NCBI GenBank assembly: GCA_019352195.1
Contig: JACAFG010000003.1
Coordinates: 956-64,955 of the forward strand
Source of the DNA: Candidatus Saccharimonadota bacterium
GTDB taxonomy: Bacteria > Patescibacteriota > Saccharimonadia > UBA4664
DNA length: 64,000 nucleotides
Direction of reading: 5' to 3'
The notes under the pieces were generated by a model. The model was not told the DNA's origin and searched no databases. It was given only the letters and a program-made list of their open reading frames with translations. The translations under genes were made by a program, and so were the position numbers. This document shows, piece by piece, positions 1 through 64,000 of this stretch. Each line of letters starts with the position of its first letter. The first letter of the stretch is position 1.

Positions 1-1336
1 CGCGTCGCCAGCCGGAGCCGGGGCGCCGGTGAGCGGGTCGCGGGCATCCCCTGTTTTTGGAAACGCGATGACTTCGCGAATATTGGGTTCACCGGCGAGG
101 AGCATGATGATCCGATCGATGCCTGGAGCCATGCCGCCGTGGGGTGGAGCGCCATACTTGAAGGCTTCGATCATATGGCCAAACTTAGCCGTAATTTCTT
201 CATCGCTGAGCCCGAGCACCTGAAAAATCTTCTGCTGCATCTCGGCGTTATGAATTCGGATGGAGCCACTTGATAGTTCATACCCGTTTAAGACGAGGTC
301 ATATGAATCGGCACGTACTTTGAGCGGCTCCGTATCCATGAGGTGCATATCCTCGGCCTTAGGAGCGGTAAACGGATGGTGCATTGCACTGAGGCCTTTG
401 CCATTTTCGCCCGGCTCAAACATCGGGAAATCGAGTACCCATACAAAGGCTAGTTCGTTCGGATCGTTCTTATCATGGCGCAGGTCAGGCTTGTCGTTGC
501 CGTATTTCTCCATACTTTCGGCATAAGTAAGGCGCGGGAATGGTACCGTGGTGAGCTTTTTATCGGGCGCAACGGTTTTGATCATTTCGATAAACATGGC
601 TTCATTAAGCGCTAAAATGTCTTCTTGGGTGACAAAGCTCATCTCCATATCGAGCTGAGTAAACTCGGGTTGACGGTCGCCGCGCTGATCTTCATCGCGG
701 AAGGCACGGGCAATTTGGAAATAGCGGCCGATACCGCCGACCATTAATAACTGCTTAAACTGCTGCGGGCTTTGAGGCAAGACATAAAACGACTCAGGGT
801 GAAGGCGGCTGGGAACCAAAAACTCGCGGGCTCCTTCGGGAGTCCCGCGGTTGAGCATCGGAGTTTCAACCTCGATGAAACCCTGCTTATCGAGATAGTC
901 ACGGAAAAACTTAACGACGCGGTGACGCAGGCGCAAGTTGGTGGCCATGCGCTCGCTTCGGAGGTCGAGATAACGGTATTTCAGGCGTAGCTCTTCGTTG
1001 ATCGCCGAAGTGTCTTTTCTAATCTCAAACGGGAGCTCGGCAGCTTCGTTGATGACCGTAATGGTATCTGCGCCCAGTTCAACGCCGCCGGTAGCCAACT
1101 TGTCGTTACGGAAGCGCTCGCCGCGCTCACGAACTTCGCCGGTTACTTCTATGACGTACTCGGCGGCCATTTTTGGCAGCTTATCAGACTCAACCACCAC
1201 CTGAAGCAAGCCCGTTTGGTCGCGCAAATCGATAAAAGCAACTTTGCCCATGTCACGCACGGTGTGAACCCAGCCACGCACGGTGACGGTTTGGCCGATA
1301 TTATCGTTGGTTTGGATGGTAGTGAGGCTATTCATG
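1..1336 (-). CDS. aspS: aspartate--tRNA ligase (AspRS); 3' end lies beyond the window start
   Basis: My own reverse-strand translation from ATG at 1336 reads MNSLTTIQTNDNIGQTVTVRGWVHTVRDMGKVAFIDLRDQTG...FRDEDQRGDRQPEFTQLDMEMSF...HGGMAPGIDR. These are class II AspRS anticodon-binding and catalytic motifs. The ORF runs off the window edge, so it is absent from the ORF track. Confidence 0.9.
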
Positions 1337-1396
1337 TCGGATATTGTACCTGTTTGGCTGACAATGAGCTAGTTTGGCCTCAACCCGAACGCGAAC

Positions 1397-2368
1397 TTAA
1401 GCGGTGGCCGCCCGCTTGGCGTGCCGCTCGGCATGCGCCAAATTATCGAGATAGGTTCGAATTTCAAGGGTCGCGCTCACACCTTCACCGACGGCCGAGG
1501 CAATTTGCCAGGTCGAACCGCTGCGCACATCTCCGGCCGCGTAGACGCCGGGGATGCTCGTAAGAAAATGGGCATCAGTCACAATGAAATCACGGTCATC
1601 CAGCGTGAGACTGTCTTTAAAGGCGCCGGTATTGGCCAGCAGCCCGATGAGCACAAAGATACCCGGCGCTTCGTAGGTGACGCCCTCGTTGTTCGTGGTG
1701 GCGCTGACGCCCGTTACTTTGTCATCCGAAACGTTAATTTTGTCGATGACGGTGTTATAGACAATGGTCAGGTTTTCGAGCAGGCTAACTTGCTCCCGCA
1801 AAATTGCACTGCCCTTTAGCTCTGGGCCACGCACGAGCATGGTGATATGGGAGGCAAACTTGGTTAAAAACATGATCTCTTGCATTGCGGAGTTGCCGCC
1901 GCCCACAACGATCAGGTCACGCCCGCGGTAAACTGGCCCATCACAGGTGGCGCAAAAATGCACTCCACGGCCAATCATCTCGGTTTCGCCGGGGACGCCA
2001 AGTTGACGGTAGGTAGAGCCGGTCGTAATGAGAACAGTTCTGGCCTGCAAGGGTGCTTTCTTAGTGGTGAGCTCGACAATATCACCAACACGCGCGATTT
2101 TTTGGACATCAATACCGGTTTTTACTTGCGCGCCAAAGCGTTTCGCCTGAGCGTAGAGCTTGTCGGACAGCTCGAGACCGCCAATACCGTTTTCAAACCC
2201 GGGGTAATTATCGATAACTTCGGTGAGGGCGGCCATGCCGCCGACCACGGCCTTTTCTACTACAAGGGTCGAGATGTCCTCCCGAGCTGAATAAATAGCT
2301 GCGGCCAGGCCAGCCGGCCCAGCGCCAATAATAACGAGATCATAGAGAGGTGGATCCGTTGGTTGCAT
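1397..2368 (-). CDS. trxB: thioredoxin-disulfide reductase
   Basis: 323 aa. Has the FAD GxGxxG motif (YDLVIIGAGPAGLAAA), the redox-active CATCDG, and a second NAD(P) GGGNSA motif. Confidence 0.9.
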   Translation of the reverse strand: MQPTDPPLYDLVIIGAGPAGLAAAIYSAREDISTLVVEKAVVGGMAALTEVIDNYPGFENGIGGLELSDKLYAQAKRFGAQVKTGIDVQKIARVGDIVELTTKKAPLQARTVLITTGSTYRQLGVPGETEMIGRGVHFCATCDGPVYRGRDLIVVGGGNSAMQEIMFLTKFASHITMLVRGPELKGSAILREQVSLLENLTIVYNTVIDKINVSDDKVTGVSATTNNEGVTYEAPGIFVLIGLLANTGAFKDSLTLDDRDFIVTDAHFLTSIPGVYAAGDVRSGSTWQIASAVGEGVSATLEIRTYLDNLAHAERHAKRAATA

Positions 2369-2446
2369 GTATATAGTGTACCCTTCTTGCCGGTATAACG
2401 CTAGCGCTTAGAGCGACTAAGCTCGGTCCCGGTCGCAACTAATCTT

Positions 2447-2474
2447 ATCAAAAACACGGCCCCGAAGGGCCGTG
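2447..2474 (-). terminator. rho-independent terminator downstream of the LCP gene (hairpin cacggccc-gaa-gggccgtg with U-run on the minus strand)
   Basis: Perfect 8-bp GC-rich stem at 2455-2474. It is preceded on the plus strand by caaaaa, which gives UUUUUG after the hairpin on the minus strand. Confidence 0.5.
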
Positions 2475-2612
2475 GGTGCAATGCGAGGGGTCTAGAGGTT
2501 TACGAGCACCTGCAAGTACCAAAAACGAACCTAAACTCCACTCACCATTGCTCTTTTGTTATATCACGAAGCTCAAGCGGGATACAAGTGCTTTTGCCAA
2601 AAATGGCAGCTT

Positions 2613-3965
2613 TTATTTAGCCACCGAGGTACTGGCTCCCAGGACCGAGTTCGATGAGCTAGCCTGGGCCTGCACCGCAGTCGTATACGGCGCGGGCAAA
2701 TTGGGTCCAGCTGAGTTAATGAAGGCCTGAGGAGTGAGCGACGCCGAATCAATGAGATGGTTCATATAGTAAATAGCCAGCTCACGGTACTTGGAGTCGC
2801 TACCGCCGCCCGCCGGCGTGGTACAGCTGCCAATCGTGCCGTACAGCGTAATGTAGGCACCAATACTTGAGGTGCTCGAACACAGGAAGCCATTTTCCGT
2901 GGACCAGTTACCTTTTTCGATGTCCGTATCTGGATTGAGCGTTTTAGCGATGGGTGCAAACGCTACCATTTCGTCGGTCGACATATTGGTATCAACGTTC
3001 TCGCCCAGAATAGTCAGGTAGTGTGAAATGTCGCCAATATTACCGACAATACCAAGCGACTTTACTTTGGTTAAGACGGCACTTAACACCAGCATTTGCC
3101 GTTTAGATCGCGCAAAATCGCTCCCCTCGCCATTGTCGAGGCTATGACGGCTGCGCGAATAGATGAGCGCGGTATCCCCGTTCATGTGCTGCACGCCGGC
3201 GACAAAGCTCGGTGCGGGACGGATATAACCTGAGTAATTCCAGGTGGGATACTCGTAGTCAGTAAAGCCGTCAGGAACATCAATATCAACGCCGCCCAAG
3301 GTGTTTACCAAATCAACTTCGCCCTGCATATTAAACTTCACCCAATAATCGATATTAATGCCATACTCTTTGGCTACTTGGCCCGCGACAAATAGGCTGG
3401 CATACTGGGGATCTTTTTTGTTGCGCATGTAGGCATAGGCGTAAACTTCGCCGAATTTGGCAGTTTCGTAGCCGTCATTTATTTGCAGGTCGCGGGGAAT
3501 GTTAATGGTGACGAGTTTTTTCTGCTGCCAGTAATATGACGCTAGCATAATTGAATCGGTGCGCATGCCGTCTTTTGTCATGCCATAAATAAGAAAATTA
3601 GTCTGCCCGTTCGTCTGGCCTTTAAGCGTGGTAGTCTCCCCTATCGATTTCTTAACGACACTGGCGGCAATATTAAGAGCGCTGAGTTTGGTATTTGGGG
3701 TGTGGGGCCTAAATACCATTGCCGCTAAAGCCGCTACCACCAAAATTGGCAACATCAATAGCCCAAACACCAGGCCGCGGTGCTTACTGGTAGAGCGTTG
3801 CCGAACCTGGCGCGAAGGCCCCGCGATGGGAGTCTCGGGCGCCACGGAAATAATTACGGGATTAGGGGTTAGGGTAGTTGGATTGGTTGCGGCAACGCTG
3901 CGGCGGCCCCGTACGGGGCCGTCCAGACGCTGCCTTCGCCGTCCATCACCATTCGGATCAAGCAT
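2613..3965 (-). CDS. LytR-CpsA-Psr (LCP) family cell-envelope attachment protein
   Basis: N-terminal Pro-rich region and one TM helix, then the LCP core (DSIMLASYYWQQKKLVTINIPRDL...GGVDIDVP). The track ORF extends to 4133 and overlaps the upstream J-domain gene by 122 nt. I place the start at the internal ATG (MLDPNGDG) near 3965. Confidence 0.7.
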   Translation of the reverse strand: MLDPNGDGRRRQRLDGPVRGRRSVAATNPTTLTPNPVIISVAPETPIAGPSRQVRQRSTSKHRGLVFGLLMLPILVVAALAAMVFRPHTPNTKLSALNIAASVVKKSIGETTTLKGQTNGQTNFLIYGMTKDGMRTDSIMLASYYWQQKKLVTINIPRDLQINDGYETAKFGEVYAYAYMRNKKDPQYASLFVAGQVAKEYGINIDYWVKFNMQGEVDLVNTLGGVDIDVPDGFTDYEYPTWNYSGYIRPAPSFVAGVQHMNGDTALIYSRSRHSLDNGEGSDFARSKRQMLVLSAVLTKVKSLGIVGNIGDISHYLTILGENVDTNMSTDEMVAFAPIAKTLNPDTDIEKGNWSTENGFLCSSTSSIGAYITLYGTIGSCTTPAGGGSDSKYRELAIYYMNHLIDSASLTPQAFINSAGPNLPAPYTTAVQAQASSSNSVLGASTSVAK

Positions 3966-4011
3966 AACTAGTATTTTAGCAGACAAAACCGAAGCCGTCG
4001 TGTGCAAACTA

Positions 4012-5001
4012 TTAGGGTGTAGGCTGGCTGGGTGAAGCGGCCTGACGCAGGGTGGCGTTATACGCGTCGTTAGCATCATTATATTGGCTTCGTAAGGCTT
4101 CGCAGCGCGCATTGGTGGCATTGTAGCTGGCAATTTGCTGCTGCTTTACCGGCACGAGCGAATCATATGCGTCGGTTTTTCCGCCCCATAAGTACGTATT
4201 CATGCGGGTTTCGGTGGCGCCAATGGCGGTATCGTTTTGATGCAAGGTTGCCTCACAACTATAGTACTGTGCACTCAGGGCGGCCATTTGGGCAGAATCC
4301 TTGGCGCTGGCAGCCGATAGCGAGGCATTGGCGAGCGGTGTCGGACTGGTTGGATTTGCATTCAGAGAGGACGCGGGCAGAGTTGCGAGACGCAACATGA
4401 CAATAAGCCCTACGATCGCCGTTCCCATGATCACCCCGCGCCACGCAAATGGTGAGACTATACCGTGGTAAAGGTCGTCAAACTGCTGGGGACTAAGCTG
4501 ACGTCGGGCAAGTTGCTGCGGATTATAGAAGTAATGAATTCCGCGAACGATACTAAACAAGCCGTAGCCAATGGCGGCCCAAAACAACAAGTAGACCGAG
4601 TTGTTGGTGTGGCTTAAGTAGCCGATTGAGACAAAAAAACCGCCAAAAACGAACCAGGCGAGGCCGATGATGATATCTTTGTGAGCCTCAGCGCGGGCCG
4701 CATCTTCAACCTGTACGCGCGCCACGGCTCGCGCAGCCCAACTGTCATCGCCAGATGCCACCGGCCGCTTGGGTGCCGTATGAGATTGGATGCGTGAGCG
4801 GTTTTGTTCGTCGTAGCGGGAGCGCTTTTCGCTCCGGCCCAACACCTGATAGGCCTCGTTCAGCCGTTGCATTGCCCGCTCACTGCCGCCGTGATCTGGA
4901 TGATATAGCTTGGATAATTCGATATACTGACGCTTAATTTGCGCCGCGGAAGCGCTGGGAGTAAGTCCAAACGTTTTGTAGTAGCCAAGATTATCAGTCA
5001 C
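4012..5001 (-). CDS. J-domain (DnaJ-like) membrane protein
   Basis: N-terminal J domain with HPD motif (YYKTFGLTPSASAAQIKRQYIELSKLYHPDHGG). Followed by about 3 TM helices and a Ser/Ala/Asn-rich extracytoplasmic tail. Confidence 0.7.
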   Translation of the reverse strand: MTDNLGYYKTFGLTPSASAAQIKRQYIELSKLYHPDHGGSERAMQRLNEAYQVLGRSEKRSRYDEQNRSRIQSHTAPKRPVASGDDSWAARAVARVQVEDAARAEAHKDIIIGLAWFVFGGFFVSIGYLSHTNNSVYLLFWAAIGYGLFSIVRGIHYFYNPQQLARRQLSPQQFDDLYHGIVSPFAWRGVIMGTAIVGLIVMLRLATLPASSLNANPTSPTPLANASLSAASAKDSAQMAALSAQYYSCEATLHQNDTAIGATETRMNTYLWGGKTDAYDSLVPVKQQQIASYNATNARCEALRSQYNDANDAYNATLRQAASPSQPTP

Positions 5002-5096
5002 GCTAACGCCACAGGAAATTAGTTTTCTCGTGACATATTAGTACGCTGTTTTGGCACTTTTTGCAAGGTCTTAGATCGGTCACGCTACCGAGTGCG

Positions 5097-6410
5097 TTAG
5101 GCCGCTGGCGCCGGCTGGGGTGCCGGACTCAGGCGAATTGTTACGACATAGGCGATGACCACCGCCACAATCACCAGCGGCATCACATCGAGACCATCTG
5201 ATGACAAGAGCAACGTGGCGAGCAATATAGAGACCAAGGGAAACTTCAGCATAGAAACGGTCATTGCCCCCATGCCAATGGCAATGGCCGGCACTAACGA
5301 TAGGCCTGGCAAGTGAGACATGGCAATTCCCAAGGCGGCTCCAATAAACATAGCCGGAAAAGTTGGACCACCGCGGAAGCTCGAGAGCGAAATACCGTAA
5401 GACAGACCCTTCAAAACTATGAGCAGAACGAGCGTCCAAACCGGAAACGAGCTTGCATTAACAATGAGCGGTCCAAGTGACGATTCACCGGAATACAGGA
5501 CGTTGGTGGAGCTGTCACCGGTCGTGATACTGTAGCCAATGGCAAGTAAGGCCACTATCACACCGGCCATTACCGCTCCGCCGACGCCGAAACGCGAGGC
5601 GTAAGGCTTAACTCGAAAGCCAAGCCAGCGGATGGCCCGTATCACCAGCGGCGCAACTAAGCCCACTACGATTGCCCAACCGAATTCGGTAATCGTGGGT
5701 GCGCCGATATGAGGCAAATTAGGGATGGCGAGTGATAAGGTCCCGAGTCCGGTGAGCGATCCGAGGCCCAGAAAGATAAGGTAGCCGATACCAGCCGACA
5801 GTAAACCAGGAATTAAGACCATTTCCATGGTGGCACCACCCAGACCAGCAGCTTCCATCATAAGAAAGGCTCCCAGTAATGGCGAACCCAATAAGGCGGA
5901 GATGGCGGCAAAGCTACCGGACGCCGCGATCATAGCGCCGGCCTGATTTGGCAGATCTTTTTTGGCTTGCTTAACCGCCCAGTAGGCCAAGCCGCCGCCG
6001 ATTGCAATCAGCGGCCCTTCGGGACCAACTACCGCGCCGAGGCCGATGCTCGCAAGACTGGCGATAGCAATACCGGGGAGATTAGCCGGGATCGGTAAGC
6101 CGCCCGCTTTAAAGCCTTCGATTGGCATTTCGCCACCTTTGCCGGGCAGGTACTTGATAACAAGGCCGACAATGAGACCCGCCAATGTTAGTGGAATGAG
6201 CGGCCACCAGGTAGCGGCAGTGTGAGAGCTAATGTGGGCAGGAACGTCAGTAAAGAGCCACGTCTGCAGTTGGCCGGTCAGTGCCAAAAAGAAAAACGCC
6301 ACGACTGAGACAGGAATTCCAATAAGGGCCGCAATAACGAGTAACTGAATATAGGCCTTACTTCTCATAGGGGCGTAGGGATCGGGAGAAACGGCCGGCG
6401 TTGTACTCAT
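5097..6410 (-). CDS. ClC-family chloride channel / H+-Cl- antiporter (short form, no CBS domains)
   Basis: 437 aa polytopic membrane protein with ClC selectivity-filter-like motifs (GPEGPLIAIGGG, GGPTFPAMFIG). Confidence 0.65.
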   Translation of the reverse strand: MSTTPAVSPDPYAPMRSKAYIQLLVIAALIGIPVSVVAFFFLALTGQLQTWLFTDVPAHISSHTAATWWPLIPLTLAGLIVGLVIKYLPGKGGEMPIEGFKAGGLPIPANLPGIAIASLASIGLGAVVGPEGPLIAIGGGLAYWAVKQAKKDLPNQAGAMIAASGSFAAISALLGSPLLGAFLMMEAAGLGGATMEMVLIPGLLSAGIGYLIFLGLGSLTGLGTLSLAIPNLPHIGAPTITEFGWAIVVGLVAPLVIRAIRWLGFRVKPYASRFGVGGAVMAGVIVALLAIGYSITTGDSSTNVLYSGESSLGPLIVNASSFPVWTLVLLIVLKGLSYGISLSSFRGGPTFPAMFIGAALGIAMSHLPGLSLVPAIAIGMGAMTVSMLKFPLVSILLATLLLSSDGLDVMPLVIVAVVIAYVVTIRLSPAPQPAPAA

Positions 6411-6492
6411 GGCATCCTTTCGGTGAACTAAACTAATTTTGCTTGGGCTACAGCACCGCTAAATCTTGTTCTCATTGTGGCATTTAATGGCT

Positions 6493-6939
6493 CTAGCTGG
6501 CAATCTTGGCAGTTACGTCTGGATCTCGTGCTTTGGCGGCAAGCAGTTTACGCGTAAGCTTATACTGAATTTTTGTGATCCAAATAAATCCGGCGTCCAA
6601 AATTATGAGAGCCACGAGCCAGGACGATGGCTCAACGAACATACGGTAGATTTGATAGACCATAAACACTACCAAAAAGCCGATCATGAGGGGGAAGGCC
6701 CAAGTCTTTTTACGGTACAAAGCTACTACGAGTACGAGTTTAAACGATCCATGCAGTATGAAGTAGACTATCAATACCTCGAGTGAAGCATTGGTATCGG
6801 GAATAAAATTGGATATTGGCGATGGTGACTGGAGCAGTAAGACGCCAGCGACAATTTCAAACACTGCGTCGAGAGCTTTCATTACGAGAGACGCTCCAAA
6901 AGCTTGATTGAGGGTTTTTTCGCTGTTTGAGAGAGCCAT
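6493..6939 (-). CDS. small 4-TM membrane protein (DUF2127-like)
   Basis: 148 aa with four hydrophobic helices. The domain assignment is from memory of the family and is uncertain. Confidence 0.45.
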   Translation of the reverse strand: MALSNSEKTLNQAFGASLVMKALDAVFEIVAGVLLLQSPSPISNFIPDTNASLEVLIVYFILHGSFKLVLVVALYRKKTWAFPLMIGFLVVFMVYQIYRMFVEPSSWLVALIILDAGFIWITKIQYKLTRKLLAAKARDPDVTAKIAS

Positions 6940-7056
6940 GGGATTATATTACTCGTGCTCCGCACTTATGTCGCTTAAGGCCCGAATATAAGTCGCGTCG
7001 TATTCATGCAAAACCGGCACCTCGCTTTGAGATGCCGGTTTTGACAGGTTTTGATC

Positions 7057-7335
7057 CTACAGTCCGAGAATTTGACGCTTTTTAGCCTGAAATTCGTCTT
7101 CGGTAAGATAGCCCTGATCTTTCAGACTGCCGAGCTTCTCAATTTCAGCGTAGGGATCGGCTGCTACCGGAGCCGCGGCAGGTTGTTCCTGGGGTGCTGG
7201 CGCTGGAGCAGCTTGAGGCTGCGATTGCTGCTGGCGACTAGCCACATTTCCCGCTACGGCCGTAGCAGTACCAGCAACCACGGCTGTCCGCGCCATTGTT
7301 CCAACTAGACCTACTCCACGTCGTCGCATTAACAT
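7057..7335 (-). CDS. SHOCT-domain protein
   Basis: C-terminal DPYAEIEKLGSLKDQGYLTEDEFQAKKRQILGL is the short C-terminal (SHOCT) motif. It is preceded by a Gln/Ala/Pro-rich linker. Confidence 0.6.
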   Translation of the reverse strand: MLMRRRGVGLVGTMARTAVVAGTATAVAGNVASRQQQSQPQAAPAPAPQEQPAAAPVAADPYAEIEKLGSLKDQGYLTEDEFQAKKRQILGL

Positions 7336-7336
7336 A

Positions 7337-7775
7337 TTATTTATCTCCTTCGGCTGGCGCTGCGGCCAACTCGCTTAATACTCGCTCAACATTTTCGGGA
7401 CGAATGCGCCCGTCGGCCACGAGCACTCCGCCAGCGCCGATCACGGCCTGTTTGAGGTCTTTGGCCCACACGTGTTCAAACAATAACAATCCAGCTGAAC
7501 TTCCGGGTTCGAGCAAAGCACCGGCTTCGGCAACGTCCTCATCAGACAGTAAGCCAGTGAAGTCTTTCATGAATGGCTTGAACGCCTCAGTAATTTCAGC
7601 GGGCATGTTTTCGATCTCAACGGCCGCCACCACGTCATCCTCACCACGGGTGATAAAAAGCAAATCGATGATCCGAATAGTGCCAGTCTCAACTAAGTGA
7701 CTGAGCTCGGGCAAAATTTCGCCCTTAAACTGGCTTCCTGGGAAAGCAATTACGACGTAATCTATGGGACCTAGC
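7337..7775 (-). CDS. hypothetical soluble protein, co-transcribed with the SHOCT gene
   Basis: ORF 7337..7810. The probable start is the internal ATG (MLGPIDYVVIAFPG). It abuts the SHOCT gene with a 1-nt gap. Family not recognised with confidence. Confidence 0.4.
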
Positions 7776-8043
7776 ATATGATCTCCTGTCCTACTATTTA
7801 CGAGTACCAAGCAATATTGGCAAGCTATACGGATACTCTTCTATTTAATACCGCTGGCGACTAAGCTGGCCAGGCGCAAGTGCCTAAAAATAGACTCTTG
7901 AAATCCATAATTATTGTGACAATGCACAAACATCCATGATAGTGCCTCGACGGTAATGATCGTAACATAAATTGCACAATTACTGCTGTGAGGAGCGCTA
8001 TAATACTACTAGTGTTTAGCCACTCTTAGCGAAAAGGTAGATT

Positions 8044-8418
8044 ATGAACCGTCTTAAAATCGCTCAGAACACCCCTGTAGCAATCCTCGCTACCGAAGCC
8101 GTCGCAGTGGTAGTGTTTGCGCTGAACTGGGGTGCCCACGGGGCTGCAGTGGCTTCTATGAGCGCGGCGGTATCTAACACCATTGTTGCGCTTATCATGG
8201 GCGTCGTCGTGGTTCGTGCCCAGCCGCCTATTGGTATCGGTCGCGCAATGCTTTATGGTTTGGGCCTTTGGCTCGCGTCGACAAGTATCTTCATCGGCAT
8301 ATTTATGTCTATTCAAAGCCATAATAAAGTCATCGGCCTACTTATTGGACTCATCATGCTAGCAGCAGGTGTCGGGTGCCTGGCAGCATTCCCTGTGCCG
8401 TCTACAGCTAAGTCTTAG
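8044..8418 (+). CDS. hypothetical 4-TM membrane protein
   Basis: 124 aa and very hydrophobic, with RBS aaaggtag before the ATG. The overlapping minus-strand ORF is Arg/His-rich and looks spurious. Confidence 0.45.
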   Translation: MNRLKIAQNTPVAILATEAVAVVVFALNWGAHGAAVASMSAAVSNTIVALIMGVVVVRAQPPIGIGRAMLYGLGLWLASTSIFIGIFMSIQSHNKVIGLLIGLIMLAAGVGCLAAFPVPSTAKS

Positions 8419-8568
8419 TTCGTTACCTTTGGAAAAAGGTAGCAGCCGCGTCAAACGCTGATTCAGGGAAGTTTGCGCGATCGCCAGAGTTACTCGTTCG
8501 TCCAATAACTTCACCAAGGCCTCTCGGTTACGAGTAAAAATTACGGTCTTAAACGCAATCCTATAGGA

Positions 8569-9291
8569 TTATTTTTGAAGTATATATTTGCGCGAGTGCA
8601 CGGCCATCGCCACAAAACTCACGTTTTCACCGTTTGGTAGTGCAATCGTCACTTCGGTAATCATGCCGTTTGGCAGTCGCTGACTCATCGAGCAGGCCGC
8701 TCCGCCTAGGCTGACGTTAAGTAACTTGCCTATTACGTCGGGGTGGCTCGCGAAACGAAACGAACCCGGGGCCTGAAGTTCTATGCTGGTTGTTCGGCGT
8801 CGATTGGCGCCGGGTGAGGTCTTAGAAGTATGCATGTCATCTTGAGTCGTGCAGCTATATAAGAGGGCGATACGCTTAGTAGCCTGAATACTGGTGGCAA
8901 ATGACGCCACGCTCATGAATGGAGTTATGCCAATTCTTCCAGCGAGAAGCACTACGTCCGTGTACCGAGCGATGTCAAGCACGAAGCACCCGAACGGGCC
9001 ACGGACATCAACTACGTCACCTATCTGGGCCGCTGACAAGCCGCGGGTAAAAGGGCCGCGTGTGCGCATACTAAATTGGAGGATCTCCTGCTCGGTTGGC
9101 GAGCTCACTATGGAAAAACAGCGAGCTGGAGTAGGCCTTCCCCCCTTAAAGAAACTAATTGCAGCATATTGCCCTGGTTGAAAGGCAATTAACTGATTTG
9201 CATCTCTTGAACGGAGTGTTACAAGCAAAGTAGAAGCATTTATTTGCTCCGATGCTTCCACAACATACTTATACATGCTCTGTAAGGCCAC
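8569..9291 (-). CDS. FAD/NAD(P)-binding oxidoreductase of the ferredoxin-NADP reductase (FNR) superfamily
   Basis: RCFSIVSSP (RxYS FAD-binding motif) and LLAGRIGITPFMS (NAD-binding GxGxxP). Has an 80-aa C-terminal extension of unknown function. Confidence 0.6.
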   Translation of the reverse strand: MALQSMYKYVVEASEQINASTLLVTLRSRDANQLIAFQPGQYAAISFFKGGRPTPARCFSIVSSPTEQEILQFSMRTRGPFTRGLSAAQIGDVVDVRGPFGCFVLDIARYTDVVLLAGRIGITPFMSVASFATSIQATKRIALLYSCTTQDDMHTSKTSPGANRRRTTSIELQAPGSFRFASHPDVIGKLLNVSLGGAACSMSQRLPNGMITEVTIALPNGENVSFVAMAVHSRKYILQK

Positions 9292-9440
9292 GGATACACT
9301 GCCTTAAATATTCAATTTTGATTATTCCACTAAGAGGCTCACTGAAGCCTCAATTTAAGGATAAGCCCTTTGTCTCCGGGTCGTGGGTGACGTTTGAACC
9401 ATTTTGAGCGAGGAAGCTATGGGCCAGTTAGGTATTTACC

Positions 9441-10026
9441 CTAGAATATGCCACCTGAAGGTTCAAGCTTGAGCTTGAACGCTCGGGTGGTACCCCTTCT
9501 GGCACCATGCATCCTTGTGGGGATGGCCCGCCGACCCATACCTGTCCTGTGCGGCAGGCGCTCGGCCGCCTCGCAGGTGATGCCTCGGATGACTCTGTGG
9601 TGGGGACGCGGGGCCTTATTGAGCCGGCCGGTCACTACAGCGAACCCGATTTTGACCCCATCTTCATAGATGCGATCGAGGTAAATCCCTTGTTTCGTGA
9701 GGATGGTGCGGCCGTTGCAGGCCGCGACCAACTCCGAATCGGTGCCCATCGGCATCGATATGCTGCCGGATTTGGCCAGTTTTAGGACTTCCCTAGCGAG
9801 GTCGAGAAGCCCGAGGTCGTCGACCTCGTCGCGCTCCGCTTGGGCGAGCGCCTGGGCGAGCAGTTCGGCCGGCGCGGTTTTTTTTGCATTGCTCGCAGTA
9901 GTACCCGGACTCGCCGAGCAACGTTACTATCGTGTGGCCGCACGCCATCGACGTGACGGTAGGGACGGTGAACTGTGCAGCCATGGTAGGCTCCATTTCT
10001 GGGTCGAGTGATGCGAGACTATTCAA
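9441..10026 (-). pseudogene. frameshifted gene (zinc-ribbon N-terminus, then a domain of unknown function); the frameshift lies in a T8/A8 homopolymer
   Basis: ORFs 9793..10026 and 9441..9755 join into one roughly 190-aa reading frame if one A is removed from the A8 run (plus-strand T8 at 9888-9895). The result is ...YYCEQCKK|TAPAELLAQALAQAERDEVDDLG...GIYLDRIYEDGVKIGFAVVTGR... Confidence 0.5.
9470..9496. repeat. palindrome-containing repeat (ttcaagcttgagcttgaa-cgctcgggtgg); a near-copy lies at 12307-12333
   Basis: An 18-nt core cttgaGcgctcgggtKgg is shared with 12316-12333 (2 mismatches). Both copies sit next to short perfect palindromes. Confidence 0.45.
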
Positions 10027-10858
10027 GGTACGGGTGCTCCGGGCTCAAAACGCCTCAGCGTGACAGTTGCCCGTTTACGGGAGAGTGTTTTGATTGGGGG
10101 TTGAATTCAGGTTCATGGAACGCATACTATTGTACCTCTAATGCTTATGCTTGTCAATAGTAGCGTGCATGGCGGAGCAAGTCTCGAACTATTTTCACTC
10201 AAGACATGAAGAAGCCACCGGCGGGGCTCCTTCACTCGCTTGAAGCGAAGGGCCCGCGCGATGGCGGTTGAGTGGCTAGCGCGGATTTCTGGATCATGAC
10301 ATGCGGTGCCTTTCCGCGTGCCTCTTGGCGGCGGTGATGAGCGAATCAAGCGCTGCCTCCAGGAGCATCCCGAACTCATAGGACCGGCCGGGAATGAGCG
10401 GTGCCTTGGCGGTCACCCTTCTTTTTCCAAGCGAGATGTCCATGACGATCTGGTCGCTAAGATCGAGACCCCGCCACCACTGTTATGCCTGGTGATGGTT
10501 AGCTCGAATGAACCGCTCCTGGCGTGCAGGCGACCCTTGGCTGACAGAGAAATGTCCTTCGGCCAGGGGTACAGAAGCACCTCGTCGATGGTCAGTGCTA
10601 CCATGCTCGTAGCAAGTGGATAACCATTCAAATCAATTACTGCCTTGTTTCTCAGCAAGCGCAGTTTTTCGCCGGCCGACCTGGGCAATCGGAAGTCTCC
10701 GCTGGCTAGCTGCTACCATGCGTGAGCAACACCAGGCGGCCAGAGAGAGCCGCGAGAAAGAAGTAACGTTCATTCAGGCACAAATTGCTTGGTTGTCTCG
10801 CATGGAGGAGGGAATATAGGACGATAAGCTGGCCGAAGAAATAACCAAGGAGAAATAC

Positions 10859-10978
10859 ATGGAAAAGCATAAACAACTCAAGACTCAGCGAGCTGAGTCG
10901 GATGATAAATTGATAAAGGTTCAGAAGTCGTTTGGAGTGCAGTTAGAAGAGCGCTTGGCAATCATAGAGCTGCCCTAA
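10859..10978 (+). CDS. small ORF (39 aa, MEKHKQLKTQRAESDDKLIKVQKSFGVQLEERLAIIELP) with a strong RBS
   Basis: AAGGAG lies 7 nt upstream of the ATG. The region is AT-rich. Too short for the ORF track. Confidence 0.3.
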   Translation: MEKHKQLKTQRAESDDKLIKVQKSFGVQLEERLAIIELP

Positions 10979-11154
10979 AAGGCCGCCAACCTTGATACAA
11001 AAAAAAGACACCGGAGCAAAAACGGGTAACAATAACCAAACTTTTCAGTTCTATGACTGCAAATAACGGTTCTGTATCTGTTACGTACACCAACTTTGCT
11101 CGGGCAATTGCAGAAAAAGTTCGAGAAACACGTAATCTAATGGAGGTATAGAAA

Positions 11155-11289
11155 ATGAATAACCAAACCATCAAAAATGACCCCGCTGACAGATCAGACG
11201 AGGCCAAAATTGAGCTTGAAAAGCAGTTAATTGCTATATGGCAGCCCCTAGTTGACGTACTTCGAACTATTAGCTCGGTGGCGATTTAA
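11155..11289 (+). CDS. small ORF (44 aa, MNNQTIKNDPADRSDEAKIELEKQLIAIWQPLVDVLRTISSVAI) with a strong RBS
   Basis: GGAGGT lies 7 nt upstream of the ATG. A 32-aa ORF (11053-11151) sits immediately upstream. Confidence 0.3.
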   Translation: MNNQTIKNDPADRSDEAKIELEKQLIAIWQPLVDVLRTISSVAI

Positions 11290-11490
11290 TGCGGCGGGAA
11301 CTACGAACCCATACGATACAGTGGCTTTTCGTAATGAGGACTTAAATTTGCTGAGCATTTGTCGGGACGTTAGAACTGCAATTAACCAAGCTAACTCAGC
11401 TATTAGTTTTCCTGTTCTCAGTAAGAACCTCTGCTGGTCTGGTATTTTGTAATTCCAGTAGTCTGATTATTCTACAAGATATGTATTCGA

Positions 11491-12111
11491 CTATTTCTTC
11501 TTCTGAACTATCGAAAACAACACAGTGGTCGATAATACATCTTCATTAGACTGCTCCATCGTACCCATTTCGATGATATCGAAGCCCCCATCTACTAAAA
11601 ATTTTTTAAACCTATCTTCACTAAAAAAATTCACAAAAATTTTCTCTCCTTCTGCAAGAGGCTCATCTAAAATCTGATCGGCATCTCCTTTTTGCACGAT
11701 GAATAGCGCAATTCCACCAACTTTCATTACACGAATGATTTCGCGTAATGTAGTAAGTAATTCAGAGCTCGGGATATGTATTAAAGAATATGCAACTAAG
11801 CACGCATCAAAGGTTTCGTCGGGATATACAAGTTTACGCATATCCATTTTTGTAAATGTACCCGTCGGCACTTTATCTCGTGCTATAGCTAACATTTCAT
11901 CCGATGTATCAATCCCAGTGACTTTATGCCCGTGCCCCATGAGATACTGTGAAAATTGCCCAGGTCCGCACCCAATATCGAGTACAGTTGATTTGATTGC
12001 AAGTCGTTCAAGCAAGTTGTCTATCATAGGCGTATCCGATACATCATCAAAAAACTCGCGGGTATACGCGTTAGCAATTTTACGGTATGTTTCTTCAACG
12101 AATTTCGTCAT
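11491..12111 (-). CDS. class I SAM-dependent methyltransferase
   Basis: SAM-binding motif I VLDIGCGPGQFSQYL. 206 aa. AT-rich (about 40% GC) inside a GC-rich neighbourhood. Confidence 0.75.
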   Translation of the reverse strand: MTKFVEETYRKIANAYTREFFDDVSDTPMIDNLLERLAIKSTVLDIGCGPGQFSQYLMGHGHKVTGIDTSDEMLAIARDKVPTGTFTKMDMRKLVYPDETFDACLVAYSLIHIPSSELLTTLREIIRVMKVGGIALFIVQKGDADQILDEPLAEGEKIFVNFFSEDRFKKFLVDGGFDIIEMGTMEQSNEDVLSTTVLFSIVQKKK

Positions 12112-12167
12112 GTTTTTATCATATCAAAAACAATACCATTGCTGATTTTATTTTAAGCATAAGTTCT

Positions 12168-12200
12168 TTGGCAGGGGTGGCAGGGCGGGAATAGAACGGA
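12168..12200. repeat. degenerate copy of the tRNA-Trp 3' end (candidate att-site remnant)
   Basis: tggcaggggt(ggcagggc)gggaatagaacgg compared with the tRNA 3' end tggcaggggtacgtggaatcgaaccacgg at 13154-13182. The first 10 of 10 nt and 9 of 10 in the T-arm segment are identical. Confidence 0.5.
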
Positions 12201-12306
12201 TGATGACATCGAGGATCATATTTAAGCGATTCGTCAGTTACTGACGGAGCAGTACGTCCCAGTTAGAAGTACTGACTTATCGAACTTTTTCGATGATACT
12301 CAGCCT

Positions 12307-12333
12307 GAAAGCTCAAGTGATGCTTGAGCGCTC
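12307..12333. repeat. near-copy of the 9470-9496 repeat, flanked by palindromes (gctcaagtgatgcttgagc; gattcaacctttgaaggttgaatc)
   Basis: Read directly from the sequence. Confidence 0.45.
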
Positions 12334-12408
12334 GGGTTGGGCCTCTGATTCAACCTTTGAAGGTTGAATCAGAGGTGTCGCCACTGCGACCGTGGCGAAG
12401 TTGGTCAT

Positions 12409-12861
12409 TCAGACCAGGTTGGGTGCTTCAACCCGCAGGTAGGCGTACCCTGCATCGGTTCGGGTGAACCGGTGGGTTGTCCCGTTGCAGGAGACGCGAT
12501 GGATCACGGCTCCCACGGTAAGGGCGTCGACGTTGATGAGCATGTACTCATCATTGTCGGATGCTCCTCCCAGCTCGCCACGAATGACGAGTGCATAGCC
12601 GTTGGAACGGGCCGACCAGTCCAAGTGAACGCTGTCGGGCACCTCGTTAGGGTCATCGATTGCGGGGAACGATTCCTCGCCGTCGATGGTGGTGATCATG
12701 CCGGTTTCCTTGGCGAACGACGCCGTGACGCAGATGGGCGCCAGCTGAGCCGCCGCCAGTGCGTCGGTGGTGGAGTGAAACAGTCCCCCGGCGCGGTGGC
12801 CGAAGAAGCTGGCCACATCGGCCGCGGTGAGGGTCTCGCCGGTGGTGTGGTTCCAGGTCAT
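12409..12861 (-). CDS. hypothetical protein (150 aa), high-GC island cargo
   Basis: About 65% GC, and the amino-acid composition looks protein-like. The overlapping plus-strand ORF (12364..12963) is Gly/Arg/Val-rich and looks spurious. Confidence 0.4.
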   Translation of the reverse strand: MTWNHTTGETLTAADVASFFGHRAGGLFHSTTDALAAAQLAPICVTASFAKETGMITTIDGEESFPAIDDPNEVPDSVHLDWSARSNGYALVIRGELGGASDNDEYMLINVDALTVGAVIHRVSCNGTTHRFTRTDAGYAYLRVEAPNLV

Positions 12862-13153
12862 GGCAGGCTCCTAGGGCCTCGGGTCCGCGACGGTTCGCGG
12901 GATTGGTTCCTCGTGCGGCCGCAGCGAGGTACGAACGAAATCAAGTTTCTGGATCAGTTTTGATGCTATTTCACTGAACGCTAACTATAGTAGCATAAGC
13001 ATAAACTAATGTCAAGTTCCGAATACCAAACGCTCATGTAGGGAAACGGGGCTCGAACTTAAATAATAGCTTTGCGAAGGAGTAATTATGATACGGGAAA
13101 ATTGATCGAATCTCTAGCTGGTGTTTTGTGACTCTATGGAGCTGAATAAATCC

Positions 13154-13228
13154 TGGCAGGGGTACGTGGAATCGAACCACGGTCCTAGGTTTTGGAGACC
13201 CATGTACTAACCGCTGTACTATACCCCT
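13154..13228 (-). tRNA. tRNA-Trp (anticodon CCA)
   Basis: Minus-strand read: AGGGGTA-TA-GTACAGCGGTTAGTAC-A-TGGGTCTCCAAAACCTA-GGACC-GTGGTTCGATTCCAC-TACCCCT-G-CCA. It folds as a cloverleaf with anticodon loop CUCCAAA. Confidence 0.85.
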
Positions 13229-13297
13229 AAATATGTTTTGAACCTGCTTATTGTACGTAAATTCACCTCAGCCGTCGAGGGTTTGCGCGAGGTTACC

Positions 13298-13930
13298 CTA
13301 GGCCGGTGGTAGCTCGGTGAGTATGTGGCGCTCAGTCCGGCCCGTAAGTTTACCGCTGTCATCAAAGTCATAAAACAGACAGGTGCCAAAAATCATTTCA
13401 ACGTCGGCAATCTTGTCGTCGGGAATTTGCTCAATGAGTTTGACGAGGGAGCGAATAGAGTTGCCGTGGGCAGCCAAAATGATGGTTTTACCGGTCGCTA
13501 AAGCAGGCGCAATTACCTCTTTGAAATACGGCGTGGTCCGAGCAAATACATCCTTAAGCGTTTCCCCGTTAGGCATTGGGTAGTCCCAGGAGCGGCGCAA
13601 CGCCTCGAATGCAGCCTCGCCAATTTGATCGCGCACCTGCCACTTGTTTAGTCCCGTATAATCACCGTAATCACGCTCATCGAGCGCATGGCTGTATGAG
13701 CGAGGTACATCGGACTGTGCGGCGGTCTTTAGTAGCTCGTCGAGGGTTTCGTGCGTACGGACCTGCTCTGAGGCAAACGCGTGATCAAACCTGACATCGC
13801 CTAATAACTCCCCCATTTTGGCGGCATCGGCCCGGCCTTTGGCGGTAAGATGGACGTCGGTCGTGCCGGTCCAAACGCCGCGGGCGTTCCACTCGGATTC
13901 ACCGTGTCGAACAATAACTAATTTACCCAT
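13298..13930 (-). CDS. gpmA: 2,3-bisphosphoglycerate-dependent phosphoglycerate mutase
   Basis: N-terminal RHGESEWN catalytic His motif of the histidine phosphatase family. 210 aa. Confidence 0.8.
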   Translation of the reverse strand: MGKLVIVRHGESEWNARGVWTGTTDVHLTAKGRADAAKMGELLGDVRFDHAFASEQVRTHETLDELLKTAAQSDVPRSYSHALDERDYGDYTGLNKWQVRDQIGEAAFEALRRSWDYPMPNGETLKDVFARTTPYFKEVIAPALATGKTIILAAHGNSIRSLVKLIEQIPDDKIADVEMIFGTCLFYDFDDSGKLTGRTERHILTELPPA

Positions 13931-14915
13931 GGTGAGCCTCCGAGGTAGAGGTGCTAATAAAGTCGCGAATGTTGTGTGCGGTCATGGCGGCAATGCGCTG
14001 ACGGGCCTCAATGGTGTTATAGGCGTTGTGATTGGTCATGAGCACGCCAGGCAGCCGCTCGAGAACACTAATGCGCAACGCCTCGCGTGAATGATGCTGA
14101 CGTACGGCACTCAGTTCCTCGGCCAGACTTGCAAGACGTTCATCTTCGACGACATCAAGAGCAGCGCCGGCAAGGTGCCCGTTTTGGAGCGCTTCGATTA
14201 ACGCATCAGTATGGATAATCTCGCCGCGAGCGGAGTTAACAATGATGGCAGTGGGCTTCATCAGTGAAAACGCGTGTTGATTGATGAGATGACGTGTTTC
14301 CGGAGTGGCCGGGACATGGAGCGAAATAACGTCCGAGGTAGCTAGCACTTCATCGAGGCTCGCGTAGCTAAAACCGATTTCCGCCGCGAGATTATGATTG
14401 GGATAGGGGTCGTACCCGATTACGTTCATGCCAAAGCCGCGGCCAATTCGGGCCGTGTTGAGGCCAATGCGGCCCGTACCGATGATGCCCAAAGTACGAC
14501 CGAATAATTCGATGCCCGTGAGGTCGTCATGAGAAGCATCGCCGCCGATCATGAGCGCCTGAGCGCCAGCAATTTTGCGGCCGAGGGCCAGCAGTAAGGC
14601 GAAGCTGTATTCGGCGACCGTGTGCTCGCCGTACGTGGCTACCGAAGCAATTTTAACGCCATGAGCAGCGGCATAGGCAGTGTCGATGTGGTCGGTACCA
14701 GTTGAGCGCGTAGCAATGAGCTTAAGCTCCGGCATGGCTGCCATGACTTCGGCGGTAACCTTACTCGATACAAAGACGCAGATTATAGCGGCATCGCTGT
14801 GAACGTTGGCGGCCGATAAGGGGGCCTCAATAAAAATCGGCTCGAGGCCGGTAAGGGCAATCTTTAACTCCGCCTGGTCGGCTGGGGTCGCTTCGTAGCA
14901 ATAAAGGTTTGTCAT
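13923..14915 (-). CDS. D-isomer-specific 2-hydroxyacid dehydrogenase (LdhA/SerA-like), NAD-binding
   Basis: Rossmann motif GIIGTGRIGLNTARIGRGFGMNVIGYDPY. 330 aa. Confidence 0.75.
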   Translation of the reverse strand: MTNLYCYEATPADQAELKIALTGLEPIFIEAPLSAANVHSDAAIICVFVSSKVTAEVMAAMPELKLIATRSTGTDHIDTAYAAAHGVKIASVATYGEHTVAEYSFALLLALGRKIAGAQALMIGGDASHDDLTGIELFGRTLGIIGTGRIGLNTARIGRGFGMNVIGYDPYPNHNLAAEIGFSYASLDEVLATSDVISLHVPATPETRHLINQHAFSLMKPTAIIVNSARGEIIHTDALIEALQNGHLAGAALDVVEDERLASLAEELSAVRQHHSREALRISVLERLPGVLMTNHNAYNTIEARQRIAAMTAHNIRDFISTSTSEAHHG

Positions 14916-15059
14916 AGCTCCATTATGACATGAAACAGCGCTTTAATGGCTGCTTTGCGTTTCCTTAAGCCGGTTCAAATATGAGTGGACTTCGCTAGGC
15001 GGTAAACCAGACTGTCATCACAAAGAGCCCGGCGCAGAAGCGCAGGCTAAATGTTGGTG

Positions 15060-15221
15060 CTACTTGCTCTCTTTGTGAGTGAGAACTTTTTGCTCGTGCT
15101 TGCAGTACTTTTCAAGTTCAAGGCGATCGGTTGTATTCTTGGGGTTCTTGTTAGTGGTGTAGTTGCGATTGTGGCAGCTGGTGCACTCGAGAGCGACAAA
15201 AGGTCGGTTACGCTTGGGCAT
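15060..15221 (-). CDS. rpmG: 50S ribosomal protein L33
   Basis: My own translation gives [53 protein letters not shown] (53 aa). This is below the ORF-track length cutoff. TAG stop. Confidence 0.85.
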
Positions 15222-15230
15222 GGGAATCTC

Positions 15231-15416
15231 CTAATTCTTGGGGGTGATGGCGGCGGCGATTAAGTATGTGATGAGACCTGGGAAAATACCGGTCATAATG
15301 GTCACAACCACCACGATGAGGCGGACAATGGTAACGTCGACTTCTACATAGTTGGCGATGCCAGCGCAGAGTCCAAGCCACTTTTTGTTCGTTTCATCGA
15401 GAGTGAGACGTTTCAT
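15231..15416 (-). CDS. PspC-domain membrane protein (61 aa)
   Basis: MKRLTLDETNKKWLGLCAGIANYVEVDVTIVRLIVVVVTIMTGIFPGLITYLIAAAI matches the PspC N-terminal domain pattern. Only 9 nt separate its stop from the rpmG start. The longer track ORF (to 15551) reads through the tRNA. Confidence 0.6.
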   Translation of the reverse strand: MKRLTLDETNKKWLGLCAGIANYVEVDVTIVRLIVVVVTIMTGIFPGLITYLIAAAITPKN

Positions 15417-15454
15417 ACCATTATCCTTTGAGTTTGAATGTGAAATTATTCTAA

Positions 15455-15529
<75 letters not shown>

Positions 15530-15912
15530 AAAACCGGTTTGTGGCAAGCATTTAACCTGAAAACCATAGCATAACCGGCCACTTTGAGCAAGCTGTTTTA
15601 TGCAGCGATGCCCGAGCAACATCCTTAAAGCTTGACAATTATTCAATTATGGTTTAGCTTATGTAACATTATGTTAATTTACCCAACCACCAACAAGTTT
15701 TCGGTTGCTCTGTGGCCGGCCACCACGCTGTCTATGCGTGGTCGCTTTGGCGGCACTGCACCCTTGGTTGAGGTACCCAGCTCGGTCTGACAAGACCCGC
15801 GTTAAAGAGCGTTAACGGCTCCGGTATCCTCTACCAGAGCCGTTTTTGTTGTCGCATCGTTCGCGTTGCAACATACGTTCTTTAATAATCCGTCCCCGCC
15901 CCTACCGGACCT

Positions 15913-17617
15913 GTGGAGGTCATCATGGATTTCAAAATGCTCCGACGCTTCTGGAAAGTGCTTGGCACCGACCCAAAAACCCGCCAGCAGCTTGATGAAC
16001 TAAAACCCATTGTTCACCGTACCGCTCTGCTACTGGTTGCCTCGGAAATTTTGGCACTTGGTGAGGTTTACCCCATCAAAATGCTGATTGATTTACTGAG
16101 CGCGCCCAAGGACCATCAATTCGTCGGCGGACTTACCGGCACGCGCTACTTTGCGTTCATCCTGGTGGTTGCGACACTGTTGTACTTTATTGAGAACATT
16201 GTCACCGCGCTTATGGATGTATCGCGCAATAGTGCCGCCTGGAAGCTCTACATCATCATCAACGGTCACGGTCACCGCAAGCAGTTTTCACTGGGAGCCG
16301 ACTGGCACGTGGCTAATTCGAGCGGCAAGAAAGAGTCGTTGTTGAGCAAGAACCACAAGAAGGTCGACACATGATCGACTATTTCATTTTCGACACTCTG
16401 CCGCTGACCGTTCGCATTCTGCTGATTGCGATGGGAACGTTCTTCATCGGCTGGCAGTTTGGCGTACTGGCAATCGTCACGATTGTGGGATACCTGCTGT
16501 GGGCATGGCGCAATGAGGGCAAGATTAACCCGCTGCGGCAGGAATATCGGTCTTTTACTAAGCGTATCGAGCTCAGTGACGCTGTCCTCAACTCTAGTGC
16601 TCTCACCATCAAAGAGCTTGGACGCGAAGATGACTTCACCGTGCCTCATGATGAGCTGCTTGAGGAACATTGGGCGACCGAAACACCGCGACACGCGAGA
16701 TTCCGGCGCTATATCTGGCAGCAGGATCAACTCATTACCCTGTCGCGTCTGGGCTTTTACGCCACCTCATTTGTCGGGGCAACGAACGGTTTGCTGCTTG
16801 GCACGATCGTTCTCGCCAACGCCTGGATGGAACGTATTTATACCAACATCTGGCGTTATGGGGCCTTCCAGTTCATTTTGAATGAAGGCTCGCCGGCGCT
16901 GCGGGAACTAGTAGAATTCTTTGAGACCAAAGCTACCATTGAAGGGCCGGCCGAACCCACCTGGCCGACCGAAGTTCGCGGGAGCATTGAGCTGAGGAAT
17001 GTTTCGTTTGGATATCCCAACCGTGATGGTGCCGCCTTGCACGACATCAACCTTGATATCGCACCAGGCACGACAGTGGCGCTCGTCGGTCCAAGTGGCA
17101 GCGGCAAAAGTACGCTCGCCAAGCTGTTGCAACGACTGACGGCAGTGTGACTTTTAACATTGCTATCATGCGTCCCGATGCCAGCTTTGAAGAGATTACC
17201 GCGGCGGCCGAACGAGCGGGTGCCCTCAGTTTTATTGAGGAATTGCCCGACGGGTTTAACACCACGGTCGGCGAACGAGGCATCAGGCTCAGCGGCGGCC
17301 AAAAGCAACGACTGGAACTAGCTCGCGCGTTGTTATGCAATCCGGCTATCCTCGTGCTTGATGAGCCCACCAGTGCGCTGGATGCCGAAACGCAGCTGCT
17401 GGTAAGCGATGAATTGCGGCGACTGTCCGAAACGGGCAGCACAACCGTGATCATCATCGCTCACCGTTTTTCGACGATTGCTGCGGCCGATGTGGTGGTA
17501 GCACTAAGCGACGGGCGTATTGTTGAGCAAGGCACGCACGCTGAGCTCGAGGCCCATGGCGGCTTATACCGGAGGTTGCATGATCTCGAAATTGAGCCGC
17601 GTTCCACCTGTTCCTAG
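15913..17617 (+). pseudogene. fragmented ABC exporter (MsbA/ABCB-type TMD-NBD fusion) split into three ORFs
   Basis: ORF1 (15913..16374) and ORF2 (16371..17150) carry the TM helices and Walker A (GPSGSGKST). ORF3 (17147..17617) carries LSGGQKQR, Walker [12 protein letters not shown] and the H-loop IAHR. The three ORFs are in three different frames. About 37 aa, including the Q-loop, are missing between ...LLQRLTAV and [11 protein letters not shown]. Confidence 0.75.
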
Positions 17618-17850
17618 TTCTCGTCCGTATATGTCCTCCTCGACCGCAACGCCCCCGCATCAGTTTGATGCGGGGCGAATGCTTTGCTCGGTTGATGATT
17701 GCGTTCGACGCCCTTCGTAACTGGCATGGATTAGCATGACGCAGCGAAGAGAGTCGAATGGTGCAGTATGCGGGAGTTCGTTTGCACGAAGTTGTAAAGG
17801 AGTTAGCTGAATGGCGCTGTCTTTTGCCAAGATTCTGACTAAGTAACCAG

Positions 17851-17882
17851 AAAAAGAAAATGCCCCGTTTAACCTACGGGGC
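17851..17882 (-). terminator. rho-independent terminator (hairpin ccccgt-ttaacct-acgggg with U-run on the minus strand)
   Basis: The minus strand reads ggccagccccguagguuaaacggggcauuuucuuuuucu. Confidence 0.5.
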
Positions 17883-17930
17883 TGGCCATTAGAATCATGA
17901 CCTTAGGACTGCTTTCGCAGCGGGCGAACA

Positions 17931-18125
17931 TCAGCTGCGAGGCGCGGTCGTAGAGCTGGCGAGACGCAGCACGTACTCCGCGCGCGAGAGAGGCTCGTCC
18001 CAGCTCTTGGAGCCGGGGTAGCCCTCCACGCCGGAGCGCCAGCCGTCGGGATCGACGACGACCCGTTTGAATTCGGGAGCCCATTCGTCGGCCATGCGTA
18101 GTTCGGGAGTGCCGGTCGTGTCCAT
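17931..18125 (-). CDS. small hypothetical protein (about 64 aa, MDTTGTPELRMADEWAPEFKRVVVDPDGWRSG...), high-GC
   Basis: An island of about 65% GC with three overlapping minus-strand ORFs. Only this frame looks protein-like and is followed by the terminator. Weak call. Confidence 0.25.
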   Translation of the reverse strand: MDTTGTPELRMADEWAPEFKRVVVDPDGWRSGVEGYPGSKSWDEPLSRAEYVLRLASSTTAPRS

Positions 18126-18263
18126 GACAATGTTCCGTTCATTCCGCAGTGATGCTCTGAGGGTACAAAGCAATATATATTATGGCACAATATGTTAATA
18201 GTGTCATCATTCATAAAGCAAAGTAAAAAAGAGCCGGGCCTGGCTCTTTAAACATAAGTGCAA

Positions 18264-18349
18264 TGGTGCCGGGTGAGAGATTTGAACTCCCGAAGACTAA
18301 TGTCAGCTGATTTACAGTCAGCCCTCGTTGGCCACTTGAGTAACCCGGC
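18264..18349 (-). tRNA. tRNA-Tyr (anticodon GTA), long variable arm
   Basis: Minus-strand read: GCCGGGT-TA-CTCAAGTGGCCAACGAG-G-GCTGACTGTAAATCAGC-TGACATTAGTCTTC-GGGAGTTCAAATCTCTC-ACCCGGC-A-CCA. Confidence 0.85.
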
Positions 18350-18475
18350 AGAAAAGTTTTATCTTCAGTACATTTCGCGGTAGTGCTAGCTGCTTTTGCG
18401 CGAACTGTACTAAATCTAAAACTTTTCAAAACTATGGTGGACGCGAATTTTGGATCCGGTAAACGACGATATAAC

Positions 18476-18550
18476 TGGAGCCGGCGACAGGAATCGAACC
18501 CGTAACCTACAGTTTACAAAACTGTTGCTCTACCATTGAGCCACGCCGGC
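18476..18550 (-). tRNA. tRNA-Thr (anticodon TGT)
   Basis: Minus-strand read: GCCGGCG-TG-GCTCAATGGTAGAGC-A-ACAGTTTTGTAAACTGT-AGGTT-ACGGGTTCGATTCCTGT-CGCCGGC-T-CCA. Confidence 0.85.
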
Positions 18551-18603
18551 TGGACCATGGCTCCGATTGAACCTGGCTATCGTACCAATTGTAAGGCTGC
18601 ACT

Positions 18604-19239
18604 TCAAGACTGCTGAGTCGTAATGTCGGACGGCAGCTGCTGGGGTGCCGTTTCGGCGGCAAGGTCATGGGCACGCTGCGGATGCCCTGCTTCTAAATAA
18701 GCCGCTACAAGTAAATCTTTGATTTTGGGGCTGGCATCAAGGGCATGAGCTTGCTCGAGACTCGTTACCACTCCTTCAAGATTACTCACTTTTTTGTAAG
18801 CTTTGGACAGCCCAATGTAGCGCGAGGCCGAGGCTTCAAACATAATCGCCTTTTCGAAAGCGCTAATGGCTTTAATATAGTTGTGATTTTCATAATAGGC
18901 TGTCGCTAAGTTCTGGTGAGTTGAGGCCGTTGGCTTGAGCCGTACCGCAATCTGAAAACATTCGATGGCGTCAGCCAAGTTTTTCTGGGTAGAGTAGATA
19001 ATTCCAAGGTGACTGTAGGCCGTGAGATTTTTATGGTCGAGTTTTAGTACATTGACATAGGCTTTTTCGGCGGCTAACCAGCGTTTTTCGGCAAATAGCC
19101 GGTCGGCGTAGGAGACTGCAGTTATAAGCTGTGGTGACATGCGTCGAGGCGCCAACGACGGGCTTCCGGCAGCAGTACTGACTACAAGCGTACGTCCCAG
19201 CAAAACCGCAGCAATAATTACGACGAGTACGCCAAGCAT
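18604..19239 (-). CDS. membrane-anchored tetratricopeptide-repeat protein
   Basis: N-terminal TM helix, then about 4 TPR units (AYSHLGIIYSTQKNLADAIECFQIAVRL..., NLATAYYENHNYIKAISAFEKAI...). Confidence 0.65.
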   Translation of the reverse strand: MLGVLVVIIAAVLLGRTLVVSTAAGSPSLAPRRMSPQLITAVSYADRLFAEKRWLAAEKAYVNVLKLDHKNLTAYSHLGIIYSTQKNLADAIECFQIAVRLKPTASTHQNLATAYYENHNYIKAISAFEKAIMFEASASRYIGLSKAYKKVSNLEGVVTSLEQAHALDASPKIKDLLVAAYLEAGHPQRAHDLAAETAPQQLPSDITTQQS

Positions 19240-19241
19240 GC

Positions 19242-20129
19242 CTACAACTCCACCGTAAGGCGGTCGAGCACGACGCGGCTGACCACTCCCGCCGCCAGGA
19301 GACGCCGGGCGGAGACAAGGGCGGCGATTTGACGGCGGACTTCGGCCGCGGCCTGACCGTCAACTAACGAAGCTACCACGCGACGTTGGAGCAAGCTCAG
19401 CAAATCAGTCATCGGCTGTTTGTTATCGGCTAGCCTCCGCGCGGCGATGAGGCGCGTAAAGCGATTGGGGTGCAGCAACTGACTCGCCGCATGGTCGAGC
19501 TCGGTACGCGCTGTGGCGGCCTCCGGCAGGTCGGACAGCCGTACTGCCTCCCCTACCAGTCCGTCGGACAACTCGGCGAGCGCGGCGGCGTCGACAGGCC
19601 GCACATTAGAGCGTTGCTGCAAGAAATCGGCAATGTCCGCGCTGGCTACAGGGGCAAAATATACGGTCGCAAGGCGTGAACGAACCGTTGGTAGTAACGA
19701 TTCGAGCGCTGAAGTGACCAAGATAAATTGGGTACGGGAGGGTGGCTCTTCGAGATTTTTGAGAAGCGCGTTTTGGGCCTCGGTCGTTAGCATTTCGGCT
19801 TGATCAATAAGCACGAGCCGCGTCCCGTCGGCCCGGTATGGCGACAGCGCCAACGTCGTGAACAGGCGCCGGATTTGTTCAATCGTCACGCTGGGTTTGT
19901 CTTCGGGCGCAACAATGATGAGATCAGGATAGTTAGCCGATTCGATTTGGCGGCAGACGCTACAATTGTCGCCGCCATCACCGTCGCACGCCAGGCGCTC
20001 GGCGAGCCACATGGCAGTAGTCATTTTTCCACTCGAACGGGGGCCGTGAAAGATATAGCTTGAGTTTATGGCCACGCTGAGTTTGTCGACCTGGGCCAAG
20101 GTACGTGAGTGTAATAGAGGAACAGTCAT
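19242..20129 (-). CDS. holB: DNA polymerase III subunit delta-prime
   Basis: AAA+ P-loop GPRSSGKMT, a zinc module CDGDGGDNCSVCRQI, and sensor LVLIDQAEMLT. Confidence 0.75.
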   Translation of the reverse strand: MTVPLLHSRTLAQVDKLSVAINSSYIFHGPRSSGKMTTAMWLAERLACDGDGGDNCSVCRQIESANYPDLIIVAPEDKPSVTIEQIRRLFTTLALSPYRADGTRLVLIDQAEMLTTEAQNALLKNLEEPPSRTQFILVTSALESLLPTVRSRLATVYFAPVASADIADFLQQRSNVRPVDAAALAELSDGLVGEAVRLSDLPEAATARTELDHAASQLLHPNRFTRLIAARRLADNKQPMTDLLSLLQRRVVASLVDGQAAAEVRRQIAALVSARRLLAAGVVSRVVLDRLTVEL

Positions 20130-20131
20130 AG

Positions 20132-21028
20132 CTACGCGCTTGCCTCCAGCTGCCTCAAGACCGCTTCGAGCTGCGTCGGTAAGGGCGAGGCGAGCTCTAG
20201 TGGCTTGCCAGATGGCGCTACTAGCTTTAGGCCAGCAGCATGCAAAAAGTGACGCGTCAGCCCCAGTGGACGCTTGGGCGCGCCATAGGTGATGTCACCG
20301 GCGATGGGGTGGCCAATGGCGGCGAAGTGGACGCGCAGCTGGTGCGTGCGCCCCGTTTCAGGATAGGCTTCAACATAGGTATAGCCAGGGTATACGGCCA
20401 AGGTTTTATACCGCGTGGTGGCGGGACGGCCGGCAGCGTGAACCGCACGTCGGGTCGGGATCGCTGGATTACGGTCCAACGGCAAATCGATGATAGCTGC
20501 ATCTTCTTCGACGCGTCCGATAACAAGCAAACGGTAGGTCTTATGAACCTCACGCTGCTGCCAGCGATGCTGCAGGTCGGCTTTGGCTGCCGCGGTTTTG
20601 GCGATAACCAGCAGTCCAGACGTCTCTTTATCGAGGCGGTGCACAATGCCAGGGCGATCGGGGTCGAGATCGGTGGTGTGCAGTTTTGCAAACTCTGCCA
20701 CGGTGCCGGCCGTGCTCTGGGCGTTTCCTCCATGGACGGCGATTCCTGCTGGCTTATCTACCACTATCATGTCGGCATCGTCATAGACGATAGGCAGCGA
20801 TAAGGATTGTGGCGGCGAGGTGACATCCGGAAGGACTGGTTCGGCGACGCTAATAGTTTCCCCTTCTAATACTGGTTGGCTAGCTTTGGCCGGACGACCG
20901 TCAACCACAATCCGGCCAGATTTTATGGCTGTGGTGACTGCGTTACGCGACCATCCCAGCTCGGCGGCCAAATACACATCGAGCCGCCCTGAGGCGACTC
21001 CGGCGGCAACGTCAAAATCGCGAGTCAT
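20132..21028 (-). CDS. rluD: RluA-family 23S rRNA pseudouridine synthase (RluD-like, with N-terminal S4 domain)
   Basis: S4 domain (RLDVYLA...) and the catalytic motif HRLDKETSGLLVIAKT. Confidence 0.75.
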   Translation of the reverse strand: MTRDFDVAAGVASGRLDVYLAAELGWSRNAVTTAIKSGRIVVDGRPAKASQPVLEGETISVAEPVLPDVTSPPQSLSLPIVYDDADMIVVDKPAGIAVHGGNAQSTAGTVAEFAKLHTTDLDPDRPGIVHRLDKETSGLLVIAKTAAAKADLQHRWQQREVHKTYRLLVIGRVEEDAAIIDLPLDRNPAIPTRRAVHAAGRPATTRYKTLAVYPGYTYVEAYPETGRTHQLRVHFAAIGHPIAGDITYGAPKRPLGLTRHFLHAAGLKLVAPSGKPLELASPLPTQLEAVLRQLEASA

Positions 21029-22020
21029 CGAATAAGCTCCGATGCAGCCGTAAGATCGTGCTTTGAACCTAAAATAATCAGGCGGTCACCTGGGTAGATT
21101 CGTTCTTGGCCAGTGGGACGCACACGGCTCGTACCATCGGCACCGTTAATGGCAATAACCGTAGCGCCAACCTGTCCTTCAGCGAGCGACTTGCCAAGCG
21201 AGTGGCCAGCCAGTTTTGAGTTCTCACCCACTACCATTTCTTCAACTTCGAGATCGTTGGTACCGTTGGGGCTGGAAACCACGTCCATATAATCTACGAC
21301 GTTGGGGCGCAGGGCCATTGAAGCCATGTGGTAGCCGCCAATTTGATACGGCATAGCGACACGGTTGGCGCCAGCACGCTTAAGTTTCACTTCATTTTCG
21401 CTGCGGTTAGCCCGTGCCACGATGTAGAGATTGGGATTGAGCGAGCGGGCAGCTAGCGTGACGAGCAAGTTGGCCGAATCTTCGCCGAGGCAGGCCACGA
21501 GGCCGATAGCCCGGTCGATGCCGGCTTGATGGAGCGCCGCTTCATCGGTGCTATCGAGCGCGAGCGACAAGTAGCCTTCGCCGGCCACAGCCTCAACTTT
21601 GGCATTGTCACGGTCGAGCGCAACAAAGGCGACGCCCTCGTGCTTCATTTCACGCGCAATTTGAGCGCCCACTCGGCCGAGGCCGCAGACAATATAATGA
21701 CCTGATAATTTTTCGACTTTGGCTTTCACTCTAAGGCGCCGTACGTTACTGCTAAGCCCCATCATATATTCGGCCAGCCACTTGAGCAAATAGGCAATAA
21801 GACCTAGGCTCGAAACAATGAGGATAAGGACAATAATTCGGGAAGGGGTGTCGGTAACACTGCGGTCATCAAAGTGCGTTAACAGCAATATGACGGTGGT
21901 GTAGAGCGCGTTCCCAAAACTTTCATGTTCATAGACCATGAACCCGGTTGTACCGAGCGCCAACAATCCGGCCGCCAGTGCTACCAGCGTCCAGACGGTG
22001 CGTTTTGAGGTCTCTTTCAC
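21025..22020 (-). CDS. potassium channel with cytoplasmic RCK/TrkA-N and TrkA-C domains
   Basis: N-terminal TM helices, then a Rossmann motif YIVCGLGRVGAQIAREM and a TrkA-C-like tail. Confidence 0.7.
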   Translation of the reverse strand: MKETSKRTVWTLVALAAGLLALGTTGFMVYEHESFGNALYTTVILLLTHFDDRSVTDTPSRIIVLILIVSSLGLIAYLLKWLAEYMMGLSSNVRRLRVKAKVEKLSGHYIVCGLGRVGAQIAREMKHEGVAFVALDRDNAKVEAVAGEGYLSLALDSTDEAALHQAGIDRAIGLVACLGEDSANLLVTLAARSLNPNLYIVARANRSENEVKLKRAGANRVAMPYQIGGYHMASMALRPNVVDYMDVVSSPNGTNDLEVEEMVVGENSKLAGHSLGKSLAEGQVGATVIAINGADGTSRVRPTGQERIYPGDRLIILGSKHDLTAASELIR

Positions 22021-22131
22021 TCCTGTATTATATATCGCTTATGGTTTGGGATCGAGGCCTAAAATCGAGATGCCCCGGATTGGCGAACCAATCCGGGGCA
22101 GCTGGACGTGCGAACTGAGCTTGTATTACTC

Positions 22132-25014
22132 TCAGGCGATGACTTCATCGCCTGAGGTTGACGCCAGACTGCGGTCAAGAGCTTCGAGACCGTCCCTCAG
22201 CGTCTCGAGATAGAACGATCGGCCGGGCGCCGTCTTGCGCACGGCAACCGTGTAGGCATTGGCTAGGCGGGCCACCGCACCTTTGCCGTAGAGCTTTTTG
22301 GCCGCACGATACCGCTCGAGCAGGGCTGCGGCGTCGATTGGAGCCACCGACTCAGCAGTTGCTGGTGCTTCAACCGCGTGCAGTTTCGTACGTTTGCCCT
22401 CACTGATGGGCGTAACGGCGGCTAGGCTTGGTGTGATGCTATCCACCGGGGCCGGGTCCAACCGTTTGATACCATCCGGCAAAACCATGATGGACACTGA
22501 TGCCCCTGCCCGATTGCGCTTCCACTCGATGAGGCCAGCTTCGTTGAGCTCGTCCAGAATGAGTTTCAGCCACGCTTTGGGCAGACCGACGTCGGCGGAT
22601 AGGCTGTCCACCCGAGACACCAGCATTTGGTCGTAGATGGTTTGGAGCACGACCAGTTCGCAGGCCCCGGCAATATCGGCAAAAATGCCGCCGATGATAT
22701 CGGGAGTCAGTAGCTGGCCGGACTTGCCAAGTTCGGCGAGATGAGCCGATGCAGCGCGGGACAAGCGAGCCGGGGCCAGCTCGTAGAAGACGTCTCCCGC
22801 CGGTAGCAGTTCGATCGAGATCTGCCGGTTGCCCACCAGAGTCCGGCTGATGTAGCCTATCGCCTGCATCAGGCGAAGGACATCATTGGTAACCGACGAG
22901 TTGCTGCCAAGCTCGATGATCCGGGTCAGGGCTGAGCCATTGAGCTCTTTGCCGCCACGACCGCCGCAGGCCTTGAGGACGGCAATGATGCGGCGCATGC
23001 GCTTGGCATCATCGGTGCCAAGCAGGGCTCCCCCAGGCGTAGCGGACGAAGGCTCGACCGCTGCTTTGGGTTCGGTCTTGGTTTCGACCGGCCGCGCTGG
23101 ACCACACATGGCGGTCAGCAGGGCGCGAGACGGCAGGTTGGCAACAACACCCACCGCGGTGGTGCTGACGAGCCGCAGGGGCGTTGGCCCGGTGCCGTGC
23201 ACTGCTGGCACGGCGACGGCTGCGTCTGCGGTTGGTGAGGAGGCGAGGACCGCGACCTCGGCCGGAGCCGATGCCACTGGCTCCGGAACTGGCCGAGAGG
23301 CATCATCGGTGAGCACCGCTTCGATGGTCTTAAACGTGCTGGCACCATCTTCTTCTTCACCGACCGGTACTGCCGCCACGATCTCGTCGACTGGTTCGCC
23401 GGCGATCAGCTCCTCACTATCGGGCGGGAGTACGGCGCTGAGTTCGATCTCAGCATCGGGCTCCGGCCGAGTTTGCGAATCGTCCGGCGCTTCGGCGGGG
23501 ACTGTGGTCGGGGCCGGCAAAACCGGCGGCGCCACTTCGGGCGCAGCGGCAACTGGTTGCGGACGCTCGACGGCCTTGGTAGCCGGCTGGAAATCGTAGG
23601 CCACGATCGTTGGCACGTTACCAACTGGCTCGATCCGTAGCAGATTGCCCTGCGAAGCAACAAACTTCTGCCACAGATCCTTTTGAGTACCTCCATGACG
23701 TGAATTGCGGCTGCGACGCGTTGATGGCACAAAATGCAGTTGGGTGTAGATGAGCGCAAGGTTGGCGCTATCAAGCACCAAGCCTGCTTTGCCCTCTCGT
23801 ATGGCGGTATCGAACAACCGCTTGAGAGCAGATTGGCGCTGATGATCTATCACTGCCGGCTCCTCTGGTGTGGATTGGCGATGAACGGATGGACGCAGCC
23901 GATCGGCGGCGGGTTGTGCAAGGTGAGGCACGGCCTCTACTGTTGCCGTGGCCGCGTCTTGGGTGGTAGCGGTTTTGACTGCAACGGGCCGTGGTCGGCA
24001 TTCAACCAGCGTCGGGCCGTAATGGAAGCCGGTGATGATCAGGTTGCCGACGCTGTCGGTGCTGCCGATTAAGCGCTCCGCCTCAACTTCGCCGGCGATA
24101 AACCGGTCGAGCTGGGCAGTTGCCGAGTCGGTAGCACTTCGGACGAAGTCGAGCTTACTTGCCAAGCCGGTTTTCGTGGCCAGACCGATTACATAGCCGC
24201 CGGTGACGTCGGCGAAGGCATCGCCGAGAATTTCGGCGAGCAATTGCTGACGCTCGGCCAACGTCGTGGTTGAAACCGGGCCTCGGTAGAACGCTCGCGA
24301 ACTGGGCGGAGGCGTGAAGCTGGGAGCAAAGCTGTAGCTTGCTGGCGGTACGTTGCCCGCCTGAACTTCGCTCCTTGACCCATTGAGGCTGGTCTTGTCG
24401 GCGCCTGCCGGTAGGTCGACCATGACGTGGGCGCTGGGATCGACGCAATCAGTGACGTCGCCCGCAGCAGTCAGCGTGACCCGTCCTGCAGCGGCCTCGG
24501 CGGCTAGCCACTGCGTTAAATCAGTGACTGACGGCGCGAGGAATATTCCGCTGTAAAACCACAACTCGTCGGCCAGATCGGGGTCGGGCGTGAGATGGCT
24601 ATCACCACCAACATGCATATCGACCATCAGGTTGAACAGCTTGCGGCGGCGGTCGAGGTCTGACATGGCAAGCGCCTCACCGGACGGCCTACCGCTCTCG
24701 TTGGTCCGCCTGGCCGAATTGAATATCGGACTCAGCTTTAGTCTTCGCCGTTCGCGCTCGCTCAGACCGCCCCAAATGCCGAAGCGTTCGTCATTCCTAA
24801 GCGCCGCTGATAGGCACGCGGAGCGCACTTCACAGCCAATACAGATCTTTTTGGCGTCTCGGGTTGAACCGCCTTTTTCCGGGAAAAAAGCGTCAGGGTC
24901 GGTTTGAGCACATAAGGCGCGCTCGAGCCAGTTTGCGTCGTCGCCGATGAGGTCGGACTCAGTGTCCAAGTCGGGCAAAGAATCATCGACGCTGACATCA
25001 TTTGAAGTTGTCAT
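22132..25014 (-). CDS. WhiB-like (Wbl) [4Fe-4S] domain fused to an 860-aa low-complexity Ala/Pro-rich extension
   Basis: Residues about 25-95 read WLERALCAQTDPDAFFPEKGGSTRDAKKICIGCEVRSACLSAALRNDERFGIWGGLSERERRRL. This has the four conserved Cys and the G(I/V)WGG turn of WhiB. One continuous 960-aa ORF at about 62% GC. The opposite-strand ORFs are fragmented. Confidence 0.7.
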   Translation of the reverse strand: MTTSNDVSVDDSLPDLDTESDLIGDDANWLERALCAQTDPDAFFPEKGGSTRDAKKICIGCEVRSACLSAALRNDERFGIWGGLSERERRRLKLSPIFNSARRTNESGRPSGEALAMSDLDRRRKLFNLMVDMHVGGDSHLTPDPDLADELWFYSGIFLAPSVTDLTQWLAAEAAAGRVTLTAAGDVTDCVDPSAHVMVDLPAGADKTSLNGSRSEVQAGNVPPASYSFAPSFTPPPSSRAFYRGPVSTTTLAERQQLLAEILGDAFADVTGGYVIGLATKTGLASKLDFVRSATDSATAQLDRFIAGEVEAERLIGSTDSVGNLIITGFHYGPTLVECRPRPVAVKTATTQDAATATVEAVPHLAQPAADRLRPSVHRQSTPEEPAVIDHQRQSALKRLFDTAIREGKAGLVLDSANLALIYTQLHFVPSTRRSRNSRHGGTQKDLWQKFVASQGNLLRIEPVGNVPTIVAYDFQPATKAVERPQPVAAAPEVAPPVLPAPTTVPAEAPDDSQTRPEPDAEIELSAVLPPDSEELIAGEPVDEIVAAVPVGEEEDGASTFKTIEAVLTDDASRPVPEPVASAPAEVAVLASSPTADAAVAVPAVHGTGPTPLRLVSTTAVGVVANLPSRALLTAMCGPARPVETKTEPKAAVEPSSATPGGALLGTDDAKRMRRIIAVLKACGGRGGKELNGSALTRIIELGSNSSVTNDVLRLMQAIGYISRTLVGNRQISIELLPAGDVFYELAPARLSRAASAHLAELGKSGQLLTPDIIGGIFADIAGACELVVLQTIYDQMLVSRVDSLSADVGLPKAWLKLILDELNEAGLIEWKRNRAGASVSIMVLPDGIKRLDPAPVDSITPSLAAVTPISEGKRTKLHAVEAPATAESVAPIDAAALLERYRAAKKLYGKGAVARLANAYTVAVRKTAPGRSFYLETLRDGLEALDRSLASTSGDEVIA

Positions 25015-25303
25015 ATCGTTGTCCTCCTTGTCTAGGTACGTCCACCCACATGCGACTGCAACGTGGTTATACTAGTTTTACTCGCATCTATCGGTGCCGA
25101 CAAGGCAATATTGTTTAACTATCTAAAAAACCACCCGGTCGGTGGCTTTTTGCTTGGATTCTTAACTAGTTGCTTGGCTGTTCCTAACGTTGATCAGTTA
25201 GGAGTGCTAGGGCACACCAAAGCCCGCAAACGAGAGGTACTTATACGCACATCGAGGGCGGGCTGGAAGTGTTGGCAACGCTAGGCGCTGCGAGCAGTTA
25301 GGA

Positions 25304-25705
25304 CTAACGCTTGGAGAACTGAGGAGCCTTGCGCGCCTTCTTCAAACCAGGCTTCATACGCTCTTTCTCACGCGGATCGCGGGTCAGGAGACCGGCTTTC
25401 TTAAGCGTGGAGCGGAAGTCGTCACTCATAACGTTGAGGGCGCGGGCAATCGCCAGCGAGGCAGCATCGGCTTGGCCGCGCTTACCGCCGCCTGAAACGT
25501 GCAGGCTGACCATCAATTTTTGGTCCTGACCAGCGAGCTTAATGGGACGGTCGAGCAAAGCAATCAGCGAAGCATTGTTGAAATAATCGTTTGCCGGCAT
25601 CTCGTTAACGAGCACCTCACCCTTACCAGGGTACAAACGAACCGTCGCAATAGCCTCCTTGCGGCGACCACGTGCGTAATGATAGTGTGGTGTAGTTTCA
25701 GCCAT
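25304..25705 (-). CDS. rpsI: 30S ribosomal protein S9
   Basis: C-terminal ...KKARKAPQFSKR with GGGKRGQADA. Confidence 0.9.
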   Translation of the reverse strand: MAETTPHYHYARGRRKEAIATVRLYPGKGEVLVNEMPANDYFNNASLIALLDRPIKLAGQDQKLMVSLHVSGGGKRGQADAASLAIARALNVMSDDFRSTLKKAGLLTRDPREKERMKPGLKKARKAPQFSKR

Positions 25706-26142
25706 TATTTGTCTCCTAGAACTTTAGGCGCTTGGCCCGCGTGCGGGTGCTCAGCGTTGGGATAAATCTTGAGGCGCGCCATGCGATCATCTTGCAAACG
25801 GTTCTTAGGCAGCATGCCTTTTACAGCCGATTCGAGCACACGTGTTGGGTGCTTTTCCAACTGTTCGCCAACCGTTACGGTCGACAAACCACCTGGGTAA
25901 CCAGAGTGACGGTGATATTCTTTGTCGACGAGCTTACTACCGGTTACAACGATTTTAGCCGCATTGATAACTACGACATTATCGCCGCCATCGACGTGGG
26001 GGCTAAAGCTCGGCTTGCCTTTGCCCATAACGAGCTTGGCAATATCGGTAGCGAGGCGACCGAGCGTCTTACCTTCGGCATCGATGAGGTACCACTCATG
26101 CGTGACATCACCGGCTTTGGGAGAAAAAGTTTTTAACATCAT
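25705..26142 (-). CDS. rplM: 50S ribosomal protein L13
   Basis: KTFSPKAGDVTHEWYLIDAEGKTLGRLAT... Confidence 0.9.
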   Translation of the reverse strand: MMLKTFSPKAGDVTHEWYLIDAEGKTLGRLATDIAKLVMGKGKPSFSPHVDGGDNVVVINAAKIVVTGSKLVDKEYHRHSGYPGGLSTVTVGEQLEKHPTRVLESAVKGMLPKNRLQDDRMARLKIYPNAEHPHAGQAPKVLGDK

Positions 26143-26606
26143 TACTTGGCCTCGGCTTTCGCAGCGGTTTTGGTGGTTTTGGTCGCTGGTTTAGCAGTCT
26201 TTACCGCTGGCTTAGATTCGGCAACTGGCGCCGAAACAATCTTGACGTCGTCGAGGACAAGGGACAAACGAGCCATGGGCGCGTTATCGCCGCGCCGGTT
26301 GCCAAGCTTAATAATACGGGTGTAACCGCCCTGGCGCTCGGCGAATGCCGGAGCGAGCTCAGCGATCATTTTTTGGGTCGCGTTCTCCGTGAGCAGCTCA
26401 CGGCGCAGAGCACGGCCGCCAGCCAGCGTACCACGCTTAGCGTAGGTCACGAGGCGCTCAAAACGAGGCGCAACTTCCTTGGCCTTAGCTTCGGTGGTAG
26501 TGATGGCTTCGTGCAGCACGAGCGAAGTAAGCTGACCGCGAATCAGCGCTCGACGCGGACCTGCCGCGAGTTGGAGCTTGCGCCCCTGGTAACCGTGGCG
26601 ATGCAT
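26142..26606 (-). CDS. rplQ: 50S ribosomal protein L17
   Basis: MHRHGYQGRKLQLAAGPRRALIRGQLTSLVLHEAITTT..., with a Lys/Ala-rich tail. Confidence 0.9.
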   Translation of the reverse strand: MHRHGYQGRKLQLAAGPRRALIRGQLTSLVLHEAITTTEAKAKEVAPRFERLVTYAKRGTLAGGRALRRELLTENATQKMIAELAPAFAERQGGYTRIIKLGNRRGDNAPMARLSLVLDDVKIVSAPVAESKPAVKTAKPATKTTKTAAKAEAK

Positions 26607-26607
26607 T

Positions 26608-27582
26608 TTAGTTTACCTTCTCCGCGCCCGAGTTTAACTCTGTCAGGCGCTCTTTGACCTCGTCATAAGCCTTAGAGCCGAAGCCCTTGAGCTCGTGCAG
26701 CTCCTGATCACTCAGGCGAAGCAGATCGCGAACGGTCTTAATGTCATTATTAATGAGGGCGTTCGTGGTACGAGGTGACAAGCTGATCTCTTCGATGCTG
26801 AGCTTGGCGTTGCCTGGATCGGCGATATCAGCGTCAACAACGCTGGCACCGGTTACACCAAGGGGCTGACCAGAAACGACCTGGAAGTGCTCAACCAAGA
26901 TCTCGGCTGCCTGGCGAACGGCGTCGTGCGGCGTAACCGTGCCATCGGTCTCAACTTCGAGCACCAAACGATCGAGGTCGGTTACCTGACCCACGCGCGT
27001 GTTCTCGACACTGTAGCGAACACGCTGGACCGGAGAGTAGAGGGCGTCGACGGCAATCATGCCAACTTCGAGCTTCTCACCTTCGCGGTGCTCAACCGGA
27101 ACATATCCGCGGCCTTTTTCGACCTTAATTTCCATGCCAAGCTTGATTTTGGCGGTGTCGAGCGTCGCGATGACCTGCTCAGGATTGACGATTTCAACAT
27201 CTGAGGTGGTCTTAATGTCGCCAGCCGTGACAGCACCTTTGCCCGTGGCGTTGAGCATGAGGAACTGGGGCTCATCAGAAAAGACGCGGAAGCGAATCTT
27301 CTTGAGGTTAAGGATGATCTCAACAACGTCTTCTTTTACGCCATCGATGGTTGAAAATTCGTGAGCAACTGAGTCGATCTTAACGGCGGTAACAGCTGCA
27401 CCAGCGAGGCTGGAAAGAATAACGCGGCGAAGTGAGTTGCCAAGGGTCATACCATAGCCAGAGTATAATGGCTCGATCGCGAAGGTAGCTTTGTTGCCGT
27501 CCTCGTGGGTGGTCTTAAGCTCGGGGAGCTGAATCGGGTGTAACACGGGGTATGTCCTTTCCTTACCTTGAGTAAAATTCAA
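26608..27582 (-). CDS. rpoA: DNA-directed RNA polymerase subunit alpha
   Basis: FAIEPLYSGYGMTLGNSLRRVILSS... and the C-terminal alpha-CTD. The start is uncertain. The ATG at 27582 overlaps rpsD by 20 nt, and a TTG at about 27543 is possible. Confidence 0.85.
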   Translation of the reverse strand: MNFTQGKERTYPVLHPIQLPELKTTHEDGNKATFAIEPLYSGYGMTLGNSLRRVILSSLAGAAVTAVKIDSVAHEFSTIDGVKEDVVEIILNLKKIRFRVFSDEPQFLMLNATGKGAVTAGDIKTTSDVEIVNPEQVIATLDTAKIKLGMEIKVEKGRGYVPVEHREGEKLEVGMIAVDALYSPVQRVRYSVENTRVGQVTDLDRLVLEVETDGTVTPHDAVRQAAEILVEHFQVVSGQPLGVTGASVVDADIADPGNAKLSIEEISLSPRTTNALINNDIKTVRDLLRLSDQELHELKGFGSKAYDEVKERLTELNSGAEKVN

Positions 27583-28180
27583 TAATTAACTGCTCGTTGA
27601 TGTCCTCGGTAACATCCTCACGGGCGGGCAAGCCAGTTACCTTGGCGGATAATTTGGCCGGGGTCAGGCTCAGCCAACGAACCGAGTTGGTGTTGCCCTT
27701 AATTTCTTCAGCAATTTGCTTGAAGTATTCGTTGCCCGCGCTCTTGGGGCGCACGATGATTTCATCGCCTGGCTTAAGAATGATCGACGGGATGTCGACA
27801 CGGCGGCCATTGAGCATAATGTGGCCGTGGGTAACTACCTGGCGAGCAGCCTGGCGTGAGGGCGCCAAACCGAGACGATAGACGGCATTGTCCATCCGCT
27901 GTTCGAGCAACTGGATGAGAATATCACCGGTAACGCCCTGGCGTCGCTCGGCTTCACCTACGACACGTGCAAACTGCTTTTCCAGCAGTCCATACATGCG
28001 TTTTACTTTCTGCTTTTCGCGCAGTTGAACCGCATACTGGCTGAGCTTGGCGCGACCGCCGGTTGGGCCGTGGTCACCAGGCGTATAAGGCCGCTTGGCC
28101 ATAATCTTGATGGCTTTGGGGTGAAGCGCAACTTTCTCACGACGAGACAGCTTGGCAATAGAGGTAAGGTTACGTGCCAT
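27563..28180 (-). CDS. rpsD: 30S ribosomal protein S4
   Basis: MARNLTSIAKLSRREKVALHPKAIK... The track ORF extends to 28327, but the true start is the internal ATG 2 nt after the rpsK stop. Confidence 0.9.
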   Translation of the reverse strand: MARNLTSIAKLSRREKVALHPKAIKIMAKRPYTPGDHGPTGGRAKLSQYAVQLREKQKVKRMYGLLEKQFARVVGEAERRQGVTGDILIQLLEQRMDNAVYRLGLAPSRQAARQVVTHGHIMLNGRRVDIPSIILKPGDEIIVRPKSAGNEYFKQIAEEIKGNTNSVRWLSLTPAKLSAKVTGLPAREDVTEDINEQLIIEFYSR

Positions 28181-28181
28181 T

Positions 28182-28586
28182 TTAGACGCGCCTCGCTTTC
28201 CGGGCACGGCAGCCATTGTGCGGAATGCCGGTAACGTCCTTGATACTGGCAACATTGATGCCAGCCGAGATGAGCGCGCGGATTGCCGACTCACGGCCAG
28301 AACCAACGCCGCGCACAAAAACATCAACCTTGGTTAAGCCAAAGTCCTTGGCTGCGGTAGCAGCGCGCTCGGCGGCTGTCTGAGCAGCGTACGGAGTTGA
28401 CTTACGTGAACCCTTAAAACCAGCCGAACCGGCACTCGACCAGCTCAGCAAGTTGCCGCGCTCGTCGGTGAACGAAACGATGGTGTTATTGAACGTTGCT
28501 TGAACGTGCATTTGACCAGCCGATACCGACCGCTTGATCTTGCGGCGGCGAGCGGTGGTTGATTTGGAAGCGGTCTTGGTTGCCAT
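28182..28586 (-). CDS. rpsK: 30S ribosomal protein S11
   Basis: ...[42 protein letters not shown]... Confidence 0.9.
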
Positions 28587-28628
28587 TTGTTCTGCCTTTA
28601 GTGGTAAATCGGATAAAGAATGGAGAGC

Positions 28629-29015
28629 TTAAGTCTTAGCGGCCGACTTCTTACGACCCGAGCCCATAGTAATCTTGCGGCCACGCTTGGTGCGAGCGTT
28701 GGTCTTGGTGCGCTGACCATGAACGGGGAGATTGGCCTTGTGGCGCAATCCACGGTAAGAATTAATTTCCTTTAGACGGTTGATGTTGAGGCTTACCTGA
28801 CGTTGCAAGTCGCCTTCAACTTCGATGTTCTTGTCGATAAACTCACGGAGCTTAACGACATCACCTTCAGTAAGATCCTTCACGCGTGTGTCGGGACTTA
28901 CTTTGGTAGCCTCAAGGATACGGCGGCTAATAGCCGGTCCGATTCCGTAAATGTAAGTGAGGGCAACCTCAACGCGTTTCGCGTCGGGGATATTTACGCC
29001 AGCGATACGTGCCAT
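28629..29015 (-). CDS. rpsM: 30S ribosomal protein S13
   Basis: [26 protein letters not shown]... Confidence 0.9.
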
Positions 29016-29131
29016 TAACCCTGCCTCTGCTTGTGGCGAGGTTTAGCCGCACAAATTACGCGCACAACACCTTCGCGTCGAACGACCTTGCACTGCTCAC
29101 ACATCTTTTTGACGCTAGCGCGTACTTTCAC
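29015..29131 (-). CDS. rpmJ: 50S ribosomal protein L36
   Basis: My own translation from a GTG start gives (M)[37 protein letters not shown]. The TAA stop overlaps the rpsM ATG by 1 nt. Below the ORF-track cutoff. Confidence 0.8.
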
Positions 29132-29151
29132 GGCAATTACCTCTTACGGAC

Positions 29152-29415
29152 TTAATTCTTGTGTCGATACGTGATACGGCCTTTTGACAGGTCGTATGGT
29201 GTCATCTCTAATGAAACGCGGTCGCCAGGAATGATCTTGATGTAGTGCATCCTCATCTTTCCTGAAATGTGACCTAAAATAACATGTCCGTTCTCGAGTT
29301 CCACCTTAAAGAGAGCGTTAGGCAGAGTCTCGAGGACGGTGCCCTCTAGCTCAATTACTTCCTTTGTGGAGCGATTCTCGGTTGGTTCCGAATGTGTTTT
29401 CTTGGCGTTTGACAT
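29152..29415 (-). CDS. infA: translation initiation factor IF-1 (N-terminally extended ORF)
   Basis: ...[66 protein letters not shown]. Confidence 0.85.
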
Positions 29416-29615
29416 ATCGAGTGACTACAGTTGTTTAGTATACGCACTTGGTTTTGGGTTGTAAAGGCTTTTATATCTGGTTTTGTTGATATAAATGCCA
29501 TTGTAAGGTAATTTGGGTCCAAATTTTCGGAAAATGAGCCTACCTACGCACAAAAAGCGTTCGGTTTTTGGTAGTTTTTAGCGGTTTTGAAATGGGGCGG
29601 CGACACGGACCAAAC

Positions 29616-29978
29616 TTAATCGTGCTTCACATAGCATGACGGGCAGTTGAGGATGGTATACGTGTTGGTTGAACCGGTAACGACTTTGGCTGTTACTTTG
29701 TCGCCAACTTTGATAGGGCTGTAAACATTCGCCGGCGGCGTGCCCGACTTGGTTGCGGCACCGATATCGATAGTTTGGCCGTCAATAGCAAACGCGATGG
29801 GTCCGTCCGTCGCGGTTTGAGACGTAACGTAGCTGGTGACGGTGCCTTTAATTACCATCAGACTCCCCTGTTGGCTGCTCGATGTGCGTGAGCCATGTAA
29901 GATTGCAAAACCGGCTGCAACCAGCACAATAGTGGCGGCAACTAGCTCGATTACAATTAAGCGCTTGTGCTTTGTCAT
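29616..29978 (-). CDS. membrane-anchored hypothetical protein (120 aa; N-terminal TM helix, Thr/Ser-rich beta-type ectodomain, C-terminal CPSC)
   Basis: Hydrophobic N-terminal helix. Inserted where adk and map normally lie. Confidence 0.45.
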   Translation of the reverse strand: MTKHKRLIVIELVAATIVLVAAGFAILHGSRTSSSQQGSLMVIKGTVTSYVTSQTATDGPIAFAIDGQTIDIGAATKSGTPPANVYSPIKVGDKVTAKVVTGSTNTYTILNCPSCYVKHD

Positions 29979-30005
29979 AGCCTTACTGTATCACAGCGAA
30001 TGCCG

Positions 30006-30839
30006 CTATGAATCATTAAAGGAAATCTGGACCCGCAATTTTATGAACTCCCCGAGGATGAGGTTGAGTCCGTCGATATTTTTAGACCACTGACCCCGTC
30101 GATATTGGGGTACGGTGGCCGAATTTACTCGATAAATGGTAGTACCCTCTGGAGTATGCTTTTTCCAAACACACCACCCGCGGCGCTGAGTATAAGGTAA
30201 GTTAACGATAATGATCGATTGATAGACTTGCTGGAGTGTATCTAACAAATTAAGCGTGCGTCTGACGTTATCGGGAATGGTGATGGAGGCCGCTTCAACA
30301 ATGATGGCGTGAGCTGGAATACCCGCATGGACGGCAATATCGGCGTATTTGCCAGCTTCAGTGATTGATTCGTTACTGCCATAATAAGGACCTTTGCCGC
30401 TGACAATCAGTTTGGGCGCCAAACCTTGGTGATAGAGTTCAATGGCCGTGAGGATTCGGGCAGGTGTGGGCGCACCAAAAACAAAGATAGCGTCGGCTGC
30501 CTCCGGCTTATCCGTTTCGGCCAGGTAGTCATAAGCCGCGTCAAACAAATTCTGGCAGGGCTGATTGGTATTGTTATCAAGGATGAGCTTAGACAACGCG
30601 TGCACCTGCTTAGCGCCCTCATCAAGCACCGTAGAGGCGGATAGTTCTCGCTCGTCAAAAAGACTCGTATCGAGCCCAAAGTGGTCGTAAATAGCGCGAA
30701 TTGTCTCAAAGTCTGGAAAATGGACCAGCTGGCGCTCGCGCGGCAGCGAGCGCTTTTCTTCGGCGTTGGTTATCGACATGATTTCGCTACCCGTCGGTAG
30801 CTCGAGATGATTTGTTCGCTTAGAGTTAGGCTGCATCAA
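30006..30839 (-). CDS. DUF218 (YdcF/ElyC/SanA-family) protein
   Basis: AIFVFGAPTPARILTAIELYHQGLAPKLIVSGKGPYYGSNESITEAGKYADIAVHAGIPAHAIIVEAASITIPDNV fits the DUF218 core pattern. Confidence 0.55.
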   Translation of the reverse strand: MMQPNSKRTNHLELPTGSEIMSITNAEEKRSLPRERQLVHFPDFETIRAIYDHFGLDTSLFDERELSASTVLDEGAKQVHALSKLILDNNTNQPCQNLFDAAYDYLAETDKPEAADAIFVFGAPTPARILTAIELYHQGLAPKLIVSGKGPYYGSNESITEAGKYADIAVHAGIPAHAIIVEAASITIPDNVRRTLNLLDTLQQVYQSIIIVNLPYTQRRGWCVWKKHTPEGTTIYRVNSATVPQYRRGQWSKNIDGLNLILGEFIKLRVQISFNDS

Positions 30840-30842
30840 GGT

Positions 30843-31109
30843 TTAGCTTTGATGGCGGCTTTTAAGCCAACGATGCTTGATGAAGCTTAGCGTAACGGTA
30901 GAGAGGATAAAACCAATGACCGGTACCAACGCGTTAATCCAGGGATTGATGTGGACGACGAAACGCAAGTAGAACGCCACAACGACATAGGTCAGGGCGG
31001 CAATACTCAACCGACGCAGCCAACTGGTCTCCCAGGCTTTGTCGCCTTCAACGCGGGTGTTGCGCTGCTCGAGGCGTTTAATTCGTTGTTCTAGATTTAG
31101 TGATTTCAT
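30843..31109 (-). CDS. small 2-TM membrane protein with N-terminal coiled-coil (88 aa)
   Basis: LEQRIKRLEQR..., then two hydrophobic helices. Confidence 0.4.
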   Translation of the reverse strand: MKSLNLEQRIKRLEQRNTRVEGDKAWETSWLRRLSIAALTYVVVAFYLRFVVHINPWINALVPVIGFILSTVTLSFIKHRWLKSRHQS

Positions 31110-31145
31110 ACTGATGTTAGAAATGTAAGTGAGTTGGCCCGGGGC

Positions 31146-32459
31146 TTAGTACTGCTCGTAGCTCGTGGTAATCACTTGGGCCTCAACTTGCTTGAGCGTC
31201 TCGAGCGCTACCGACACCACAATGAGCAAGCTCGTACCACCAAAGGTAAGAACCTGGCTCTTGGTGAAAGCCTCGATAATAAACGGCAAAATGGCAATAA
31301 TACCCAGGCCAATGGCGCCGGCCAGTGTAATACGGTTAATGACGCGCTTGAGGTACTGCGCCGTCTGAATGCCAGGACGAATACCGGGTATAAAGCCGCC
31401 CTGTTTTTGCAGGTTTTCGGCAATGTCTTTGGAGTTGAAGACAACGGACGTGTAAAAGAAGGTAAAACCAACGACCAGGACAAAGTATGAAATTGAGTAG
31501 ATCAGACTGCCACTGGCAAACCACGTTGTCAGATTATGCGCTAGGTTAGCCACCCATGGGGTTTTAGCGTTGGTAAGAACTTGTCCTAGCAAACCGGGAA
31601 CGCTCAAAAAAGCGAGGGCAAAGATAATGGGGATAACACCAGCGGTAATGACGCGCAGCGGCAAGTGCGTGTCGACCCCAGCGTAGACGCGGTCGCCGCG
31701 CGTTCGCTTGGCATACGACACGGGAATATTGCGCGTGCCTTCGTTTAGTAGGACGACGAAGGCGATGACTGCCAAAATACCGACGATGTAGAAAATGAGC
31801 GTAAATAATTTACTCGTGTCACCGCTGGCGAGCGAGAAGAATTGGCCGGCCGAGGTGGGCAGGCGGGCAATAATACCACAGAAGATGAGCAACGATATAC
31901 CGTTACCGACCCCTTTCTCGGTAATTATTTCACCCAGCCACATCAGTAACATTGAGCCACCGGTAATGGTCGCTATCATGAGCACCCACTGCAACAGGTT
32001 GGGGTGACCAATGAGGTCGGTGCCGGTGATTTGCTTGGAGGTCTGTTGGACCAGGAAGACCATGCCGAACGACTGAATAATTGCGAGGGGCAGCGTAAGC
32101 AGGCGCGTGTACTGATTGAGCTTGCGACGGCCCATTTCGCCTTCCTTACTGAGCGCTTCAAACCTTGGTACTACCTGGGTGAGCAACTGAATAATGATGG
32201 AAGCGTTAATGTAGGGCCCAACACCCATCATGATGATGGAGAAGTTCGTGAGCGCTCCACCCGAAAAGAGATCGGCAAACCCGAGAATCTTATTAGAGGT
32301 AAAGACAGTTTTGAGGAAGTTAGCGAGGGCGGCGTTATCTGGTACCGGCACAGGTACGTGCGCCATAAAACGGAAAATAATCAATAAGCCCAAGACTACG
32401 AGAATACGGCGACGCAGGTCGGGCGAGCGGAATGCTGCCTTAAGCGTCGCCGTATTCAT
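31146..32459 (-). CDS. secY: preprotein translocase subunit SecY
   Basis: 437 aa with 10 TM helices. The N-terminus [31 protein letters not shown] is typical of SecY. Confidence 0.9.
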   Translation of the reverse strand: MNTATLKAAFRSPDLRRRILVVLGLLIIFRFMAHVPVPVPDNAALANFLKTVFTSNKILGFADLFSGGALTNFSIIMMGVGPYINASIIIQLLTQVVPRFEALSKEGEMGRRKLNQYTRLLTLPLAIIQSFGMVFLVQQTSKQITGTDLIGHPNLLQWVLMIATITGGSMLLMWLGEIITEKGVGNGISLLIFCGIIARLPTSAGQFFSLASGDTSKLFTLIFYIVGILAVIAFVVLLNEGTRNIPVSYAKRTRGDRVYAGVDTHLPLRVITAGVIPIIFALAFLSVPGLLGQVLTNAKTPWVANLAHNLTTWFASGSLIYSISYFVLVVGFTFFYTSVVFNSKDIAENLQKQGGFIPGIRPGIQTAQYLKRVINRITLAGAIGLGIIAILPFIIEAFTKSQVLTFGGTSLLIVVSVALETLKQVEAQVITTSYEQY

Positions 32460-32962
32460 TACTTCGTGGTCGCCTCGGTGGTAGCCACGGGTCGAGTAGC
32501 CTTCTTGGAGTGAACGCGTGGAAGCGGGGTAACTTCAACCGTACCACCGGCGGCTTCGATAGCGGCCTTAGCGCTGGCACTGACGGCCTGCAGCTGGATG
32601 GTAAGCTTAGTTTTTACTTCGCCCTGCGCGAGGAGTTTGACCGGAACATTAACCTTTTTGACGAGACCCAAAGCGATCAGGCTAGCGGGCGTAACAACGT
32701 CCCCGTCCTTAAAACGATTGAGTTGGTCAAGGTTAACGACGGCAAAGATGGTCGGCGATAGCGCGTTGAAACCGCGCTTCTTTGGCAAGAGTTTGGCGAG
32801 TGGGTTCTGGCCACCGGCGAATCCGGGACGAACACCGCCACCGGTACGTGAGTTTTGACCCTTGGTACCGCGCCCTGAGGTCTTACCCGTACCCGAGCCG
32901 ATACCACGTCCGACACGCTTACGATCGGTGGCCGAAGTTGTAGTTAATTCGTGAATCTTCAT
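32459..32962 (-). CDS. rplO: 50S ribosomal protein L15
   Basis: [36 protein letters not shown]... Confidence 0.9.
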
Positions 32963-32970
32963 GATGGTTC

Positions 32971-33471
32971 CTACGCTTCCACAGTTTCTGGCTCAATTTT
33001 GGCATGAGCTCCAACTTTGGGCTTGTCGGCCTTTAGCTGAGACAATGCCATGATAGTGGCGTAAGCGTTATTTACCTTATTACTGGATCCGAGCGATTTG
33101 GTCAAGAGATCGTGAATACCAGCGACCTCGACGACGTTGCGGACCGCGCCGCCGGCTATAACTCCGGTACCAGCTGAAGCCGGCTTAAGGAGGACCTGGG
33201 CGCCCGCAAAACGGACCTGGATGTCGTGTGGAATGGTAGCGTTCTTGAGCGGAACGGTAATCATCTGGGCCTTGGCACGAGTTACGGCCTTGGCGATTGA
33301 GGTCATAACCTCGGAGCCCTTGCCGACACCGACACCAACGCGGCCTTTACCGTCACCAACCACTACTGTGGCGCGGAAACGGAAGCGACGACCGCCTTTT
33401 ACGACGCGCGCGACGCGGTCGATGGCAATAACCTTCTCTTCAAATTCTCGTGGCTGTTCTACAATTGCCAT
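32971..33471 (-). CDS. rpsE: 30S ribosomal protein S5
   Basis: [51 protein letters not shown]... The track ORF (to 33606) is over-extended. There is no L30 gene between rpsE and rplO. Confidence 0.9.
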
Positions 33472-33472
33472 C

Positions 33473-33823
33473 TTAAAACTCCAATCCTGCGGTACGGGCG
33501 GCTTCTGCGAGGGCATGCAGACGACCGTGGTAGATACGGCCGCCGCGATCGAAGACGACGTGCTTAATTTTTGCCGATTTGGCTTTGCCGGCGATCTCAG
33601 TTCCAACCCAGGCGGCTTTGTCGGTCAGGCTGCCGGTCTGCTTAGAACCAACCGTGGATACGGCAGCTAACGTACGGCCGGTGGTGTCATCAATGATTTG
33701 GGCCGAAATGTGGCTCAAGGTGATTTTAACTGACAATCGTGGACGCTCAGCAGTACCAGTGATCTTAGCACGAACACGGGCACGACGGCGAGCTAGACGT
33801 TCTAATGGTGTTGTTTGACTCAT
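33473..33823 (-). CDS. rplR: 50S ribosomal protein L18
   Basis: ...RPRLSVKITLSHISAQIIDDTTGRTLAAVST... Confidence 0.9.
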   Translation of the reverse strand: MSQTTPLERLARRRARVRAKITGTAERPRLSVKITLSHISAQIIDDTTGRTLAAVSTVGSKQTGSLTDKAAWVGTEIAGKAKSAKIKHVVFDRGGRIYHGRLHALAEAARTAGLEF

Positions 33824-33827
33824 AATC

Positions 33828-34367
33828 CTAACCCTTCGTCGCAGTCTTACCGGCCTTGCGGCGGATTCGCTCTTCGACGTATTTAATACCTTTACCCTTG
33901 TACGGTTCTGGCTTCTTGAGAGCCCGCAGGTTGGCAGCTACTTGACCAACCAGCTGCTTGTCGTAGCCGCTCAGAGTAATAAGGTTCTTTTCAATTTTGG
34001 CGTCAACTCCGGCTGGAAGCACAAAGATGACTGGGTGCGAGAATCCGAGCGCCAAAGTGATGGTATTACCCGCCACGGCGGCACGGAAACCAACGCCGTT
34101 AATTTCGAGCTGGCGCTCAAATCCTTTGGAGACGCCAATGACCATATTATCGATCATAGTTCGCATCAGCCCGTAGGAGCGTTGTGTTTCGGCGTTTTCA
34201 ACGGTCTTCGTAAGCGTTAAGACACTATCAGCTTGCTCGAGTTTGAGATCGGGCATAAGCGTTAGCTCTAAGTTGCCTTTAGAACCAGCAACTTTAATGG
34301 TGCGATCAAGCTGCTCGACGGTGACGCCGGCAGGAATGGTGATGGGTTTTCGTCCAATACGACTCAT
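33828..34367 (-). CDS. rplF: 50S ribosomal protein L6
   Basis: MSRIGRKPITIPAGVTVE... Confidence 0.9.
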   Translation of the reverse strand: MSRIGRKPITIPAGVTVEQLDRTIKVAGSKGNLELTLMPDLKLEQADSVLTLTKTVENAETQRSYGLMRTMIDNMVIGVSKGFERQLEINGVGFRAAVAGNTITLALGFSHPVIFVLPAGVDAKIEKNLITLSGYDKQLVGQVAANLRALKKPEPYKGKGIKYVEERIRRKAGKTATKG

Positions 34368-34375
34368 AGTATCTC

Positions 34376-34765
34376 CTACCAGACCTTGCAGATTAATTCG
34401 CCGCCGAGACCTTTTTTGCGAGCTTCGCGGCCGGTCATAAGGCCGCCGGAAGTCGACAGGATCACGAGACCACGACCGTTTAGTACGGTTGGGATCTCCG
34501 ACGCGCCAACATAGACGCGGCGGCCGGGCTTAGATACACGGATGAGCGAAGTGATGGTTTCGCGGTCATCGTGGAGAGTGATCTCGAGCGACTTAAAGCC
34601 ACCCGCTTCGGCCGTTTTAACGTCGGCAACGTAGCCAGACGTCTTGAGGATGGCGGCAATAGCCTCTTTCATCTTCGAGTACGGCATAGAAATTTGATTG
34701 TGACGTGCCATGGTCGCATTACGAATACGAGTTAGCAGGTCGGCGATGGGATCGTTGAAATACAT
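34376..34765 (-). CDS. rpsH: 30S ribosomal protein S8
   Basis: MYFNDPIADLLTRIRNA... Confidence 0.9.
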   Translation of the reverse strand: MYFNDPIADLLTRIRNATMARHNQISMPYSKMKEAIAAILKTSGYVADVKTAEAGGFKSLEITLHDDRETITSLIRVSKPGRRVYVGASEIPTVLNGRGLVILSTSGGLMTGREARKKGLGGELICKVW

Positions 34766-34774
34766 ATTGCCTCC

Positions 34775-34960
34775 TTACCAACTAGCCTTAGTAATACCCG
34801 GGATCTGGCCACGTGAGGCGTACTCACGGAAACAGATACGGCACAGTGCGAACTTGCGGATGTAACCACGAGGACGACCACAGATTTTGCAGCGGTTGAC
34901 CTGGCGGGTTGAGAACTTAGGCTTCCGCGCAGCCTTAACGATTAAAGCAGTTCGTGCCAT
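34775..34960 (-). CDS. rpsN: 30S ribosomal protein S14, type Z (zinc-binding, 61 aa)
   Basis: [23 protein letters not shown] has two CxxC pairs. Confidence 0.9.
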
Positions 34961-35505
34961 TATGCGTTCCTCTTCAGGGGGAAGCCCATCAGCTGGAGCA
35001 ACCGCTTGCTCTCGGCTGGCGTCTTCGCCGTCGTTACAATGTTAATTTGAAATCCGTATGGTGTTGAAACATCTTCAAACTTAATCTGCGGAAAGATTGA
35101 GTGATCCGTCATACCCAACGAGTAGTTACCGTGCGGATCGAACGCGGTGTCCGAGATACCACGGAAGTCGCGAATACGGGGCAGAGCCACCGATACGAGC
35201 AAATCGAGGAACTCTTCGGCCCGAGCGCCGCGTAGTGTCACGGTAGCGCCGATCTTGTTGCCGTCACGCAGCTTAAAGCTGGCGATGCTCTTACGGGCAA
35301 CGGTCGTAACTGGGTGTTGGCCAGTAATGGTCTCGAGGGTCTCGGCCACGGCATCCAGATGCTTAGAATCTGAGACTGCGCGACCCACGCCAGCACTCAC
35401 CACCACCTTCGTAATGCGAGGGATTTGGTGAGGATTGGCGTACCCGAACTCCTCTTTGAGGACCGGAACGGCCTCTTTTACATACTTGTCTTTAAAACGT
35501 GTCAT
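34960..35505 (-). CDS. rplE: 50S ribosomal protein L5
   Basis: [41 protein letters not shown]... Confidence 0.9.
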
Positions 35506-35900
35506 TTCTTCCCTACCTTGGTTTCGCTTGGCGCGACCTTAGGAGATTCTTTATCAGTTGATTTGGCGGACTTGTCGGCTTTAGCCGGCTTACGGTCGTG
35601 GTTAGCGCTGACTTTGAAAACACGCTCTTTGGTGCCATCGGGCTTAATTTGGAAACCAACACGAGCTGGCTTGCCGGTGGCAGGATCCAAAACCATGACC
35701 TTGGAAACGTCAATCGGCTTGGTTATATCCAGGATACCGCCACGAGGTAGCTTATCGGTTGGCTTAGTGTGCCGCTTGACCACGTTAATACCTTCAACCA
35801 AGACTTTGTTCTCGCCCGGGATAACGGCCGTAACCTTACCGGTTTTGCCCTTGTCTTTACCGAGCAAGACAATTACTTTGTCGTCTTTGCGGAGTTTCAT
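35502..35900 (-). CDS. rplX: 50S ribosomal protein L24 (with Lys/Ala-rich C-terminal extension)
   Basis: [23 protein letters not shown]... KOW motif. 132 aa. Confidence 0.9.
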   Translation of the reverse strand: MKLRKDDKVIVLLGKDKGKTGKVTAVIPGENKVLVEGINVVKRHTKPTDKLPRGGILDITKPIDVSKVMVLDPATGKPARVGFQIKPDGTKERVFKVSANHDRKPAKADKSAKSTDKESPKVAPSETKVGKK

Positions 35901-36268
35901 TACAGCACCTCCGGTGCGAGCGAGATAATTTTCATGTAGCCACCATCGCGGAGTTCACGAGCAATGGGTCCAAAAATACGCGTACCGCGTGGCTGACCGT
36001 CTTTGTTTACCAACACGGCGGCGTTTTCATCGAAACGAATGCTCGAACCGTCGGCGCGCTTGGTCTCTTTTGAAGTTCGAACGATGACAGCGCGAACAAC
36101 GTCTTTCTTCTTCACACCGGCACCCGGAGTCGCACTTTTCACTGTGGCAGTGATAACATCACCAACACGAGCGTAGCGGTGACGTGAGCCACCAAGGACT
36201 TTGATGCACAAAATGTCTTTCGCGCCCGAATTGTCGGCTACTTTGAGCCGGGATTCTGCCTGGATCAT
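35900..36268 (-). CDS. rplN: 50S ribosomal protein L14
   Basis: [28 protein letters not shown]... Confidence 0.9.
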
Positions 36269-36269
36269 G

Positions 36270-36521
36270 TTATGCCTCCATATCCTTTGCGCTTACTTTG
36301 CGAGCCACTTCCCAGCGCTTGTCTTTCGACAGGGGCCGAGTTTCGGTAATCTCAACGAGATCACCAATGTGACAGGCGTTTTCGGCGTCGTGGGCCTTAA
36401 ACTTGGTCGTTACTTTGTATTTCTTGCGGTAAATCGGGTGTTCCTTAAGGCTCGACACGGCTACTACCACCGTCTTGTCCATCTTGTCGGAAGTTACCGT
36501 TCCGCGGAGTGTACGTGTCAT
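36270..36521 (-). CDS. rpsQ: 30S ribosomal protein S17
   Basis: ...[34 protein letters not shown]... Confidence 0.9.
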
Positions 36522-36727
36522 TGGGTAGCCTCCTCTTTGGCAATTTGCCGTTCGCGGCTGATCGTGAGCGCGCGGGCGACAGTCTTCTTTAAACGGCCCA
36601 GCTGCTTAACGTCCTTCACCTCTTTGGTACGGCTGTCGATAACTGCCTTGGCCAAATCGTCGCGACTCGTCTTAACAAGCTCCATGAGCTCAGCATCGGT
36701 CTTCTTGGTAATATCTTGCAGTTTCAT
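36518..36727 (-). CDS. rpmC: 50S ribosomal protein L29
   Basis: [25 protein letters not shown]... Confidence 0.85.
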
Positions 36728-37152
36728 TATTCGGCCTCCCCAGGGATTTCGCGAACGATGAAACGAGTTTGCACCGGCAGCTTGTGGGCTGCCAAACGCA
36801 TGGCTTCGCGGGCAACTTCTTCGGTCACACCGTCCATCTCGAACATAACGCGGCCTGGCTTAACTTTGGCAGCATAGTGATCGACGGCGCCCTTGCCTCC
36901 GCCCATGCGGACTTCGGCTGGCTTGTTGGTGATAGGAGTGTCGGGGAAGATACGAATCCAAATCTTGCCGCCACGTTTTACGTAGCGGGTCATAGCGCGG
37001 CGAGCGGCCTCAATTTGACGTGAGGTAATGCGCTCCGCCGTCTCAGCCTTGAGGCCAAACTGGCCGAAAGCGATGGTTGTGCCGCGCTGAGCATTGCCGT
37101 TGTTGCGGCCTTTGAACTGCTTTCGGTACTTGGTTTTCTTTGGAAGTAACAT
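36727..37152 (-). CDS. rplP: 50S ribosomal protein L16
   Basis: [34 protein letters not shown]... Confidence 0.9.
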
Positions 37153-37155
37153 GGC

Positions 37156-37806
37156 TTAACCTTTCGCTCCTGTTTGAGCGTCAAACTTGGTGCCCTTGTA
37201 GATCCAAACCTTGACACCGATAACGCCAAAGGTGGTTTTAGCCAATGCCTGGGCGTAATCAATATCGGCACGCAAGGTGTGAAGCGGGATTGATCCCTGG
37301 GCGACTGCCTCGCGGCGGCTCATTTCGGCGCCGTTGAGACGACCGGCAACCGCTACCTTGGCTCCGAGCGAACCACTCTTCATGGCATTTTCAACGCTCA
37401 TCTTCATGGCGCGGCGGAAGCTAATGCGGCGTTCGAGCTGAGAAGCAATATTTTCAGCAACCAACATCGCGTTGGTTTCGGGGCGCTTCACTTCTTCGAT
37501 TGAGACCTTAACGGGGCTCGTCGCAATCTTGTTTAACGCGGTCTTGAGTTCTTCGGCCCCTGATCCACCACGGCCGATGACAACACCGGGCTTTGAGGTG
37601 TGGATGGTTACCGTGAGCTGACCGGGTGAACGCTCGATGTCGACACGAGCGATGCCGGCACGCTTGGTGTATTTGGAAGCAACAGCTTTGCGCAGTTTGA
37701 GGTCTTCGATGAGGAAGGCGGCGTAGCTATGACCAGCAAACCAGCGGGACTGCCAGTCGCGGTCGAGCTGCAAGCGCATACTGCGGGGATTGATTTTCTG
37801 ACCCAT
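37156..37806 (-). CDS. rpsC: 30S ribosomal protein S3
   Basis: MGQKINPRSMRLQLDRDWQSRWFA..., with KH domain. Confidence 0.9.
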   Translation of the reverse strand: MGQKINPRSMRLQLDRDWQSRWFAGHSYAAFLIEDLKLRKAVASKYTKRAGIARVDIERSPGQLTVTIHTSKPGVVIGRGGSGAEELKTALNKIATSPVKVSIEEVKRPETNAMLVAENIASQLERRISFRRAMKMSVENAMKSGSLGAKVAVAGRLNGAEMSRREAVAQGSIPLHTLRADIDYAQALAKTTFGVIGVKVWIYKGTKFDAQTGAKG

Positions 37807-38270
37807 TACTTTGACTCCTTAGTCGCGCGCTTCGGCTGCGCTTTGGTTTCTTTGGCAGTGACCACTTCGGCTTCAACCGGAGTTACACCAGCAGCCAGGG
37901 CAGCTTCAGCCTTGGGTGTCGCAACGGTTGCGACCAGGCCGCCATCGGAAACAATTACGGTTACATGGCTAGAACGCTTGAGGATGGCTGAAGCGCTGCC
38001 TTTGGCACGAGCGCGAGAACGCTTGAGCGGCTTAGCTGGGCCAATGAGCACGCTGTCGATGATAAGATCTTTGGCTTTCAGGTTGTTGTTGTTCTCGGCG
38101 TTGGCAATGGCAGAGGCCAGAACTTTACCCAAAACACCAGCAGCACGCTGATCGGCGTTGGCCAAGATGACTTGGGCCTCTAAAGCACGGCGACCGCGAA
38201 TGAGTCCAGCAACGAGGCCGGTCTTGCGAGCCGAGGTACCAATGAATTTAGCGGTAGCTTGGGTTTTCAT
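37806..38270 (-). CDS. rplV: 50S ribosomal protein L22 (C-terminally extended)
   Basis: ...ARKTGLVAGLIRGRRALEAQVIL... 154 aa. Confidence 0.9.
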   Translation of the reverse strand: MKTQATAKFIGTSARKTGLVAGLIRGRRALEAQVILANADQRAAGVLGKVLASAIANAENNNNLKAKDLIIDSVLIGPAKPLKRSRARAKGSASAILKRSSHVTVIVSDGGLVATVATPKAEAALAAGVTPVEAEVVTAKETKAQPKRATKESK

Positions 38271-38272
38271 AA

Positions 38273-38545
38273 TTATTTACCCTTCGCTAACTTACCGCCG
38301 TGGTTGCGGAACTTACGAGTGGGCGAAAACTCACCAAGTTTGTGGCCAACCATGTTTTCTGACACAAATACGGGTACGTGCATACGGCCGTTGTGGACAG
38401 CGATAGTGTGGCCAACCATTTCTGGAGCTACGGTTGAATCACGCGACCATGTCTTGAGAACGGTCTTATCATTCTGAGTGAGAGCCTGGACGCGCGCCAG
38501 TAGGCGCTCGTCGATAAAGGGTCCTTTTTTGAGTGAACGACTCAT
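38273..38545 (-). CDS. rpsS: 30S ribosomal protein S19
   Basis: [19 protein letters not shown]... [18 protein letters not shown]. Confidence 0.9.
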
Positions 38546-39397
38546 CTAGCGCCTCCTTCCGGCGTTGCGGCCACGTACAATCATGGCATCGGTTAGTTTA
38601 CGGCGGCGCGTCTTCAAACCAAGAGCCGGCTTACCCCATGGGGTCTTCTGGCCATACTTGAAGATTGACGTTGCCTGGGCACCTTCACCACCACCGTGCG
38701 GGTGGTCGACCGGGTTCATAGCCGAACCGCGAACGGCAGGGCGCCAGCCGAGACGGCGCTTACGACCGGCCGTACCGTACTTAATGTTCTGGTGGGCTTC
38801 GTTACCAACGGTACCAATGGTAGCTTGGCAGTTTTCGTTAACGAGCCGGACTTCACCGCTGGGCAGACGAACTTGGACGAAACCTGCCATTGATGATTCT
38901 TTTGAAACGAGTGAGGCCTTGGTGCCAGCTGAACGCACCATTTGGCCGCCTTTGCCGAGCACGAGCTCAATATTGTAGATAAGTGTACCAGCGGGGATGT
39001 TCTTGAGCGGCAAACGGTTGCCGGTCTTTACCGCCGCATCTTCGCCCGAAGCTAGCTGATCGCCAACTTTCATACCGGAGCCGGCTAAAACGTAGGCATA
39101 CTTCGTGCCATCGATCTTAACCAAGGCAATCCGACCGGAGCGGTTGGGATCGTATTCAATCGTCTGCACAACGGCTGAGGCGACGTTCTTGAAATCGAAG
39201 TCGATAATACGGTAGGCGCGCTTAACACCACCACCGCGGTGACGGGTAGTAATGCGGCCATGATGGTTACGGCCCACCTTGGCGGTTTGCTTAACGAGCA
39301 GGCTCTTCTTTGGCTTTACCTTAGAAAGATTATCGGTATCGCCAGTGGTCATACCGCGACGGCCTGGGGTGGTTGGCTTGTAATACTTAATAGCCAT
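38546..39397 (-). CDS. rplB: 50S ribosomal protein L2
   Basis: MAIKYYKPTTPGRRGMT... GGGEGAQATS... Confidence 0.9.
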   Translation of the reverse strand: MAIKYYKPTTPGRRGMTTGDTDNLSKVKPKKSLLVKQTAKVGRNHHGRITTRHRGGGVKRAYRIIDFDFKNVASAVVQTIEYDPNRSGRIALVKIDGTKYAYVLAGSGMKVGDQLASGEDAAVKTGNRLPLKNIPAGTLIYNIELVLGKGGQMVRSAGTKASLVSKESSMAGFVQVRLPSGEVRLVNENCQATIGTVGNEAHQNIKYGTAGRKRRLGWRPAVRGSAMNPVDHPHGGGEGAQATSIFKYGQKTPWGKPALGLKTRRRKLTDAMIVRGRNAGRRR

Positions 39398-39696
39398 TAC
39401 TTTGCTCCCTCAAATAATGCGATCGACTGACCGGCTTTAACTTTGACCATGGCCTTCTTAACATTGCTCTGGCGGCCAAGCATTTGCTTGAAACGCTTCA
39501 CTTTGCCTTTGGCAATAACCATATTAACGTCGGTGACGTTCACCTTAAAGGCGGCTTCAACGGCCTTGGTGACTTCAATCTTGTTGGTGCTTAACGGCAC
39601 TTCGAAGACATAAATTCCGCGTTCAGCCAGGTACATGCTCTTCTCGGAAATCTTGGGGGTGAGAATTAACTGACTCATTTGGTAGCTCCTAACCAT
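39397..39696 (-). CDS. rplW: 50S ribosomal protein L23
   Basis: ...ILTPKISEKSMYLAERGIYVFEV... Confidence 0.85.
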   Translation of the reverse strand: MVRSYQMSQLILTPKISEKSMYLAERGIYVFEVPLSTNKIEVTKAVEAAFKVNVTDVNMVIAKGKVKRFKQMLGRQSNVKKAMVKVKAGQSIALFEGAK

Positions 39697-40316
39697 TCTT
39701 TGATCACGTCGAGAGCTTTTTCGGTGATGATGATCTTATCGGCGTTCATGACTTCAAAGACGTTGAGGTAGGTAGCGGATACCGTCTTGAGACCAGCAAC
39801 GTTACGGGTAGCACGATCGACGAGCGAGGTTTTAGCCTCAACGGCCATGAGAACGCTGCCGGAGATGTTCATCTTGCCAAACAATTCGATAGTTGGCTTA
39901 ACGCGGCCTTCAGCAGCCTCAAATGTTTCGAGGATGATAATGTCACCGGCTTCGGCTCGCAAACTAAGGGCCTGGCGAATAGCAGCACGCTTAGCCTTGA
40001 TGTTCATGGCAACCGTGTAGTTCTCGTTACCAGTTGGTCCAAAGACCACCCCGCCGCCGCGCCAGTTTGGCACGCGGATTGAACCAACACGAGCTCGGCC
40101 CGTGCCTTTTTGCTTCCAAGGCTTCTTACCGCCGCCAGCAACTTCGCCGCGCTTTAACGTCGAGGCTTTGGCTACACGCCCGTTTGATAAGTACATGTTG
40201 TAAGCCTGCTGCACGAGATCGTGGTTGGCCTCGGCACCAAAAATGCCCGCGTCCAGCTTAATAGCTGTGTCGTGCTTGGCGCCGGTCTTCGAGTAGGATG
40301 TAGCGGTAGTTGCCAT
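39675..40316 (-). CDS. rplD: 50S ribosomal protein L4
   Basis: ...KKPWKQKGTGRARVGSIRVPNWRGGGVVFGP... Confidence 0.9.
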   Translation of the reverse strand: MATTATSYSKTGAKHDTAIKLDAGIFGAEANHDLVQQAYNMYLSNGRVAKASTLKRGEVAGGGKKPWKQKGTGRARVGSIRVPNWRGGGVVFGPTGNENYTVAMNIKAKRAAIRQALSLRAEAGDIIILETFEAAEGRVKPTIELFGKMNISGSVLMAVEAKTSLVDRATRNVAGLKTVSATYLNVFEVMNADKIIITEKALDVIKEWLGATK

Positions 40317-40972
40317 TAGAAACCTTTCACCAAAATAGTTCCGCGCTTCGGACCAGGCACCGCGCCTGAGATGGCCAAAATGTTGCGCTCAGCATCAACT
40401 AAAACAATCTTGAGCCCGGTAACCGTTACTTGGTCGCTGCCCATCCGGCCGGCCATGCGGATACCTTTGTAGACGTGCTGAGGGAACATGGAACCAATTG
40501 AGCCGTGGCCGCGGTGAGCATGAGAACCGTGCGTCTTACGACCACTGTTAAAGTTGTGGCGCTTAATAACACCGGCAAAACCTTTGCCCTTTGACGTTCC
40601 CGTTACCTGGATCTTGTCGCCAGCTTCAAAGGCGGTAACGTCAATTTTAGCGCCTACTTCTAGTGCCAGGGCCTCATCGTAGGCTGCCTGACGCGTTTTC
40701 GCGTAGGGGTGCTTAGCGTCAACGGGAGCCACACGCACTTCGCGTAGCACACTGGAGTTAACGTTAGCAGCCTTCAGGTGGCCCGTCTGAGGCTTGGCCT
40801 GGTGCTTAGCATCGCCAAAACCAATCTGAATAGCGTTATAGCCATCGGTTTCGGTAGTTTTGACTTGAGTGACGGTGCAGGGACCAGCCTGAATCAACGT
40901 AACGCGAGCTACGTTGCCGTCCGCATCGAACAGCTGAGTCATACCGAGTTTGGTTCCGAGGAGTGCCTTCAT
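40316..40972 (-). CDS. rplC: 50S ribosomal protein L3
   Basis: MKALLGTKLGMTQLFDADGNVARVTLIQAGPCTVTQ... No rpsJ is found upstream. Confidence 0.9.
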   Translation of the reverse strand: MKALLGTKLGMTQLFDADGNVARVTLIQAGPCTVTQVKTTETDGYNAIQIGFGDAKHQAKPQTGHLKAANVNSSVLREVRVAPVDAKHPYAKTRQAAYDEALALEVGAKIDVTAFEAGDKIQVTGTSKGKGFAGVIKRHNFNSGRKTHGSHAHRGHGSIGSMFPQHVYKGIRMAGRMGSDQVTVTGLKIVLVDAERNILAISGAVPGPKRGTILVKGF

Positions 40973-41154
40973 GGTTTGCCTAAGGTTACATTACATAAAT
41001 AAGTCCTAGGCTACTGACGGTTTCTGCGAGGCAGACCTGCCGGTGTCCTAGTTGATTGCTGCGTGAACAGCTCTCAGATACCAAACGACTATAACGTATC
41101 TGATGGGTGCGTGTCAACAATATCAGCCTCATTTGTTTAGAGCCGCTCCTAATT

Positions 41155-41184
41155 GTTGACAATTGTTGCATAATGTGCTACTAT
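41155..41184 (+). promoter_or_regulatory. sigma-70-like promoter (TTGACA - 18 nt - TACTAT) upstream of the 41198 gene
   Basis: ttgacaattgttgcataatgtgctactat lies 14 nt before the ATG. Confidence 0.4.
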
Positions 41185-41197
41185 TGCACGCATTCTT

Positions 41198-41392
41198 ATG
41201 AAACTACGCTTACCATCACTCACCATCACGCTCGTCGGCATTCTATTTGTCGCCGATATCGTTGTTAGCTTTGTCTATGCTGCCCTCCCCACGACCCTTA
41301 CTGCCGTGCGCTCAGAACTCGATATGCTCCTGCTCATTATAATGAGTATCACGATGGTTGGGGCACTCGCGTGGCTGATCGATAGCTTCTAA
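41198..41392 (+). CDS. small 2-TM membrane protein (64 aa)
   Basis: A hydrophobic ORF between the promoter-like element and a strong terminator. Confidence 0.45.
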   Translation: MKLRLPSLTITLVGILFVADIVVSFVYAALPTTLTAVRSELDMLLLIIMSITMVGALAWLIDSF

Positions 41393-41404
41393 TAGCAACC
41401 AAAC

Positions 41405-41440
41405 CAAAAAACCGCTGCCACGTTGCAGCGGTTTTTTTGA
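41405..41440. terminator. bidirectional rho-independent terminator (accgctgc-cacgtt-gcagcggt, flanked by A6 and T7)
   Basis: Perfect 8-bp stem with an A-run 5' and a T-run 3'. It serves the convergent genes ending at 41392 (+) and 41453 (-). Confidence 0.65.
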
Positions 41441-41452
41441 TGCCAACAATCC

Positions 41453-41710
41453 CTATTGAATGGCGATATAGAGTCCAATTTGACCCGACAGACCCAAAAG
41501 CGCTGCGACAATGAGCACAGCGTACTCAATTTTACGATCGATCTTGAAGTGGTCGTGGGTGGTAAGCATGAGGCCAATAATGAGGCCAATCGGAAATATT
41601 ACCAATCCATTAAATTTAATCCAGATACTACCAAAGACGAAGTAAATCAGGATTTTTAGAAAATAGGTACCGTTGGTTTCGGTGGTCGCTGCGGCGCGCT
41701 TTTTACTCAT
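41453..41710 (-). CDS. small 2-TM membrane protein (85 aa)
   Basis: Hydrophobic ORF. Confidence 0.4.
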   Translation of the reverse strand: MSKKRAAATTETNGTYFLKILIYFVFGSIWIKFNGLVIFPIGLIIGLMLTTHDHFKIDRKIEYAVLIVAALLGLSGQIGLYIAIQ

Positions 41711-41803
41711 GGTGGTATTAAAGCATAACCGTGATGAAATTGCGAGTCATAAGTCGTTACAGCATTGCGGCGCAAGTTAAGGCTCGTGATAAGCTAAATT
41801 CAT

Positions 41804-42349
41804 ATGGTTTATCCGCTATTTGCCCTCATGTGCGTCCTCGTAATCTGGGCCGCTGGTTTTTTCTTAATCCGCCGCTGGCCGGGTGACCGTTCGATGAGCA
41901 TTAGCTTGCACGCGGTCGCACATCGCTCGGCGTTTTGGTATTTTGCCAGCGTGACGACGGTGATAGGTGTGGCGTTTACCGCGTTTCTCACGCAATGGTT
42001 TATTCCGACATTTCACTTGCCCTGGTGGTTTACGGCGGTCTATTTACTATCATTTGCGGCCCAGCTCATAACGGCCTGGGTGCCGGATCGGCCCGGCTGG
42101 CGGCGACCAGTTCACCGCTTGGCAGCCTACGGTATGGCCTTGTTATGGCTCGTATTAACGATCATGCTGGCGGCTTCCGCGGAGTTGAGTGTGTTCGCCC
42201 GGTGGTTTAGTGCCTTAGGCGCGATGGTGATGGTGGGTTCGTTAGTAGTCGCGATGCATCCTCGGCAACGGCCTAACTACCTGATTTATCAAACTACGTA
42301 CGTCATGGTGCTGGATGTGGTGTTTTTAGTGGCAACCTTCGCTCGCTAG
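41804..42349 (+). CDS. polytopic membrane protein (181 aa, about 5 TM, Trp-rich)
   Basis: Hydrophobic ORF with an ATG start. Confidence 0.45.
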   Translation: MVYPLFALMCVLVIWAAGFFLIRRWPGDRSMSISLHAVAHRSAFWYFASVTTVIGVAFTAFLTQWFIPTFHLPWWFTAVYLLSFAAQLITAWVPDRPGWRRPVHRLAAYGMALLWLVLTIMLAASAELSVFARWFSALGAMVMVGSLVVAMHPRQRPNYLIYQTTYVMVLDVVFLVATFAR

Positions 42350-42497
42350 AGCGTAGTCGGTCGTGCGCGTAGCTGCCAGGGCTTAGGTTGATCTTATAGA
42401 TTTATTGCGATATTGATGTTATAGTACTACGGTTTAGTCCCTACGTCCGATTGGAGTTACCGTGGTATATCCGGGTACACTCAGCCCTTCACAAGTC

Positions 42498-43310
42498 ATG
42501 ATGGTCGGAGATACGCACAGCCGCTTCGGCGACTGGTGAGACAAGATCATCCCCACCGCCCTAGCAAACAACCTCCAGGTACTAGTGGTGGCTGGCGACT
42601 TCGAAACCACCGACTACGGCGGCGACGATTTCCCAACCTACCGGGACTTCGTCCGGCTGTTGTCCAAGCAGCTCGCCAAACACGGCCTGACGGTCGTGTT
42701 CGTCGATGGGAATCACGACCGGCACAGCTTCTTGCGGGGTCTGATGGCCGAGCAAGGCGTCAAGAACTACGACAAGTTTGTCCGCGTGCGCGACAACATC
42801 TGGTACGCCCCGCGCGGGTTCACCTGGACGTGGTCAGGCAAGCAATTTATGGCCCTGGGCGGTGCCTACAGCGTCGCCGACGACCGTAACGGCCAGATCG
42901 CGCGCGGCGTTTATGAGTGGGACGAAGCCGTTTCGCCGGCCGACATGCGCCGAGCATACAGTCGGCTCGGCGGCCGGGGCACCATTGATGTTCTGGTTAC
43001 CCACGACTGCCCGATGGAGGTCCCACTGGCGGAGTTACACGAAGGCGTCCGGCCTTGGACTCGCGGCGACTCGCCCGAAACCGACGCCAACCGTCAGCTC
43101 GTCTCGCAGGTGTTCGTCGGTGGTGGCATCCCGTTGTGTTTTCATGGCCACTATCACTTGGCCTACGAATGCGCCGTGCGTGGTGGTTCAATCCGCGCCG
43201 AACAGCGGGTTGTCGGGCTCGGTGCCGATGCCGAAGCCGGTTCCATGCACTTGCTCGACTTGAGCCAGCACCCCGTCTCGACCTATGCGCTCGACATCGT
43301 GTCGGCGTGA
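42498..43310 (+). pseudogene. calcineurin-like metallophosphoesterase interrupted by an in-frame TGA
   Basis: ATG ATG GTC GGA GAT ACG CAC ... GGC GAC TGG TGA GAC AAG ... GTG GTG GCT GGC GAC TTC reads MMVGDTHSRFGDW*DKIIPTALANNLQVLVVAGDFE... Motif I (GDTH) lies upstream of the stop. Motifs II (GDFE), III (GNHD) and GHYH lie downstream, in the same frame. Confidence 0.65.
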
Positions 43311-43428
43311 TTTGTCCGCACAACCCAGATCTAGGGTGAAGCGCCAGTCGAACTTCGACGGGCGCTTTCCTTTGCCCAGAGCGACCGTATATCCGTGCGA
43401 TTATGGTTACGTGATTAGGTGTCTAGCA

Positions 43429-44640
43429 CTATTTGTCGGTGTCGGACGGATGGTAAAACGTATCGTTTTTGAGCGTTTCGGGCAAAAAGCCTTTCGGGTG
43501 TTCGAAACCGGCCTCCCATTTGGTGCCCTTGCCATATTCAAGCTCTTTCATGAGCTTAGTGGGGGCATTGCGCAGATGCAGCGGGACTTCAGCGGCAGGA
43601 TTTTGTTTAGCCGCCGTAATCGCCTCAGCGATGGCATCGTAGGCGCTCCGGCTTTTGGGAGCCTTGGCAAGTGCAATGGTGCATTGGCTTAGAATGATCC
43701 GACCTTCAGGCAGGCCAATGCGCTCGACGGCCAGGAACGTGTCGGTCGCGAGCATGAGCATGCGGTTATCCGCCACCCCGACGTCTTCGGAAGCCAGAAT
43801 CACCAGTCGGCGTGCAATAAATTTCGGATCTTCGCCGCCTTCGAGCATGCGCGCCAAATAAAATAGGGCGGCGTCCACAGCGCCCCCGCGAACACTTTTG
43901 ATAAAGGCCGAGATGACGTTGTAATGATATTCGCCGCCCTTATCAAATTTGGCGGCCGTAGTTTGCATGGCTTGTTTGATGTGTTCAGTGGTCATTCTCG
44001 CGCCACCTGCGAGGCTAGCTGCAGTTTCGAGACCGCCGAGCGCCACCCGCGCATCACCGGCAGCGAGTTGCGCCAGTAAATTGATTGCCTGTGGTTCGAT
44101 TTGGGCACCCAGCTCCGCCCGTCCGCGCTCCAAGATAGCCTCGAGCTGTTCGACGGTTAGCGCCTCAAGCACTACTACCCGACTTCGCGACAACAATGCG
44201 CCGATGACTTCAAACGAGGGATTTTCGGTCGTAGCGCCGATGAGGGTAATGGTGCCGTTTTCGACGTGCGGCAAAAACGCATCTTGCTGAGCTTTGTTAA
44301 AGCGATGGATTTCATCAACAAATAGCACCGTCCCCTGTCCCATTTTGCGGCGCTCTTGAGCGCGTTCAATGATTTTCTTCACGTCGGGGAGCCCGTTTGT
44401 GACGGCCGAGATTTCTTCAAATGCCGACCCTGAACTGGTGGCAATAATGCGCGCTATGGTAGTTTTTCCGGTCCCGGGTGGACCCCATAATATGAGTGAG
44501 GTGGGAGTATGCGTCTCAATAATGCTGCGTAAAAACTGGCCTTCACCAACGACGTTGGTTTGGCCGATAACCTCATCAATAGTCGTTGGGCGAATACGGT
44601 CTGCTAGCGGTCGTGGCTGATTGGAATCAAATAAATTCAT
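43429..44640 (-). CDS. rarA: replication-associated recombination protein A (AAA+ ATPase RarA/MgsA)
   Basis: RPTTIDEVIGQ..., Walker A GPPGTGKTT, Walker B VLFVDEIHRFNK, and the MgsA C-terminal domain. Confidence 0.85.
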   Translation of the reverse strand: MNLFDSNQPRPLADRIRPTTIDEVIGQTNVVGEGQFLRSIIETHTPTSLILWGPPGTGKTTIARIIATSSGSAFEEISAVTNGLPDVKKIIERAQERRKMGQGTVLFVDEIHRFNKAQQDAFLPHVENGTITLIGATTENPSFEVIGALLSRSRVVVLEALTVEQLEAILERGRAELGAQIEPQAINLLAQLAAGDARVALGGLETAASLAGGARMTTEHIKQAMQTTAAKFDKGGEYHYNVISAFIKSVRGGAVDAALFYLARMLEGGEDPKFIARRLVILASEDVGVADNRMLMLATDTFLAVERIGLPEGRIILSQCTIALAKAPKSRSAYDAIAEAITAAKQNPAAEVPLHLRNAPTKLMKELEYGKGTKWEAGFEHPKGFLPETLKNDTFYHPSDTDK

Positions 44641-44769
44641 AGCTTAATTCTATCATACCTGTTCGGCTTTCGTTCGCAAATTGGTAGGCTAGAGTTGGCG
44701 CATTGGGTTGATCGCGAGGCGTGCCCCATCCGCAGGTCTGTCGTCGCTCGGCGGCCACCGACACACGAT

Positions 44770-45660
44770 CTAGTTTTTAACGGCGTCGATGAGGAGCAGC
44801 TGGCGACGTTCGAGGCGAACTGTGAGCGGCAGTTTCATCCGTTCGACTTCGCCGTCTAGACCAACCAATAAGGACCCGTGGCGCCTAGAATCAACTACCA
44901 GCTCCGAAGGATTGAACTGGTGAAACATGTCCATACTGCGAGTCGTACCCAAAGTGGTGCGCTAGGCTAGTTTTACGAGGTCAGCGCGTTTGTCGGAGTT
45001 TAGCGTATAGACACATAACTCACCTTTATCGACGTTTTCTCGCGCCACCAAGCCGAGGCGATCAATTTGATAATCATTATTGCCAATAAATACGAGTGGC
45101 GAGGTCACCTTGGTAACCTCGCCGTTAATCGTCAAATTTAGGCTAAACGTCTGATAGTGAATGAGAACCTTAACGCTGGCAATGGCGGCCGCCAGCATTT
45201 TGCCAATATAGGGCTGTATTTTCTCACGTTCAGTCACAAAGCGAGGATAAAATCCGAGCCCAGCGTTGTTTAAAAAAATTGATCCATTCACTTCGCCAAC
45301 ATCGACGCGGCGAGTCTGGCCTGATTCCAGCGCCTTGAAGATAGCTTCTAAATCGTTTGGCACGCCCAGATCTCTGGCAAAATGGTTAAAAGTTCCCCAT
45401 GGCAAGACGCCGAAGGCCGTTTTTGTCCCGGCCAACGATGAGGCCACGGAGCGCAAGGTGCCGTCGCCCCCTGCTGCTACTACCGCTTTATAGCCCGCGT
45501 CGCGCAGACGAGCTGTTTGGGCCACGATATCAGAGCCGGTAAGCACTACTTCCGCGTCCAGTTTATGCTCTGTAATGGTGCTATGGAGGAGTTTAATTCT
45601 TGCCAAAGTTACCGAACCAGAGCCGGGATTGATGATAAAAACGTAGCGCGGATGGGCCAT
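44770..45660 (-). pseudogene. YegS/DagK-family lipid kinase interrupted by an in-frame TAG
   Basis: ORF 44962..45660 (FIINPGSGS..., AAGGDGT catalytic domain) ends at TAG 44962-44964. The same frame continues ...DKRADLVKLA*RTTLGTTRSMDMFHQ...VGLDGEVERMKLPLTVRLE (ORF 44770..44952). This is the conserved C-terminal beta-sandwich. Confidence 0.65.
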
Positions 45661-46193
45661 TAGACTTGCCCCACTTTAATAATGAGAACGAGCACAAGCA
45701 GGCCCAGACACCAACCTCCCAAGATGTCAGTCGGATAATGCGCGCCAAGGTACACGCGTGAGAGGCCTATCATAATAATGAGTAAGGTGAACAGTAGCGG
45801 GATAACACTGTTCCAGACTTGGGCTAAATGGCCAGCCGCCAAAAAGGCCAACAGCCCATACATGACCAGGGAACCATAGCTGTGACCGCTCGGAAAACTG
45901 TAGGTGTGGAGGCCAAGTGCGGCGGCCGTATCGGGTCGGGTACGCTGCCATATCACTTTGATCAGGGCCGAAAACAATAAAGATCCCAACGCAGCCAGCG
46001 CCACGAGAGCTATGTTGTAGTGATGCTGCCAGAGCGTCGATCCTAGCAGGGCAAGACCAACTAACGTTACCGTTGCGGGGCGCCCGATAAGACTGGCGCC
46101 CGTCATAGCTGAGTCAAGCGATGACGGCCAGGTGCGAATTTGACGCGTGACCGCCAGATCGAAACGGCTAATTTGTGTGGTAATCGATTTCAT
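45660..46193 (-). CDS. PAP2-family phosphatase (undecaprenyl-diphosphatase / PgpB-like)
   Basis: KxxxxxxRP (KVIWQRTRPD), PSGHS and SRVYLGAHYPTD motifs. 5-6 TM helices. Confidence 0.7.
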   Translation of the reverse strand: MKSITTQISRFDLAVTRQIRTWPSSLDSAMTGASLIGRPATVTLVGLALLGSTLWQHHYNIALVALAALGSLLFSALIKVIWQRTRPDTAAALGLHTYSFPSGHSYGSLVMYGLLAFLAAGHLAQVWNSVIPLLFTLLIIMIGLSRVYLGAHYPTDILGGWCLGLLVLVLIIKVGQV

Positions 46194-46319
46194 CGTTACA
46201 TTATAAACCGATTTTTAGGCATTTTGGTTGGCCTCAAATGCCGCTTTGATGAGACATAATTCCGGCCGGTCAGGCTAAATGATTCGCGGCCACCGGAACG
46301 AGTCCGGTGGCCGCGCAGA

Positions 46320-47275
46320 TCAATTGTTACAGCGAACGCCGCGCCAGCCTTGGTTGCCGAGCCAAATGTCGGCAGCGAGGCCAGCAACTCGGCCATCAGG
46401 TCCGTCGATCTCGTCCCAAACGTTGGAGTACCAACCGGTAACGTTGCGAAGGTAACCCTCGCCGAAAACGCTGTTACCTTGGAGCTGACATTCTACGGTT
46501 ATGGGTTCGCCTTCGAGTGGCCGCCACCCGGTAGCAATGGGCGGGCCAGCCCAATAGTCGCCCGTGCAGCTTGCCGCTGCGCAACACGCCAAACTACGCT
46601 GCCACGCCCATCAAGCCGATATAGCCGGTGTTGGCAATATGAGCGTAGTTTTGCACGGCAACGACCAATACGTAGATGGCCAATAGACCAATCGTTCCTA
46701 AATACCAGGGATGCATGGTGATCGCAAAAAAGCTGGTTTTGTCACTCGCAAACGTGCTGACCCGCGGGCTCATGAGGCGTGGCAAGACATATAGGCAGCC
46801 GAAAATTCCGAGGGCCGAGACGATAAACGCACCCCACAGCGGCAGATGCGTGAGTGAGGCAATTTGCCTGGTATCGCCACCGGTGACAAACGGGGTGATG
46901 AACATGTAGCCAAAGCCGGTTTCGGCGCTCAAGAAGGCCACCCAAATAGCTAGCAACACACTAAACCCAGTAGCTGACGTCTATAAGAGCCAGCTTTTGA
47001 GCCACCAAATGGCTAGCAAACCTGATACGAGACTTAAATAGTGGGCCCGTGGCTAAACTTATGATGTCGTGGGCGTGAGAGGTGGCGTCGGGCGTAACGA
47101 CAAAGTTGGGATAGATAGTTGCCTGGGTTGCTCCCAATATTAGAGCTGCGACGAGATGCGATATTTCATGCAGCGTTGTTACAATCAAACCGGCTAAGAC
47201 AAAGGCGATGGTTGAATTGAGGATCGTTCGTTTTTGGGCAGGAGCGGAGATTTTGGATCTGGCGTTTGAGTTCAT
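46320..47275 (-). pseudogene. membrane HExxH zinc-metalloprotease-like gene with Cys/Trp-rich C-terminal ectodomain, split into three contiguous ORFs in three frames
   Basis: ORF A 46961..47275 (TM helix containing LHEISHLVAA). ORF B 46594..46959 (3-4 TM). ORF C 46320..46592 (CCAAASCTGDYWAGPP...WLGNQGWRGVRCNN, TTG start, no signal peptide). The ends abut with no intergenic space. Confidence 0.45.
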
Positions 47276-47395
47276 ATTGCTTGGGTTATGCGATGCGGAT
47301 GAATTTGTCGGCTTGTCGTTTATACATCATCCGCCACTGGTAATTCTTCCAAAATGTTGGTATAATGCACAAAATTATAGACAACAAGGAATATC

Positions 47396-48661
47396 ATGGC
47401 CAACATATCGGACCAAGGCCGCATTAAAGAACTTGAGTCCGAAGTAGCCAAACTCACTACGCAAGTCGAAACGCTTAAATTAGCGACCGAAGCTGCGCCC
47501 AAGCGAACTCGCTGGGGCTGGCGGACAAATCTCAGTACGGCACTGCTGGCGTTAGCACTCATCGTAATTGTTCCGACCGGCATGGTGATTTGGCTTAACC
47601 GCACCGTCCTACAGCCGAGCGACTATATTAAGACGGTTGGTCCTGTTATTCAGGCTCCGGAAGTACAACTCGCTATCCAGAAGACCGCCACCGATCAACT
47701 GTTTGCGCATGTTGACGTAAATTCGCTCGTTAGCAATGCTTTGCCACCGCAAGCGCAGTTTTTGGCTGGCCCTATTTCATCTCAAGTAAAAACCTACACC
47801 AATACTACGATTGGTACGATTGTGGCGAGTCCGCAGTTTGCTAAGGTTTGGATTGCTGCTAACACGCAGGCCCAGGCTACGTTCGTGAATATTGCTAAAA
47901 ATTCCAATGGTAGCCCAGACATTGATATCAGCCGTGTCTACACCTTCATCTCTGCCCAGCTGCAAGACACGCCGCTATCCATAATCGCCAATCGACCATT
48001 GCCGGCTAATATCGGCAGCATTAACATCGCCACCGTGCCCGCGCTCCAAACTATCCCCCACTATGTGACACTGCTCAACACGTGGCGCTGGCTGCTCATC
48101 GGCCTCGTGGTCGTATTGCTGGCACTAGCAATTGGCGTGAGTAAGAAACGGCGTCGCACGACCGTCCAAACGGGTATTGGCATTATCTTTGCCGGTGTCG
48201 TTACGTTGGCCGTTATCCGGATCGGCCGGGCAGCCATGATTGATCCCATCAGCGATCCCATTTACCGTAACGCTGCCGTATCGGTTTGGCACACTATTCT
48301 CACGCCGTTCTTTTGGCAGCTAGGTGTAATGGCACTCCTCGGAGCAGTAATCGCGCTGGTTGGCTGGCTGGCCGGTCCTGGTAAAGTGGCCACGACGGTA
48401 CGTACCGGCAGCGAAAACTTGTTGGCTAGTGGCCGAGTTGCCCTGCTACCGACCCTCAGCGAGAATACAGCTGTCGTATGGATGCGTCGTCACCGCTTGG
48501 CACTTCGTTGGACGGTTCTCGTTCTTACCGTGGTAACCCTTGGTTTGTTCGTACCTTTAAGTGTCGTTAAGCTTATCGTCATATTAGTGATCGCACTGAT
48601 CGTCTTCCTTGGCTTAGAGTTTGTGATTGCTGATTCCAACCTGCCCAAAACAGCCGCTTAA
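47396..48661 (+). CDS. large polytopic membrane protein (421 aa; N-terminal coiled coil, TM, about 190-aa ectodomain, 5-6 C-terminal TM)
   Basis: ATG start. Family not recognised. Confidence 0.5.
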   Translation: MANISDQGRIKELESEVAKLTTQVETLKLATEAAPKRTRWGWRTNLSTALLALALIVIVPTGMVIWLNRTVLQPSDYIKTVGPVIQAPEVQLAIQKTATDQLFAHVDVNSLVSNALPPQAQFLAGPISSQVKTYTNTTIGTIVASPQFAKVWIAANTQAQATFVNIAKNSNGSPDIDISRVYTFISAQLQDTPLSIIANRPLPANIGSINIATVPALQTIPHYVTLLNTWRWLLIGLVVVLLALAIGVSKKRRRTTVQTGIGIIFAGVVTLAVIRIGRAAMIDPISDPIYRNAAVSVWHTILTPFFWQLGVMALLGAVIALVGWLAGPGKVATTVRTGSENLLASGRVALLPTLSENTAVVWMRRHRLALRWTVLVLTVVTLGLFVPLSVVKLIVILVIALIVFLGLEFVIADSNLPKTAA

Positions 48662-48727
48662 AGCGTGCTTGCCACAAAATAATCCCTCGCAGCAGCGATG
48701 CTACGGGGGATTATTTTGTGGGCGGAA

Positions 48728-49276
48728 CTACTTAGCGGCGATAGCCGGGTCACCAGCACCGAGGCCAACTGCGAGAACAATTGGGCCCGAAACCAGAGCG
48801 TAGATACCAATTACCCAAACGTAGGCAACGCCTGCGCCAACTGGGTAGCGGAGCAAGACCAGACCGACCAAGAGGGCCAAAACGCCCGAAACAATCGATA
48901 GGGCTTTGTGGTTGCTGTTGCTACCAATAGCGGCAACGACATCAAACACACCGCGGAAAATGAACGTGAAGCCGACGAACAAGACGAGCGTTACGGCCGT
49001 CGTGCCGGGGTGATCGAGGATGTACGAACCGGCTGCAATAAACAATGCACCGAGAACGATTTCGCCGATCGAGGACCAACCAGCGTTTAGGTGGACGATG
49101 CCGCTAACTACGCCAACGACACCGGCGATGAGCGCGTACAAGCCAAAGATGCTGGCAAAGGTTACGGCGGTCATACCTGGCCAAACGATAGCTACGAGAC
49201 CAAAGAGGATAAGCAAGATGCCTTCCACAATATATGGCCAGTGGCTGTGACTATGAACGGTGGATATTGAGTCCAT
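48728..49276 (-). CDS. HdeD-family (DUF308) acid-resistance membrane protein
   Basis: Repeated GxxxG-rich helices (ILLILFGLVAIVWPG...FVGFTFIFRGVFDVVAAIG...). The track ORF extends to 49441. I place the start at MDSISTVHSH. Confidence 0.55.
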   Translation of the reverse strand: MDSISTVHSHSHWPYIVEGILLILFGLVAIVWPGMTAVTFASIFGLYALIAGVVGVVSGIVHLNAGWSSIGEIVLGALFIAAGSYILDHPGTTAVTLVLFVGFTFIFRGVFDVVAAIGSNSNHKALSIVSGVLALLVGLVLLRYPVGAGVAYVWVIGIYALVSGPIVLAVGLGAGDPAIAAK

Positions 49277-49562
49277 GGAGCCTCCAAAATATTTTAAGGT
49301 GATCCGGCGTTTGCTCTTTTGCTGAGCCACAATACACACAACACCGGCTCGTGTATTGTGTAAGCTCATAATGTACTCCTTGGGACGATGTGTCAAGCAA
49401 CATAAGGATATTTTCAGCAACTTTGGATCGTAACTGGGCAATTTCTATTTATTTGTTACTAACGCGTGACAGCATAATTACTGGCAAACCTCGCGAGGCA
49501 CCATGTCGAACGGCCGACCCCGGGTTTGGGATCGGCCGTTATTCAGACGAGGTTGAATCGTG

Positions 49563-49823
49563 CTAGCGGAGCCGTCCCGAGATCTTCCAGGCTAGCCATA
49601 CGGCTACTCTGGAAGCCACCAGCGCTAAGATGATAATGATGATCACTAGCACTGGGGTTAAATACCGGTAGGTCCGCCAACTTACGAAGCAGGCAATGAC
49701 GGTGGCACCGATCGCGCGGGCGAGCGCCTGGTACAGGTTGTCACGCCGCGTGCGCTTATCTTTGGCCCACTTCAGACCGGCCGCTACCTGCAGCTCGTCA
49801 AAGACCACTGGGCGCTCAGTCAT
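49563..49823 (-). CDS. small membrane protein (86 aa)
   Basis: The first of three consecutive minus-strand membrane ORFs. It overlaps the next ORF by 8 nt. Confidence 0.35.
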   Translation of the reverse strand: MTERPVVFDELQVAAGLKWAKDKRTRRDNLYQALARAIGATVIACFVSWRTYRYLTPVLVIIIIILALVASRVAVWLAWKISGRLR

Positions 49824-50304
49824 CGGGCAGCCCCAATCGAACTGCTCGTCGACCTTCGGTGTCTTGCCGTTTTTGATGCCGGTAATCCAGTGCAGAGGCC
49901 AGCGTGAGCAAGCTAAAAGCCGGGTAGATCAGCCAGAACGGCCAACTGAAGTTGGACCCGATCAGTGCGGTAAGCACTGTCACCAGGAAGACTGGCACGG
50001 TAAAGCGGCCGCCGTTTGGCAAGATCTGGAATAGCCAGGTGAGAAAACCCATTCCGCAGCTTGCGACGAGCGTGTAACCGACAATGAGCAGGAGTGCTGA
50101 TCTGGTTGCAATCGGATCTCTACTGATTGTCGAGCCAATCAGACCAGCGAAACCTCCCAGAACCAGACCCGTCAGTAGAGCGTTTCGCAGTTCGGTGCGA
50201 TTTTGACGTTTGCGTTCGGCCGCCGCCGCTCGCATAGAGCTGTCGTACTGCACGTCCGGCGTATTCAGGCCGGTTCTGGCATGGTGATCGTAAAGTTCGG
50301 GCAT
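49816..50304 (-). CDS. membrane protein (162 aa, about 4 TM)
   Basis: Hydrophobic. Confidence 0.4.
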   Translation of the reverse strand: MPELYDHHARTGLNTPDVQYDSSMRAAAAERKRQNRTELRNALLTGLVLGGFAGLIGSTISRDPIATRSALLLIVGYTLVASCGMGFLTWLFQILPNGGRFTVPVFLVTVLTALIGSNFSWPFWLIYPAFSLLTLASALDYRHQKRQDTEGRRAVRLGLPDD

Positions 50305-50307
50305 CGG

Positions 50308-50709
50308 TTAGCCTCTCAGACTCGAAGTGAACTGGGAACGGACTTCGGCGTTGTGGCGCATGCCAGCTCGCCGATCGAGATAGCAACCCATCAGCACCAA
50401 AGCGATGATGGCGCTGTAGAGCCAGCTGGTAGCCGGCAACATCTGAATGATGAGGGCAAGGATCAAGCCGATGGCCAACGCCACTTGCAGTAGTAAACCG
50501 TCATTGTAGAGCTTGCGGCAGCCGAAGCCGACGATCTCAAACCCGAACGCAAAACCCACAGCAACCAGAGCTGCGGGCAGCCCGTAGGACGGATGGTGAT
50601 GGGTGGCGAAACCGGCGGTCCAAAACAACAGTCCGTAGAGCGCGCCCGTAACGACGTACGACAAGGCAAACAACACCGGGTTGGCAATTTTGGGGACATT
50701 ATGTGTCAT
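50308..50709 (-). CDS. membrane protein (133 aa, about 4 TM)
   Basis: Hydrophobic. Only 3 nt from the previous ORF. Confidence 0.4.
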   Translation of the reverse strand: MTHNVPKIANPVLFALSYVVTGALYGLLFWTAGFATHHHPSYGLPAALVAVGFAFGFEIVGFGCRKLYNDGLLLQVALAIGLILALIIQMLPATSWLYSAIIALVLMGCYLDRRAGMRHNAEVRSQFTSSLRG

Positions 50710-50950
50710 GTTCTATGCCATTCTTGAGGGCGGCAGGTAGCCGCAGCAGATGAAACAGCGTCAATCATACGATACTATATTTCAGTGTTTTGTCAATGAA
50801 TCGTGCCTTTTCTTTGCCGATGCCAAAACCACCACAAGCACTCACCTATCTGTTAAATATTGGGGTTAGTCACCTGATAAATTTGGTATATCTGGCGGTG
50901 ATGCCAACTACGACTCACGGTAAGATACGCCGGTAACCAAGGAGGTCCAC

Positions 50951-51187
50951 ATGGCAAATACGAAGACATCAGACGGTCGCGGTAATTTTGGCGATCCCGA
51001 AGAGCACGCGCGAGCGGGCAAAGCGGGTGGTGAGGCTACAGCCAAAAATCACGATAAGACTTTTTACGAAGAAATTGGCCGTGAAGGCGGCAATGCCTCG
51101 TCTGGCTCGTTTGAAAAAGGCGATCAGCGCGCCGTCGACGCTGGCCGCAAAGGTGGCAAAAACTCATCGGGTAATAGCAACTCCTAG
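50951..51187 (+). CDS. KGG-repeat general stress protein (YciG/GsiB-like)
   Basis: GRKGGKNSSGN and GREGGNASSG KGG-type repeats. Strong RBS AAGGAGG. Confidence 0.6.
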   Translation: MANTKTSDGRGNFGDPEEHARAGKAGGEATAKNHDKTFYEEIGREGGNASSGSFEKGDQRAVDAGRKGGKNSSGNSNS

Positions 51188-51260
51188 ATCCTGCCTGAAA
51201 TTCCACAGCCAAACGGTCGACTCCGCGAGAGTCGGCCGTTTGATTATGATCGCTGGCGCG

Positions 51261-51824
51261 CTAAACTGAGCGATCGTTGCCCAGCGTTGTATGGATGTCG
51301 CCTTCCGATACGCCTGGGTCGCGGCCACTTAGGCCCAAAATCTTAGCCGATACGTCGGCGTCATCTGAAACTGGTACGACGGGACCAACCGCATCGGAGT
51401 TGGCCAGTTGGTATGCCCGTGGCAGCATAAAGTCATAGGCAAACTGCACTACTTTGGGGTCCATCACTTGGCTGCGGCCAAGTGCGCCGTTGAGATCCCA
51501 TAAGTGCAGCAAACGGTCGCCCGTCTGCGCCGCTAGACTGGTCGCCATAGTCTCGTCGGCAGTTTCGGCTAGTTCTTCGGCGGCTTCGGCAATTTCAGTC
51601 CAGCGCTCGGCGGGCTCTTCGCCCAGCACGTCGGTACCTGGTTCCGCTGTCATGTGCGCGCCTTCGGTGAGGGACAAATTATTGAGCGCCACGTGGTTTA
51701 CGAGCTCGCGCACACTCCAATCAGGCGTGCTGGGGACCATCTCTTCCCATTGTTCATCATCAATCATATTTACCGCATCGGTAAAAGCCTGATCGGCTCG
51801 TAAAAACATTTCCGCTTCGCGCAT
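51261..51824 (-). CDS. DinB_2 / mycothiol-maleylpyruvate-isomerase N-terminal-domain (TIGR03086-like) protein
   Basis: WSVRELVNHVALNNL... LLHLWDLNGALG... The four-helix DinB-like N-domain is typical of actinobacterial TIGR03086 proteins. Assigned from memory of the family. Confidence 0.45.
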   Translation of the reverse strand: MREAEMFLRADQAFTDAVNMIDDEQWEEMVPSTPDWSVRELVNHVALNNLSLTEGAHMTAEPGTDVLGEEPAERWTEIAEAAEELAETADETMATSLAAQTGDRLLHLWDLNGALGRSQVMDPKVVQFAYDFMLPRAYQLANSDAVGPVVPVSDDADVSAKILGLSGRDPGVSEGDIHTTLGNDRSV

Positions 51825-52505
51825 AACAGTCCTTTGGTTAGGCCTTAATCGTAGCTTTCTAGGCGCTTACTAGCTTTGTGAAGAGTTACAAGTTTTGAAC
51901 TCACTGGTCGCTTGGATATGCGTCTCTAGCTCTTATTTCCTGAGCGGGTTATCATTCGCTGATGAGGACTTGGAACAAACTTGGTTTGGGATCGTCTGGC
52001 GATTCTGGCACCGAGCCCAGCGACAGCGCCGCGCCGGCCGAAGATATGAGCCGGTCGCACGAAGTGATTCACGATTCTAGCGGCGACGCCTACTGGGAAC
52101 AATTTGAGTCGGCCATTGAGCATCTAAGCGCCAAAGAATTAAACGACCTCAATTACCGCTTGGGAGCCGGCGTGGCTGACTTTTCAAACTGGCACGACTA
52201 TGTCGACGTGTTTTGTAAGTACGAGTGGTATCAGTTTTGCGAGGCTTATCATTGGGCGACTGGGACGAGTTTTAGTTTGGAAAGCTGACGGATTTATCTT
52301 CCGGCCATATTTTATCAAACATTAGCCACGAGCCTATTTATGGCCCTTGGTCTGACTCGGTAAAAACGGTCGAGGCGCACTCGCCACTGATATTTGTGAC
52401 CCGCTTTCTGGTCGAGCTAGATGGCGACAACAGCCCAACTAACCATAGCTGTCAGGCTAAGTTGACGTAAAAAGCCATATGAAGCCTTACATGGACCGCG
52501 ATTTC

Positions 52506-52531
52506 AAAAACCCCGCTCTCGCGGGGTTTTT
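52506..52531 (-). terminator. rho-independent terminator after rpsJ (ccccgctctcgcgggg + U-run)
   Basis: Perfect 6-bp GC stem flanked by A5 and T5. Confidence 0.6.
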
Positions 52532-52537
52532 GGTCGA

Positions 52538-52873
52538 CTACATCTTAATTTCGATGTCCACACCTGCGGGCAGGTTGAGGTTCATCAGGGCATCGATGGT
52601 CTTGGGGGTGGGCTCGGTGATGTCGATGAGGCGCTTGTGAGTGCGCATCTCAAACTGTTCACGAGCGGTTTTGTAGACGTGTGGGCTACGCAATACCGTG
52701 GTGACGGTGCGGTCGGTGGGCAGCGGGATGGGGCCTGCAACAACGGCGCCGGTACGGATAGCGGTGTCGATGATTTGCTTGGCGCTTTGGTCGATTACTT
52801 TCGAATCGTAAGCCTTAAGACGGATACGAATGCGTTGCTTCTCGGGGGTTGCGGGGGTGGTGGCTGCGGCCAT
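52538..52873 (-). CDS. rpsJ: 30S ribosomal protein S10 (orphan, with 12-aa N-terminal extension)
   Basis: [73 protein letters not shown]... Confidence 0.9.
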
Positions 52874-53060
52874 GTGATGGAAACTCCTGGTGCTCTACCG
52901 TAATCTCTTCGCGGAGTGAAAAGGCGTACTGCCTGTGACCGGACGAGTTCTCGGTAGGTGATTTAGTATTACTGAGCGATATTATAACCGTGAAAAACCG
53001 GCTTTACAAGGCTAAGGGCCCCGCACTCGATAGAATGCAGGGCCCTGGGGGCCAGTTGGG

Positions 53061-53804
53061 TTAGGATGAAACGCGGTTGTCGGCCAGTACTTGGCCCATC
53101 ATATTGGGTGGCAGCAACGCGCAGATTTGCCAGCTGGTGGCCGTACCATCAAACTGGGACTCTACCGACAGCGCGTCGCCAAACAGGTGCTGCCAGCCGG
53201 ATTTGAGCTCGGCCTTGGCCGTTACCAGCGCCCGCAATCGGCCACTGGTGAGCTGGCGTAGGTTGGGCGATTCGCCGACGAACTCAATCCATACGCTCAG
53301 CTCGTCGTTGCCGTTGCAGATGGTGGTGTCTCGAACATAATGTTGTCGCCCCGGCCAAGCGTCATCGGCCTTCACCTTGGCACGGCCGACATTGGCCAGA
53401 AAATGCGACGCCAGCTCGGGATCGAGACCCAGCCCGGCAAACAGGTCGGTGACATCGGCGTCGTCTACCGCGATGGTGTCGTTGTAGCGTTTTACCTCGG
53501 CCGCCAGAGCCGCAAACATACCGCTGTGGAGTTGGCGATGTTCCCAATACCGCGCCATCATGTCCAAGTAATCCTGGGAGATGTCAGGTAATAGCACCGG
53601 TATTACTTTGTAGCCGGGGTAGCTGGAGGCGAGTGCTCGAAGACACCATTCGATACTATCCGCCAATGGTGGAGACCAATACGCGCCTGGTACATGTGGC
53701 AGAAGCCGAGGTGGCCAAACTCCAACGAGAAGGCCATTTGTAATTACCGGCCTAAAACGAATACTGCCTACCCGATGTGTCCGTAGTTCCCTTCGTACAG
53801 ACAT
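53061..53804 (-). CDS. hypothetical protein (247 aa), high-GC cargo
   Basis: No motif recognised. The start is uncertain; an internal ATG at MMARYWEHRQ would give 165 aa. Confidence 0.35.
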   Translation of the reverse strand: MSVRRELRTHRVGSIRFRPVITNGLLVGVWPPRLLPHVPGAYWSPPLADSIEWCLRALASSYPGYKVIPVLLPDISQDYLDMMARYWEHRQLHSGMFAALAAEVKRYNDTIAVDDADVTDLFAGLGLDPELASHFLANVGRAKVKADDAWPGRQHYVRDTTICNGNDELSVWIEFVGESPNLRQLTSGRLRALVTAKAELKSGWQHLFGDALSVESQFDGTATSWQICALLPPNMMGQVLADNRVSS

Positions 53805-53812
53805 GACCCACC

Positions 53813-54268
53813 ATGAAGTTTCTCGTATCAGATGTCGACACCGCCCGGCACGTGCTGGCGCTCGACCGACATCAGTCGCGCCACCCAGAGCTGTCGGCCG
53901 ATTTGGAGGCTGAATTCAAAGAGATGCGCCGGAAGTCGTCCGACAAGTACCTGCCCAAACGTCTGACCTATCTGGTGGACAGAGCCATCCAAAAGGCGGT
54001 CTTCAGCTACCGCCACGGACGCGACGCCAGTTTCGACATCGTGCTGGGCCGTTCCGACCGCAGTTACATCCGCGAGGTCGGTTGGGCCACCGACGAGCTC
54101 CACGTTCTGCTCGACCGCGATAGGCTCACGCTGAGGTTCGACTGGGACCTGGACGGCCTGCTCCGCGCTATCCGGGTGCAGCTGTTGCTTCCGACCGACG
54201 TACCCACCAATCTGACGGAGACCGTACTGGCCAGCCTATCGGCCAACGACGGCGGCGGCGACAGCTGA
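53813..54268 (+). CDS. hypothetical protein (151 aa), divergent from the previous gene
   Basis: ATG start. Only 8 bp separate the two divergent starts. Confidence 0.35.
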   Translation: MKFLVSDVDTARHVLALDRHQSRHPELSADLEAEFKEMRRKSSDKYLPKRLTYLVDRAIQKAVFSYRHGRDASFDIVLGRSDRSYIREVGWATDELHVLLDRDRLTLRFDWDLDGLLRAIRVQLLLPTDVPTNLTETVLASLSANDGGGDS

Positions 54269-54469
54269 ATCGCTACCCGGCGGAACCACCTTGTAAGAGG
54301 CTGGTTCCGCCGGGGATTTTGTCTTTTAGCATAAGTTCTAAAAAACTATTGACTCTAGACCTCGAAAGTTGTATTTTTTGATAGGTTTATACGCCTGAAG
54401 TTTGATGGCGGAACCACGCAGTACCTGCTGAGGCAATCCTTTGCAGACGTCCTAGAATAAGGACTGTAC

Positions 54470-55000
54470 ATGACCACCCTGGTAGCACCTGCCGGACGTA
54501 TGGCCAGCCTCACATCCGATAACAACGTTGTCATGTCGCACCGCCAAACGGCCGCCGCTCGGGCCGCCGCGCAGCAAGCTGCTCACCTCGAGCGTATCCG
54601 TGAGCATCTCCCCGAGATGATCACCCATGCGATCGAGCTCGCGCTTCAGCATGGTGACAGGCTGAACGCTGCCTGCGCCAAGCAGAAGCGTTCGGTCCCC
54701 ACCGCGCGCTGGCTGGCCTACAGTATCAATTTCGGCATGTTCCGCCAACTCACCCATCTCACGCTGTGTGAGGCCAAGACTGCCGAGCTCACCAAGATGG
54801 CGGCGGACATCGTCGTGGCCAGGGAGAAGGCCGACAAGGCGGCCAAGGTGGCCGACGACTCGGCCGTCGCCACCACCCCCGACAGGCTCACCGTGACCGT
54901 GTCGCGCACCGGCCTGTCGCTCACCGTCAGGTTCAGCCAGAAGTACCCGTCCAAGACCAACCAGGTCGCCACCAAGACCACAACCAAGACCTCCGCCTGA
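54470..55000 (+). CDS. hypothetical protein (176 aa; Ala/Lys-rich helical, Thr/Lys C-terminal tail)
   Basis: Preferred over the overlapping Gly-rich minus-strand ORF 54452..55213. Confidence 0.35.
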   Translation: MTTLVAPAGRMASLTSDNNVVMSHRQTAAARAAAQQAAHLERIREHLPEMITHAIELALQHGDRLNAACAKQKRSVPTARWLAYSINFGMFRQLTHLTLCEAKTAELTKMAADIVVAREKADKAAKVADDSAVATTPDRLTVTVSRTGLSLTVRFSQKYPSKTNQVATKTTTKTSA

Positions 55001-55127
55001 CCCATCCCATCTACCCTGATGGAGCCGCCTCAACCGAGATGGCTCCATCAGGAGTTTTGCTTTTATGGGGCTAAATAGCTTAAGGGCCCGCATCCGAGGT
55101 GGATGCGGGCCCTTTGAGGCAATGGGG

Positions 55128-55559
55128 TTATTCGCCCCAAGTAATGATGGCACACCACCCGGTTTCGAGGTTGGGGCCGTAGAACTTGATCCGGGCAACG
55201 GACACGTCGCCAAAGATGGCCTGCCACGTGTCGATATTTTCTTGACGAACCACTTCGCTCACGTATGTCACGTGATGTCCGAACGGCCGCGTGATCGTAA
55301 GTGCGGCATCTGCGCCGTGTTCCGGCAAGGCCGGAAATGGACAGGACATGAGGGAGGTGAGACGGCGCTGCTGAGCGCCAAATTCGACGGTGAGGCGCAC
55401 GGCCAAGGTGCATTCGTCTGCGGGGACGTAGCCTTCGGCGGGTTTGTGGCCGTTCATGCGCCACAAGATCTCGTCGATATCGGCGGTCACACCGTGGTAC
55501 GAAACCACATCGATGGTGCCAGTTGCCGGCGAGGCAACGACGGTTGATGTAGGGGTCAT
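55128..55559 (-). CDS. hypothetical acidic protein (143 aa)
   Basis: Overlaps the upstream gene by 4 nt (ATGA), which suggests a coupled pair. Confidence 0.4.
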   Translation of the reverse strand: MTPTSTVVASPATGTIDVVSYHGVTADIDEILWRMNGHKPAEGYVPADECTLAVRLTVEFGAQQRRLTSLMSCPFPALPEHGADAALTITRPFGHHVTYVSEVVRQENIDTWQAIFGDVSVARIKFYGPNLETGWCAIITWGE

Positions 55560-56035
55560 TTGGAGCCTTCCAGAGACGTAGGGGCATTGAGTCCGGTCGA
55601 CGGGTCGTCAGCCAGTGGCGGAAACAGTACAAACGTCTGCAGTTCGAGCTTGTCGGGGTCGTGCCCCACTTCAATGCGGTCGCAATCGCCAAACAGGCGG
55701 TTCCATCCAAAGATGTTGTGGCAGGTGCGGAGCCTTTCGATGAGCTCGGCGTCGTCGTCGATCTCGAGTTCGCCCGTGGCAATGGTGAGACTGGCCAAAA
55801 CAATCTGGCTGTCGGCGGCCAGGCGATATGGGGCCGAGAGCAAACCGGTGATCTTTTCACCGTCTACTTCGATGTCGACGGCCAACCAGTGCGACAAGTC
55901 GTCGGGGTCAAACGGGCGGGCTTCGCCCACACCGGCCAATACGTCGATGATGCACGTGACTTCTCGTTGCTGGGTTGGAATGCAGGCCCGGATGGCGAGT
56001 CGGCGGCGCTGTTGTTTAATAGTTGCTTCAGTCAT
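55556..56035 (-). CDS. hypothetical acidic protein (159 aa)
   Basis: The first gene of a two-gene unit downstream of the tuf terminator. Confidence 0.4.
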   Translation of the reverse strand: MTEATIKQQRRRLAIRACIPTQQREVTCIIDVLAGVGEARPFDPDDLSHWLAVDIEVDGEKITGLLSAPYRLAADSQIVLASLTIATGELEIDDDAELIERLRTCHNIFGWNRLFGDCDRIEVGHDPDKLELQTFVLFPPLADDPSTGLNAPTSLEGSK

Positions 56036-56100
56036 GACGGATCTTTCTGCCGGGAACGTTTGACTTGCTTATTAAATACTAATTTAGTATATTTTGCAAC

Positions 56101-56126
56101 AAAAAAGAGCCTTGCGGCTCTTTTTT
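56101..56126 (-). terminator. rho-independent terminator downstream of tuf (agagccttgcggctct flanked by A6/T6)
   Basis: Read directly from the sequence. Confidence 0.6.
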
Positions 56127-56258
56127 GTGTTCTAAAGAACTTTGTACGTGAGTGCAGTCCTTGGCAGATCGAGGATCGTAAGCGAGGCGTACTATATGGT
56201 ACGTCGAGCGCGAACCGGAAGATCTAACGACGGAATGTGCCAGGTACGAAGTTCGAAA

Positions 56259-57443
56259 CTACTTGAGGATCTTGGTAACAACACCGGCACCAACAGTACG
56301 GCCACCTTCGCGGATAGCAAAGCGCAGGCCCTCTTCCATGGCGATTGGAGCGATGAGCTCAACCTTCATAGAAATGTTGTCGCCAGGCATAACCATCTCT
56401 ACGCCTTCAGGCAAGATAACGGCACCGGTAACATCGGTTGTGCGGATGTAGAACTGTGGCTTGTAGCCCTTGAAGAATGGGGTGTGACGGCCGCCTTCAT
56501 CTTTTGAGAGCACGTAAACTTCAGCTTCAAAGTCAGTGTGAGGAGTGATTGAACCGGGCTTAGCCAAAACTTGGCCGCGCTCGATGTCGTCGCGCTCAAT
56601 ACCGCGGAGCAAAGCACCCACGTTGTCGCCAGCCTGAGCGTCTGGGAGCAACTTCTTGAACATTTCTACACCAGTAACGGTGGTGTTCTTAGTGGGGCGG
56701 ATGCCGACGATTTCAACAGGATCGTTGACTGAGACTTTTCCCTGCTCGATACGACCGGTAGCAACCGTACCACGGCCCTTGATCGAGAAGACGTCTTCGA
56801 TAGGCATGAGGAACGGTTTGTCGATTTCGCGCTTGGGTTCTGGGAAGTAGTCATCCATGGCCTGAACGAGTTCGAGGACAGACTTCTCGGCATCAGCGTC
56901 GCCTTCAACAGCCTTGAGAGCCGAGCCCTTGATGACCGGAACGTTATCGCCATCGTAGTCGTACTTCGAAAGTAGTTCGCGGATTTCCATCTCGACGAGT
57001 TCAGCGAGTTCTGGGTCGGCCATGTCCATCTTGTTCATGAAGACAATGATGTTCGGAACACCAACCTGCTTGGCGAGCACAACGTGCTCACGAGTCTGAG
57101 GCATCGGACCATCGGCAGCTGACACAACGAGCACGGCGCCGTCGATCTGGGCAGCACCCGTGATCATGTTCTTAACGTAGTCGGCGTGACCAGGCATGTC
57201 GACGTGAGCGTAGTGGCGCTTTGCGCTCTCGTACTCTTGGTGCGAGGTCGCGATGGTAATACCACGCTGGCGCTCTTCGGGAGCGTTGTCGATTTGGTCG
57301 TAGTTAACGGCCTTGTTGATGTCGGACGGGAGGTGCTTAGCCAGCACCATGGTGATAGCCGCGGTCAAAGTGGTCTTACCGTGGTCCACGTGGCCCATGG
57401 TACCAACGTTGAGGTGCGGTTTGTTGCGCTCAAATGTTGCCAT
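56259..57443 (-). CDS. tuf: elongation factor Tu
   Basis: [22 protein letters not shown]. 394 aa. Confidence 0.95.
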
Positions 57444-57691
57444 TTTAAAACTCCTTTAATTGTTCCAATCCAGATGGCTGATCGCAAACTGCGATGTGGC
57501 CTTCGAGCTGGCGGGCCAGCAATCTGCCTTGGAACGAACAGTTAATCTATAAGTTGCTCAAGCATAAAAAGATGCCCGAAAAGGACCCTCGTATTATACG
57601 GAAAACGACCGTGCTTTGTAAAGGGTTTGGGGCTTTAAAACGAAGAAGCCGCCGACAAAATGTCAGCGGCTGGTGAAATGATGGTCCGGGC

Positions 57692-57732
57692 GGCCCATCG
57701 AGTGTCCGGGGGGGGTAGACTCTCGATGGGCC
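57692..57732. repeat. 15-bp-stem hairpin (ggcccatcgagtgtc / gactctcgatgggcc, loop cggggggggta) in the fusA-tuf spacer
   Basis: Read directly; one mismatch in the stem. Confidence 0.5.
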
Positions 57733-57893
57733 GCTGGGCTAGCCAACATAGCCGCGGCGGTGGCGGTTGGACTAGCAGACGATACGAGTAGGACGTGCCA
57801 GGTGGATCGGTGGGATCCATGGGCACCTGTGTTCAGGTCCAGTCGTATCGTTGTGGGCTGCGCGTCGGAAGCGCAGCCGGCAGGGAAGTTTGT

Positions 57894-57936
57894 GGACCGG
57901 CTGCCTACAATTACGTAGGTTGCTGGCAGCCGGTCC
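57894..57936. repeat. REP-like 13-bp inverted repeat tggaccggctgcc ... ggcagccggtcca. The GGCAGCCGG core recurs at 57872, 58134 and, inverted, 58192
   Basis: Read directly from the sequence. Confidence 0.5.
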
Positions 57937-58778
57937 AGAGAAGGACGATCCAGCATGGACCGAACTTCTGGGGAGAGAAGCGGCCTGAGAGGCCGTCTAG
58001 CGCTTCGAGCAGGTGGGCGTCACCCGTGCGAAGGTGCAGCCAAAGGCCGCCTCTCTCACCCGATGGACGCAGCAGAGCCGGCATAGCTCAACTGTATCCG
58101 TTTGTGGGGCACTGGCATTTAAGCCAGAAGTCGGGCAGCCGGGTCGCATGAAACGGCCCATTCGAAAGTTAATTCGTGGCCCTCGGTGGAGCCCGGCTGC
58201 CTTATTTCAGAGAACAGTAGATCAGCCCAGCGCAATGCCGTTCCGCCACCTGACTAACGACGTCCAAAATCCAGCCCAGAACTGCTGGTTTGCCTGTGCG
58301 GGGAATTCGGGAGTATCGTCTCTCTGAAAAAGCCTAAGGTCTATTTACAAACGAGTGGTCAAAGTGCATTTCTACAAAACAATTTGGCTTTCGCTTACGT
58401 TGCTTTGTAATTTCTATAGTACTCCGCTCAATTTTGAGCGTCAACCAGTAAAACCACGGGTAATACTATGTATTTATTATACATTTTTTACACTTCTTTG
58501 TCAAGGTACGATTAATGCCTTGGCTAAGCTTAAATCGCCTATAACTCTCGTGCTTGCTTATCGTCGCAATTATCGCCTGGCCATATTAGTGAAAACACCC
58601 CAGACGCTTGTCTAGGGTGTTTTCACTAACTTCGGGTTGCCTCTCTATCCTTGTCCCCGGCTTTATCCGGCAAGCGTAACAAGACGACGAGGCGAAAGGG
58701 CTCAGGAGTTGCGCCGGCGAGATTGGCCTATCGACAGACAATACGGAGCGGACGAGAACCGTAGCAGGTCGGGTTAAG

Positions 58779-60860
58779 TTACGCTTTGGCGGCCGCGCGC
58801 TTACCGATAATTTCTTCGGCAACGTTACGAGGGACTTCCTCGTAATGGTCGAACTCCATCGTGTTAGAGCCACGACCTTGGGTCATCGATCGCAATTGAG
58901 TGGTGTAGCCAAACATCTCGGCGAGCGGAACAAAGGCATCGATAACCTTGGCATTACCTCGGTCTTCCATTTTTTCGATGCGGCCGCGCTTAGAGTTGAG
59001 GTCGCCAATGACATCACCCATAAACTCTTCGGCCACCACTACTTCTACCTTCATAATGGGCTCGAGGATGATTGGGTCAGCGAGCTTAGCAGCAGCTTGG
59101 AAAGCCATAGAGCCGGCAATTTTGAAGGCCATTTCGTTGGAGTCGACGTCGTGGAACGATCCATCGTAAATGCGGGCCTTGATGTCCACCATGGGGAAAC
59201 CGGCTGAAATACCGTTTTGCATGGCTTCTTTGACGCCGTCTTCGGTTGGCTTGATGAACTCGCGAGGTACGACTCCGCCGACGATGCCATTTTCCCACTC
59301 GTAACCGCCGCCCGGCTCCATTGGTGTCAGCTCGATCCAAACGTCGCCGTACTGGCCACGACCACCACTCTGGCGGACGAACTTACCTTGGGCCTTGGCA
59401 GCCTTCTTGATGGTCTCGCGGTAGGCGACCTGAGGCTTACCGACGTTAGCTTCAACCTTAAACTCACGCTTCATGCGGTCGACGAGAATGTCGAGGTGGA
59501 GTTCACCCATACCTTCGAGGATGGTCTGGTTGGTCTGCTCGTCGGTGTGGACGCGGAAGGTCGGGTCTTCTTCGCCGAGGCGCTGAAGAGCATTACCCAT
59601 TTTCTCTTGGTCGCTCTTGGTCTTTGGTTCAACGGCAATTGAGATAACCGGCTCAGGGAAGACAATTGATTCCAGAATAACCGGCTTGTCGACGTCACTA
59701 ATGGTGTTGCCGGTGGTCGTATTTTTAAGACCTACAGCAGCGGCAATTTCACCGGCGTGGACTTCTTGGACTTCTTCGCGGTCGTTGGCGTGCATGAGCA
59801 CGATTCGGCCGACGCGCTCGCGTTCGCCCGTGGAGGCGTTTAAGACGTAAGAACCACTCTTGAGAATACCCGAGTAAACCCGGAAGAAAGCCAGCTTACC
59901 AATGAACGGATCGGTGGCAATCTTGAAGGCTAGGCCCGAGAAAGGCTCCACATCGTCGGGCTTGCGCTCGAGCTCGGCGCCGGTCTTGGGATCGGTACCA
60001 AAGACGGGCCCAATGTCGATTGGGCTCGGCAAGAAGTCGTTAACGGCGTCTAAGAGCTTTTCAACGATTACGCCGCGACCATCGCCACCTGATACGGCAA
60101 AGAAGGTACCGGTGAGTACGCTCTTACGAATGCAGAGTTTAATTTCGTCAATGCTCAGCTCTTCGCCGTTCAAGTACTTTTCCAAAATGGCATCATCGGC
60201 TTCGACCGCGTTTTCGATGAGATGGCTGCGATAGTTAGTGGCTTTTTCGAGCATGTCGGCCGGGATCTCGCCTTCAATGAGCTCGTGATCGTGATATTCC
60301 TTGTAGGTGTAGGCTTTCATTTCGATGAGGTCGATGATGCCGTTGATTTCCTGCTCAAAACCGATCGGGAGGTGGATTGGGTAGGCGCGCTTACTTAAGC
60401 GCTCGTGAATTGAGTCCAAAGACTTGTAGAAGTCGCCGCCGGTTTGGTTGATCTTGTTGATAAAGCAGATGCGCGGGACGCCGTACTTGTCGGCCTGGCG
60501 CCAAACGGTCTCAGACTGAGGCTCCACGCCCATTTTACCGTCAAAAATGGTGACTGCACCGTCGAGCACGCGCAAGGAACGCTCGACTTCAACCGTAAAG
60601 TCGATGTGACCAGGCGTATCGATGATGTTGATACGCTTGCCCTTCCAAAAACAGGTAGTGGCAGCCGAGGTAATGGTGATGCCACGCTCTTGTTCTTGCT
60701 CCATCCAGTCCATGGTGGCTTCACCCTGGTGAACTTCACCAATTTTGTGGGTCTTACCGGTGCGATACAAAATACCCTCAGTGGTCGTCGTTTTACCGGC
60801 GTCAATATGAGCAATAATACCTACGTTACGAGTGTTTTCGAGAGAGTATTCACGGGCCAT
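58779..60860 (-). CDS. fusA: elongation factor G
   Basis: [20 protein letters not shown]. 693 aa. Confidence 0.95.
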
Positions 60861-60985
60861 GGTGGTAGTTGGTTATCCTTTATTGGGTTAGATCGGCGCA
60901 AATGAAAACAGCGCCGACGCACTGATTAGTTCAAATTGTACCTATATCTGTTACTAAACGCAAGGCGTGGCCACAAGATACGTCA

Positions 60986-61014
60986 TTGACGCGGGTTAGG
61001 GATTGCTGTAGAAT
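60986..61014 (+). promoter_or_regulatory. near-consensus sigma-70 promoter TTGACG - 17 nt - TAGAAT
   Basis: ttgacgcgggttagggattgctgtagaat lies about 85 nt upstream of the 61098 ORF. Confidence 0.5.
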
Positions 61015-61097
61015 TTCGGACGATTCAAGTTGCGCGGCAATTTGGTTCGCTCCACCTCATGTCTTTTCAATCCATCTATCGCGACCGAGAGGAACCC

Positions 61098-61313
61098 ATG
61101 AAGTGCAAGAATAGGAATAAGGGCTGTCATAATAATGGCTCGATGGCCAATGACGGCTACTGCGGACCATGCCACAGGAGAGCCTCTCCGACTGACAAAA
61201 GTGCTGCCAGAGCCCTTGGTGAGCTGTTCACCGCTCAGGCCCGCCAGGCCCGCGACAACAACACCACGTTCGGCCTCACTCCTCGACCGGCGCAGTCCAA
61301 GCGGTGGTGGTAA
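61098..61313 (+). CDS. small zinc-ribbon-like protein (MKCKNRNKGCHNNGSMANDGYCGPCH...)
   Basis: A CxxxxxC...CxxC arrangement. RBS GAGGAA before the ATG. The track ORF begins 13 codons earlier. Confidence 0.4.
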   Translation: MKCKNRNKGCHNNGSMANDGYCGPCHRRASPTDKSAARALGELFTAQARQARDNNTTFGLTPRPAQSKRWW

Positions 61314-61458
61314 CTGTAGTCACTTGGGCGCGTTTGCGTCATGACCGGCTCGCCGCTCGTTGTTCTTCCGTTCTTCGCCAACCCTGAGCTCCGGCTCGTT
61401 TTGGCAGCCCCGTCACTGTAATGGTGACGGGGTGATTTGTTTGTTAGTGATGATGGTT

Positions 61459-62375
61459 ACCCTGAATCTAAAAACCCCACCCCATCTGATATCCCAACAA
61501 GATCAGTACGTCATGCAACATGTAGCCGTCCCGGCTCCGCGGAAAAGAGCTGACTAAGTTTAGGTGTTCTTTCAGATAGTCAAAGGTGCATTCAACTTTC
61601 ACCCGGGCCGCCAGGAGCTTCTGTTGCCATCGGGCCATAACCTGGGCTTTCTGTTTGTAGTGAACGGGCGCCACTACGATGACACCCTGGTCTCGCCAGA
61701 GTCGTTTGCGGGCGATCTTATCACCGTAGTGGCTATCGCCGACCACGATCTTCGTCTCTGACCGTACCAGCCGGGGTGTAACGTGCCCGTCGTAGACATC
61801 GGCCGGTGTAAAGGTGACATTGCTGAGTCGTCCCTCCAGATCGACCGCAGCATGGATCTCAAATCCAAACCAGGCTCCTTGCCAGTTGTAGCCCCAGCCA
61901 GCGAGGCCAGCGGCGACTTTGTAGCGGTTCTGCCGGTGATCACGACACACCGGCAGTTTGGTGGAGTCCACCAGCCGCACTTCGGCCGGAACCAAGGGCT
62001 GCCCGAGGAGCTGGGGCAGCTTCGGCAACAGCCGGTGACAATGGGCCACAAATGCTCCATACGTACCAAGCTGTGGTACATCCGGATGATGGTACAGAAG
62101 GGCCCATTTGAAGATATCCTTGAGAGTACGCTGACAAGTATTAGAAAGACAGTTCCAGATGAGGAGGGTGATGATTTCACTGTTACGAGCCAGTTTGAGC
62201 CGGCCACCCTTCGGGCGGGCCGGCTCCGAAACGGTGTCGTCTATGACCACAAATAATCTACGATATGATGAGGCTGCAAAGAGCGCCTTTGGTATTCCTT
62301 GTTTGTGTTACAACTACAAGCTTACCAAGGCGCTTTTGCTTTGTTAACGGGTAATGAGGTTTTTAGATTCAGGGT
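61459..62375 (-). mobile_element. IS982-family insertion sequence (917 bp) with perfect 18-bp terminal inverted repeats ACCCTGAATCTAAAAACC
   Basis: Left IR 61459-61476 and right IR 62358-62375 are exact reverse complements. A single transposase ORF lies inside and ends within the IR. Confidence 0.8.
61468..62250 (-). CDS. IS982-family DDE transposase
   Basis: VDSTKLPVC ... FEIHAAVDLEGRL ... KVECTFDYLK. The DDE triad spacing and the C-terminal LLGYQ motif are typical of IS982. Confidence 0.75.
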   Translation of the reverse strand: MVIDDTVSEPARPKGGRLKLARNSEIITLLIWNCLSNTCQRTLKDIFKWALLYHHPDVPQLGTYGAFVAHCHRLLPKLPQLLGQPLVPAEVRLVDSTKLPVCRDHRQNRYKVAAGLAGWGYNWQGAWFGFEIHAAVDLEGRLSNVTFTPADVYDGHVTPRLVRSETKIVVGDSHYGDKIARKRLWRDQGVIVVAPVHYKQKAQVMARWQQKLLAARVKVECTFDYLKEHLNLVSSFPRSRDGYMLHDVLILLGYQMGWGF

Positions 62376-62465
62376 GGATATTGTTGATTTATTGCATCAT
62401 TCGTGGTATTAATTGCCTATCTCACGATTTACTCATGATCCACTCACCTTTGGAAAGGCCTACTT

Positions 62466-62888
62466 ATGAGTACACCGGGGGAGCTCCCCACAACTAGTAC
62501 CGATGAGATTCTCATCGTGGAAGCTGCCGGCATTCTCGGAGTCTCCACCGGCACCGTTTATTCCATGGTTCGGGACGGGCGCCTCATTCGCCGCACCAAT
62601 TCGCATGGTGGCCTGGTCTTCGTGCGCTCAGAGCTCGAAGCCACCCGGCTTGATCGCGACGAGCGAGCGCATGTCGATACCATCAGGGACAATTTGCCGG
62701 ACAGCCTCAGGGTTGCCCATGCCAAACTGCCGCGTACCACGATCTCCCCAGTGAGGTGGGCACCGAACGGTGACTACTCGAGCCTTCGTCTACCCAAAAT
62801 GATCTGGCGTACTGGGATGCCAGTGCCAGTATTTCTGCCGTCGTGCGGCGGCTCGAAAGGAATAGGTCATGAACGATCTCTCGTATAG
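62466..62888 (+). CDS. excisionase/MerR-type HTH (HTH_17) DNA-binding protein, paralog 1 (140 aa)
   Basis: ILIVEAAGILGVSTGTVYSMVRDGRLIRR. Confidence 0.6.
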   Translation: MSTPGELPTTSTDEILIVEAAGILGVSTGTVYSMVRDGRLIRRTNSHGGLVFVRSELEATRLDRDERAHVDTIRDNLPDSLRVAHAKLPRTTISPVRWAPNGDYSSLRLPKMIWRTGMPVPVFLPSCGGSKGIGHERSLV

Positions 62889-63093
62889 CGAAAATCTGCT
62901 CACTCCCGGTGAAGTGGCCTTATTGTTTCGGGTCGACCCCAAAACGGTCTCTCGTTGGGCCGCGGCCGGCCGCATTGGCTGCATCCGGACGCCCGGCGGA
63001 CATCGGCGTTTCCGTGAGAGTGAGGTCAACGCCTTGTTGGCCGTGCGTTTGAAGGGAGCAGCAGACGATGGATGCCAACTCGCCCCCGTCTGA
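62869..63093 (+). CDS. BldC-like small MerR-family regulator (HTH_17), paralog 2 (74 aa)
   Basis: LLTPGEVALLFRVDPKTVSRWAAAGRIGCIRTPGGHRRFRESEVNALLA closely matches the Streptomyces BldC core as I recall it (LLTPAEVATMFRVDPKTVTRWAKAGKL..IRTLGGHRRYREAEV). Confidence 0.6.
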   Translation: MNDLSYSENLLTPGEVALLFRVDPKTVSRWAAAGRIGCIRTPGGHRRFRESEVNALLAVRLKGAADDGCQLAPV

Positions 63094-63307
63094 TGACTAC
63101 GATTTTTTGACCACCACAGAAGCGGCCACAATCCTCCGAGTGAGCAAGGCCACCATCTGGCGTTTGATTGACTCGGGCCGGATGAAGGCTTATCGCGTTC
63201 GTCGATCCTGGCGTATTTCGCGAGCCGACCTCGAGGATTTCATCAAAGTCGGCCTGCACGATCCAGATAACGATCCCACTACGGCGTACGGAACGAGACA
63301 CTCATGA
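63068..63307 (+). CDS. excisionase-family HTH (HTH_17) DNA-binding protein, paralog 3 (79 aa)
   Basis: FLTTTEAATILRVSKATIWRLIDSGRMKAYRVRRSWRISRADLEDFIK. Confidence 0.65.
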   Translation: MDANSPPSDDYDFLTTTEAATILRVSKATIWRLIDSGRMKAYRVRRSWRISRADLEDFIKVGLHDPDNDPTTAYGTRHS

Positions 63308-63504
63308 CAAACCACACGTACTTGCCTGGGTGTTATCAAGAGACGCGCCTCACACCTGATCGTGGCGAAATTTCCATCATGTTCATGGCACGTCGCGGCC
63401 GTGAACCGCTGATAATGTGGCTCACTGCACTGTCTCGTCGTTGTTCCGAGGCAGAATGTTCGAACTTTTGTCCGGCCTCAGCCTGGTTTTGTTCCGTCCA
63501 CTAG
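63304..63504 (+). CDS. small Cys-rich ORF (66 aa) overlapping paralog 3 by ATGA
   Basis: Its position in the tightly overlapping cluster is the only support. Confidence 0.2.
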   Translation: MTNHTYLPGCYQETRLTPDRGEISIMFMARRGREPLIMWLTALSRRCSEAECSNFCPASAWFCSVH

Positions 63505-63567
63505 CTCTACGAGCTGTTGCCGCCGTCTGGCGCGTTGAACCAACGCCTCAGGCGGCGGTTCTTCGTT

Positions 63568-64000
63568 TTAGAGGCCAGCCGAACGTTGCGCCAGCTCGCC
63601 TGACAGCTTGTCGTAACCGCTCACCGTCATACACAAGATGACGTCACCGGCTTTAGCATCAGCAATAACCGTCTCAACGAGTTTGGCGCGGTCGGGCTCG
63701 TATGTTGTTGAGGCGCCAATGCCAGTTGCTACATCGGCTCCGCTAACCGAGGCTTCTTGCCCCGCTTCGCGCGCGCCTTCAATACCCGTGATATATGCTT
63801 TGTCGGCTTCGCCGAAGGCGTGCTGAAACTCGTGCAACAGCGTTTTGGTACGAGAATAGGTGTGAGGGCGGAAAATTGCGACAACTCGCCGACCGGCAAA
63901 ATGCAGTTTGGCCGCCTGAATGGTAGCCGCCACTTCAGTGGGGTGATGCGCGTAGTCATCGATAACGGTAACGGGTGACGTGGGCATCGAAACCACATTG
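63568..64000 (-). CDS. murC: Mur ligase C-terminal domain (MurC-like); N-terminus lies beyond the window end
   Basis: [20 protein letters not shown]...[19 protein letters not shown]...[13 protein letters not shown] matches the C-terminal domain pattern of UDP-N-acetylmuramate-L-alanine ligase. Confidence 0.6.

Follow-up and report, generated by a model that had tools for sequence, protein, structure and literature searches.

The 3.8-kb region on the 3' side of tRNA-Trp in this metagenome-assembled Saccharibacteria genome is, in our view, likely to be a genomic islet that arose through successive site-specific insertions at the tRNA 3' end. Rather than one element, the region is a stack of at least four modules, each closed by its own boundary site, and the array is now largely decayed, with a frameshift, in-frame stops, and a truncated gene for a probable recombinase. 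This reading is carried by the repeats, by the homology of the sites to other loci, by relatives in which the site is either unoccupied or occupied, and by the unusual composition of the cargo genes. It retains the core of the first-pass annotation, which had proposed a decayed integrative element or an integration hotspot. Insertion at tRNA ends is a known route of gene gain, met here in a little-studied group of tiny bacteria. In the window (the whole 64-kb stretch of DNA analysed), tRNA-Trp is encoded on the minus strand, and positions from 13153 downward are therefore on its 3' side. The tRNA and the module nearest to it comprise the following features.

13154-13228, minus strand: tRNA-Trp (anticodon CCA; ARAGORN; Rfam tRNA, 65.2 bits), CCA end encoded; the anchor (attB side) of the array
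12169-13153, minus strand: module C1, a 985-bp insert adjoining the tRNA, whose first base follows CCA and which extends to the duplicated ACCCCTGCCA
12987-13015, minus strand: putative promoter-like site of C1 (TTGACA, 17 nt, TACTAT; TG before the second hexamer)
12409-12861, minus strand: 150-aa ORF, cargo of C1 (63% GC; GC3 of 0.79 in frame)
12342-12375, no strand: inverted repeat with perfect 16-bp arms (100% complementary), just downstream of the 150-aa gene
12304-12340, no strand: hairpin repeat, copy B, aligning to 9454-9488 (blastn-short E=2e-4)
12169-12199, minus strand: partial tRNA-Trp 3' end, T-loop-like GTTCTATTCC ... CCCTGCCACCCCTGCCA

The stretch 12168-12200 had been described as a degenerate copy of the tRNA-Trp 3' end and an att remnant. 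When aligned to the window's own tRNA, the copy was within chance, its score being reached by 47% of shuffles (8% for the 3' 30 nt in direct orientation); TGGCAGGGGT at 12169-12178 is identical to the last 10 nt of the tRNA (10/10), giving a 10-nt direct repeat, ACCCCTGCCA, at 13163-13154 and at 12178-12169. Comparison with related contigs bore out the att assignment. Window positions 12151-12185 match the tRNA-Trp 3' end and trailer of the metagenome contig L106 at 33 of 35 bases (E=3e-8), and an "empty" site was found in L106, L107, L109, and L112, where tRNA-Trp is joined directly to AAGTACTTATG...; in the window, this same trailer lies 985 bp off, from 12168. In two further contigs (L111 and L113), tRNA-Trp is followed by an insert of one or two genes and then by another CCCCTGCCA and trailer, the arrangement also seen in the window. 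The tRNA-Trp genes of L107, L109, and L112 are 90% identical to that of the window over 81 nt, and L106 shares with the window the gene order TrkA, pseudouridine synthase, DNA polymerase III delta', TPR protein, tRNA-Thr/Thr/Tyr, PspC, and tRNA-Trp. The unoccupied sites come from distant relatives (37-41% GC versus 53%), none of which provides the same locus in a strictly empty state. These comparisons establish 12169-12199 as the distal att remnant of C1. The relatives lent no backing to the earlier expectation of secE-nusG after tRNA-Trp: L107 has an array and other genes there, L111 and L113 have cassettes, and the L106 contig stops too early; no L11 signature was found anywhere within the 64-kb window.

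C1 is probably the youngest insert. Its cargo had been noted as a gene of 65% GC, close to the measured value, and the ORF of this family has 61-66% GC at every homolog locus, compared to 40-58% in the flanks. The 150-aa protein has only five small homologs among 1.84 billion representatives; it has no Pfam or PHROG match, and its AlphaFold2 model (pLDDT 83.7, pTM 0.81) found no Foldseek match in PDB or BFVD. The predicted promoter-like site scored 10/12 in a consensus scan, and in contig L086 the homologous gene is preceded by a similar TTGACA...TGCTATAAT. The inverted repeat has a DNA fold of -16.3 kcal/mol (z -8.5), with no T-run after it on either strand.

Beyond C1 lies an AT-rich module, which begins with the tRNA trailer.

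12150-12168, minus strand: conserved tRNA trailer AAGAACTTATGCTTAAAAT, left edge of module C2
11349-12168, minus strand: module C2 (38% GC)
11491-12111, minus strand: class I SAM-dependent methyltransferase, cargo of C2 (Pfam Methyltransf_25, E=2e-22), as the first-pass annotation had it
11349-11389, minus strand: site closing C2 at its 3' end, CAGTTCTAACGTCCCGACAAATGCTCAGCA, a worn version of the site found at the end of each L091 cassette

The trailer motif occurs directly 3' of tRNA-Trp (L106/L107), tRNA-Gln (L091), tRNA-Lys (L092), and, in the window, tRNA-Tyr, and it follows only some tRNA genes; an HMM made solely from the trailers of other loci found its best window match at 12150-12168 (E=3.8e-5). 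The AT-rich module recurs in L091 and L092 together with its non-coding boundary sites, placing the methyltransferase gene behind three tRNAs, those for Trp (window), Gln (L091), and Lys (L092). The window protein is 83% identical to its counterpart in L091, a contig of 40% GC (81% at the nucleotide level), and 65% identical to the copy in the L092 array. Similarity to L091 extends beyond both ORF ends (77% nucleotide identity over 834 nt for gene plus flanks), and within the flanks, the boundary motifs are the best-kept parts. The closing site of C2 matches L091 2631-2676 (blastn E=1.4e-4), and an HMM from the L091 and L092 sites only ranked 11356-11384 best in the 64 kb (E=0.013). The site is repeated in other contigs as well, with ten copies in 13 kb of L092, four in L091, and four in L107, a point in favor of the insertion reading. 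We propose that the methyltransferase cassette came from a low-GC relative.

The outer part of the islet holds broken genes and a second copy of the hairpin repeat.

10631-11148, plus strand: pseudogene, C-terminal part of a probable large serine recombinase (tblastn from an ORF of L113)
11155-11289, plus strand: 44-aa ORF with GGAGG upstream, called in the NCBI annotation
10113-10688, minus strand: two in-frame ORFs split by TGA, with weak coding signal (GC3 of 0.62 and 0.53)
10129-10157, minus strand: putative promoter-like site upstream of the frameshifted gene (TTGACA, 17 nt, TACAAT)
9441-10026, minus strand: frameshifted GC-rich gene, cargo of the oldest GC-rich module, broken at T8 (9877-9884)
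9451-9490, no strand: hairpin repeat, copy A, pairing with 12304-12337 (repeat search; DNA fold z -3.8)
9352-9410, minus strand: candidate outermost boundary, worn T-loop-like GGTTCAAACGTCACCCACGACCCGGAGACA then trailer AAGGGCTTATCCTTAAATT (trailer HMM)

A 187-aa ORF of L113 matched the window by tblastn as two HSPs in two frames (E=2.4e-21); the pseudogene is interrupted by an in-frame TAG (10817-10819) and shifts frame close to the A8 run at about 11000. The L113 ORF aligns with phrog_95 "integrase" over profile positions 422-559 (E=2.6e-5), and phiC31 integrase matches this profile at 4.5e-65. That single PHROG match, to a region rich in coiled coil, is the basis of the recombinase call; neither Pfam, NCBIfam, and PDB nor a direct comparison with phiC31 integrase supported it. 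The segment 10631-11148 is probably the C-terminal fragment of a large serine recombinase, and the earlier statement that no integrase remains is probably wrong. Two of the three tiny ORFs listed at first pass (10859-10978 and 11053-11151) are pieces of this one pseudogene, as is ORF 10616-10819. The putative 44-aa ORF has no PHROG match. In both the window and L113, the recombinase remnant occupies the same place, after a junction and pointing toward the tRNA. An intact recombinase was found neither in the island, nor by motif scan in the 64-kb window, nor in the 20 kb surrounding the L092 array. The overlap left by large serine recombinases is normally only 2 bp, not a repeat of 10-17 nt, and the repeat length fits a tyrosine recombinase better.

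No boundary was found near 10616, between the recombinase fragment and the GC-rich part. Here, the two features reported earlier were confirmed: ORFs 10113-10379 and 10413-10688 share one frame with a TGA between them, and the T8 run of the frameshifted gene parts two minus-strand frames with GC3 of 0.72-0.73 versus GC2 of 0.49. The ORF pair has no homolog and no family match in any frame, and none was found for the rebuilt 180-aa protein of the frameshifted gene, whose start context, GGAGCCTACCATG, closely resembles that of the 150-aa gene. The predicted promoter-like site at 10129-10157 scored 11/12 in the consensus scan. Regarding the hairpin copies, previously thought to bracket an inner 2.8-kb element, the pairing of 9454-9488 with 12304-12337 is well above chance (score of 39 versus 25.8 ± 2.4, maximum 33, in 60 shuffles), and the copies differ at one stem pair (T-A to C-G). 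As element ends, however, they were rejected, since a homologous hairpin lies downstream of the gene in two modules; the pair marks the 3' ends of two related GC-rich modules. The site at 9352-9410, the fourth-best trailer-HMM match in the window (E=1.5), resembles the C2 boundary site by eye and is followed by a hairpin (9334-9351); it is a probable, weakly supported outermost boundary of the array.

The GC swings reported at first pass were reproduced, with approximately 0.61 at 9450-10050, 0.36-0.43 at 10800-12150, and up to 0.67 at 12600-12900. In the k-mer profile, the AT-rich block was a tetranucleotide outlier (z 4.4-4.9), whereas the GC-rich blocks had z near 0, their GC falling inside the window's own range. 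The mosaic argument is therefore weaker for the GC-rich parts, whose k-mer composition looks native, and GC3 restores it: against 39 long ORFs of the window (0.589 ± 0.06), the 150-aa gene (0.79), the frameshifted gene (0.72), and the methyltransferase (0.36, 3.9 SD below the mean) all lie outside, the GC-rich genes being outliers by GC3 only.

On the insertion reading, an incoming module would carry a tRNA-end-like site (T-loop-like stretch, 3' acceptor strand, and CCA), and recombination with the real tRNA end, with the crossover presumably inside ACCCCTGCCA, would keep the tRNA intact. The module's own arm would then adjoin the tRNA, and the tRNA-like copy would come to lie at the far end, joined to the earlier tRNA-flanking sequence. 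Every new insertion would shift older ones outward, giving a proposed order from the tRNA of C1 with the 150-aa gene (13153-12169), C2 with the methyltransferase cassette (12168-11349), a fragment with the tail of a serine-recombinase gene (11348-10616), and GC-rich broken genes up to the worn boundary site and trailer (9410-9352). The insertions may have been catalyzed by a serine recombinase resembling the remnant, or by an enzyme acting in trans.

An integron-like system anchored at tRNA genes would be more novel, but we hold it to be a less likely explanation, possible though doubtful; in it, the boundary sites would be maintained recombination sites and not scars. Promoter-bearing, integrase-less single-gene cassettes would be taken up, shuffled, and exchanged among tRNA genes by a recombinase encoded elsewhere, with the tRNA end acting as attI and the window island as a worn example. 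The arrays of the relatives speak for it: L092 has ten sites of approximately 45 nt in 13 kb, with unrelated genes between the copies and no recombinase in 20 kb, and its 11-nt core GATGGCCCTCC is exact in 6 of the 10 and 1-2 bases off in the other 4. In addition, the left half of the site (CAGTTCTAAC / CAGTTGCAAT ... GATGGCC) is common to the tRNA-Lys and tRNA-Gln arrays and the tRNA-Tyr cassette of the window without copying the local tRNA, the methyltransferase cassette is present in three arrays, and conservation of the cassette flanks is highest at the boundary motifs. Against it, no dedicated integrase was found, the sites as single strands show no folding (z near 0), unlike attC, a few loci sharing one cassette family are little to build a general system on, and the divergence and decay of the window sites suit scars more than maintained sites.

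Homologous recombination, in which ordinary intergenic blocks (trailer, terminator, tRNA-like) anchor gene swaps after DNA uptake with no site-specific enzyme, seems improbable. Saccharibacteria are naturally transformable, conserved 20-45-nt blocks flank every unit, and no intact recombinase is nearby; but the insert boundaries fall exactly at the tRNA CCA with the acceptor end duplicated, the trailer follows some tRNA genes only, and two arrays share a recombinase remnant in the same position. That reads of several organisms were misjoined in the metagenome bin, with coincidental repeats, is very improbable: although the source is a metagenome-assembled genome and the tRNA copy does not exceed chance if measured against the tRNA of the window itself, an independent Logan contig, from a second assembler, is identical over 2409-15484, T8 run included, and spans the whole island, the same architecture with homologous junctions occurs in unrelated samples, and the hairpin pair exceeds 60/60 shuffles.

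We favor insertion at the tRNA end, and several known systems resemble it in part. In common with large serine recombinases such as phiC31 Int, the L113 relative of the pseudogene aligns to the C-terminal region of phrog_95, and it contains LYDDKLAGEI, presumably a motif of the kind found in their coiled-coil; in contrast to such enzymes, approximately 170 C-terminal residues are left, with no catalytic resolvase domain, recombinase domain, or zinc ribbon. IMEX, mobile elements that exploit host Xer recombinases, and the pdif modules of Acinetobacter plasmids share integrase-less modules, short conserved sites, and an enzyme encoded elsewhere, but here there is no dif-like palindromic core, and the left arm is a tRNA acceptor end. 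We take the trailer TTATGCTTAAA to recall, loosely, the XerD arm TTATGTTAAAT of E. coli dif, a resemblance shifted by one base, which in AT-rich sequence may be coincidental. Like integrons, the arrays consist of dense, mostly co-oriented single-gene cassettes that lack a recombinase, are each closed by a repeated site, and recur in different arrays; unlike integrons (IntI, attI/attC), they have no IntI-type gene beside them, a tRNA gene end is the anchor, the sites are neither hairpins nor equipped with paired R''/R' boxes, and the cassettes have promoter-like sites. In the tycheposon islands of Prochlorococcus, whose genome is small and streamlined as well, elements with tyrosine or large serine recombinases as integrases insert at specific tRNA 3' ends and are flanked by full and partial tRNAs, later arrivals displacing earlier ones into the island and leaving fragmented integrases and scattered partial tRNAs (bioRxiv 10.1101/2020.12.28.424599). 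The modules described here differ in being single-gene units of 0.8-1 kb without their own integrase or replication module, in having boundary sites whose non-tRNA left half and trailer are conserved between arrays that lie at different tRNAs, and in residing in a Saccharibacteria (Patescibacteria) epibiont. Tandem-insertion tRNA islands such as tycheposons are among the closest known systems, with insertion at tRNA 3' ends, outward displacement, and remnants in common.

The island begins at position 13153, the base following the encoded CCA of tRNA-Trp(cca) (13154-13228, minus strand). Its parts, read outward from the tRNA, are listed below together with an array on another contig that shares one of its genes. 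A trailer is a conserved motif found after certain tRNA genes, and a boundary site is a tRNA-end-like repeat that closes a module.

Parts of the island in order from tRNA-Trp, and a related array.
13153-12169, minus strand: module C1, with a promoter-like site, a 150-aa gene, a perfect hairpin, hairpin copy B and the partial tRNA
12168-11349, minus strand: module C2, with a trailer, a methyltransferase gene and a boundary site
11348-10616, opposite (plus) strand: probable recombinase fragment, a pseudogene
10615-9411, minus strand: GC-rich part, with TGA-split ORFs, a promoter-like site, a frameshifted gene and hairpin copy A
9410-9352, minus strand: candidate outer boundary, with a worn T-loop-like site, the trailer AAGGGCTTATCCTTAAATT and a hairpin
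L092 array, 1263-14400 (JGI 3300037076, Ga0395910_000272): ten sites of ~45 nt, each ending in the tRNA-Lys acceptor end

Because the window agrees base for base over 2409-15484, the T8 run and all island junctions included, with a contig from an independent assembler (run SRR11551193), we treat the sequence as real, bearing in mind that both assemblies may share the same reads. The first-pass annotation had described the GC profile, the T8 run at 9877-9884, an in-frame TGA between 10113-10379 and 10413-10688, the methyltransferase and the 150-aa ORF, and all were recovered as claimed. Its view of the island as a compositional mosaic holds for the AT-rich block and for the cargo: in 1-kb profiles, the only tetranucleotide outlier lies at 10.7-12.0 kb (z of 4.4-4.9, the window maximum), and by GC3 each of the three cargo genes is an outlier against 39 long ORFs (0.589 ± 0.06), the 150-aa gene at 0.79, the frameshifted gene at 0.72-0.73 in both of its halves and the methyltransferase at 0.36. 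The two GC-rich stretches, however, do not deviate in k-mer composition, with tetranucleotide z near 0 and GC inside the window's own upper range. At the DNA level, 9300-13153 had no match in phage and plasmid collections. Elsewhere in the window, a calcineurin-like phosphoesterase gene at 42540-43307 (plus strand; Metallophos, E=1.8e-6) has a GC3 of 0.785, approximately 3.3 SD above the window mean, and is another candidate foreign gene.

The sequence ACCCCTGCCA is present twice, at the tRNA end (13163-13154) and at 12178-12169, and the tRNA-like stretch has an exact TGGCAGGGGT in common with the tRNA end. When this degenerate 3'-end copy, as the first-pass annotation had called it, was aligned locally to the window's own tRNA, the score was equaled by 47% of shuffles, or by 8% under a narrower hypothesis, both within chance; in contrast, window 12151-12185 matches the tRNA-Trp 3' end and trailer of the related contig L106 at 33 of 35 bases (E=3e-8). 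Owing to this match, 12169-12199 is taken as a real partial tRNA-Trp; it derives from a tRNA-Trp variant other than the present one, which accounts for its weak alignment within the window. An Rfam search matched only four tRNAs and did not detect the fragment. C1, measuring 985 bp from the tRNA to the copy, behaves as an insert with a 10-nt direct repeat at its bounds.

A metagenome collection was scanned for CCCCTGCCA followed by the trailer core. Empty tRNA-Trp sites, anticipated for relatives, were seen in four contigs (L106, L107, L109 and L112), in which tRNA-Trp is joined directly to AAGTACTTATG...; these relatives are distant (37-41% GC), and the tRNA-Trp of the last three is 90% identical to that of the window. 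The site is occupied in two others (L111 and L113), where tRNA-Trp is followed by a one- or two-gene insert and then by a second CCCCTGCCA with trailer, the same arrangement as in the window, and L107 has four further junctions inside 2 kb, forming an array. L106 and the window share a backbone order of TrkA, pseudouridine synthase, DNA polymerase III delta', TPR protein, tRNA-Thr/Thr/Tyr, PspC and tRNA-Trp. The nearest relatives of a flanking gene are Saccharibacteria bins (50-57% amino acid identity); a synteny search of species-representative genomes through the neighbouring phosphatase gene found its closest relatives at 50-57% identity, with the gene away from tRNA-Trp. The direct repeat and the occupied and unoccupied sites in relatives bear out the earlier proposal of a decayed integrative element or integration hotspot at tRNA-Trp. 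The first junction-bounded unit of L113 contains, directly 3' of its tRNA-Trp, a gene for an 88-aa GIY-YIG nuclease (4716-4982 of that locus, minus strand; Pfam E=7.5e-18).

The methyltransferase of C2 (11491-12111) matches Methyltransf_25 (E=2e-22) and Methyltransf_11 (E=1e-21), both above curated cut-offs, and is a generic class I SAM-dependent enzyme with a Rossmann-type SAM-binding domain. A relative, 83% identical, lies on L091, a 3.9-kb metagenome contig of 40% GC, and the nucleotide similarity (77% over 834 nt) extends beyond either end of the ORF, covering window 12175 to 11347. Behind the tRNA-Gln of L091 come four units of one gene each, encoding a deaminase, the methyltransferase and two membrane proteins. 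A repeat of ~50 nt bounds every unit, GCAGTTCTAACATCCCTACAGATGGCCAGCCA followed directly by AAGAACTTATGCTTAAAT, and its right half is the tRNA-Gln's own trailer. Another copy of the methyltransferase, 65% identical, is found behind tRNA-Lys in the L092 array, with ten copies of ...CAGTTGCAATAGCnAGCACGATGGCCCTCCA in 13 kb and one or a few unrelated genes between copies; the last 12 nt of this site are the tRNA-Lys acceptor end. No recombinase gene was found in 20 kb around this array. In the window, the methyltransferase is bounded upstream by ...CCCCTGCCA joined to AAGAACTTATGCTTAAAAT (12178-12150) and downstream by CAGTTCTAACGTCCCGACAAATGCTCAGCA (11389-11349), and these boundary motifs are the best-conserved blocks of the cassette's non-coding flanks. 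With profile models built from other loci only, the window sites were the best matches in the whole window for both the trailer (E=3.8e-5) and the boundary site (E=0.013). The cassette of this methyltransferase has moved among three tRNA contexts and is found after three different tRNAs, in organisms whose GC is 40-53%.

Two classes of right arm, five copies of each, occur at the L092 sites: one is the tRNA trailer, the other an AT-rich TTAT-type arm. The genes between the sites encode NUDIX, HD, GNAT and YcaO proteins, methyltransferases and an ABC transporter. A different flavour of tRNA-derived array is present in L101 (2808-9470; JGI 3300053147), where tRNA-Phe is followed by five minihelix-like T-arm repeats, CCCTGTTATTTCAGTTCGAGTCTGGTAGGGC, each with a terminator-like hairpin on one side and the following gene on the other. 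In L005, a Saccharibacteria bin (CAZVTA010000003.1, 11128-11553), a copy of the tRNA-Arg 5' half lies 174 nt upstream and a 3'-end copy 169 nt downstream. Both have the look of additional scars left in the phylum by insertion targeted at tRNAs.

The first-pass annotation held that no integrase remains and that the AT-rich block contains three tiny ORFs. Contrary to the former statement, a probable recombinase C-terminal pseudogene occupies 10631-11148, and two of the tiny ORFs (10859-10978 and 11053-11151) are, together with ORF 10616-10819, its pieces: a 187-aa ORF of L113 has two alignments here (E=2.4e-21), one to 10631-11005 and one, in a second frame, to 10996-11148, with an in-frame TAG at 10817 and a frameshift at an A8 run as the lesions. 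The window and L113 agree in the placement of the fragment: it comes immediately behind a junction and is oriented toward the tRNA. The match of the L113 ORF is to the C-terminal part of PHROG 95 (phrog_95), annotated "integrase" (profile positions 422-559, E=2.6e-5), the family into which phiC31 integrase falls; the window fragment itself matches only phrog_5389 (E=0.009). Comparison with phiC31 integrase by hhalign was negative, the fragment had no match in PDB sequences, Pfam or NCBIfam, and no full-length relatives were found in phages, plasmids or viral contigs with a protein or an alignment query. Six-frame searches of 9300-11500 against Pfam and PHROGs revealed no integrase domain in any frame and no other domain except a weak transposase-type match inside the fragment. 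The resolvase catalytic domain and the recombinase domain are absent, and the upstream frames do not match Resolvase or Recombinase; the missing N-terminal domains fit truncation, and what is left may be called only a fragment. Because the assignment comes from a single profile with which no other library agrees, we rate 10631-11148 only as a probable C-terminal piece of a large serine recombinase.

The hairpin repeat pair, at 9454-9488 and 12304-12337, scores 39 compared to 25.8 ± 2.4 for shuffles (maximum, 33), exceeding chance as the first reading required, and is found nowhere else in the 64 kb. Instead of bracketing an inner 2.8 kb, as had been proposed, each copy lies downstream of a GC-rich minus-strand gene, 44-105 nt before the tRNA-like site of its module. 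One stem pair differs between the copies by a compensating change. Beyond the hairpin, comparison of C1 with C4, the outer GC-rich module that carries the frameshifted gene (9441-10026) and copy A, gave only short, weak collinear matches, namely the start context GGAGCCTnCCATG and the short motif CTAACTGG, none significant alone. In our reading, two related modules each contribute one copy, as homologous 3' parts, and the pair does not mark the two ends of a 2.8-kb element. An attC or integron origin of the pair was rejected: copy B has its GTTGGGC outside the stem, copy A lacks this motif, and the genes sit on the wrong strand. An IS200/IS605-type or hairpin-ended transposon was also rejected: neither TnpA (Y1 HUH) nor TnpB nor any family match occurs in six frames of 9300-11500, the remainder being the methyltransferase and the tRNA copy.

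Within the GC-rich part, a promoter-like site at 10157-10129 matches the consensus at 11 of 12 positions; no homologs of 10615-9411 were detected in Pfam and PHROGs six-frame scans or with the protein rebuilt from the frameshifted gene. The stretch 9410-9352 is a weakly supported outermost boundary (trailer model E=1.5), beyond which the flanking gene starts at 9291. This 240-aa ORF (8569-9291, minus strand) combines a weak FAD_binding_6 match (E=3e-8) with a sub-threshold PilZ match (E=2.5e-4), an odd pairing that may reflect a degraded or fused gene.

The 150-aa protein of C1 belongs to a very small family: a search of 1.84 billion representatives gave five small homologs. At every locus its gene is at 61-66% GC and the flanks at 40-58%, a contrast that fits a gene that keeps moving. 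The confidently predicted structure (pLDDT 83.7, pTM 0.81) gave no significant Foldseek match in PDB and BFVD, and the fold may be undescribed.

A second cassette locus in the window lies at 17875-18263 (minus strand), beside tRNA-Tyr (18264-18349). The trailer TTGCACTTATGTTTAAA and a terminator-like hairpin follow this tRNA, and next come a GC-rich 64-aa ORF (17931-18125; phrog_11725, E=1e-6) and a boundary-type site, GCAGTCCTAAGGTCATGATTCTAATGGCCAGCC, that is not a copy of the tRNA-Tyr end. An orphan trailer-like site, AGAACTTATGCTAAAAG, at 54323-54339 (minus strand; trailer HMM E=0.035) precedes a long GC-rich hairpin. Its vicinity lacks a tRNA gene, and it may be what remains of another site.

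The best-supported account of the island is repeated site-specific insertion at the tRNA-Trp end followed by decay. The repeats, their homology across loci, the occupied and unoccupied sites, the movement of one cassette among three tRNAs and the foreign composition are seen directly; from them we infer the order in which the modules arrived, a crossover inside ACCCCTGCCA and the enzyme that recombined them. Excision of C1 would join the true tRNA T-arm to the trailer, TTCGATTCCACGTACCCCTGCCA to AAGAACTTATGC, and a circular C1 would carry the junction …GCCCTGCCACCCCTGCCA to GGATTTATTCAGC. A repeat of 10-17 nt suits a tyrosine recombinase better than a serine recombinase; the sole remnant resembles the serine type. 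As for the trailer, its likeness to a dif-type Xer site is only loose, and that reading was set aside; as a promoter, its spacing to any -35-like hexamer is wrong. Six single matches to the trailer motif in viral contigs, lacking tRNAs, are consistent with chance.

Stacks of elements at tRNA genes, forming islands that also hold partial tRNAs and broken integrases, are well documented, for instance in Prochlorococcus (bioRxiv 10.1101/2020.12.28.424599), and for this reason we place the present island in a known type, in an unusual host. Three things set it apart from the Prochlorococcus islands: very small modules that lack integrases, a boundary site and a trailer that are both conserved from array to array although the tRNAs differ, and the density of the L092 array. 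These features leave room for a further reading, which we consider rather unlikely, that Saccharibacteria and related small-genome bacteria possess an integron-like cassette system anchored at tRNA genes, with integrase-less single-gene modules and a recombinase encoded elsewhere. Each module would carry a promoter and a site of ~45 nt, CAGTTCTAAC...GATGGCC..CCA; capture would occur at the CCA end of tRNA genes bearing the trailer (A/T)AGnACTTATGYTTAAA; the recombinase would exchange modules between tRNA genes and organisms; and the island and the tRNA-Tyr cassette would be two arrays of one system.

Saccharibacteria have tiny genomes and live attached to other bacteria, and to our knowledge few mobile elements have been described for them; our literature search found no description of arrays of such cassettes for the phylum. 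The locus and its relatives show a concrete route for gain and loss of single genes, as short modules at particular tRNA ends. Tycheposons have their own recombinase and usually a replication module, whereas C1 and C2 have neither and carry one cargo gene each. Integrons have an IntI-type tyrosine recombinase, which is absent here, no tyrosine-recombinase motif being found in the window, L091 or L092, nor any Pfam or PHROG match in the island; and while attC sites form imperfect hairpins with paired RYYYAAC / GTTRRRY boxes, the boundary sites are unfolded (DNA z of 0.0 and +0.9), with no paired boxes on reading. Because IntI and attC hairpins are lacking, an integron-like system would be an analogue, not a member. 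If the sites are scars only, the locus would be an ordinary tRNA island in an unusual host; if they work with an enzyme encoded elsewhere, such short defined sites would be a possible genetic-tool handle in a hard-to-manipulate group, and the system itself a gene-capture platform comparable to the integron, anchored on tRNA genes.

Follow-up and report, generated by a model that had tools for sequence, protein, structure and literature searches.

An open, gene-filled rpsJ–rplC junction in Saccharibacteria and a structured RNA leader upstream of rplC

The ribosomal protein gene rpsJ stands apart from rplC in the window, by which we mean the whole 64,000-nt stretch of the Candidatus Saccharimonadota contig JACAFG010000003.1 that was analysed. 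The two genes are 11,565 bp apart, a search of the whole window returned rpsJ as the sole S10 copy, and according to the gene calls rplC is followed by rplD through secY without gaps. The original prediction had described rplC as lacking rpsJ upstream, and its gene calls and coordinates stand. The features between rplC and the rpsJ promoter region are the following.

40316..40972, minus strand: rplC (uL3; Pfam Ribosomal_L3), first gene of the contiguous rplC to secY ribosomal cluster
40994..41059, minus strand: structured 5′ leader of rplC (match to model R3, E=6e-5; the MFE fold has the same helices)
41088..41117, minus strand: sigma-70-like promoter of the rplC operon (TTGACA-18-TATAGT, 11/12 match)
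41406..41437, no single strand: strong bidirectional terminator hairpin with 16-nt arms flanked by an A-run and a T-run, between mem85 and a convergent 64-aa ORF
41453..41710, minus strand: mem85, a membrane protein of ~85 aa, no Pfam domain
41804..42349, plus strand: 181-aa membrane protein of no family, weak homologue in the relative L163
42462..43310, plus strand: metallophosphoesterase with an in-frame TGA (Pfam Metallophos; tblastn aligns the 284-aa orthologue from the relative L162 over its full length in a single frame)
43429..44640, minus strand: rarA/mgsA, intact (Pfam MgsA_C, E=7e-54; homologue search)
44770..45660, minus strand: YegS/DAGK-type lipid kinase with an in-frame TAG (Pfam DAGK_cat; intact orthologues of 296–297 aa)
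45660..46193, minus strand: PAP2 phosphatase, intact (Pfam PAP2; aligned to an orthologue)
46329..46535, minus strand: C-terminal remnant, ~72 aa of a 211-aa gene intact in L162 (tblastn)
46594..47275, minus strand: HExxH membrane protein, frame broken (homologues of 257–265 aa align in two frames)
47396..48661, plus strand: 421-aa multi-pass membrane protein of no family (56% identical orthologue in L162)
48728..49369, minus strand: DUF308/HdeD-like membrane protein of 213 aa (Pfam DUF308, E=2e-21)
49563..50709, minus strand: three small membrane-protein ORFs (133, 162 and 86 aa) of no family, missing from L162
50951..51187, plus strand: KGG-repeat stress protein (Pfam KGG; orthologues in L162 and L163)
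51261..51824, minus strand: DinB/MDMPI_N (TIGR03086-like) protein, conserved backbone of the block (orthologues in L162–L164 and L166)
51962..52288, plus strand: 108-aa ORF conserved in the block of relatives (orthologues in L162–L164, L166 and L167)
52506..52531 (approximate), minus strand: intrinsic-terminator-like hairpin and T-run of rpsJ, read from the sequence
52538..52873, minus strand: rpsJ (uS10; Pfam Ribosomal_S10, E=6e-37)
52874..53009, minus strand: promoter-like site of rpsJ (TTGTAA-17-TATAAT at 53009-52981) and conserved 5′UTR of ~100 nt

The block content named in the original prediction is confirmed, with small membrane proteins, Metallophos, RarA/MgsA, DAGK_cat/YegS, PAP2, DUF308 (a weak HdeD), KGG and MDMPI_N/DinB all present, and its interrupted genes resolve into three single-base lesions and one gene remnant. 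Two of the lesions are stop codons in frame, a TAG at 44962-44964 in the lipid kinase, at the position of a Trp in the orthologue, and a TGA at 42537-42539 in the metallophosphoesterase, opposite an Arg. In the HExxH membrane protein a single nucleotide is inserted near 47034, and the C-terminal ~48 aa of its homologues are likewise missing. In a metagenome-assembled genome (MAG), all three single-base changes may be errors of the consensus sequence.

The rpsJ gene is isolated and apparently monocistronic, in agreement with the claim that it lies alone with its own terminator: 3′ of the stop a hairpin and T-run are found (CCCCGC-GAGA-GCGGGG-TTTTT, beginning 7 nt past the stop codon), which the consensus terminator scan did not list. 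The rpsJ -35 and -10 elements and leader are kept in L162–L164 and L166, and a hairpin is predicted in the 5′UTR. The rpsJ promoter of TM7x is an independent strong promoter in Saccharibacteria (PMC10633639). The promoters and terminators of the window are consensus matches, from which we infer the transcription start and stop sites of the rpsJ, block and rplC units.

Upstream of rpsJ, the str side of the region contains the following features.

53061..56035, no strand: tuf–rpsJ insert, five ORFs without family match, GC-richer, not common to L162
56259..57443, minus strand: tuf (gene call)
58779..60860, minus strand: fusA (gene call)
61468..62250, minus strand: IS transposase (Pfam DDE_Tnp_1), upstream of fusA

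The str-S10 linkage is indeed open at the three points first proposed, by 11,565 bp between rpsJ and rplC, 3,385 bp between tuf and rpsJ and 1,335 bp between fusA and tuf. A fourth break lies upstream of fusA, a site usually occupied by rpsG: rpsL and rpsG are missing there, and S12 and S7 were found nowhere in the window.

The rpsJ–rplC junction lies inside the S10 operon of Escherichia coli and Bacillus subtilis. Among 128 loci of other bacteria the gap between the two genes ranges from 9 to 8,024 bp, with a median of 45 and a 95th percentile of 225, so that the 11,565 bp of the window are far outside chance variation. All 20 measured loci of Saccharibacteria-like type, a class assigned by similarity to named Saccharibacteria and not by tree, within a sample returned by two pattern scans that leaves cultured oral Saccharibacteria outside, have gaps of 326 to 11,681 bp (median 1.8 kb). 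In several of these loci rpsJ directly follows tuf at a distance of 13–59 bp (L001, L081 and L098).

Synteny comparison revealed the layout of the window in relatives, the very observation that the original prediction had named as speaking against a recent insertion. The L3 proteins of the relatives L162–L167 are 71–90% identical to that of the window. Five relatives from other samples and assemblies, with RarA identities of 73–90%, share the order rpsJ, MDMPI_N and/or the 108-aa ORF, RarA, mem85, rplC, with gaps of 11,498, 11,681, 9,135, 7,204 and 6,053 bp. A sixth has RarA, mem85 and rplC, and its rpsJ is more than 13.8 kb off, outside the flank; rarA is upstream of rplC in 6/6 relatives and between rpsJ and rplC in all five with rpsJ in range. 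The order and content of the block differ even from those of the relative with 90% RarA identity, and in other Saccharibacteria the gap is occupied by unrelated genes, e.g., one for a Nudix protein of Idi-like type or one for a protein of 487 aa. The mem85 family, co-oriented with rpsJ and rplC, comprises 100 database clusters, all named 'hypothetical' and with only Saccharibacteria among the organism names. In the 11 loci containing both S10 and L3 its HMM matches solely between them; the other matches lie upstream of L3 in six additional loci, plus the one of the window.

The second conserved element of the junction directly precedes rplC. Both hexamers of the rplC promoter are invariant in seven genomes. 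A sigma-70-like promoter and the leader stand before every rplC of Saccharibacteria-like type in the sample; the leader was found in 26 such loci, and in the locus L082 it takes only a divergent form. It consists of an outer helix (CUAGG/CCUAG) and a conserved AGGUC...GAAACC core round a variable hairpin, with a U-rich tract after it. In the alignment A8, compensatory changes occur in 14 of 18 pairs, and the paired share of cells is 85.7%, versus 72% in shuffles and 29–44% when slid; because the structure guided the manual anchoring of A8, the pair counts lean towards it. The covariation score reaches 0.404, versus 0.16, and 0 of 500 shuffles attain 0.404. The covariance models, which match their own training sequences by construction, match only upstream of rplC and only in Saccharibacteria-like loci, with nothing else in 2.38 Mb. 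None of the 4,227 families of Rfam 15 matched the leader, even at E≤1–5, nor did the E. coli rRNA operon. It is a previously uncatalogued structured RNA without an Rfam counterpart; like the candidate r-protein leaders of Rfam, it is a lineage-restricted, covarying 5′UTR structure of an r-protein operon.

The S10 leader of E. coli acts in L4-mediated attenuation and translational control. By analogy with this L4-controlled leader, we regard the rplC leader as a probable attenuator or element of r-protein autoregulation. Both are structured 5′ leaders before an operon for uL3, uL4, uL23, uL2 and others, in which a U-rich tract comes after a hairpin; however, the Saccharibacteria leader lies upstream of rplC and not of rpsJ, and the likeness is one of position and general form, with protein binding putative. 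There is a realistic, if lesser, chance that the leader senses no r-protein and is instead a hairpin that stabilises the 5′ end, a site of RNA processing, or a piece of an ordinary pause or termination signal close to the promoter, as the lack of similarity to Rfam leaders and to the E. coli rRNA operon and the U-rich run after the helix would allow. Its invariant unpaired or bulged nucleotides (A-GGUC...GA-AA-CC) inside covarying helices, as is usual where a particular ligand or protein binds but not in a generic hairpin, argue against this, and the position before an operon encoding uL3, uL4 and others fits known autoregulatory leaders. The S10 leader of E. coli is confined to Gammaproteobacteria (PMC3616713).

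These data suggest that in Saccharibacteria one transcription unit gives way to the next between rpsJ and rplC rather than ahead of rpsJ. The cluster from rplC to secY would be driven by its own conserved sigma-70-type promoter, followed by the structured leader of ~100 nt, while rpsJ would be expressed apart, adjoining tuf in some members and using its own promoter and terminator in the clade of the window; the terminator after mem85 would separate mem85 from the rplC unit. The rpsJ–rplC interval would thus be an inter-operon spacer, in which genes may accumulate harmlessly. mem85 occupies it in much of the lineage, and in the clade of the window it also contains rarA, the DinB/MDMPI_N gene and the 108-aa ORF as a stable backbone, round which other membrane and stress genes appear to have been gained, lost, shuffled and pseudogenised. 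We consider such a boundary with a permissive, turning-over gap the best explanation, at a probability of roughly 80%, and with it the 11.5-kb block as inherited, slowly turning-over filler, neither a recent island nor a misassembly.

It is unlikely that the block is instead functionally coupled to the ribosomal genes, as a membrane, stress and DNA-repair module kept for co-regulation or high expression. Coupling would account for rarA, the DinB-like gene, the 108-aa ORF and mem85 staying at the junction over large evolutionary distances, and for mem85 being found nowhere else in the sampled loci. However, the block genes point in both directions, the units are set apart by terminators and promoters of their own, even close relatives differ in content and order, pseudogenes are tolerated, and unrelated genes take up the gap in other Saccharibacteria.

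A recently acquired accessory island, e.g., from an actinobacterial host, that split an intact S10 operon in this genome is very improbable and already largely refuted. In its favour, several genes come from families that are frequent in Actinobacteria (MDMPI_N, with TIGR03086, at 61 bits, and TIGR03083 under their cutoffs), several are disrupted, and fusA, not far off, has an IS element upstream. The actinobacterial look is confined to sub-threshold matches to mycothiol-type DinB families. Against an island, the backbone is found in relatives down to 73% RarA identity, and the gap is open across the whole lineage. Block GC (0.534) and tetranucleotide composition (r=0.90 versus the rest of the window) give no distinct signal, and scans of the 11.5-kb interval found no tRNA, integrase, IS or meaningful (e.g., att-like) flanking repeat. 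The best 120 listed homologues of RarA are all at least 69% identical and, where named, carry only Saccharibacteria/Saccharimonadia names; judged by these, RarA is a native, core gene of the lineage and not of accessory origin. The shared layout, host-like composition, lack of mobile hallmarks and native RarA together indicate a lineage trait. What stood of the earlier interpretation is the isolated rpsJ, the open junctions and the disrupted genes, not the recently acquired accessory block.

An assembly or binning chimera, for which the short-read-type MAG contig and the three genes with single-base defects might speak, is hardly credible, as the same order recurs in other samples on 1.09-Mb ENA, 173-kb ENA, 840-kb JGI, 527-kb NCBI and 829-kb ENA/NCBI contigs, a second contig with the same proteins exists for the window sequence, and composition is uniform over both junctions.

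The str-S10 linkage had been called universally conserved, which is overstated: uS10 is always apart from uL3-uL4-uL23 in Archaea (PMC10833476), and in Gammaproteobacteria and Bacilli insertions of several genes are on record for the str|S10 junction (PMC8046335). As in those groups, the insertions are old, vertically inherited and made up of ordinary cellular genes at the joint of two operons, after which synteny relaxed and divergence went on, with no sign of long-distance HGT; however, those insertions lie between tuf and rpsJ, whereas the main insertion of the window is between rpsJ and rplC and lineage-wide, and Saccharibacteria have a dedicated promoter and leader before rplC. The archaeal str/L30e cluster runs ...S12-S7-(fusA)-EF1a-S10, with uL3-uL4-uL23 elsewhere (PMC10833476), and resembles the Saccharibacteria in the detachment of uS10 from the uL3-led cluster and, in L001, L081 and L098, in rpsJ directly after tuf. 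Unlike in Archaea, the lineage is bacterial, 3.4 kb separate rpsJ from tuf as well in the window, and rpsJ and rplC are still same-strand neighbours with variable filler between them.

The S10 gene of the window, which belongs to a Candidatus Saccharibacteria MAG, stands apart from the operon that bears its name. rpsJ is the sole tblastn match for S10 in the window (Pfam E=6e-37), no copy lies ahead of rplC, and the distance between the two genes is 11,565 bp, where the canonical S10 operon places rpsJ tens to a few hundred bp from rplC; the orphan rpsJ of the original prediction, about 11.5 kb from rplC, is thus confirmed. From rplC onwards the ORFs of rplC-rplD-rplW-rplB-rpsS-rplV-rpsC-rplP-rpmC-rpsQ abut or overlap and run into spc, beginning at 40972 and reaching secY at 31146, and the identical, Pfam-labelled rplC...spc order is found in the contigs of relatives. 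The other canonical feature, a single promoter and leader ahead of rpsJ serving the whole S10 operon, also seems to be missing judging from sequence, since a terminator hairpin lies 3' of rpsJ and rplC has a conserved promoter and leader of its own on its 5' side. The genes and ORFs concerned are:

31146-32459, minus strand, secY, the far end of the rplC-rplD-rplW-rplB... cluster
40316-40972, minus strand, rplC, the first gene of the unbroken ribosomal cluster
52538-52873, minus strand, rpsJ
56259-57443, tuf, 3,385 bp further upstream of rpsJ
58779-60860, fusA, 1,335 bp beyond tuf
61468-62250, minus strand, IS transposase (DDE_Tnp_1)
62466-62888, plus strand, HTH_17 ORF
63568-63996, minus strand, Mur-ligase C-terminal fragment

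The str-S10 linkage had been proposed to be opened at three points. All three breaks stand; the count does not, because rpsL, rpsG and rpoC are absent from the 64-kb window, and the region upstream of fusA (60861-64000), where rpsL and rpsG are missing, holds the IS transposase, the HTH_17 ORF and the Mur-ligase fragment instead, making four open junctions.

The order of the genes in the block between rpsJ and rplC is as follows, from the rpsJ side:

(1) 108-aa ORF
(2) DinB/MDMPI_N protein, TIGR03086-like, scoring under the TIGR03086 cutoff
(3) KGG protein
(4) three small membrane ORFs
(5) DUF308/HdeD-like protein
(6) 421-aa membrane protein
(7) HExxH membrane protein, broken
(8) 46329-46535, gene remnant
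(9) PAP2, intact relative to its orthologue
(10) YegS-type lipid kinase
(11) RarA
(12) metallophosphoesterase
(13) 181-aa membrane protein
(14) 41453-41710, mem85, a membrane protein of about 85 aa, followed by a strong bidirectional terminator
(15) convergent 64-aa ORF

The damage reported earlier in the metallophosphoesterase, the DAG-kinase-like gene and the HExxH protease could be located by alignment with orthologues or homologues. The lipid kinase keeps one frame over 295 residues, with a TAG (44962-44964) at the position of the orthologue's Trp, and the phosphoesterase, starting at 42462, carries a TGA (42537-42539) where an Arg stands in its orthologue. Homologues of 257-265 aa match the HExxH protein across two frames joining at about 47034, where one additional A follows 'GPLF'. 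These three point lesions may be consensus errors of the MAG. The remnant at 46329-46535 is the end part of a 211-aa gene that is whole in a relative.

The split had been read as a recent accessory insertion, for which synteny with relatives was decisive. RarA, encoded inside the block, was taken as the handle for finding them; its best 120 homologues listed are all at least 69% identical and the source names given are Saccharibacteria or Saccharimonadia only, which marks RarA as a native gene. Contigs of six graded homologues (90, 87, 81, 77, 75 and 73% identity) were compared. In all six, 1.4-3.0 kb separate rplC from RarA upstream of it, and mem85 lies in that stretch; rpsJ lies 6.1-11.7 kb upstream of rplC in five and outside the 10-kb flank in the sixth, and the DinB-like gene and/or the 108-aa ORF repeatedly adjoin rpsJ. 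The backbone of the block is thus shared by six relatives, and a recent insertion can be set aside. Nevertheless, the interval turns over, since order and content of the block differ even from the relative with 90% RarA identity (L162): DUF1697 occurs only there, the HExxH gene and the three small membrane ORFs only in the window, and the KGG and 108-aa genes have moved between the two.

Neither does the block look like a genomic island or another mobile element. The suspicion of foreign composition is not borne out: its GC content is 0.534, and its tetranucleotide profile agrees with that of the remaining window at r=0.90, a value that none of the sixteen 4-kb segments (0.59-0.89) surpasses. 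No integrase, transposase or recombinase was found in the scanned block ORFs (Pfam, NCBIfam, PHROGs, PADLOC), and the only IS, at 61468-62250, lies outside. Flanking direct repeats are limited to short ones at chance level, the block contains no tRNA target (the tRNAs of the window lie at 13-18 kb), and no empty site was found in the relatives. The possibility of an assembly chimera specific to this MAG is ruled out for practical purposes by the same order in independent contigs from other samples and assemblers, among them contigs of 1.09 Mb, 840 kb, 829 kb and 527 kb. The orphan rpsJ and the broken junctions hold, but a recent origin, an accessory island and an artefact can all be dismissed. 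Elsewhere in the window, the segment 8001-12000 (tetranucleotide r=0.59) spans a low-GC stretch at 11000-12111 (0.40 versus about 0.53 elsewhere) with a SAM-methyltransferase-like ORF (11491-12111, minus strand), which is possibly foreign DNA.

Comparison loci were supplied by an S10 scan of a genome collection and an L3-alignment scan of metagenomes. In the former, the rpsJ-rplC gap is 16-278 bp in 77 non-Saccharibacteria loci, while the three nearest loci, all Saccharibacteria-like, have gaps of 1.8 kb, 4.0 kb and >2.2 kb. Over both scans, the gap ranges from 326 to 11,681 bp (median 1.8 kb) in 20 Saccharibacteria-like loci, a limited sample in which metagenome contigs were assigned by similarity, whereas in 128 other loci its median is 45 bp and its 95th percentile 225 bp, three of these loci being outliers. 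An open rpsJ-rplC gap is thus unusual for Bacteria and ordinary in the Saccharibacteria lineage, and the S7-fusA and tuf-rpsJ spacings are likewise often widened in Saccharibacteria-like loci. The shortest gaps (326-605 bp; L082, L093 and L084) hold little besides the rplC promoter and leader, and in those of 773-923 bp (L087, L089 and L092) mem85 is the sole addition. This gradation indicates that what stays constant in the lineage is an operon boundary separating rpsJ from rplC, which mem85 and, at a later stage, the rarA block came to occupy.

The mem85 family comprises about 100 clusters of the protein collection, all unnamed and without a Pfam domain, with Saccharibacteria as the only source names. 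An HMM of the family found it at 17 loci besides the window, each time in the orientation of rpsJ and rplC; wherever both S10 and L3 are in view (11 loci) it sits between them, and at the other loci it is upstream of L3. In a locus of Berkelbacteria, another Patescibacteria lineage (L060, 5147-5423), the rpsJ-rplC gap is 278 bp and contains a promoter-like TTGAC...TACATT; the Saccharibacteria leader model has no match in this gap. From this locus, the boundary may be older than Saccharibacteria.

Each side of the boundary carries its own putative signals. A promoter-like site precedes rpsJ (53009-52981, minus strand), and the 5'UTR of about 100 nt (52874-52975, minus strand) is kept in four relatives; its predicted fold is a long, irregular hairpin of 16 pairs, with little covariation among only five sequences. 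A hairpin with a T-run begins 7 nt past the rpsJ stop. In the work of Wang et al. (PMC10633639), the rpsJ promoter of TM7x served as a strong promoter in its own right in Saccharibacteria. The rplC promoter, TTGACA-18-TATAGT (41117-41088, minus strand), is unchanged in seven genomes. A palindrome, CAGATAC-N14-GTATCTG (41075-41102, minus strand), spans its -10 box and is retained in three of the relatives (L162-L164); a DNA-binding regulator might use it as an operator.

Past the -10 box (41093-41088) and ahead of the rplC ATG (40972), hence within the predicted 5'UTR, lies a structured leader RNA (40994-41059), and a leader is found downstream of the rplC promoter in every Saccharibacteria-like locus examined. 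It consists of an outer helix, mostly CUUGGUG/CACCAAG and CUAGG/CCUAG in the clade of the window, a short middle helix, an invariant core A-GGUC...GA-AA-CC closing a hairpin variable in sequence and length, and a U-rich tract. Single-sequence MFE folds give a matching architecture in most of the sequences. When the raw sequences were put through MAFFT and RNAalifold, misaligned conserved motifs kept any structure from emerging, and an anchor-based alignment was used instead. In these 26 sequences, curated by hand on the conserved motifs, 85.7% of cells pair, against 72% when shuffled and 29-44% when slid; compensatory changes occur in 14 of 18 pairs of the hand-anchored alignment, and the covariation score is 0.404, which none of 500 shuffles reached, versus 0.16.

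Covariance models built from subsets recovered further members, exclusively upstream of rplC. The two models from one subclade (R1 and R2) missed the leader of the window at default filters, and only R3, trained with it, recovers it. Across 2.38 Mb, in which 74 str-S10 regions from outside Saccharibacteria and the rrnB operon of E. coli are included, the full model matches its own 26 members alone. The leader matches no described family in Rfam 15, even at permissive thresholds, and a literature search returned no publication tying ribosomal leaders to the Saccharibacteria phylum. A loose likeness of the leader core to segments of 23S rRNA was unsupported by the model search of E. coli rrnB, where R2 had no match better than a terminator hairpin (E=0.85). 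The closest functional analogue would be the E. coli S10 leader with its L4 attenuation, a likeness drawn as analogy. We give a probability of roughly 40% to the reading that the covarying leader of rplC represents a novel autoregulatory element confined to Saccharibacteria, e.g., a uL4- or uL3-responsive attenuator, replacing the control point located upstream of rpsJ in E. coli. The expression of uS10/NusE would then be set apart from the 'S10' regulon in a lineage of epibionts with reduced genomes, and an ancient move of the boundary would have opened the most conserved junction of Bacteria to gene accretion.

Related arrangements are known. In Archaea, uS10 is always away from uL3-uL4-uL23, after EF-1a (PMC10833476). 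The window shares the parting of uS10 from uL3-uL4-uL23, but its rpsJ does not directly follow tuf (3,385 bp and five ORFs intervene), whereas it does so in the Saccharibacteria-like L001, L081 and L098. Gammaproteobacteria and Bacilli are documented to carry ordinary genes that entered between str and S10 long ago; synteny then relaxed, and there is no evidence of distant HGT (PMC8046335; PMC6735719). The event in the window is of the same kind but affects another junction, which in model bacteria is internal to the S10 operon; it is fixed in the lineage and comes with a dedicated promoter and leader.

Gene order alone would be of modest interest, which the lineage-wide moved boundary and an uncatalogued covarying leader raise somewhat. 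rpsJ-rplC is among the tightest bacterial gene pairs (median 45 bp in the comparison set), and here it is open in a whole lineage, up to >13 kb, providing a clean natural example of how genes come to accrete and decay at a frozen junction once an operon boundary has shifted. Annotators and synteny-based binning or quality-control tools should not call this layout a misassembly in Saccharibacteria, within which the interval is a possible phylogenetic marker. The existing Saccharibacteria genetic systems could draw on the conserved promoter of rplC with its leader, and on the separate promoter of rpsJ, as candidate parts for expression or regulation. The leader also adds a candidate to the regulatory RNAs of r-proteins, in a phylum whose gene regulation is almost uncharted.

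The tuf-rpsJ insert (53061-56035) may have been acquired later than the main block, as it is somewhat GC-richer (0.579; GC3 0.80-0.83 in two of its five ORFs), its ORFs have no match in Pfam, PADLOC or PHROGs, and it is missing from the closest relative (L162). PADLOC and PHROGs gave no match for ten family-less ORFs of block and insert taken together. The fusA-tuf spacer (57444-58778) has a sigma-70-like site matching at 12 of 12 positions (58504-58476, minus strand) and a terminator-like hairpin (57671-57647, minus strand); the roughly 830 nt between them hold no convincing ORF and no Rfam match, and permissive Rfam thresholds returned only miRNA-like hairpin noise. It is unconserved in relatives save about 160 nt beside tuf, and tblastx and blastn of spacer and insert against all loci gave low-complexity noise and short conserved stretches beside tuf and rpsJ. 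In one relative (L167, 2949-4131) tuf itself appears split into a 345-aa call and a C-terminal part aligning apart, and may be frameshifted. A threonine-dehydratase-like gene, of which the window has no remnant, fills the fusA-tuf spacer in L002 and L003. The latter (DATIJU010000023.1), labelled 'Bacillota bacterium', is probably a mislabelled bin, since its S10, L3, mem85 and rplC leader are all of Saccharibacteria type.

Follow-up and report, generated by a model that had tools for sequence, protein, structure and literature searches.

The 3,385 bp between tuf and rpsJ in this genome hold five genes (designated A to E by position) which can be regarded, as largely established by the comparisons below, as strain-specific accessory genes of an uncultured Saccharibacteria genome, i.e., ordinary cargo with no recognisable new system. 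The genes are known from one metagenome-assembled genome only. As a whole, the explanation that we favour, a strain-specific accessory patch at the str/S10 boundary together with the proposal that three of its products are neutralising binders, has in our judgement a somewhat better than even chance of being correct. The first-pass annotation of the window (the whole stretch of 64,000 nucleotides that was analysed) had put the distance from the tuf terminator to rpsJ at 3.3 kb, and the five ORFs that it placed there all exist at the coordinates given. A second, independent assembly of the same run (Logan, L002) gave the same order of tuf, five genes and rpsJ.

The tuf-rpsJ junction in relatives and other bacteria

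Upstream of the interval lies tuf (EF-Tu; 56259..57443, minus strand; Pfam GTP_EFTU, D2 and D3 domains, E 3e-63) and downstream rpsJ (S10; 52538..52873, minus strand; Pfam Ribosomal_S10, E 6e-37), which is monocistronic here. The assumption that rpsJ as a rule lies directly next to tuf is wrong. Among 51 other genomes in which tuf precedes rpsJ (13 further loci had no tuf within the flank), the median gap was 451 bp, 21 genomes had a gap of at least 500 bp, and the largest gap measured 7.8 kb; in E. coli K-12, tufA and rpsJ are separated by 17 genes (16.9 kb). That the site is exceptional is not supported; it is an operon boundary that often carries extra genes in other bacteria.

Ten related loci (tuf identity 73-89%) were compared by tblastn, by phmmer and with an HMM of the family. 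None of them carries the five genes, which agrees with the accessory status proposed earlier; the genes are therefore not a lineage-wide set with housekeeping homologues. Contiguous tuf and rpsJ, for which relatives were to be checked, do occur (gaps of about 7 bp in L003 and 22 bp in L086), and the gap is 240-475 bp in L087, L089, L091 and L092. In L004 it measures about 650 bp and contains no long ORF. Other genes fill it elsewhere: a different orphan gene in L005 (890 bp), a gene for a 281-aa orphan protein in L090 (1.05 kb) and a Pyr_excise gene in L085 (1.13 kb). The gene at this site in the closest relative is that of a DNA-repair glycosylase. Enlarged gaps likewise occur between fusA and tuf and between rpsJ and rplC throughout the clade (rpsJ and rplC are 11.5 kb apart here), every str-S10 junction from fusA through tuf and rpsJ to rplC being open, with cargo per gap that varies between genomes. 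It is largely established by these data that the tuf-rpsJ junction is a clade-wide hot spot for accessory cargo.

The GC content of the interval is 57.9% and not about 63% as first reported (window, 53.9%; tuf, 54.9%; rpsJ, 57.7%); values near 63% are reached only in B (62.5%) and C (64.2%). The high-GC DNA of the interval produces many overlapping ORFs. The domains identified in the neighbouring ORFs at 40-64 kb of the window were exclusively ribosomal, DinB/MDMPI, KGG, DUF308, PAP2, DAGK, MgsA, Metallophos, transposase and HTH_17.

Gene content and transcription of the interval

The five ORFs are real genes. Their coding scores (a codon-usage log-likelihood trained on the Pfam-supported genes of the window) of 0.23-0.40 bits per codon fall in the range of the training genes (0.36 +/- 0.13), each of them scores higher in its annotated frame than in the other five, and GC3 is far above GC2; on these grounds we take all five as genuine. 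Overlapping alternative ORFs score at most 0.04. The codon scores of all five genes are host-like.

Genes A, D and E encode small acidic proteins on the minus strand, with GC3 values (0.63-0.72) in the normal range of the window (mean 0.61, sd 0.07). E (55556..56035; 159 aa; coding score 0.40) is the first gene of a bicistron and D (55128..55559; 143 aa) is coupled to it; the translational coupling claimed for the pair is borne out by an ATGA overlap at 55556-55559 and the claimed acidity by pI values of 4.5 (E) and 5.1 (D). A Shine-Dalgarno-like motif, GGAAGG, lies 6 nt 5' of the ATG of D. A (53061..53561; pI 5.3) was originally read as a protein of 247 aa, a form that is unlikely to be correct: over the initial 81 codons GC3 is 0.44 and the coding score -0.27, compared to 0.72 and +0.23 in the remainder, and the NCBI annotation gives 166 aa, likely the true length, with a start at 53561. 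The spacer between A and the divergent gene B (53562..53812, formerly taken as the N-terminus of A) then extends over about 251 bp, and the tight divergent pair with starts 8 bp apart was thus an artefact of the over-long ORF.

The three acidic proteins are paralogs with the common motif G-W-x-x-[LI]-F-G-D, which is encoded by a 23-nt DNA repeat at 53176, 55207 and 55686; the three genes are not contiguous. Smith-Waterman shuffle z-scores were 7.5 for E-A, 5.1 for E-D and 3.9 for the third pair (controls at most 1.6), and A matched E in BLASTP at 1e-5. An enzyme-like motif is absent from the three proteins, and the structure prediction for E was of low confidence (pLDDT 41, single-chain AF2). 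A cystatin-like inhibitor was considered for this family and rejected: the matches were confined to cystatins with several repeats, in which no stretch by itself passed the threshold (P0006 with 0 stretches; PDB 4lzi_A at E 0.24), and Pfam Cystatin gave no match.

B (53813..54268; 151 aa; pI 6.2) and C (54470..55000; 176 aa; pI 10.1) are encoded on the plus strand, opposite to A, D, E, tuf and rpsJ, and exceed all other genes of the window in GC3 (0.81 and 0.84, some 3 sd over the mean). C, a basic protein described earlier as Ala/Lys-rich, is indeed rich in Ala (17.6%) and contains only 6.2% Lys. Its residues 9-81 resemble residues 38-98 of an HTH_17 protein encoded 7 kb away at 62466..62888 (BLASTP E 5e-4, shuffle z 6.2), beside an IS element; a DDE transposase, which lies 5.2 kb from the interval beyond fusA, and two further HTH_17 genes adjoin it at 61468..63307. 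The similarity (about 70 aa) starts at the C-terminal end of the HTH_17 match and runs onward, and no HTH remnant was found upstream of C in any frame. C itself was rejected as an HTH_17 DNA-binding protein (PF12728), having no Pfam match and missing the helix-turn-helix part. B is an orphan, with an AF2 model (pLDDT 58) that gave no significant fold match. It shows a weak colinear match to the NADAR protein PDB 8bau_A (B 38-117 versus 39-117, E 0.18) and, in the same register, to E. coli YbiA (BLASTP E 0.019 for a single comparison). Assignment of B to NADAR/YbiA (PF08719) was nevertheless rejected, because there is no Pfam match and the shuffle z against YbiA is only 1.5; the FSNF and YWG-type motifs seen in YbiA are missing, and the AF2 model yielded no NADAR match.

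The statement that the five proteins have no known domains stands: searches of Pfam, PADLOC, PHROGs and NCBIfam gave none at E <= 1, and specifically no family of known anti-phage defence (PADLOC-DB v2) and no Pfam immunity family (Imm/SUKH) matched at that threshold. Homologues among 5.8 billion proteins were limited to self-hits, and an exhaustive hmmsearch of 1.84e9 representatives with a profile of the A/D/E family recovered nothing beyond the three family members themselves and one repeat artefact. In the comparison with immunity proteins, no PDB sequence was matched apart from a multicystatin repeat artefact, and the neighbouring ORFs at 40-64 kb included no toxin gene or toxin C-terminal cassette, nor any domain of the Imm/SUKH type or marker of secretion.

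Transcription of the interval is divided into four units. Every unit has a promoter or terminator to itself and ends in a stable 3' hairpin (fold z -4.7 to -7.1). On the minus strand, tuf is preceded by a promoter (57622..57593, 11/12 in the promoter scan) and ends at an intrinsic terminator with a 13-bp stem and U-run (56099..56128; inverted repeat I8; -18.9 kcal/mol, z -6.2), which marks the upstream edge of the cargo. The E-D pair is bounded by a single promoter region, with a promoter-like site TTGCAA-17-TTTAAT at about 56089..56061 (recognised by eye and not flagged by the scan), and one terminator, a hairpin 3' of D with a 14-bp perfect GC-rich stem and no clear U-run (55082..55114; I6; -30.8 kcal/mol, z -7.1). 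By eye, this hairpin resembles in sequence the one 3' of A (53015..53046, minus strand; 14-bp stem, no clear U-run; -31.9 kcal/mol, z -4.8). On the plus strand, the promoter scan placed a promoter-like site TTGACT-17-TATTTT before C (54349..54377), and the terminator scan matched intrinsic terminators of C (55015..55056; I5; fold z -4.7) and of B (54276..54314; I7; -34.3 kcal/mol, z -6.2). The rpsJ promoter (TTGTAA-17-TATAAT, 52981..53009, minus strand), found by the scan and conserved in L004, L005, L090 and L091, forms the downstream edge; it is followed by the rpsJ 5' leader (52874..52980) with a conserved CGAGAACTCG hairpin motif (alignments A4 and A5 of relatives), rpsJ and the rpsJ terminator (52505-52532; I9; fold z -5.1). 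As relatives share this promoter and leader, the cargo is placed upstream of the two.

Origin and possible role of the five genes

In the explanation that we favour, the fusA-tuf-rpsJ-rplC cluster of this clade has broken into separately transcribed genes, each gap holding genome-specific cargo, and the patch, which extends from the tuf terminator (56099) to the rpsJ promoter that relatives share (53009), has two layers. The first comprises A and the coupled E-D pair, i.e., predicted soluble acidic proteins co-oriented with tuf and rpsJ and with host codon usage, which most likely arose by local duplication. The second is the opposite-strand, high-GC3 segment carrying B and C, with C related to part of the mobile-element-type HTH_17 protein beside the IS transposase. 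This segment most likely came later, between D and A, the order being judged only from composition and orientation. As their products lack an enzyme-like motif, are acidic and duplicated, and are confined to one lineage, A, D and E could most plausibly act by binding and neutralising another protein, like orphan immunity or anti-effector proteins, a suggestion that we put forward as tentative and rather doubtful; B and C would then be unrelated passengers.

The compositional deviation and orientation of B and C, and the segment that C has in common with an excisionase/MerR-like HTH_17 protein next to a DDE transposase and two HTH_17 genes, might also indicate that the five genes are leftover cargo of a decayed prophage or small integrative element. 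We consider this unlikely, given that no integrase domain was identified in the interval (Pfam), that the nearest tRNA that could have served as a target is more than 34 kb away, and that the flanking direct repeats suggested as a check do not exceed chance around the interval; no insertion scar that would support an acquisition event was seen at the interval either. Moreover, neither DNA nor protein matched any of 50,697 phage records, 72,556 plasmids or IMG/VR, and the codons of A, D and E are host-like.

That the genes constitute a self-contained immunity, antitoxin or small defence module, in which A or B would encode a toxic or effector partner and D and E would counteract it, was suggested by the small, acidic, translationally coupled E and D; the restriction of the genes to one lineage at a variable spot and the weak NADAR match of B also fit such a module. 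It is, however, difficult to reconcile with four separate transcription units of two compositional classes, with the paralogy of D, E and A, which leaves no distinct toxin candidate among the three, and with the lack of any match at E <= 1 to the defence, toxin, antitoxin and immunity models of PADLOC, Pfam, NCBIfam and PHROGs. The divergent pair on which the idea was partly built is an ORF-calling artefact, and the NADAR lead fails at the Pfam model and in the shuffle test against YbiA. That the five genes form one system, as first envisaged, is not supported, and we regard such a module as improbable.

A lack of function in part or all of the set (ORFs arisen by chance in GC-rich DNA, or young transcripts that have no role) would be in line with the zero homologues found anywhere searched, the low AF2 confidence and the abundance of overlapping ORFs, but the coding scores lie in the range of real genes, the frames are the best of six with overlapping ORFs at about zero or below, a motif is conserved between paralogous proteins, and each unit has a dedicated terminator hairpin, which makes this possibility quite improbable. 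Very unlikely, in our view, is a novel, self-contained module protecting an episymbiotic Saccharibacterium, in which A, D and E would be an unseen acidic neutralising (immunity or anti-effector) family diversifying by duplication, B a NADAR-like hydrolase in degenerate form and C a regulator that descends from an HTH_17 protein of a mobile element, all placed in a putative 'safe harbour' between highly expressed translation genes. Lineage-specific translation-associated factors, placed by co-regulation with tuf and rpsJ, are scarcely credible, as only the position between translation genes and the orientation that A, D and E share with them speak for such a role, whereas terminators and own promoters separate the genes from tuf and rpsJ, every relative lacks them, even with an EF-Tu that is 89% identical, and the closest relative has the glycosylase gene instead; the absence of conservation disfavours this reading.

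The present value of an accessory patch with possible neutralising binders is mostly corrective and contextual: adjacency of tuf and rpsJ is not sacrosanct, and the str-S10 cluster of this clade of soil Saccharibacteria is dissolved into monocistronic units with gaps that collect variable cargo. If A, D and E were immunity or anti-effector proteins, they would represent a new family and would also hint at how the obligately episymbiotic Saccharibacteria withstand attack by hosts or neighbours.

Comparison with known systems

Polymorphic-toxin orphan immunity arrays (SUKH/SMI1-KNR4, Imm) consist of small, acidic, cytoplasmic proteins that are locally duplicated and strain-variable. A, D and E resemble them in all these respects, and an immunity-like role of the acidic paralogs is possible; they differ in matching no Pfam immunity family, in having no toxin- or secretion-associated domain nearby and in being non-contiguous. 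The E-D pair is similar to a type II toxin-antitoxin bicistron (two small genes, ATGA overlap, own promoter region and terminator). In contrast to such bicistrons, in which a recognisable toxin is paired with an unrelated antitoxin that usually carries a DNA-binding domain, its products are paralogous and both acidic, with no toxin fold, HTH/RHH antitoxin domain or PADLOC, Pfam or NCBIfam match. NADAR domains are antitoxins that reverse ADP-ribosylation; B shares with NADAR/YbiA a weak colinear match, and the Pfam model, the YbiA motifs and an AF2 match are all missing. C aligns with HTH_17 (excisionase/MerR-like) mobile-element proteins over residues 9-81, without the helix-turn-helix portion. 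Judged by the criteria for genomic islands, composition is mixed, with a high GC3 in B and C, a normal one in A, D and E and host-like codon scores in all five.

In cyanobacterial and plastid str operons, rps10 follows tufA, apart from the rplC cluster. Here, rpsJ is likewise apart from rplC, but it is also cut from tuf by a terminator, the cargo and its own promoter. A parallel in position is provided by E. coli K-12, in which chiA-bfd-bfr-gspA..O lie between tufA and rpsJ, i.e., non-ribosomal cargo at exactly the same site. The cargo there consists of annotated metabolic or secretion genes, compared to five orphan genes in the present genome. In the present clade, as a further difference, the fusA-tuf and rpsJ-rplC junctions are open as well.

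The tuf-rpsJ interval and its transcription units

Both genes that bound the interval, tuf (56259..57443, minus strand) and rpsJ (52538..52873, minus strand), were identified by Pfam, and their closest matches in a search of 185,579 species-representative genomes were Saccharibacteria MAGs. In the window the two genes lie 3,385 bp apart. On one contig of a Logan assembly made independently from the same run, tuf is followed by E, D, C, B, A and rpsJ, which makes a misassembly unlikely; a literature search on the assembly and run accessions found no paper. The five ORFs claimed in the first-pass annotation are present: A (53061..53561, minus strand, 166 aa), B (53813..54268, plus strand, 151 aa), C (54470..55000, plus strand, 176 aa), D (55128..55559, minus strand, 143 aa) and E (55556..56035, minus strand, 159 aa).

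Coding potential was scored as a codon-usage log-likelihood; the training set comprised 29 of the window's ORFs (12 or so Pfam-checked, the remainder long ORFs of the ribosomal cluster). A, in its 166-aa form, scored 0.23 bits per codon, B 0.30, C 0.37, D 0.32 and E 0.40, compared with 0.36 +/- 0.13 in the training genes. A had earlier been read as a protein of 247 aa (53061..53804) that starts 8 bp from B. In the first 81 codons of this reading GC3 is 0.44 and the coding score negative; the other 166 codons have a GC3 of 0.72 and score positively, and the NCBI annotation of A is likewise 166 aa long. The close spacing of the two starts is thus an artefact that comes from choosing the longest ORF, and the spacer between A and B is about 251 bp. 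The GC content of the interval was measured as 57.9% (window 53.9%) instead of the claimed value of about 63%, and values of 62.5-64% are reached by B and C alone. As had been described, the products of D and E are acidic (pI 5.1 and 4.5, respectively) and the two genes overlap by ATGA; of the “Ala/Lys-rich” character given to C, the richness in Ala was confirmed and that in Lys was not, the protein being basic (pI 10.1).

The promoter of tuf (57622..57593, minus strand) matches the consensus at 11 of 12 positions, and that of rpsJ (TTGTAA-17-TATAAT, 53009..52981, minus strand) at 10 of 12; both genes end in stable terminator hairpins on the minus strand (56099-56128 for tuf, 52505-52532 for rpsJ). 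A promoter scan found a promoter-like site upstream of C (54349..54377, plus strand). Stable hairpins (fold z -4.7 to -7.1) are located 3' of tuf, D, C, B, A and rpsJ, those of A and D without clear U-runs. As each unit has its own signals, the five genes belong to four transcription units (E-D, C, B, A). The 3' hairpins of A (53015-53046) and D (55082-55114) look alike by eye (AGGGCCCTGCAT...GCGGGGCCCTTAGC and AGGGCCCGCAT...GCGGGCCCTTAAGC), which suggests that gene and terminator were duplicated as one piece.

The junction in other genomes and the split str-S10 cluster

It had been assumed that rpsJ abuts tuf in nearly all bacteria. Gap lengths between the tuf end and rpsJ, measured in loci fetched with rpsJ as bait, contradict this premise: the median gap was 451 bp among 51 other genomes with tuf upstream, with less than 150 bp in only seven of them, at least 500 bp in 21 and 1.1-7.8 kb in several (13 more rpsJ loci had no tuf within the available flank), and in E. 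coli K-12 tufA and rpsJ are separated by 17 genes (chiA, bfd, bfr and the gsp cluster; 16.9 kb). The tuf|rpsJ junction is an operon boundary that often holds additional genes, so that the 3.4-kb gap is large and not exceptional.

At closer range, the comparison covered ten loci of the same clade with tuf identities of 73-89%. Two of these have gaps of about 7 bp (L003) and 22 bp (L086) without content, four (L087, L089, L091, L092) have 240-475 bp in which no cargo ORF was identified, and L004 has about 650 bp with no long ORF. Single genes occupy the three others: a 146-aa orphan in L005 (890 bp), a 281-aa orphan in L090 (1.05 kb) and a gene for a pyrimidine-dimer DNA glycosylase (Pfam Pyr_excise, 2e-26) in L085, the closest relative (1.13 kb; tuf identity 89%). 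The latter locus, from soil metagenome Ga0318562, carries this gene at 4205-4828 (plus strand) and has no fusA upstream of tuf. No relatives of A-E were found in the ten loci by tblastn, phmmer or the family HMM, and the cargo ORFs of the relatives matched none of the five proteins at E < 0.2 (phmmer, HMM); the earlier reading of the genes as accessory thus stands.

The promoter of rpsJ and the leader motif CGAGAACTCG are conserved in four relatives (L004, L005, L090 and L091), and the variable cargo is therefore confined to about 53010-56098. The segment 52874-53009 (minus strand) consists of the rpsJ promoter and 5' leader, and CGAGAACTCG is a small hairpin motif. In L004, L005 and L090 the motif reads ATG-CCG-AGA-ACT-CGG (M-P-R-T-R), in the frame of S10 in the ORF listings; since the window copy is without that ATG, the motif may be conserved as RNA, and the rpsJ 5' leader could be a regulatory leader.

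Other junctions of the cluster (fusA | tuf | rpsJ | rplC) are widened as well. The fusA-tuf gap is 0.66-5.4 kb in the clade compared with 45-240 bp in other phyla, and the rpsJ-rplC gap ranges from 0.9 kb to >10 kb, against 16-280 bp elsewhere (about 70 other genomes). In the window, 11.5 kb between rpsJ and rplC (40972-52538) hold DinB/MDMPI, KGG, DUF308, PAP2, DAGK, MgsA and Metallophos genes. The rpsJ|rplC split is common to the whole clade (L004, L005, L085, L086, L090, L091, L092), and rpsJ in the window is monocistronic, having a promoter and a terminator to itself. The fusA-tuf gap contains a PALP (pyridoxal-phosphate enzyme) gene in L004 (6646-7893, minus strand) and L005 (5178-6710, minus strand) and three ORFs without Pfam domain in L086 (6420-8589), indicating genome-specific cargo at fusA|tuf too. 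Upstream of fusA (60861-63307) the window has neither rpsG nor rpsL; a DDE_Tnp_1 transposase gene (61468..62250, minus strand), three consecutive HTH_17 genes (62466..63307, plus strand) and a Mur ligase gene are found in this direction, i.e., the str operon is also broken at its 5' side, beside an IS element. The interval is one case of a clade-wide pattern in which the str-S10 cluster is split into separately transcribed genes with genome-specific cargo in the gaps.

The fusA-tuf gap of the window (57444..58778, 1.3 kb) has no gene called at 57640-58510 (minus strand). The only perfect sigma-70 promoter of the window (TTGACA-17-TATAAT, 58504..58476, minus strand; 0 expected by chance) precedes there a non-coding, GC-rich stretch of about 780 nt built of long, almost perfect hairpins, after which comes a strong terminator (57671..57647). 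All four copies of GGCAGCCGG in the window lie within this element, to which neither Rfam (searched up to E <= 10) nor the DNA of the relatives gave a match. It may represent a cluster of palindromic DNA repeats or a structured RNA that is large and novel; that both strands fold with similar stability (z -11.5 on the minus strand, z -6.5 on the plus strand) does not favour an explanation by RNA only.

Relationships and searches for homologs

Sequence comparison shows the 166-aa form of A to belong with D and E to one family of paralogs. Compared with 2,000 shuffles, their Smith-Waterman scores had z values of 7.5 (A-E), 5.1 (D-E) and 3.9 (A-D), A and E share 27% identity over 128 residues (BLASTP, E 1e-5), and the three are mutual best or near-best non-self matches among 603 ORFs of the window. 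Their motif G-W-x-x-[LI]-F-G-D corresponds at the DNA level to a repeat of 23 nt, with copies at 53176, 55207 and 55686. Kinship of B or C to this family was ruled out (shuffle z <= 1.6 throughout; hhalign probability 0.2%), and B against C is marginal (z 2.7). A, D and E have a composition ordinary for the window, whereas B and C, on the opposite strand, show its highest GC3 values (0.81 and 0.84; mean 0.61, sd 0.07). Two further outliers in composition are the Metallophos gene at 42585-43310 (plus strand, as B and C), with a GC3 of 0.79, and a 206-aa ORF at 11491-12111 (minus strand), which lies far under the window mean (GC 39%, GC3 0.36). Residues 9-81 of C resemble residues 38-98 of the HTH_17 protein encoded at 62466..62888 (BLASTP 5e-4, shuffle z 6.2), whose gene adjoins the DDE transposase and two further HTH_17 genes; C is without the helix-turn-helix part, and no remnant of one was found upstream of it.

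No match for any of A-E was obtained in Pfam, PADLOC, PHROGs or NCBIfam at E <= 1, in agreement with the earlier statement that known domains are lacking. Among 5.8e9 proteins, searched by k-mers and HMMER with E by itself, with A/D/E aligned and with B+C aligned, self-matches alone were returned. An exhaustive hmmsearch of 1.84e9 cluster representatives with the A/D/E profile found A, D, E and one further protein, a eukaryotic multi-cystatin of 1,411 aa (P0006), which was rejected as a homolog: its score adds up from about 12 weak and almost identical repeat matches, none individually significant. PDB sequence searches (A/D/E profile, B, C) gave only weak multicystatin and NADAR matches, the multicystatin match to the A/D/E profile (E 0.24) being the same repeat artefact. 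AF2 models had a pLDDT of 41 (E) and 58 (B), and a Foldseek search with the model of B gave no meaningful match of folds. The sole functional hint among the five proteins concerns B, which aligns weakly and colinearly with a NADAR protein (E 0.18). B is colinear with two NADAR proteins in a register that fits E. coli YbiA, but not significantly so (shuffle z against YbiA 1.5; Pfam model not matched), and we did not adopt the putative relationship.

Origin and nature of the cargo

The paralogy of A, D and E, the strand and GC3 of B and C, and the likeness of C to the HTH_17 protein point to two layers. Local duplication of a gene for a small acidic protein would have produced an E-D...A array co-oriented with tuf and rpsJ; a B-C segment, possibly mobile-element-related, would later have been inserted between D and A. 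The five genes are probably strain-specific cargo at a hot spot, built by local duplication and a later, perhaps mobile-element-related, B-C insertion.

That the whole interval is a decayed mobile element seems unlikely. Flanking direct repeats, looked for at the suggestion of the first-pass annotation, were none above chance and no insertion scar was seen; the interval DNA (blastn) and proteins A, B, C and E (tblastn) had no match in phages and/or plasmids, nor did IMG/VR scans with the A/D/E alignment, B and C yield any. A self-contained immunity or toxin-antitoxin module, as first proposed, has little probability: the coupled acidic pair D/E consists of two paralogs, not of toxin and antidote, no toxin, defence or immunity signature was detected, and four transcription units of two compositional classes argue against one system. 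We consider it improbable that A-E are non-functional ORFs; for each of them the best-scoring of six frames is the annotated one, and long alternative ORFs overlapping them score <= 0.04. A role as translation factors is hardly credible.

Returning to cargo as the preferred reading, A, D and E are duplicated, lineage-restricted genes for small, acidic and soluble proteins that have no enzyme-like motif. Binding and neutralisation of another protein, in analogy to orphan immunity or anti-effector proteins, would be their most plausible mode of action, which we suggest only tentatively. The families of A-E, seen in a single genome, are new in a trivial sense, as they have no relatives, and orphan accessory genes at an operon boundary are a well-known kind of feature.

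Follow-up and report, generated by a model that had tools for sequence, protein, structure and literature searches.

A candidate structured non-coding RNA gene in the fusA–tuf interval of a Saccharibacteria lineage

The window analyzed here is the whole 64,000-nucleotide stretch of DNA from a Candidatus Saccharimonadota bacterium. Its fusA (58779–60860) and tuf (56259–57443) genes both lie on the minus strand, and they are separated by 1335 bp (57444–58778) compared to a median fusA–tuf gap of 144 bp at 112 loci fetched from other bacteria. A DDE_Tnp_1 IS lies nearby at 61468–62250. The deposited annotation of the source contig, JABBYD010000024.1 (GCA_017884045.1), calls no gene inside the gap, and a Pfam search of its six-frame ORFs gave no match. 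The spread of GC content among codon positions is 0.02–0.20 in the gap compared to 0.26–0.40 in the real genes of the window, GC-rich accessory ORFs included. Neither a codon-position GC signal nor residual codon periodicity was detected in the gap. The eight longest open frames of the gap were concatenated into a 759-aa query intended to reveal ORFs wrongly called in related spacers, and it had 0 matches among 5.8 billion proteins. The original prediction had described the 1335-bp spacing as devoid of a credible ORF, and the coordinates, the Pfam search, the codon-position GC, and the protein search all agree. The AT-rich tract that it reported is also present, with a GC content of 0.36–0.38 around 58300–58600.

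ORFs of 97–118 aa are found on both strands of the gap, and gene callers place 190–224-aa ORFs in the equivalent GC-rich spacer of two relatives (L165 and L167). These observations are what one or more missed small or unusual proteins would produce. The ORFs of the gap overlap on both strands and have no homolog, Pfam domain, or codon-position signal, the frame is not kept in the closest relative (L162), and tblastx between the spacers did not find coding conservation. A missed protein is extremely unlikely given these results.

The interval contains the following features, listed 5' to 3' along the minus strand.

58586–58629, minus strand: 20-bp hairpin with arms 95% complementary, ~150 nt past the fusA stop, without a U-tract
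58476–58504, minus strand: promoter P1, TTGACA-17-TATAAT, 12/12 consensus matches, predicted start at ~58469
58416–58444, minus strand: promoter-like site P2, TTGACG-17-TACTAT, possible second start at ~58409
58360–58446, minus strand: AT-rich conserved 5' domain with the hairpin ACAAAG...CUUUUGU and the motif UUUUGUAGAA..ACUUU
58134–58201, minus strand: hairpin A, outer stem GGCAGCCGGGC / (G)CCCGGCUGCC, which holds two of the originally reported copies of the motif GGCAGCCGG
58065–58127, minus strand: hairpins c (58112–58127) and d (58065–58099), the latter with the loop UAUGCCG at 58079–58085
57970–58061, minus strand: hairpin B, 16-bp outer stem GGGUGAGAGAGGCGGCC / GGCCGCUUCUCUCCCC and a variable apical part
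57780–57937, minus strand: three more hairpins at 57893–57937 (the second GGCAGCCGG pair), 57856–57878, and 57780–57850, none of them in L162
57690–57734, minus strand: hairpin f, 17 bp, apical loop UACCCCCCCCG with a C8 run at 57708–57715
57637–57671, minus strand: intrinsic terminator, 11-bp stem followed by UUCUUCGUUUU, ~15 nt upstream of the tuf promoter
57593–57622, minus strand: tuf's own promoter, TTTACA-18-TATAAT, 11/12 consensus matches
57444–57592, minus strand: tuf 5' leader with a 19-bp hairpin (57462–57480 / 57517–57535) and the Shine-Dalgarno sequence AAGGAG

P1 is the sole perfect TTGACA-N17-TATAAT in the 64-kb window, where 0.00 are expected by chance, and its counterpart in L162 (7161–7189) has 11/12 consensus matches. 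The AT-rich domain covers ~110 nt and is followed by a body of ~650 nt that has a GC content of 58–69% and about ten hairpins. The interval has what generally marks a non-coding RNA gene, namely its own predicted promoter and terminator on one strand and no ORF. The elements at either end of the interval are assigned to the flanking genes. The hairpin at 58586–58629 may be a 3'-end, stabilizer, or terminator hairpin of fusA, and canonical terminators occupy the same place after fusA in relatives (L163, 7098–7137; L173, 6105–6118; L166, 4569–4584). DNA conservation with relatives starts at the tuf promoter, which is also present in L162, L163, L173, and L175. The tuf leader, ~140 nt in length, is 81% identical to that of L162 over 165 nt, and the segment 57444–57592 is part of tuf and outside the RNA unit.

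Fold stability was compared to dinucleotide shuffles. The 831-nt minus-strand RNA has a fold z of −15.3 and is 86 kcal/mol better than its shuffles, and the z for the plus strand is −7.6. For a 720-nt body segment, z is −10.2 and the free energy is lower than that of shuffles by 78 kcal/mol. In 15 control segments taken from the window, z lies between +1.9 and −6.1. No other stretch tested in the window folds as strongly as the gap, and the original description of the spacer as structured holds in this comparison. At least 4 of the 31 long hairpins of the window are inside the gap, which makes up 2% of its length. Both hairpins named in the original prediction are real. The one described as having a 15-bp stem has arms of 17 nt (57690–57706 / 57718–57734; 94% complementary), and the 13-bp inverted repeat has arms of 18 nt (57893–57910 / 57920–57937; 89% complementary).

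The original prediction also listed dispersed copies of a core motif in alternating orientation. GGCAGCCGGKYC has three matches (57894 on the minus strand and 57925 and 58134 on the plus strand) compared to 0.04 expected by chance. The 9-mer core of the motif has four matches, the extra site being 58193 on the minus strand, and the site at 57872 is a partial match (GCGCAGCCGGCA). No further GGCAGCCGG copy was found elsewhere in the 64-kb window or in 190 fetched loci. The four core sites stand and are confined to the spacer; the 57872 site does not stand as a full copy, and the four GGCAGCCGG copies pair with each other as the arms of two hairpins (57893–57937 and 58134–58201), not dispersed repeat units. 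The core common to both hairpins suggests an internal duplication of hairpin A, judging from the sequence match. The arms of hairpin A resemble what we take to be RNase P P4 (CCGGGCUCCA / ACCCGGCU), and this candidate was dropped because the resemblance is of chance-level length and has no Rfam support.

EF-G scans of species-representative genomes and JGI metagenomes detected no relative with more than 72% identity and no DNA similarity to the spacer. Close relatives (88–94% EF-G identity) were obtained from a large protein collection, and their contigs were fetched. L162 is the closest, with an EF-G 94% identical to that of the window. At four-fold degenerate sites of fusA, the window and L162 agree in only 51% of positions, which shows that neutral sites are saturated. 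The spacers of the two genomes have 14 collinear anchors in common with similar spacing. The anchors in L162 include P1, P2, the 5' hairpin, UUUUGUAGAA..ACUUU, hairpins A, c, d, and B, hairpin f with CCGG(A)CCAUCAU, and the terminator. The AT-rich 5' domain is 71% identical over 91 nt, and the 16-mer GGTTGACGCTCAAAAT at P2 is unchanged despite the saturation of neutral sites. The L173 spacer likewise contains the motif UUUUGUAGAA..ACUUU, at 6189. A conserved sequence, CCGGACCAUCAU, directly follows hairpin f at 57678–57689. The window is ~190 nt longer than L162 in the 57780–57937 region.

The helices common to the two spacers have changed in a way that maintains pairing. The stem of hairpin A is GGUAGCCGGGCC / GGCCCGGCUACC in L162, with a C-G pair replaced by U-A. 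Hairpin d has an identical UAUGCCG loop in L162, and its inner stem has changed from GAGC/GCUC to GGCU/AGCC through three compensated pairs. The stem of hairpin B is kept with a G-U to A-U change, and its apex is replaced. The terminator has an ortholog at 7860–7885 with three compensated pairs. Among 63 pairs in six shared helices, 43 are the same, 6 differ at one partner only, and 12 are compensated by changes at both partners; of the other two pairs, one is broken and one falls on a gap. These counts come from one ortholog and a manual alignment guided by the structure, toward which they lean. Helix cells are paired in 99% of cases compared to 38–48% after sliding the 3' partner by 1–3 columns. 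Column identity between the window and L162 is 75% at paired and 46% at unpaired positions. Unsupervised MAFFT plus RNAalifold recovered hairpins A and B. A covariance model (R1) constructed from the window and L162 matched its own two training sequences only among 16 sources. At the level of sequence comparison, these data suggest that the stems and loops have been under selection since the split from L162, because promoters, loops, and compensated stems were kept at saturated neutral divergence.

Searches against known families gave no relevant match to the gap. Rfam 15 at the gathering threshold identified four tRNAs only in the whole window, and relaxing the cutoff to E values up to 10 for 57300–58900 gave only sub-threshold look-alikes of miRNA hairpins. 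The families covered include GOLLD, ROOL, OLE, HEARO, raiA, 6S, RNase P, tmRNA, SRP, riboswitches, and group I/II introns. A known RNA family, which the original prediction proposed to look for with covariance models, is not what the gap contains by this measure. The tRNA/tmRNA scan (ARAGORN) detected none in the spacer. BLAST of phage and plasmid collections gave no match. Pattern scans of viral contigs had 0 matches to hairpin B and 9 matches to the P2 16-mer, none of which extended beyond 23 bases, which is the chance level. Terminal inverted repeats bracketing the unit were not found. The only flanking direct repeat is the 10-mer TGCTTTGTAA at 57612 and 58401, and we estimate that ~0.85 such repeats are expected in 1335 nt.

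The original prediction favored repetitive extragenic palindromes or a MITE. REP/BIME elements occur in tens to hundreds of extragenic copies per genome, have a 20–40-nt imperfect-palindrome consensus in common, and go with a RAYT (TnpA-REP) transposase; the DDE_Tnp_1 IS is the only such element seen near the gap. MITEs are marked by terminal inverted repeats with a flanking target-site duplication and by several dispersed copies. The gap element resembles REP/BIME and MITE sequences in that imperfect palindromes are clustered between genes expressed convergently or in tandem, with many of them in 1.3 kb and two hairpins that have the GGCAGCCGG core in common. It differs in being single-copy, lacking a shared hairpin consensus and a TIR/TSD, having its own predicted promoter and terminator, and being orthologous and collinear in L162 instead of scattered. 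Its approximately ten hairpins are unrelated in sequence, and only two contain the 9–10-nt core. All four core copies are hairpin arms in the spacer with none in the rest of the 64 kb, and there is no copy in the relatives' loci, phages, or plasmids. A cluster of mobile palindromic repeats is thus very unlikely, and the REP/MITE reading is not sustained for an element that is single-copy within the window and the fetched loci, with neither a consensus nor terminal inverted repeats.

The contents of the fusA–tuf interval were compared among the close relatives. The interval is a non-coding, GC-rich slot of 0.8–1.6 kb in six independent lineages (the window, L162, L163, L165–167, L173, and L175). 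In four lineages the slot contains an antisense gene for a 713–729-aa PD40/Tricorn-like protein; one other lineage has six antisense genes there, and another has three sense genes. The L166 slot contains a tRNA-like gene. The last ~190 nt of the interval (tuf promoter plus leader) are the only DNA-level conservation across all relatives. The proteins that occupy the slot in relatives gave no significant tblastn match to the window spacer and no remnant, and no 12-mer was common to the spacers beyond chance. The five further non-coding spacers have sense-strand z values of −7.8 to −12.9; they are equally structured, and their sequences are unrelated among the more distant relatives. A shared origin for all six non-coding spacers is not evident from their sequences. 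The sense-strand z is the more extreme in 6/6 spacers. This is no guide to the strand, since the larger sense-strand z is in part compositional: shuffles of the G-rich (antisense) strand reach more stable folds.

A sense-strand terminator is located directly upstream of the tuf promoter in all five complete spacers (window, L162, L163, L173, and L175), and several lineages have a separate terminator right after fusA. A terminator after fusA and a second before the tuf promoter imply a transcription start inside the spacer. A strict consensus promoter was not found inside the L173, L166, and L175 spacers. By these sequence signals, fusA and tuf are separate transcription units in this clade, and the interval between them is a hypervariable slot. 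The original view of an element inserted into the operon should be recast for this Saccharibacteria clade. The candidate RNA is dispensable or replaceable because the slot holds protein genes in at least six sibling lineages.

The element might instead be a cis-acting part of the fusA–tuf mRNAs, either a structured fusA 3' UTR or a tuf leader driven by a distal promoter, with the hairpins acting as RNase III or stability elements and the terminator as an attenuator. The element shares its strand with both genes, the post-fusA hairpin without a U-tract makes read-through plausible, and several stems are 17–20 bp long. The tRNA-like gene in the L166 slot recalls the tRNA-tufB operon of Escherichia coli, where stable RNA genes are co-transcribed with tufB. 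The E. coli operon and the present locus are alike in having a strongly promoted, structured non-coding RNA gene, a candidate one at the present locus, directly upstream of tuf on the same strand. They differ in that the RNA of the gap is not a tRNA and is set apart from tuf by a terminator and by a tuf promoter of its own kind. The strong terminator directly before a near-consensus proximal tuf promoter points to insulation, not co-transcription. Relatives with antisense protein genes in the slot use the same proximal tuf promoter, and no riboswitch or leader family matches. We consider a cis-acting role quite unlikely on this evidence.

The apical loop of hairpin f is unusual in its composition. 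A C8–C10 run in the apical loop of a 13–17-bp hairpin occurs in the window, L163, L166, and L173, and the stem sequences are unrelated. The L175 poly-C run, which brings the count to 5/6 spacers, is on the opposite strand, and L162 has a C6 run only, in a linker outside a loop. Apart from the C8 at 57708–57715, no C or G run in the 64 kb reaches seven nucleotides. There are 4 G6/C6 occurrences in the window compared to 30.8 ± 7.6 expected, and 3/4 of these belong to the C8 run. The 64 kb contain one other G6 run besides the C8 run, and no G-rich target is evident. Across 161 unrelated loci (~1.6 Mb total), a C8 run was found in only three. The ATGC/CATGC loop motif shows modest enrichment and is mostly specific to L162.

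C-rich loops are known from bacterial sRNAs. The loops of the 6C and RsaE/RoxS sRNAs are seeds that pair with G-rich mRNA sites, and 6C RNA is an sRNA of ~60–100 nt composed of two stem-loops, each with six or more C in the loop. The RNA of the gap resembles 6C RNA (RF01066, Actinobacteria) and RsaE/RoxS in having a stable hairpin with at least six C in the apical loop. Compared to 6C RNA, it has one C8 loop instead of two, is ten times longer, and is from another phylum. The RF01066 covariance model did not match; the resemblance would be functional only, and on that level these sRNAs are the nearest parallel.

The spacer could also be non-functional debris, a decaying accessory cassette or insertion with a leftover promoter and terminator and with hairpins that are a by-product of GC-rich palindromic DNA. 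The fast turnover of the slot, with unrelated contents in sibling lineages, is in keeping with decay, as is a body that is not recognizably conserved beyond one relative. A GC-rich protein cassette at 12342–13010 is likewise organized as a promoter followed by an AT-rich leader, a GC-rich body, and a terminator. Debris is difficult to reconcile with promoters, loops, and stems that are collinear in L162 at 51% neutral identity and with 12 compensated pairs to 1 broken. The spacer has no similarity to the slot proteins of relatives or to the 5.8-billion-sequence database and no residual codon periodicity, and its C8 run has been retained although the genome eliminates runs of this kind. Decay of a former cassette is therefore unlikely.

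We consider it somewhat more likely than not that the gap holds an independent structured non-coding RNA gene that has the orientation of fusA and tuf and is strongly promoted, rich in hairpins, lineage-specific, and fast-evolving. This reading draws on sequence analysis. The original prediction had offered a structured RNA as its other alternative, and this reading gains support from the consensus promoter, the intrinsic terminator, the lack of a coding signal, the fold stability, and the compensated ortholog in L162. Transcription would start at the consensus sigma-70 promoter P1 (~58469), with a second start possible at P2 (~58409). The transcript would run through the AT-rich conserved 5' domain and then the GC-rich body of about ten hairpins, and it would stop at the intrinsic terminator (57671–57637), ~15 nt upstream of tuf's own promoter. 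The predicted RNA product is ~0.77–0.83 kb. We infer that the RNA is made and stable. The string of hairpins would serve as a stable scaffold, and the exposed C8 and UAUGCCG loops may be contacts that bind G-rich RNA or protein, by analogy with known C-rich loops. The 5' motif would be a third conserved single-stranded element and is likely a contact point.

Several large bacterial RNAs, with functions that are unknown or only now emerging, have comparable properties. GOLLD, ROOL, OLE, HEARO, and raiA are, like the candidate, ~0.6–0.8 kb, stand-alone, free of an ORF, and composed of many helices, and they have a GC-rich structure that stands out from a lower-GC context. These RNAs have many invariant nucleotides and a wide phylogeny, whereas the RNA of the gap is recognizable in one relative and has no Rfam match. 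Its predicted fold, unlike theirs, is a series of hairpins independent of one another, with neither long-range nor pseudoknot architecture apparent.

Genomes of Saccharibacteria and other CPR bacteria measure ~1 Mb, and to our knowledge, almost nothing is known of the non-coding RNAs in this group. A 0.8-kb non-coding unit driven by the best promoter of the window would be a substantial investment for such a cell, and it would be among the very few candidates for a large structured RNA from the CPR radiation. In this clade, the near-universal adjacency of fusA and tuf has given way to a hypervariable accessory slot. An experimental handle is provided by the poly-C loop, which is kept despite the genome-wide purge of G/C runs. 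If the spacer is debris after all, it would be a clear case of how compensatory-looking hairpin conservation can mislead. A broader proposal, which is possible but doubtful, is that the Saccharibacteria clade has an undescribed class of highly expressed hairpin-string RNAs of 0.6–1.3 kb in its fusA–tuf slot, with near-neutral turnover of the primary sequence, compensated stems, and a C8–C10 apical loop that is kept where G/C homopolymers are otherwise eliminated and that would be a dedicated recognition element for a protein or a G-rich RNA. If true, such transcripts would add a new type of abundant RNA, regulatory or scaffolding, to those of ultra-small episymbiotic bacteria.

The layout of the fusA-tuf spacer unit, a candidate structured noncoding RNA gene, recurs elsewhere in the window, in a unit on the minus strand at 12342-13010. 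This unit has a near-consensus promoter of its own and an AT-rich leader. The ORF that it carries shows a clear codon-position GC signal (0.61/0.50/0.79), in contrast to the spacer unit. The parts of this unit are listed below with the other features of the window discussed here.

9140-9145: G6 homopolymer
12342-12375, minus strand: perfect 16-bp terminator hairpin
12409-12861, minus strand: GC-rich, unannotated 150-aa ORF directly after tRNA-Trp
18351-18427: 29-nt inverted repeat between tRNA-Tyr and tRNA-Thr, whose arms are 86% complementary and 19 nt apart
53813-56035, both strands: five GC-rich, unannotated ORFs between tuf and rpsJ
55015-55114: two short perfect hairpins in the GC-rich accessory ORF region
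61468-62250: insertion sequence (IS; DDE_Tnp_1) upstream of fusA
61468-64000: region upstream of fusA with three HTH_17 genes and the IS

The longest hairpin of the window is the inverted repeat between the two tRNA genes. Among the 720-nt segments tested, 54480-55199 ranks second in structure, with fold-stability z scores against shuffled sequence of -6.1 (plus strand) and -4.7 (minus strand). This segment is part of the GC-rich region of accessory ORFs, where long ORFs overlap on both strands. The str/S10 gene cluster is disrupted both there (53813-56035) and at 61468-64000, where the IS and the three HTH_17 genes occupy the usual place of rpsL-rpsG. G6/C6 homopolymers are strongly depleted, with 4 matches in 64 kb compared to 30.8 ± 7.6 expected from dinucleotide shuffles. 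The single C8 run of the spacer (57708-57715) accounts for three of these four matches.

The fusA-tuf loci of relatives were also compared. In L163, a 47-nt palindrome (AAACCGCCACCCGAAGGCGACAA / TTGTCGCGCCC..GGCGG.TT) is present in two copies, at 2229-2275 and 2996-3042, each behind a different gene. It is a genuinely repeated, terminator-like element. Downstream of tuf in L173, positions 9076-9130 gave a weak match to the type III hammerhead ribozyme (30.3 bits, E = 0.015; the gathering score is 48.5).

The EF-G of L165, L166, and L167 occurs on seven contigs, of which these three were analyzed, and the last two stop within or just past the GC-rich spacer. Gene callers place an Arg/Pro-rich ORF of 190-224 aa on the opposite strand of the spacer, and this ORF is spurious-looking. 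The spacer of L166, whose EF-G is 90% identical, contains a tRNA-like gene at 4885-5000 that scores 41 bits with the Rfam tRNA model (gathering score 29) and has 49 nt in place of the anticodon loop. ARAGORN does not recognize this gene as a tRNA. Possible identities are an interrupted or intron-containing tRNA and a pseudogene.

Sibling lineages carry protein genes between fusA and tuf (L164, L168, L169-172, L174, and L176-185). Their interval holds one of three alternative gene sets: an antisense gene for a 713-729-aa PD40/Tricorn-like plus GDSL-lipase protein, six antisense genes, or three genes in sense orientation, a NUDIX hydrolase gene among them. These alternative sets identify the fusA-tuf junction as an accessory-gene hotspot of this clade.
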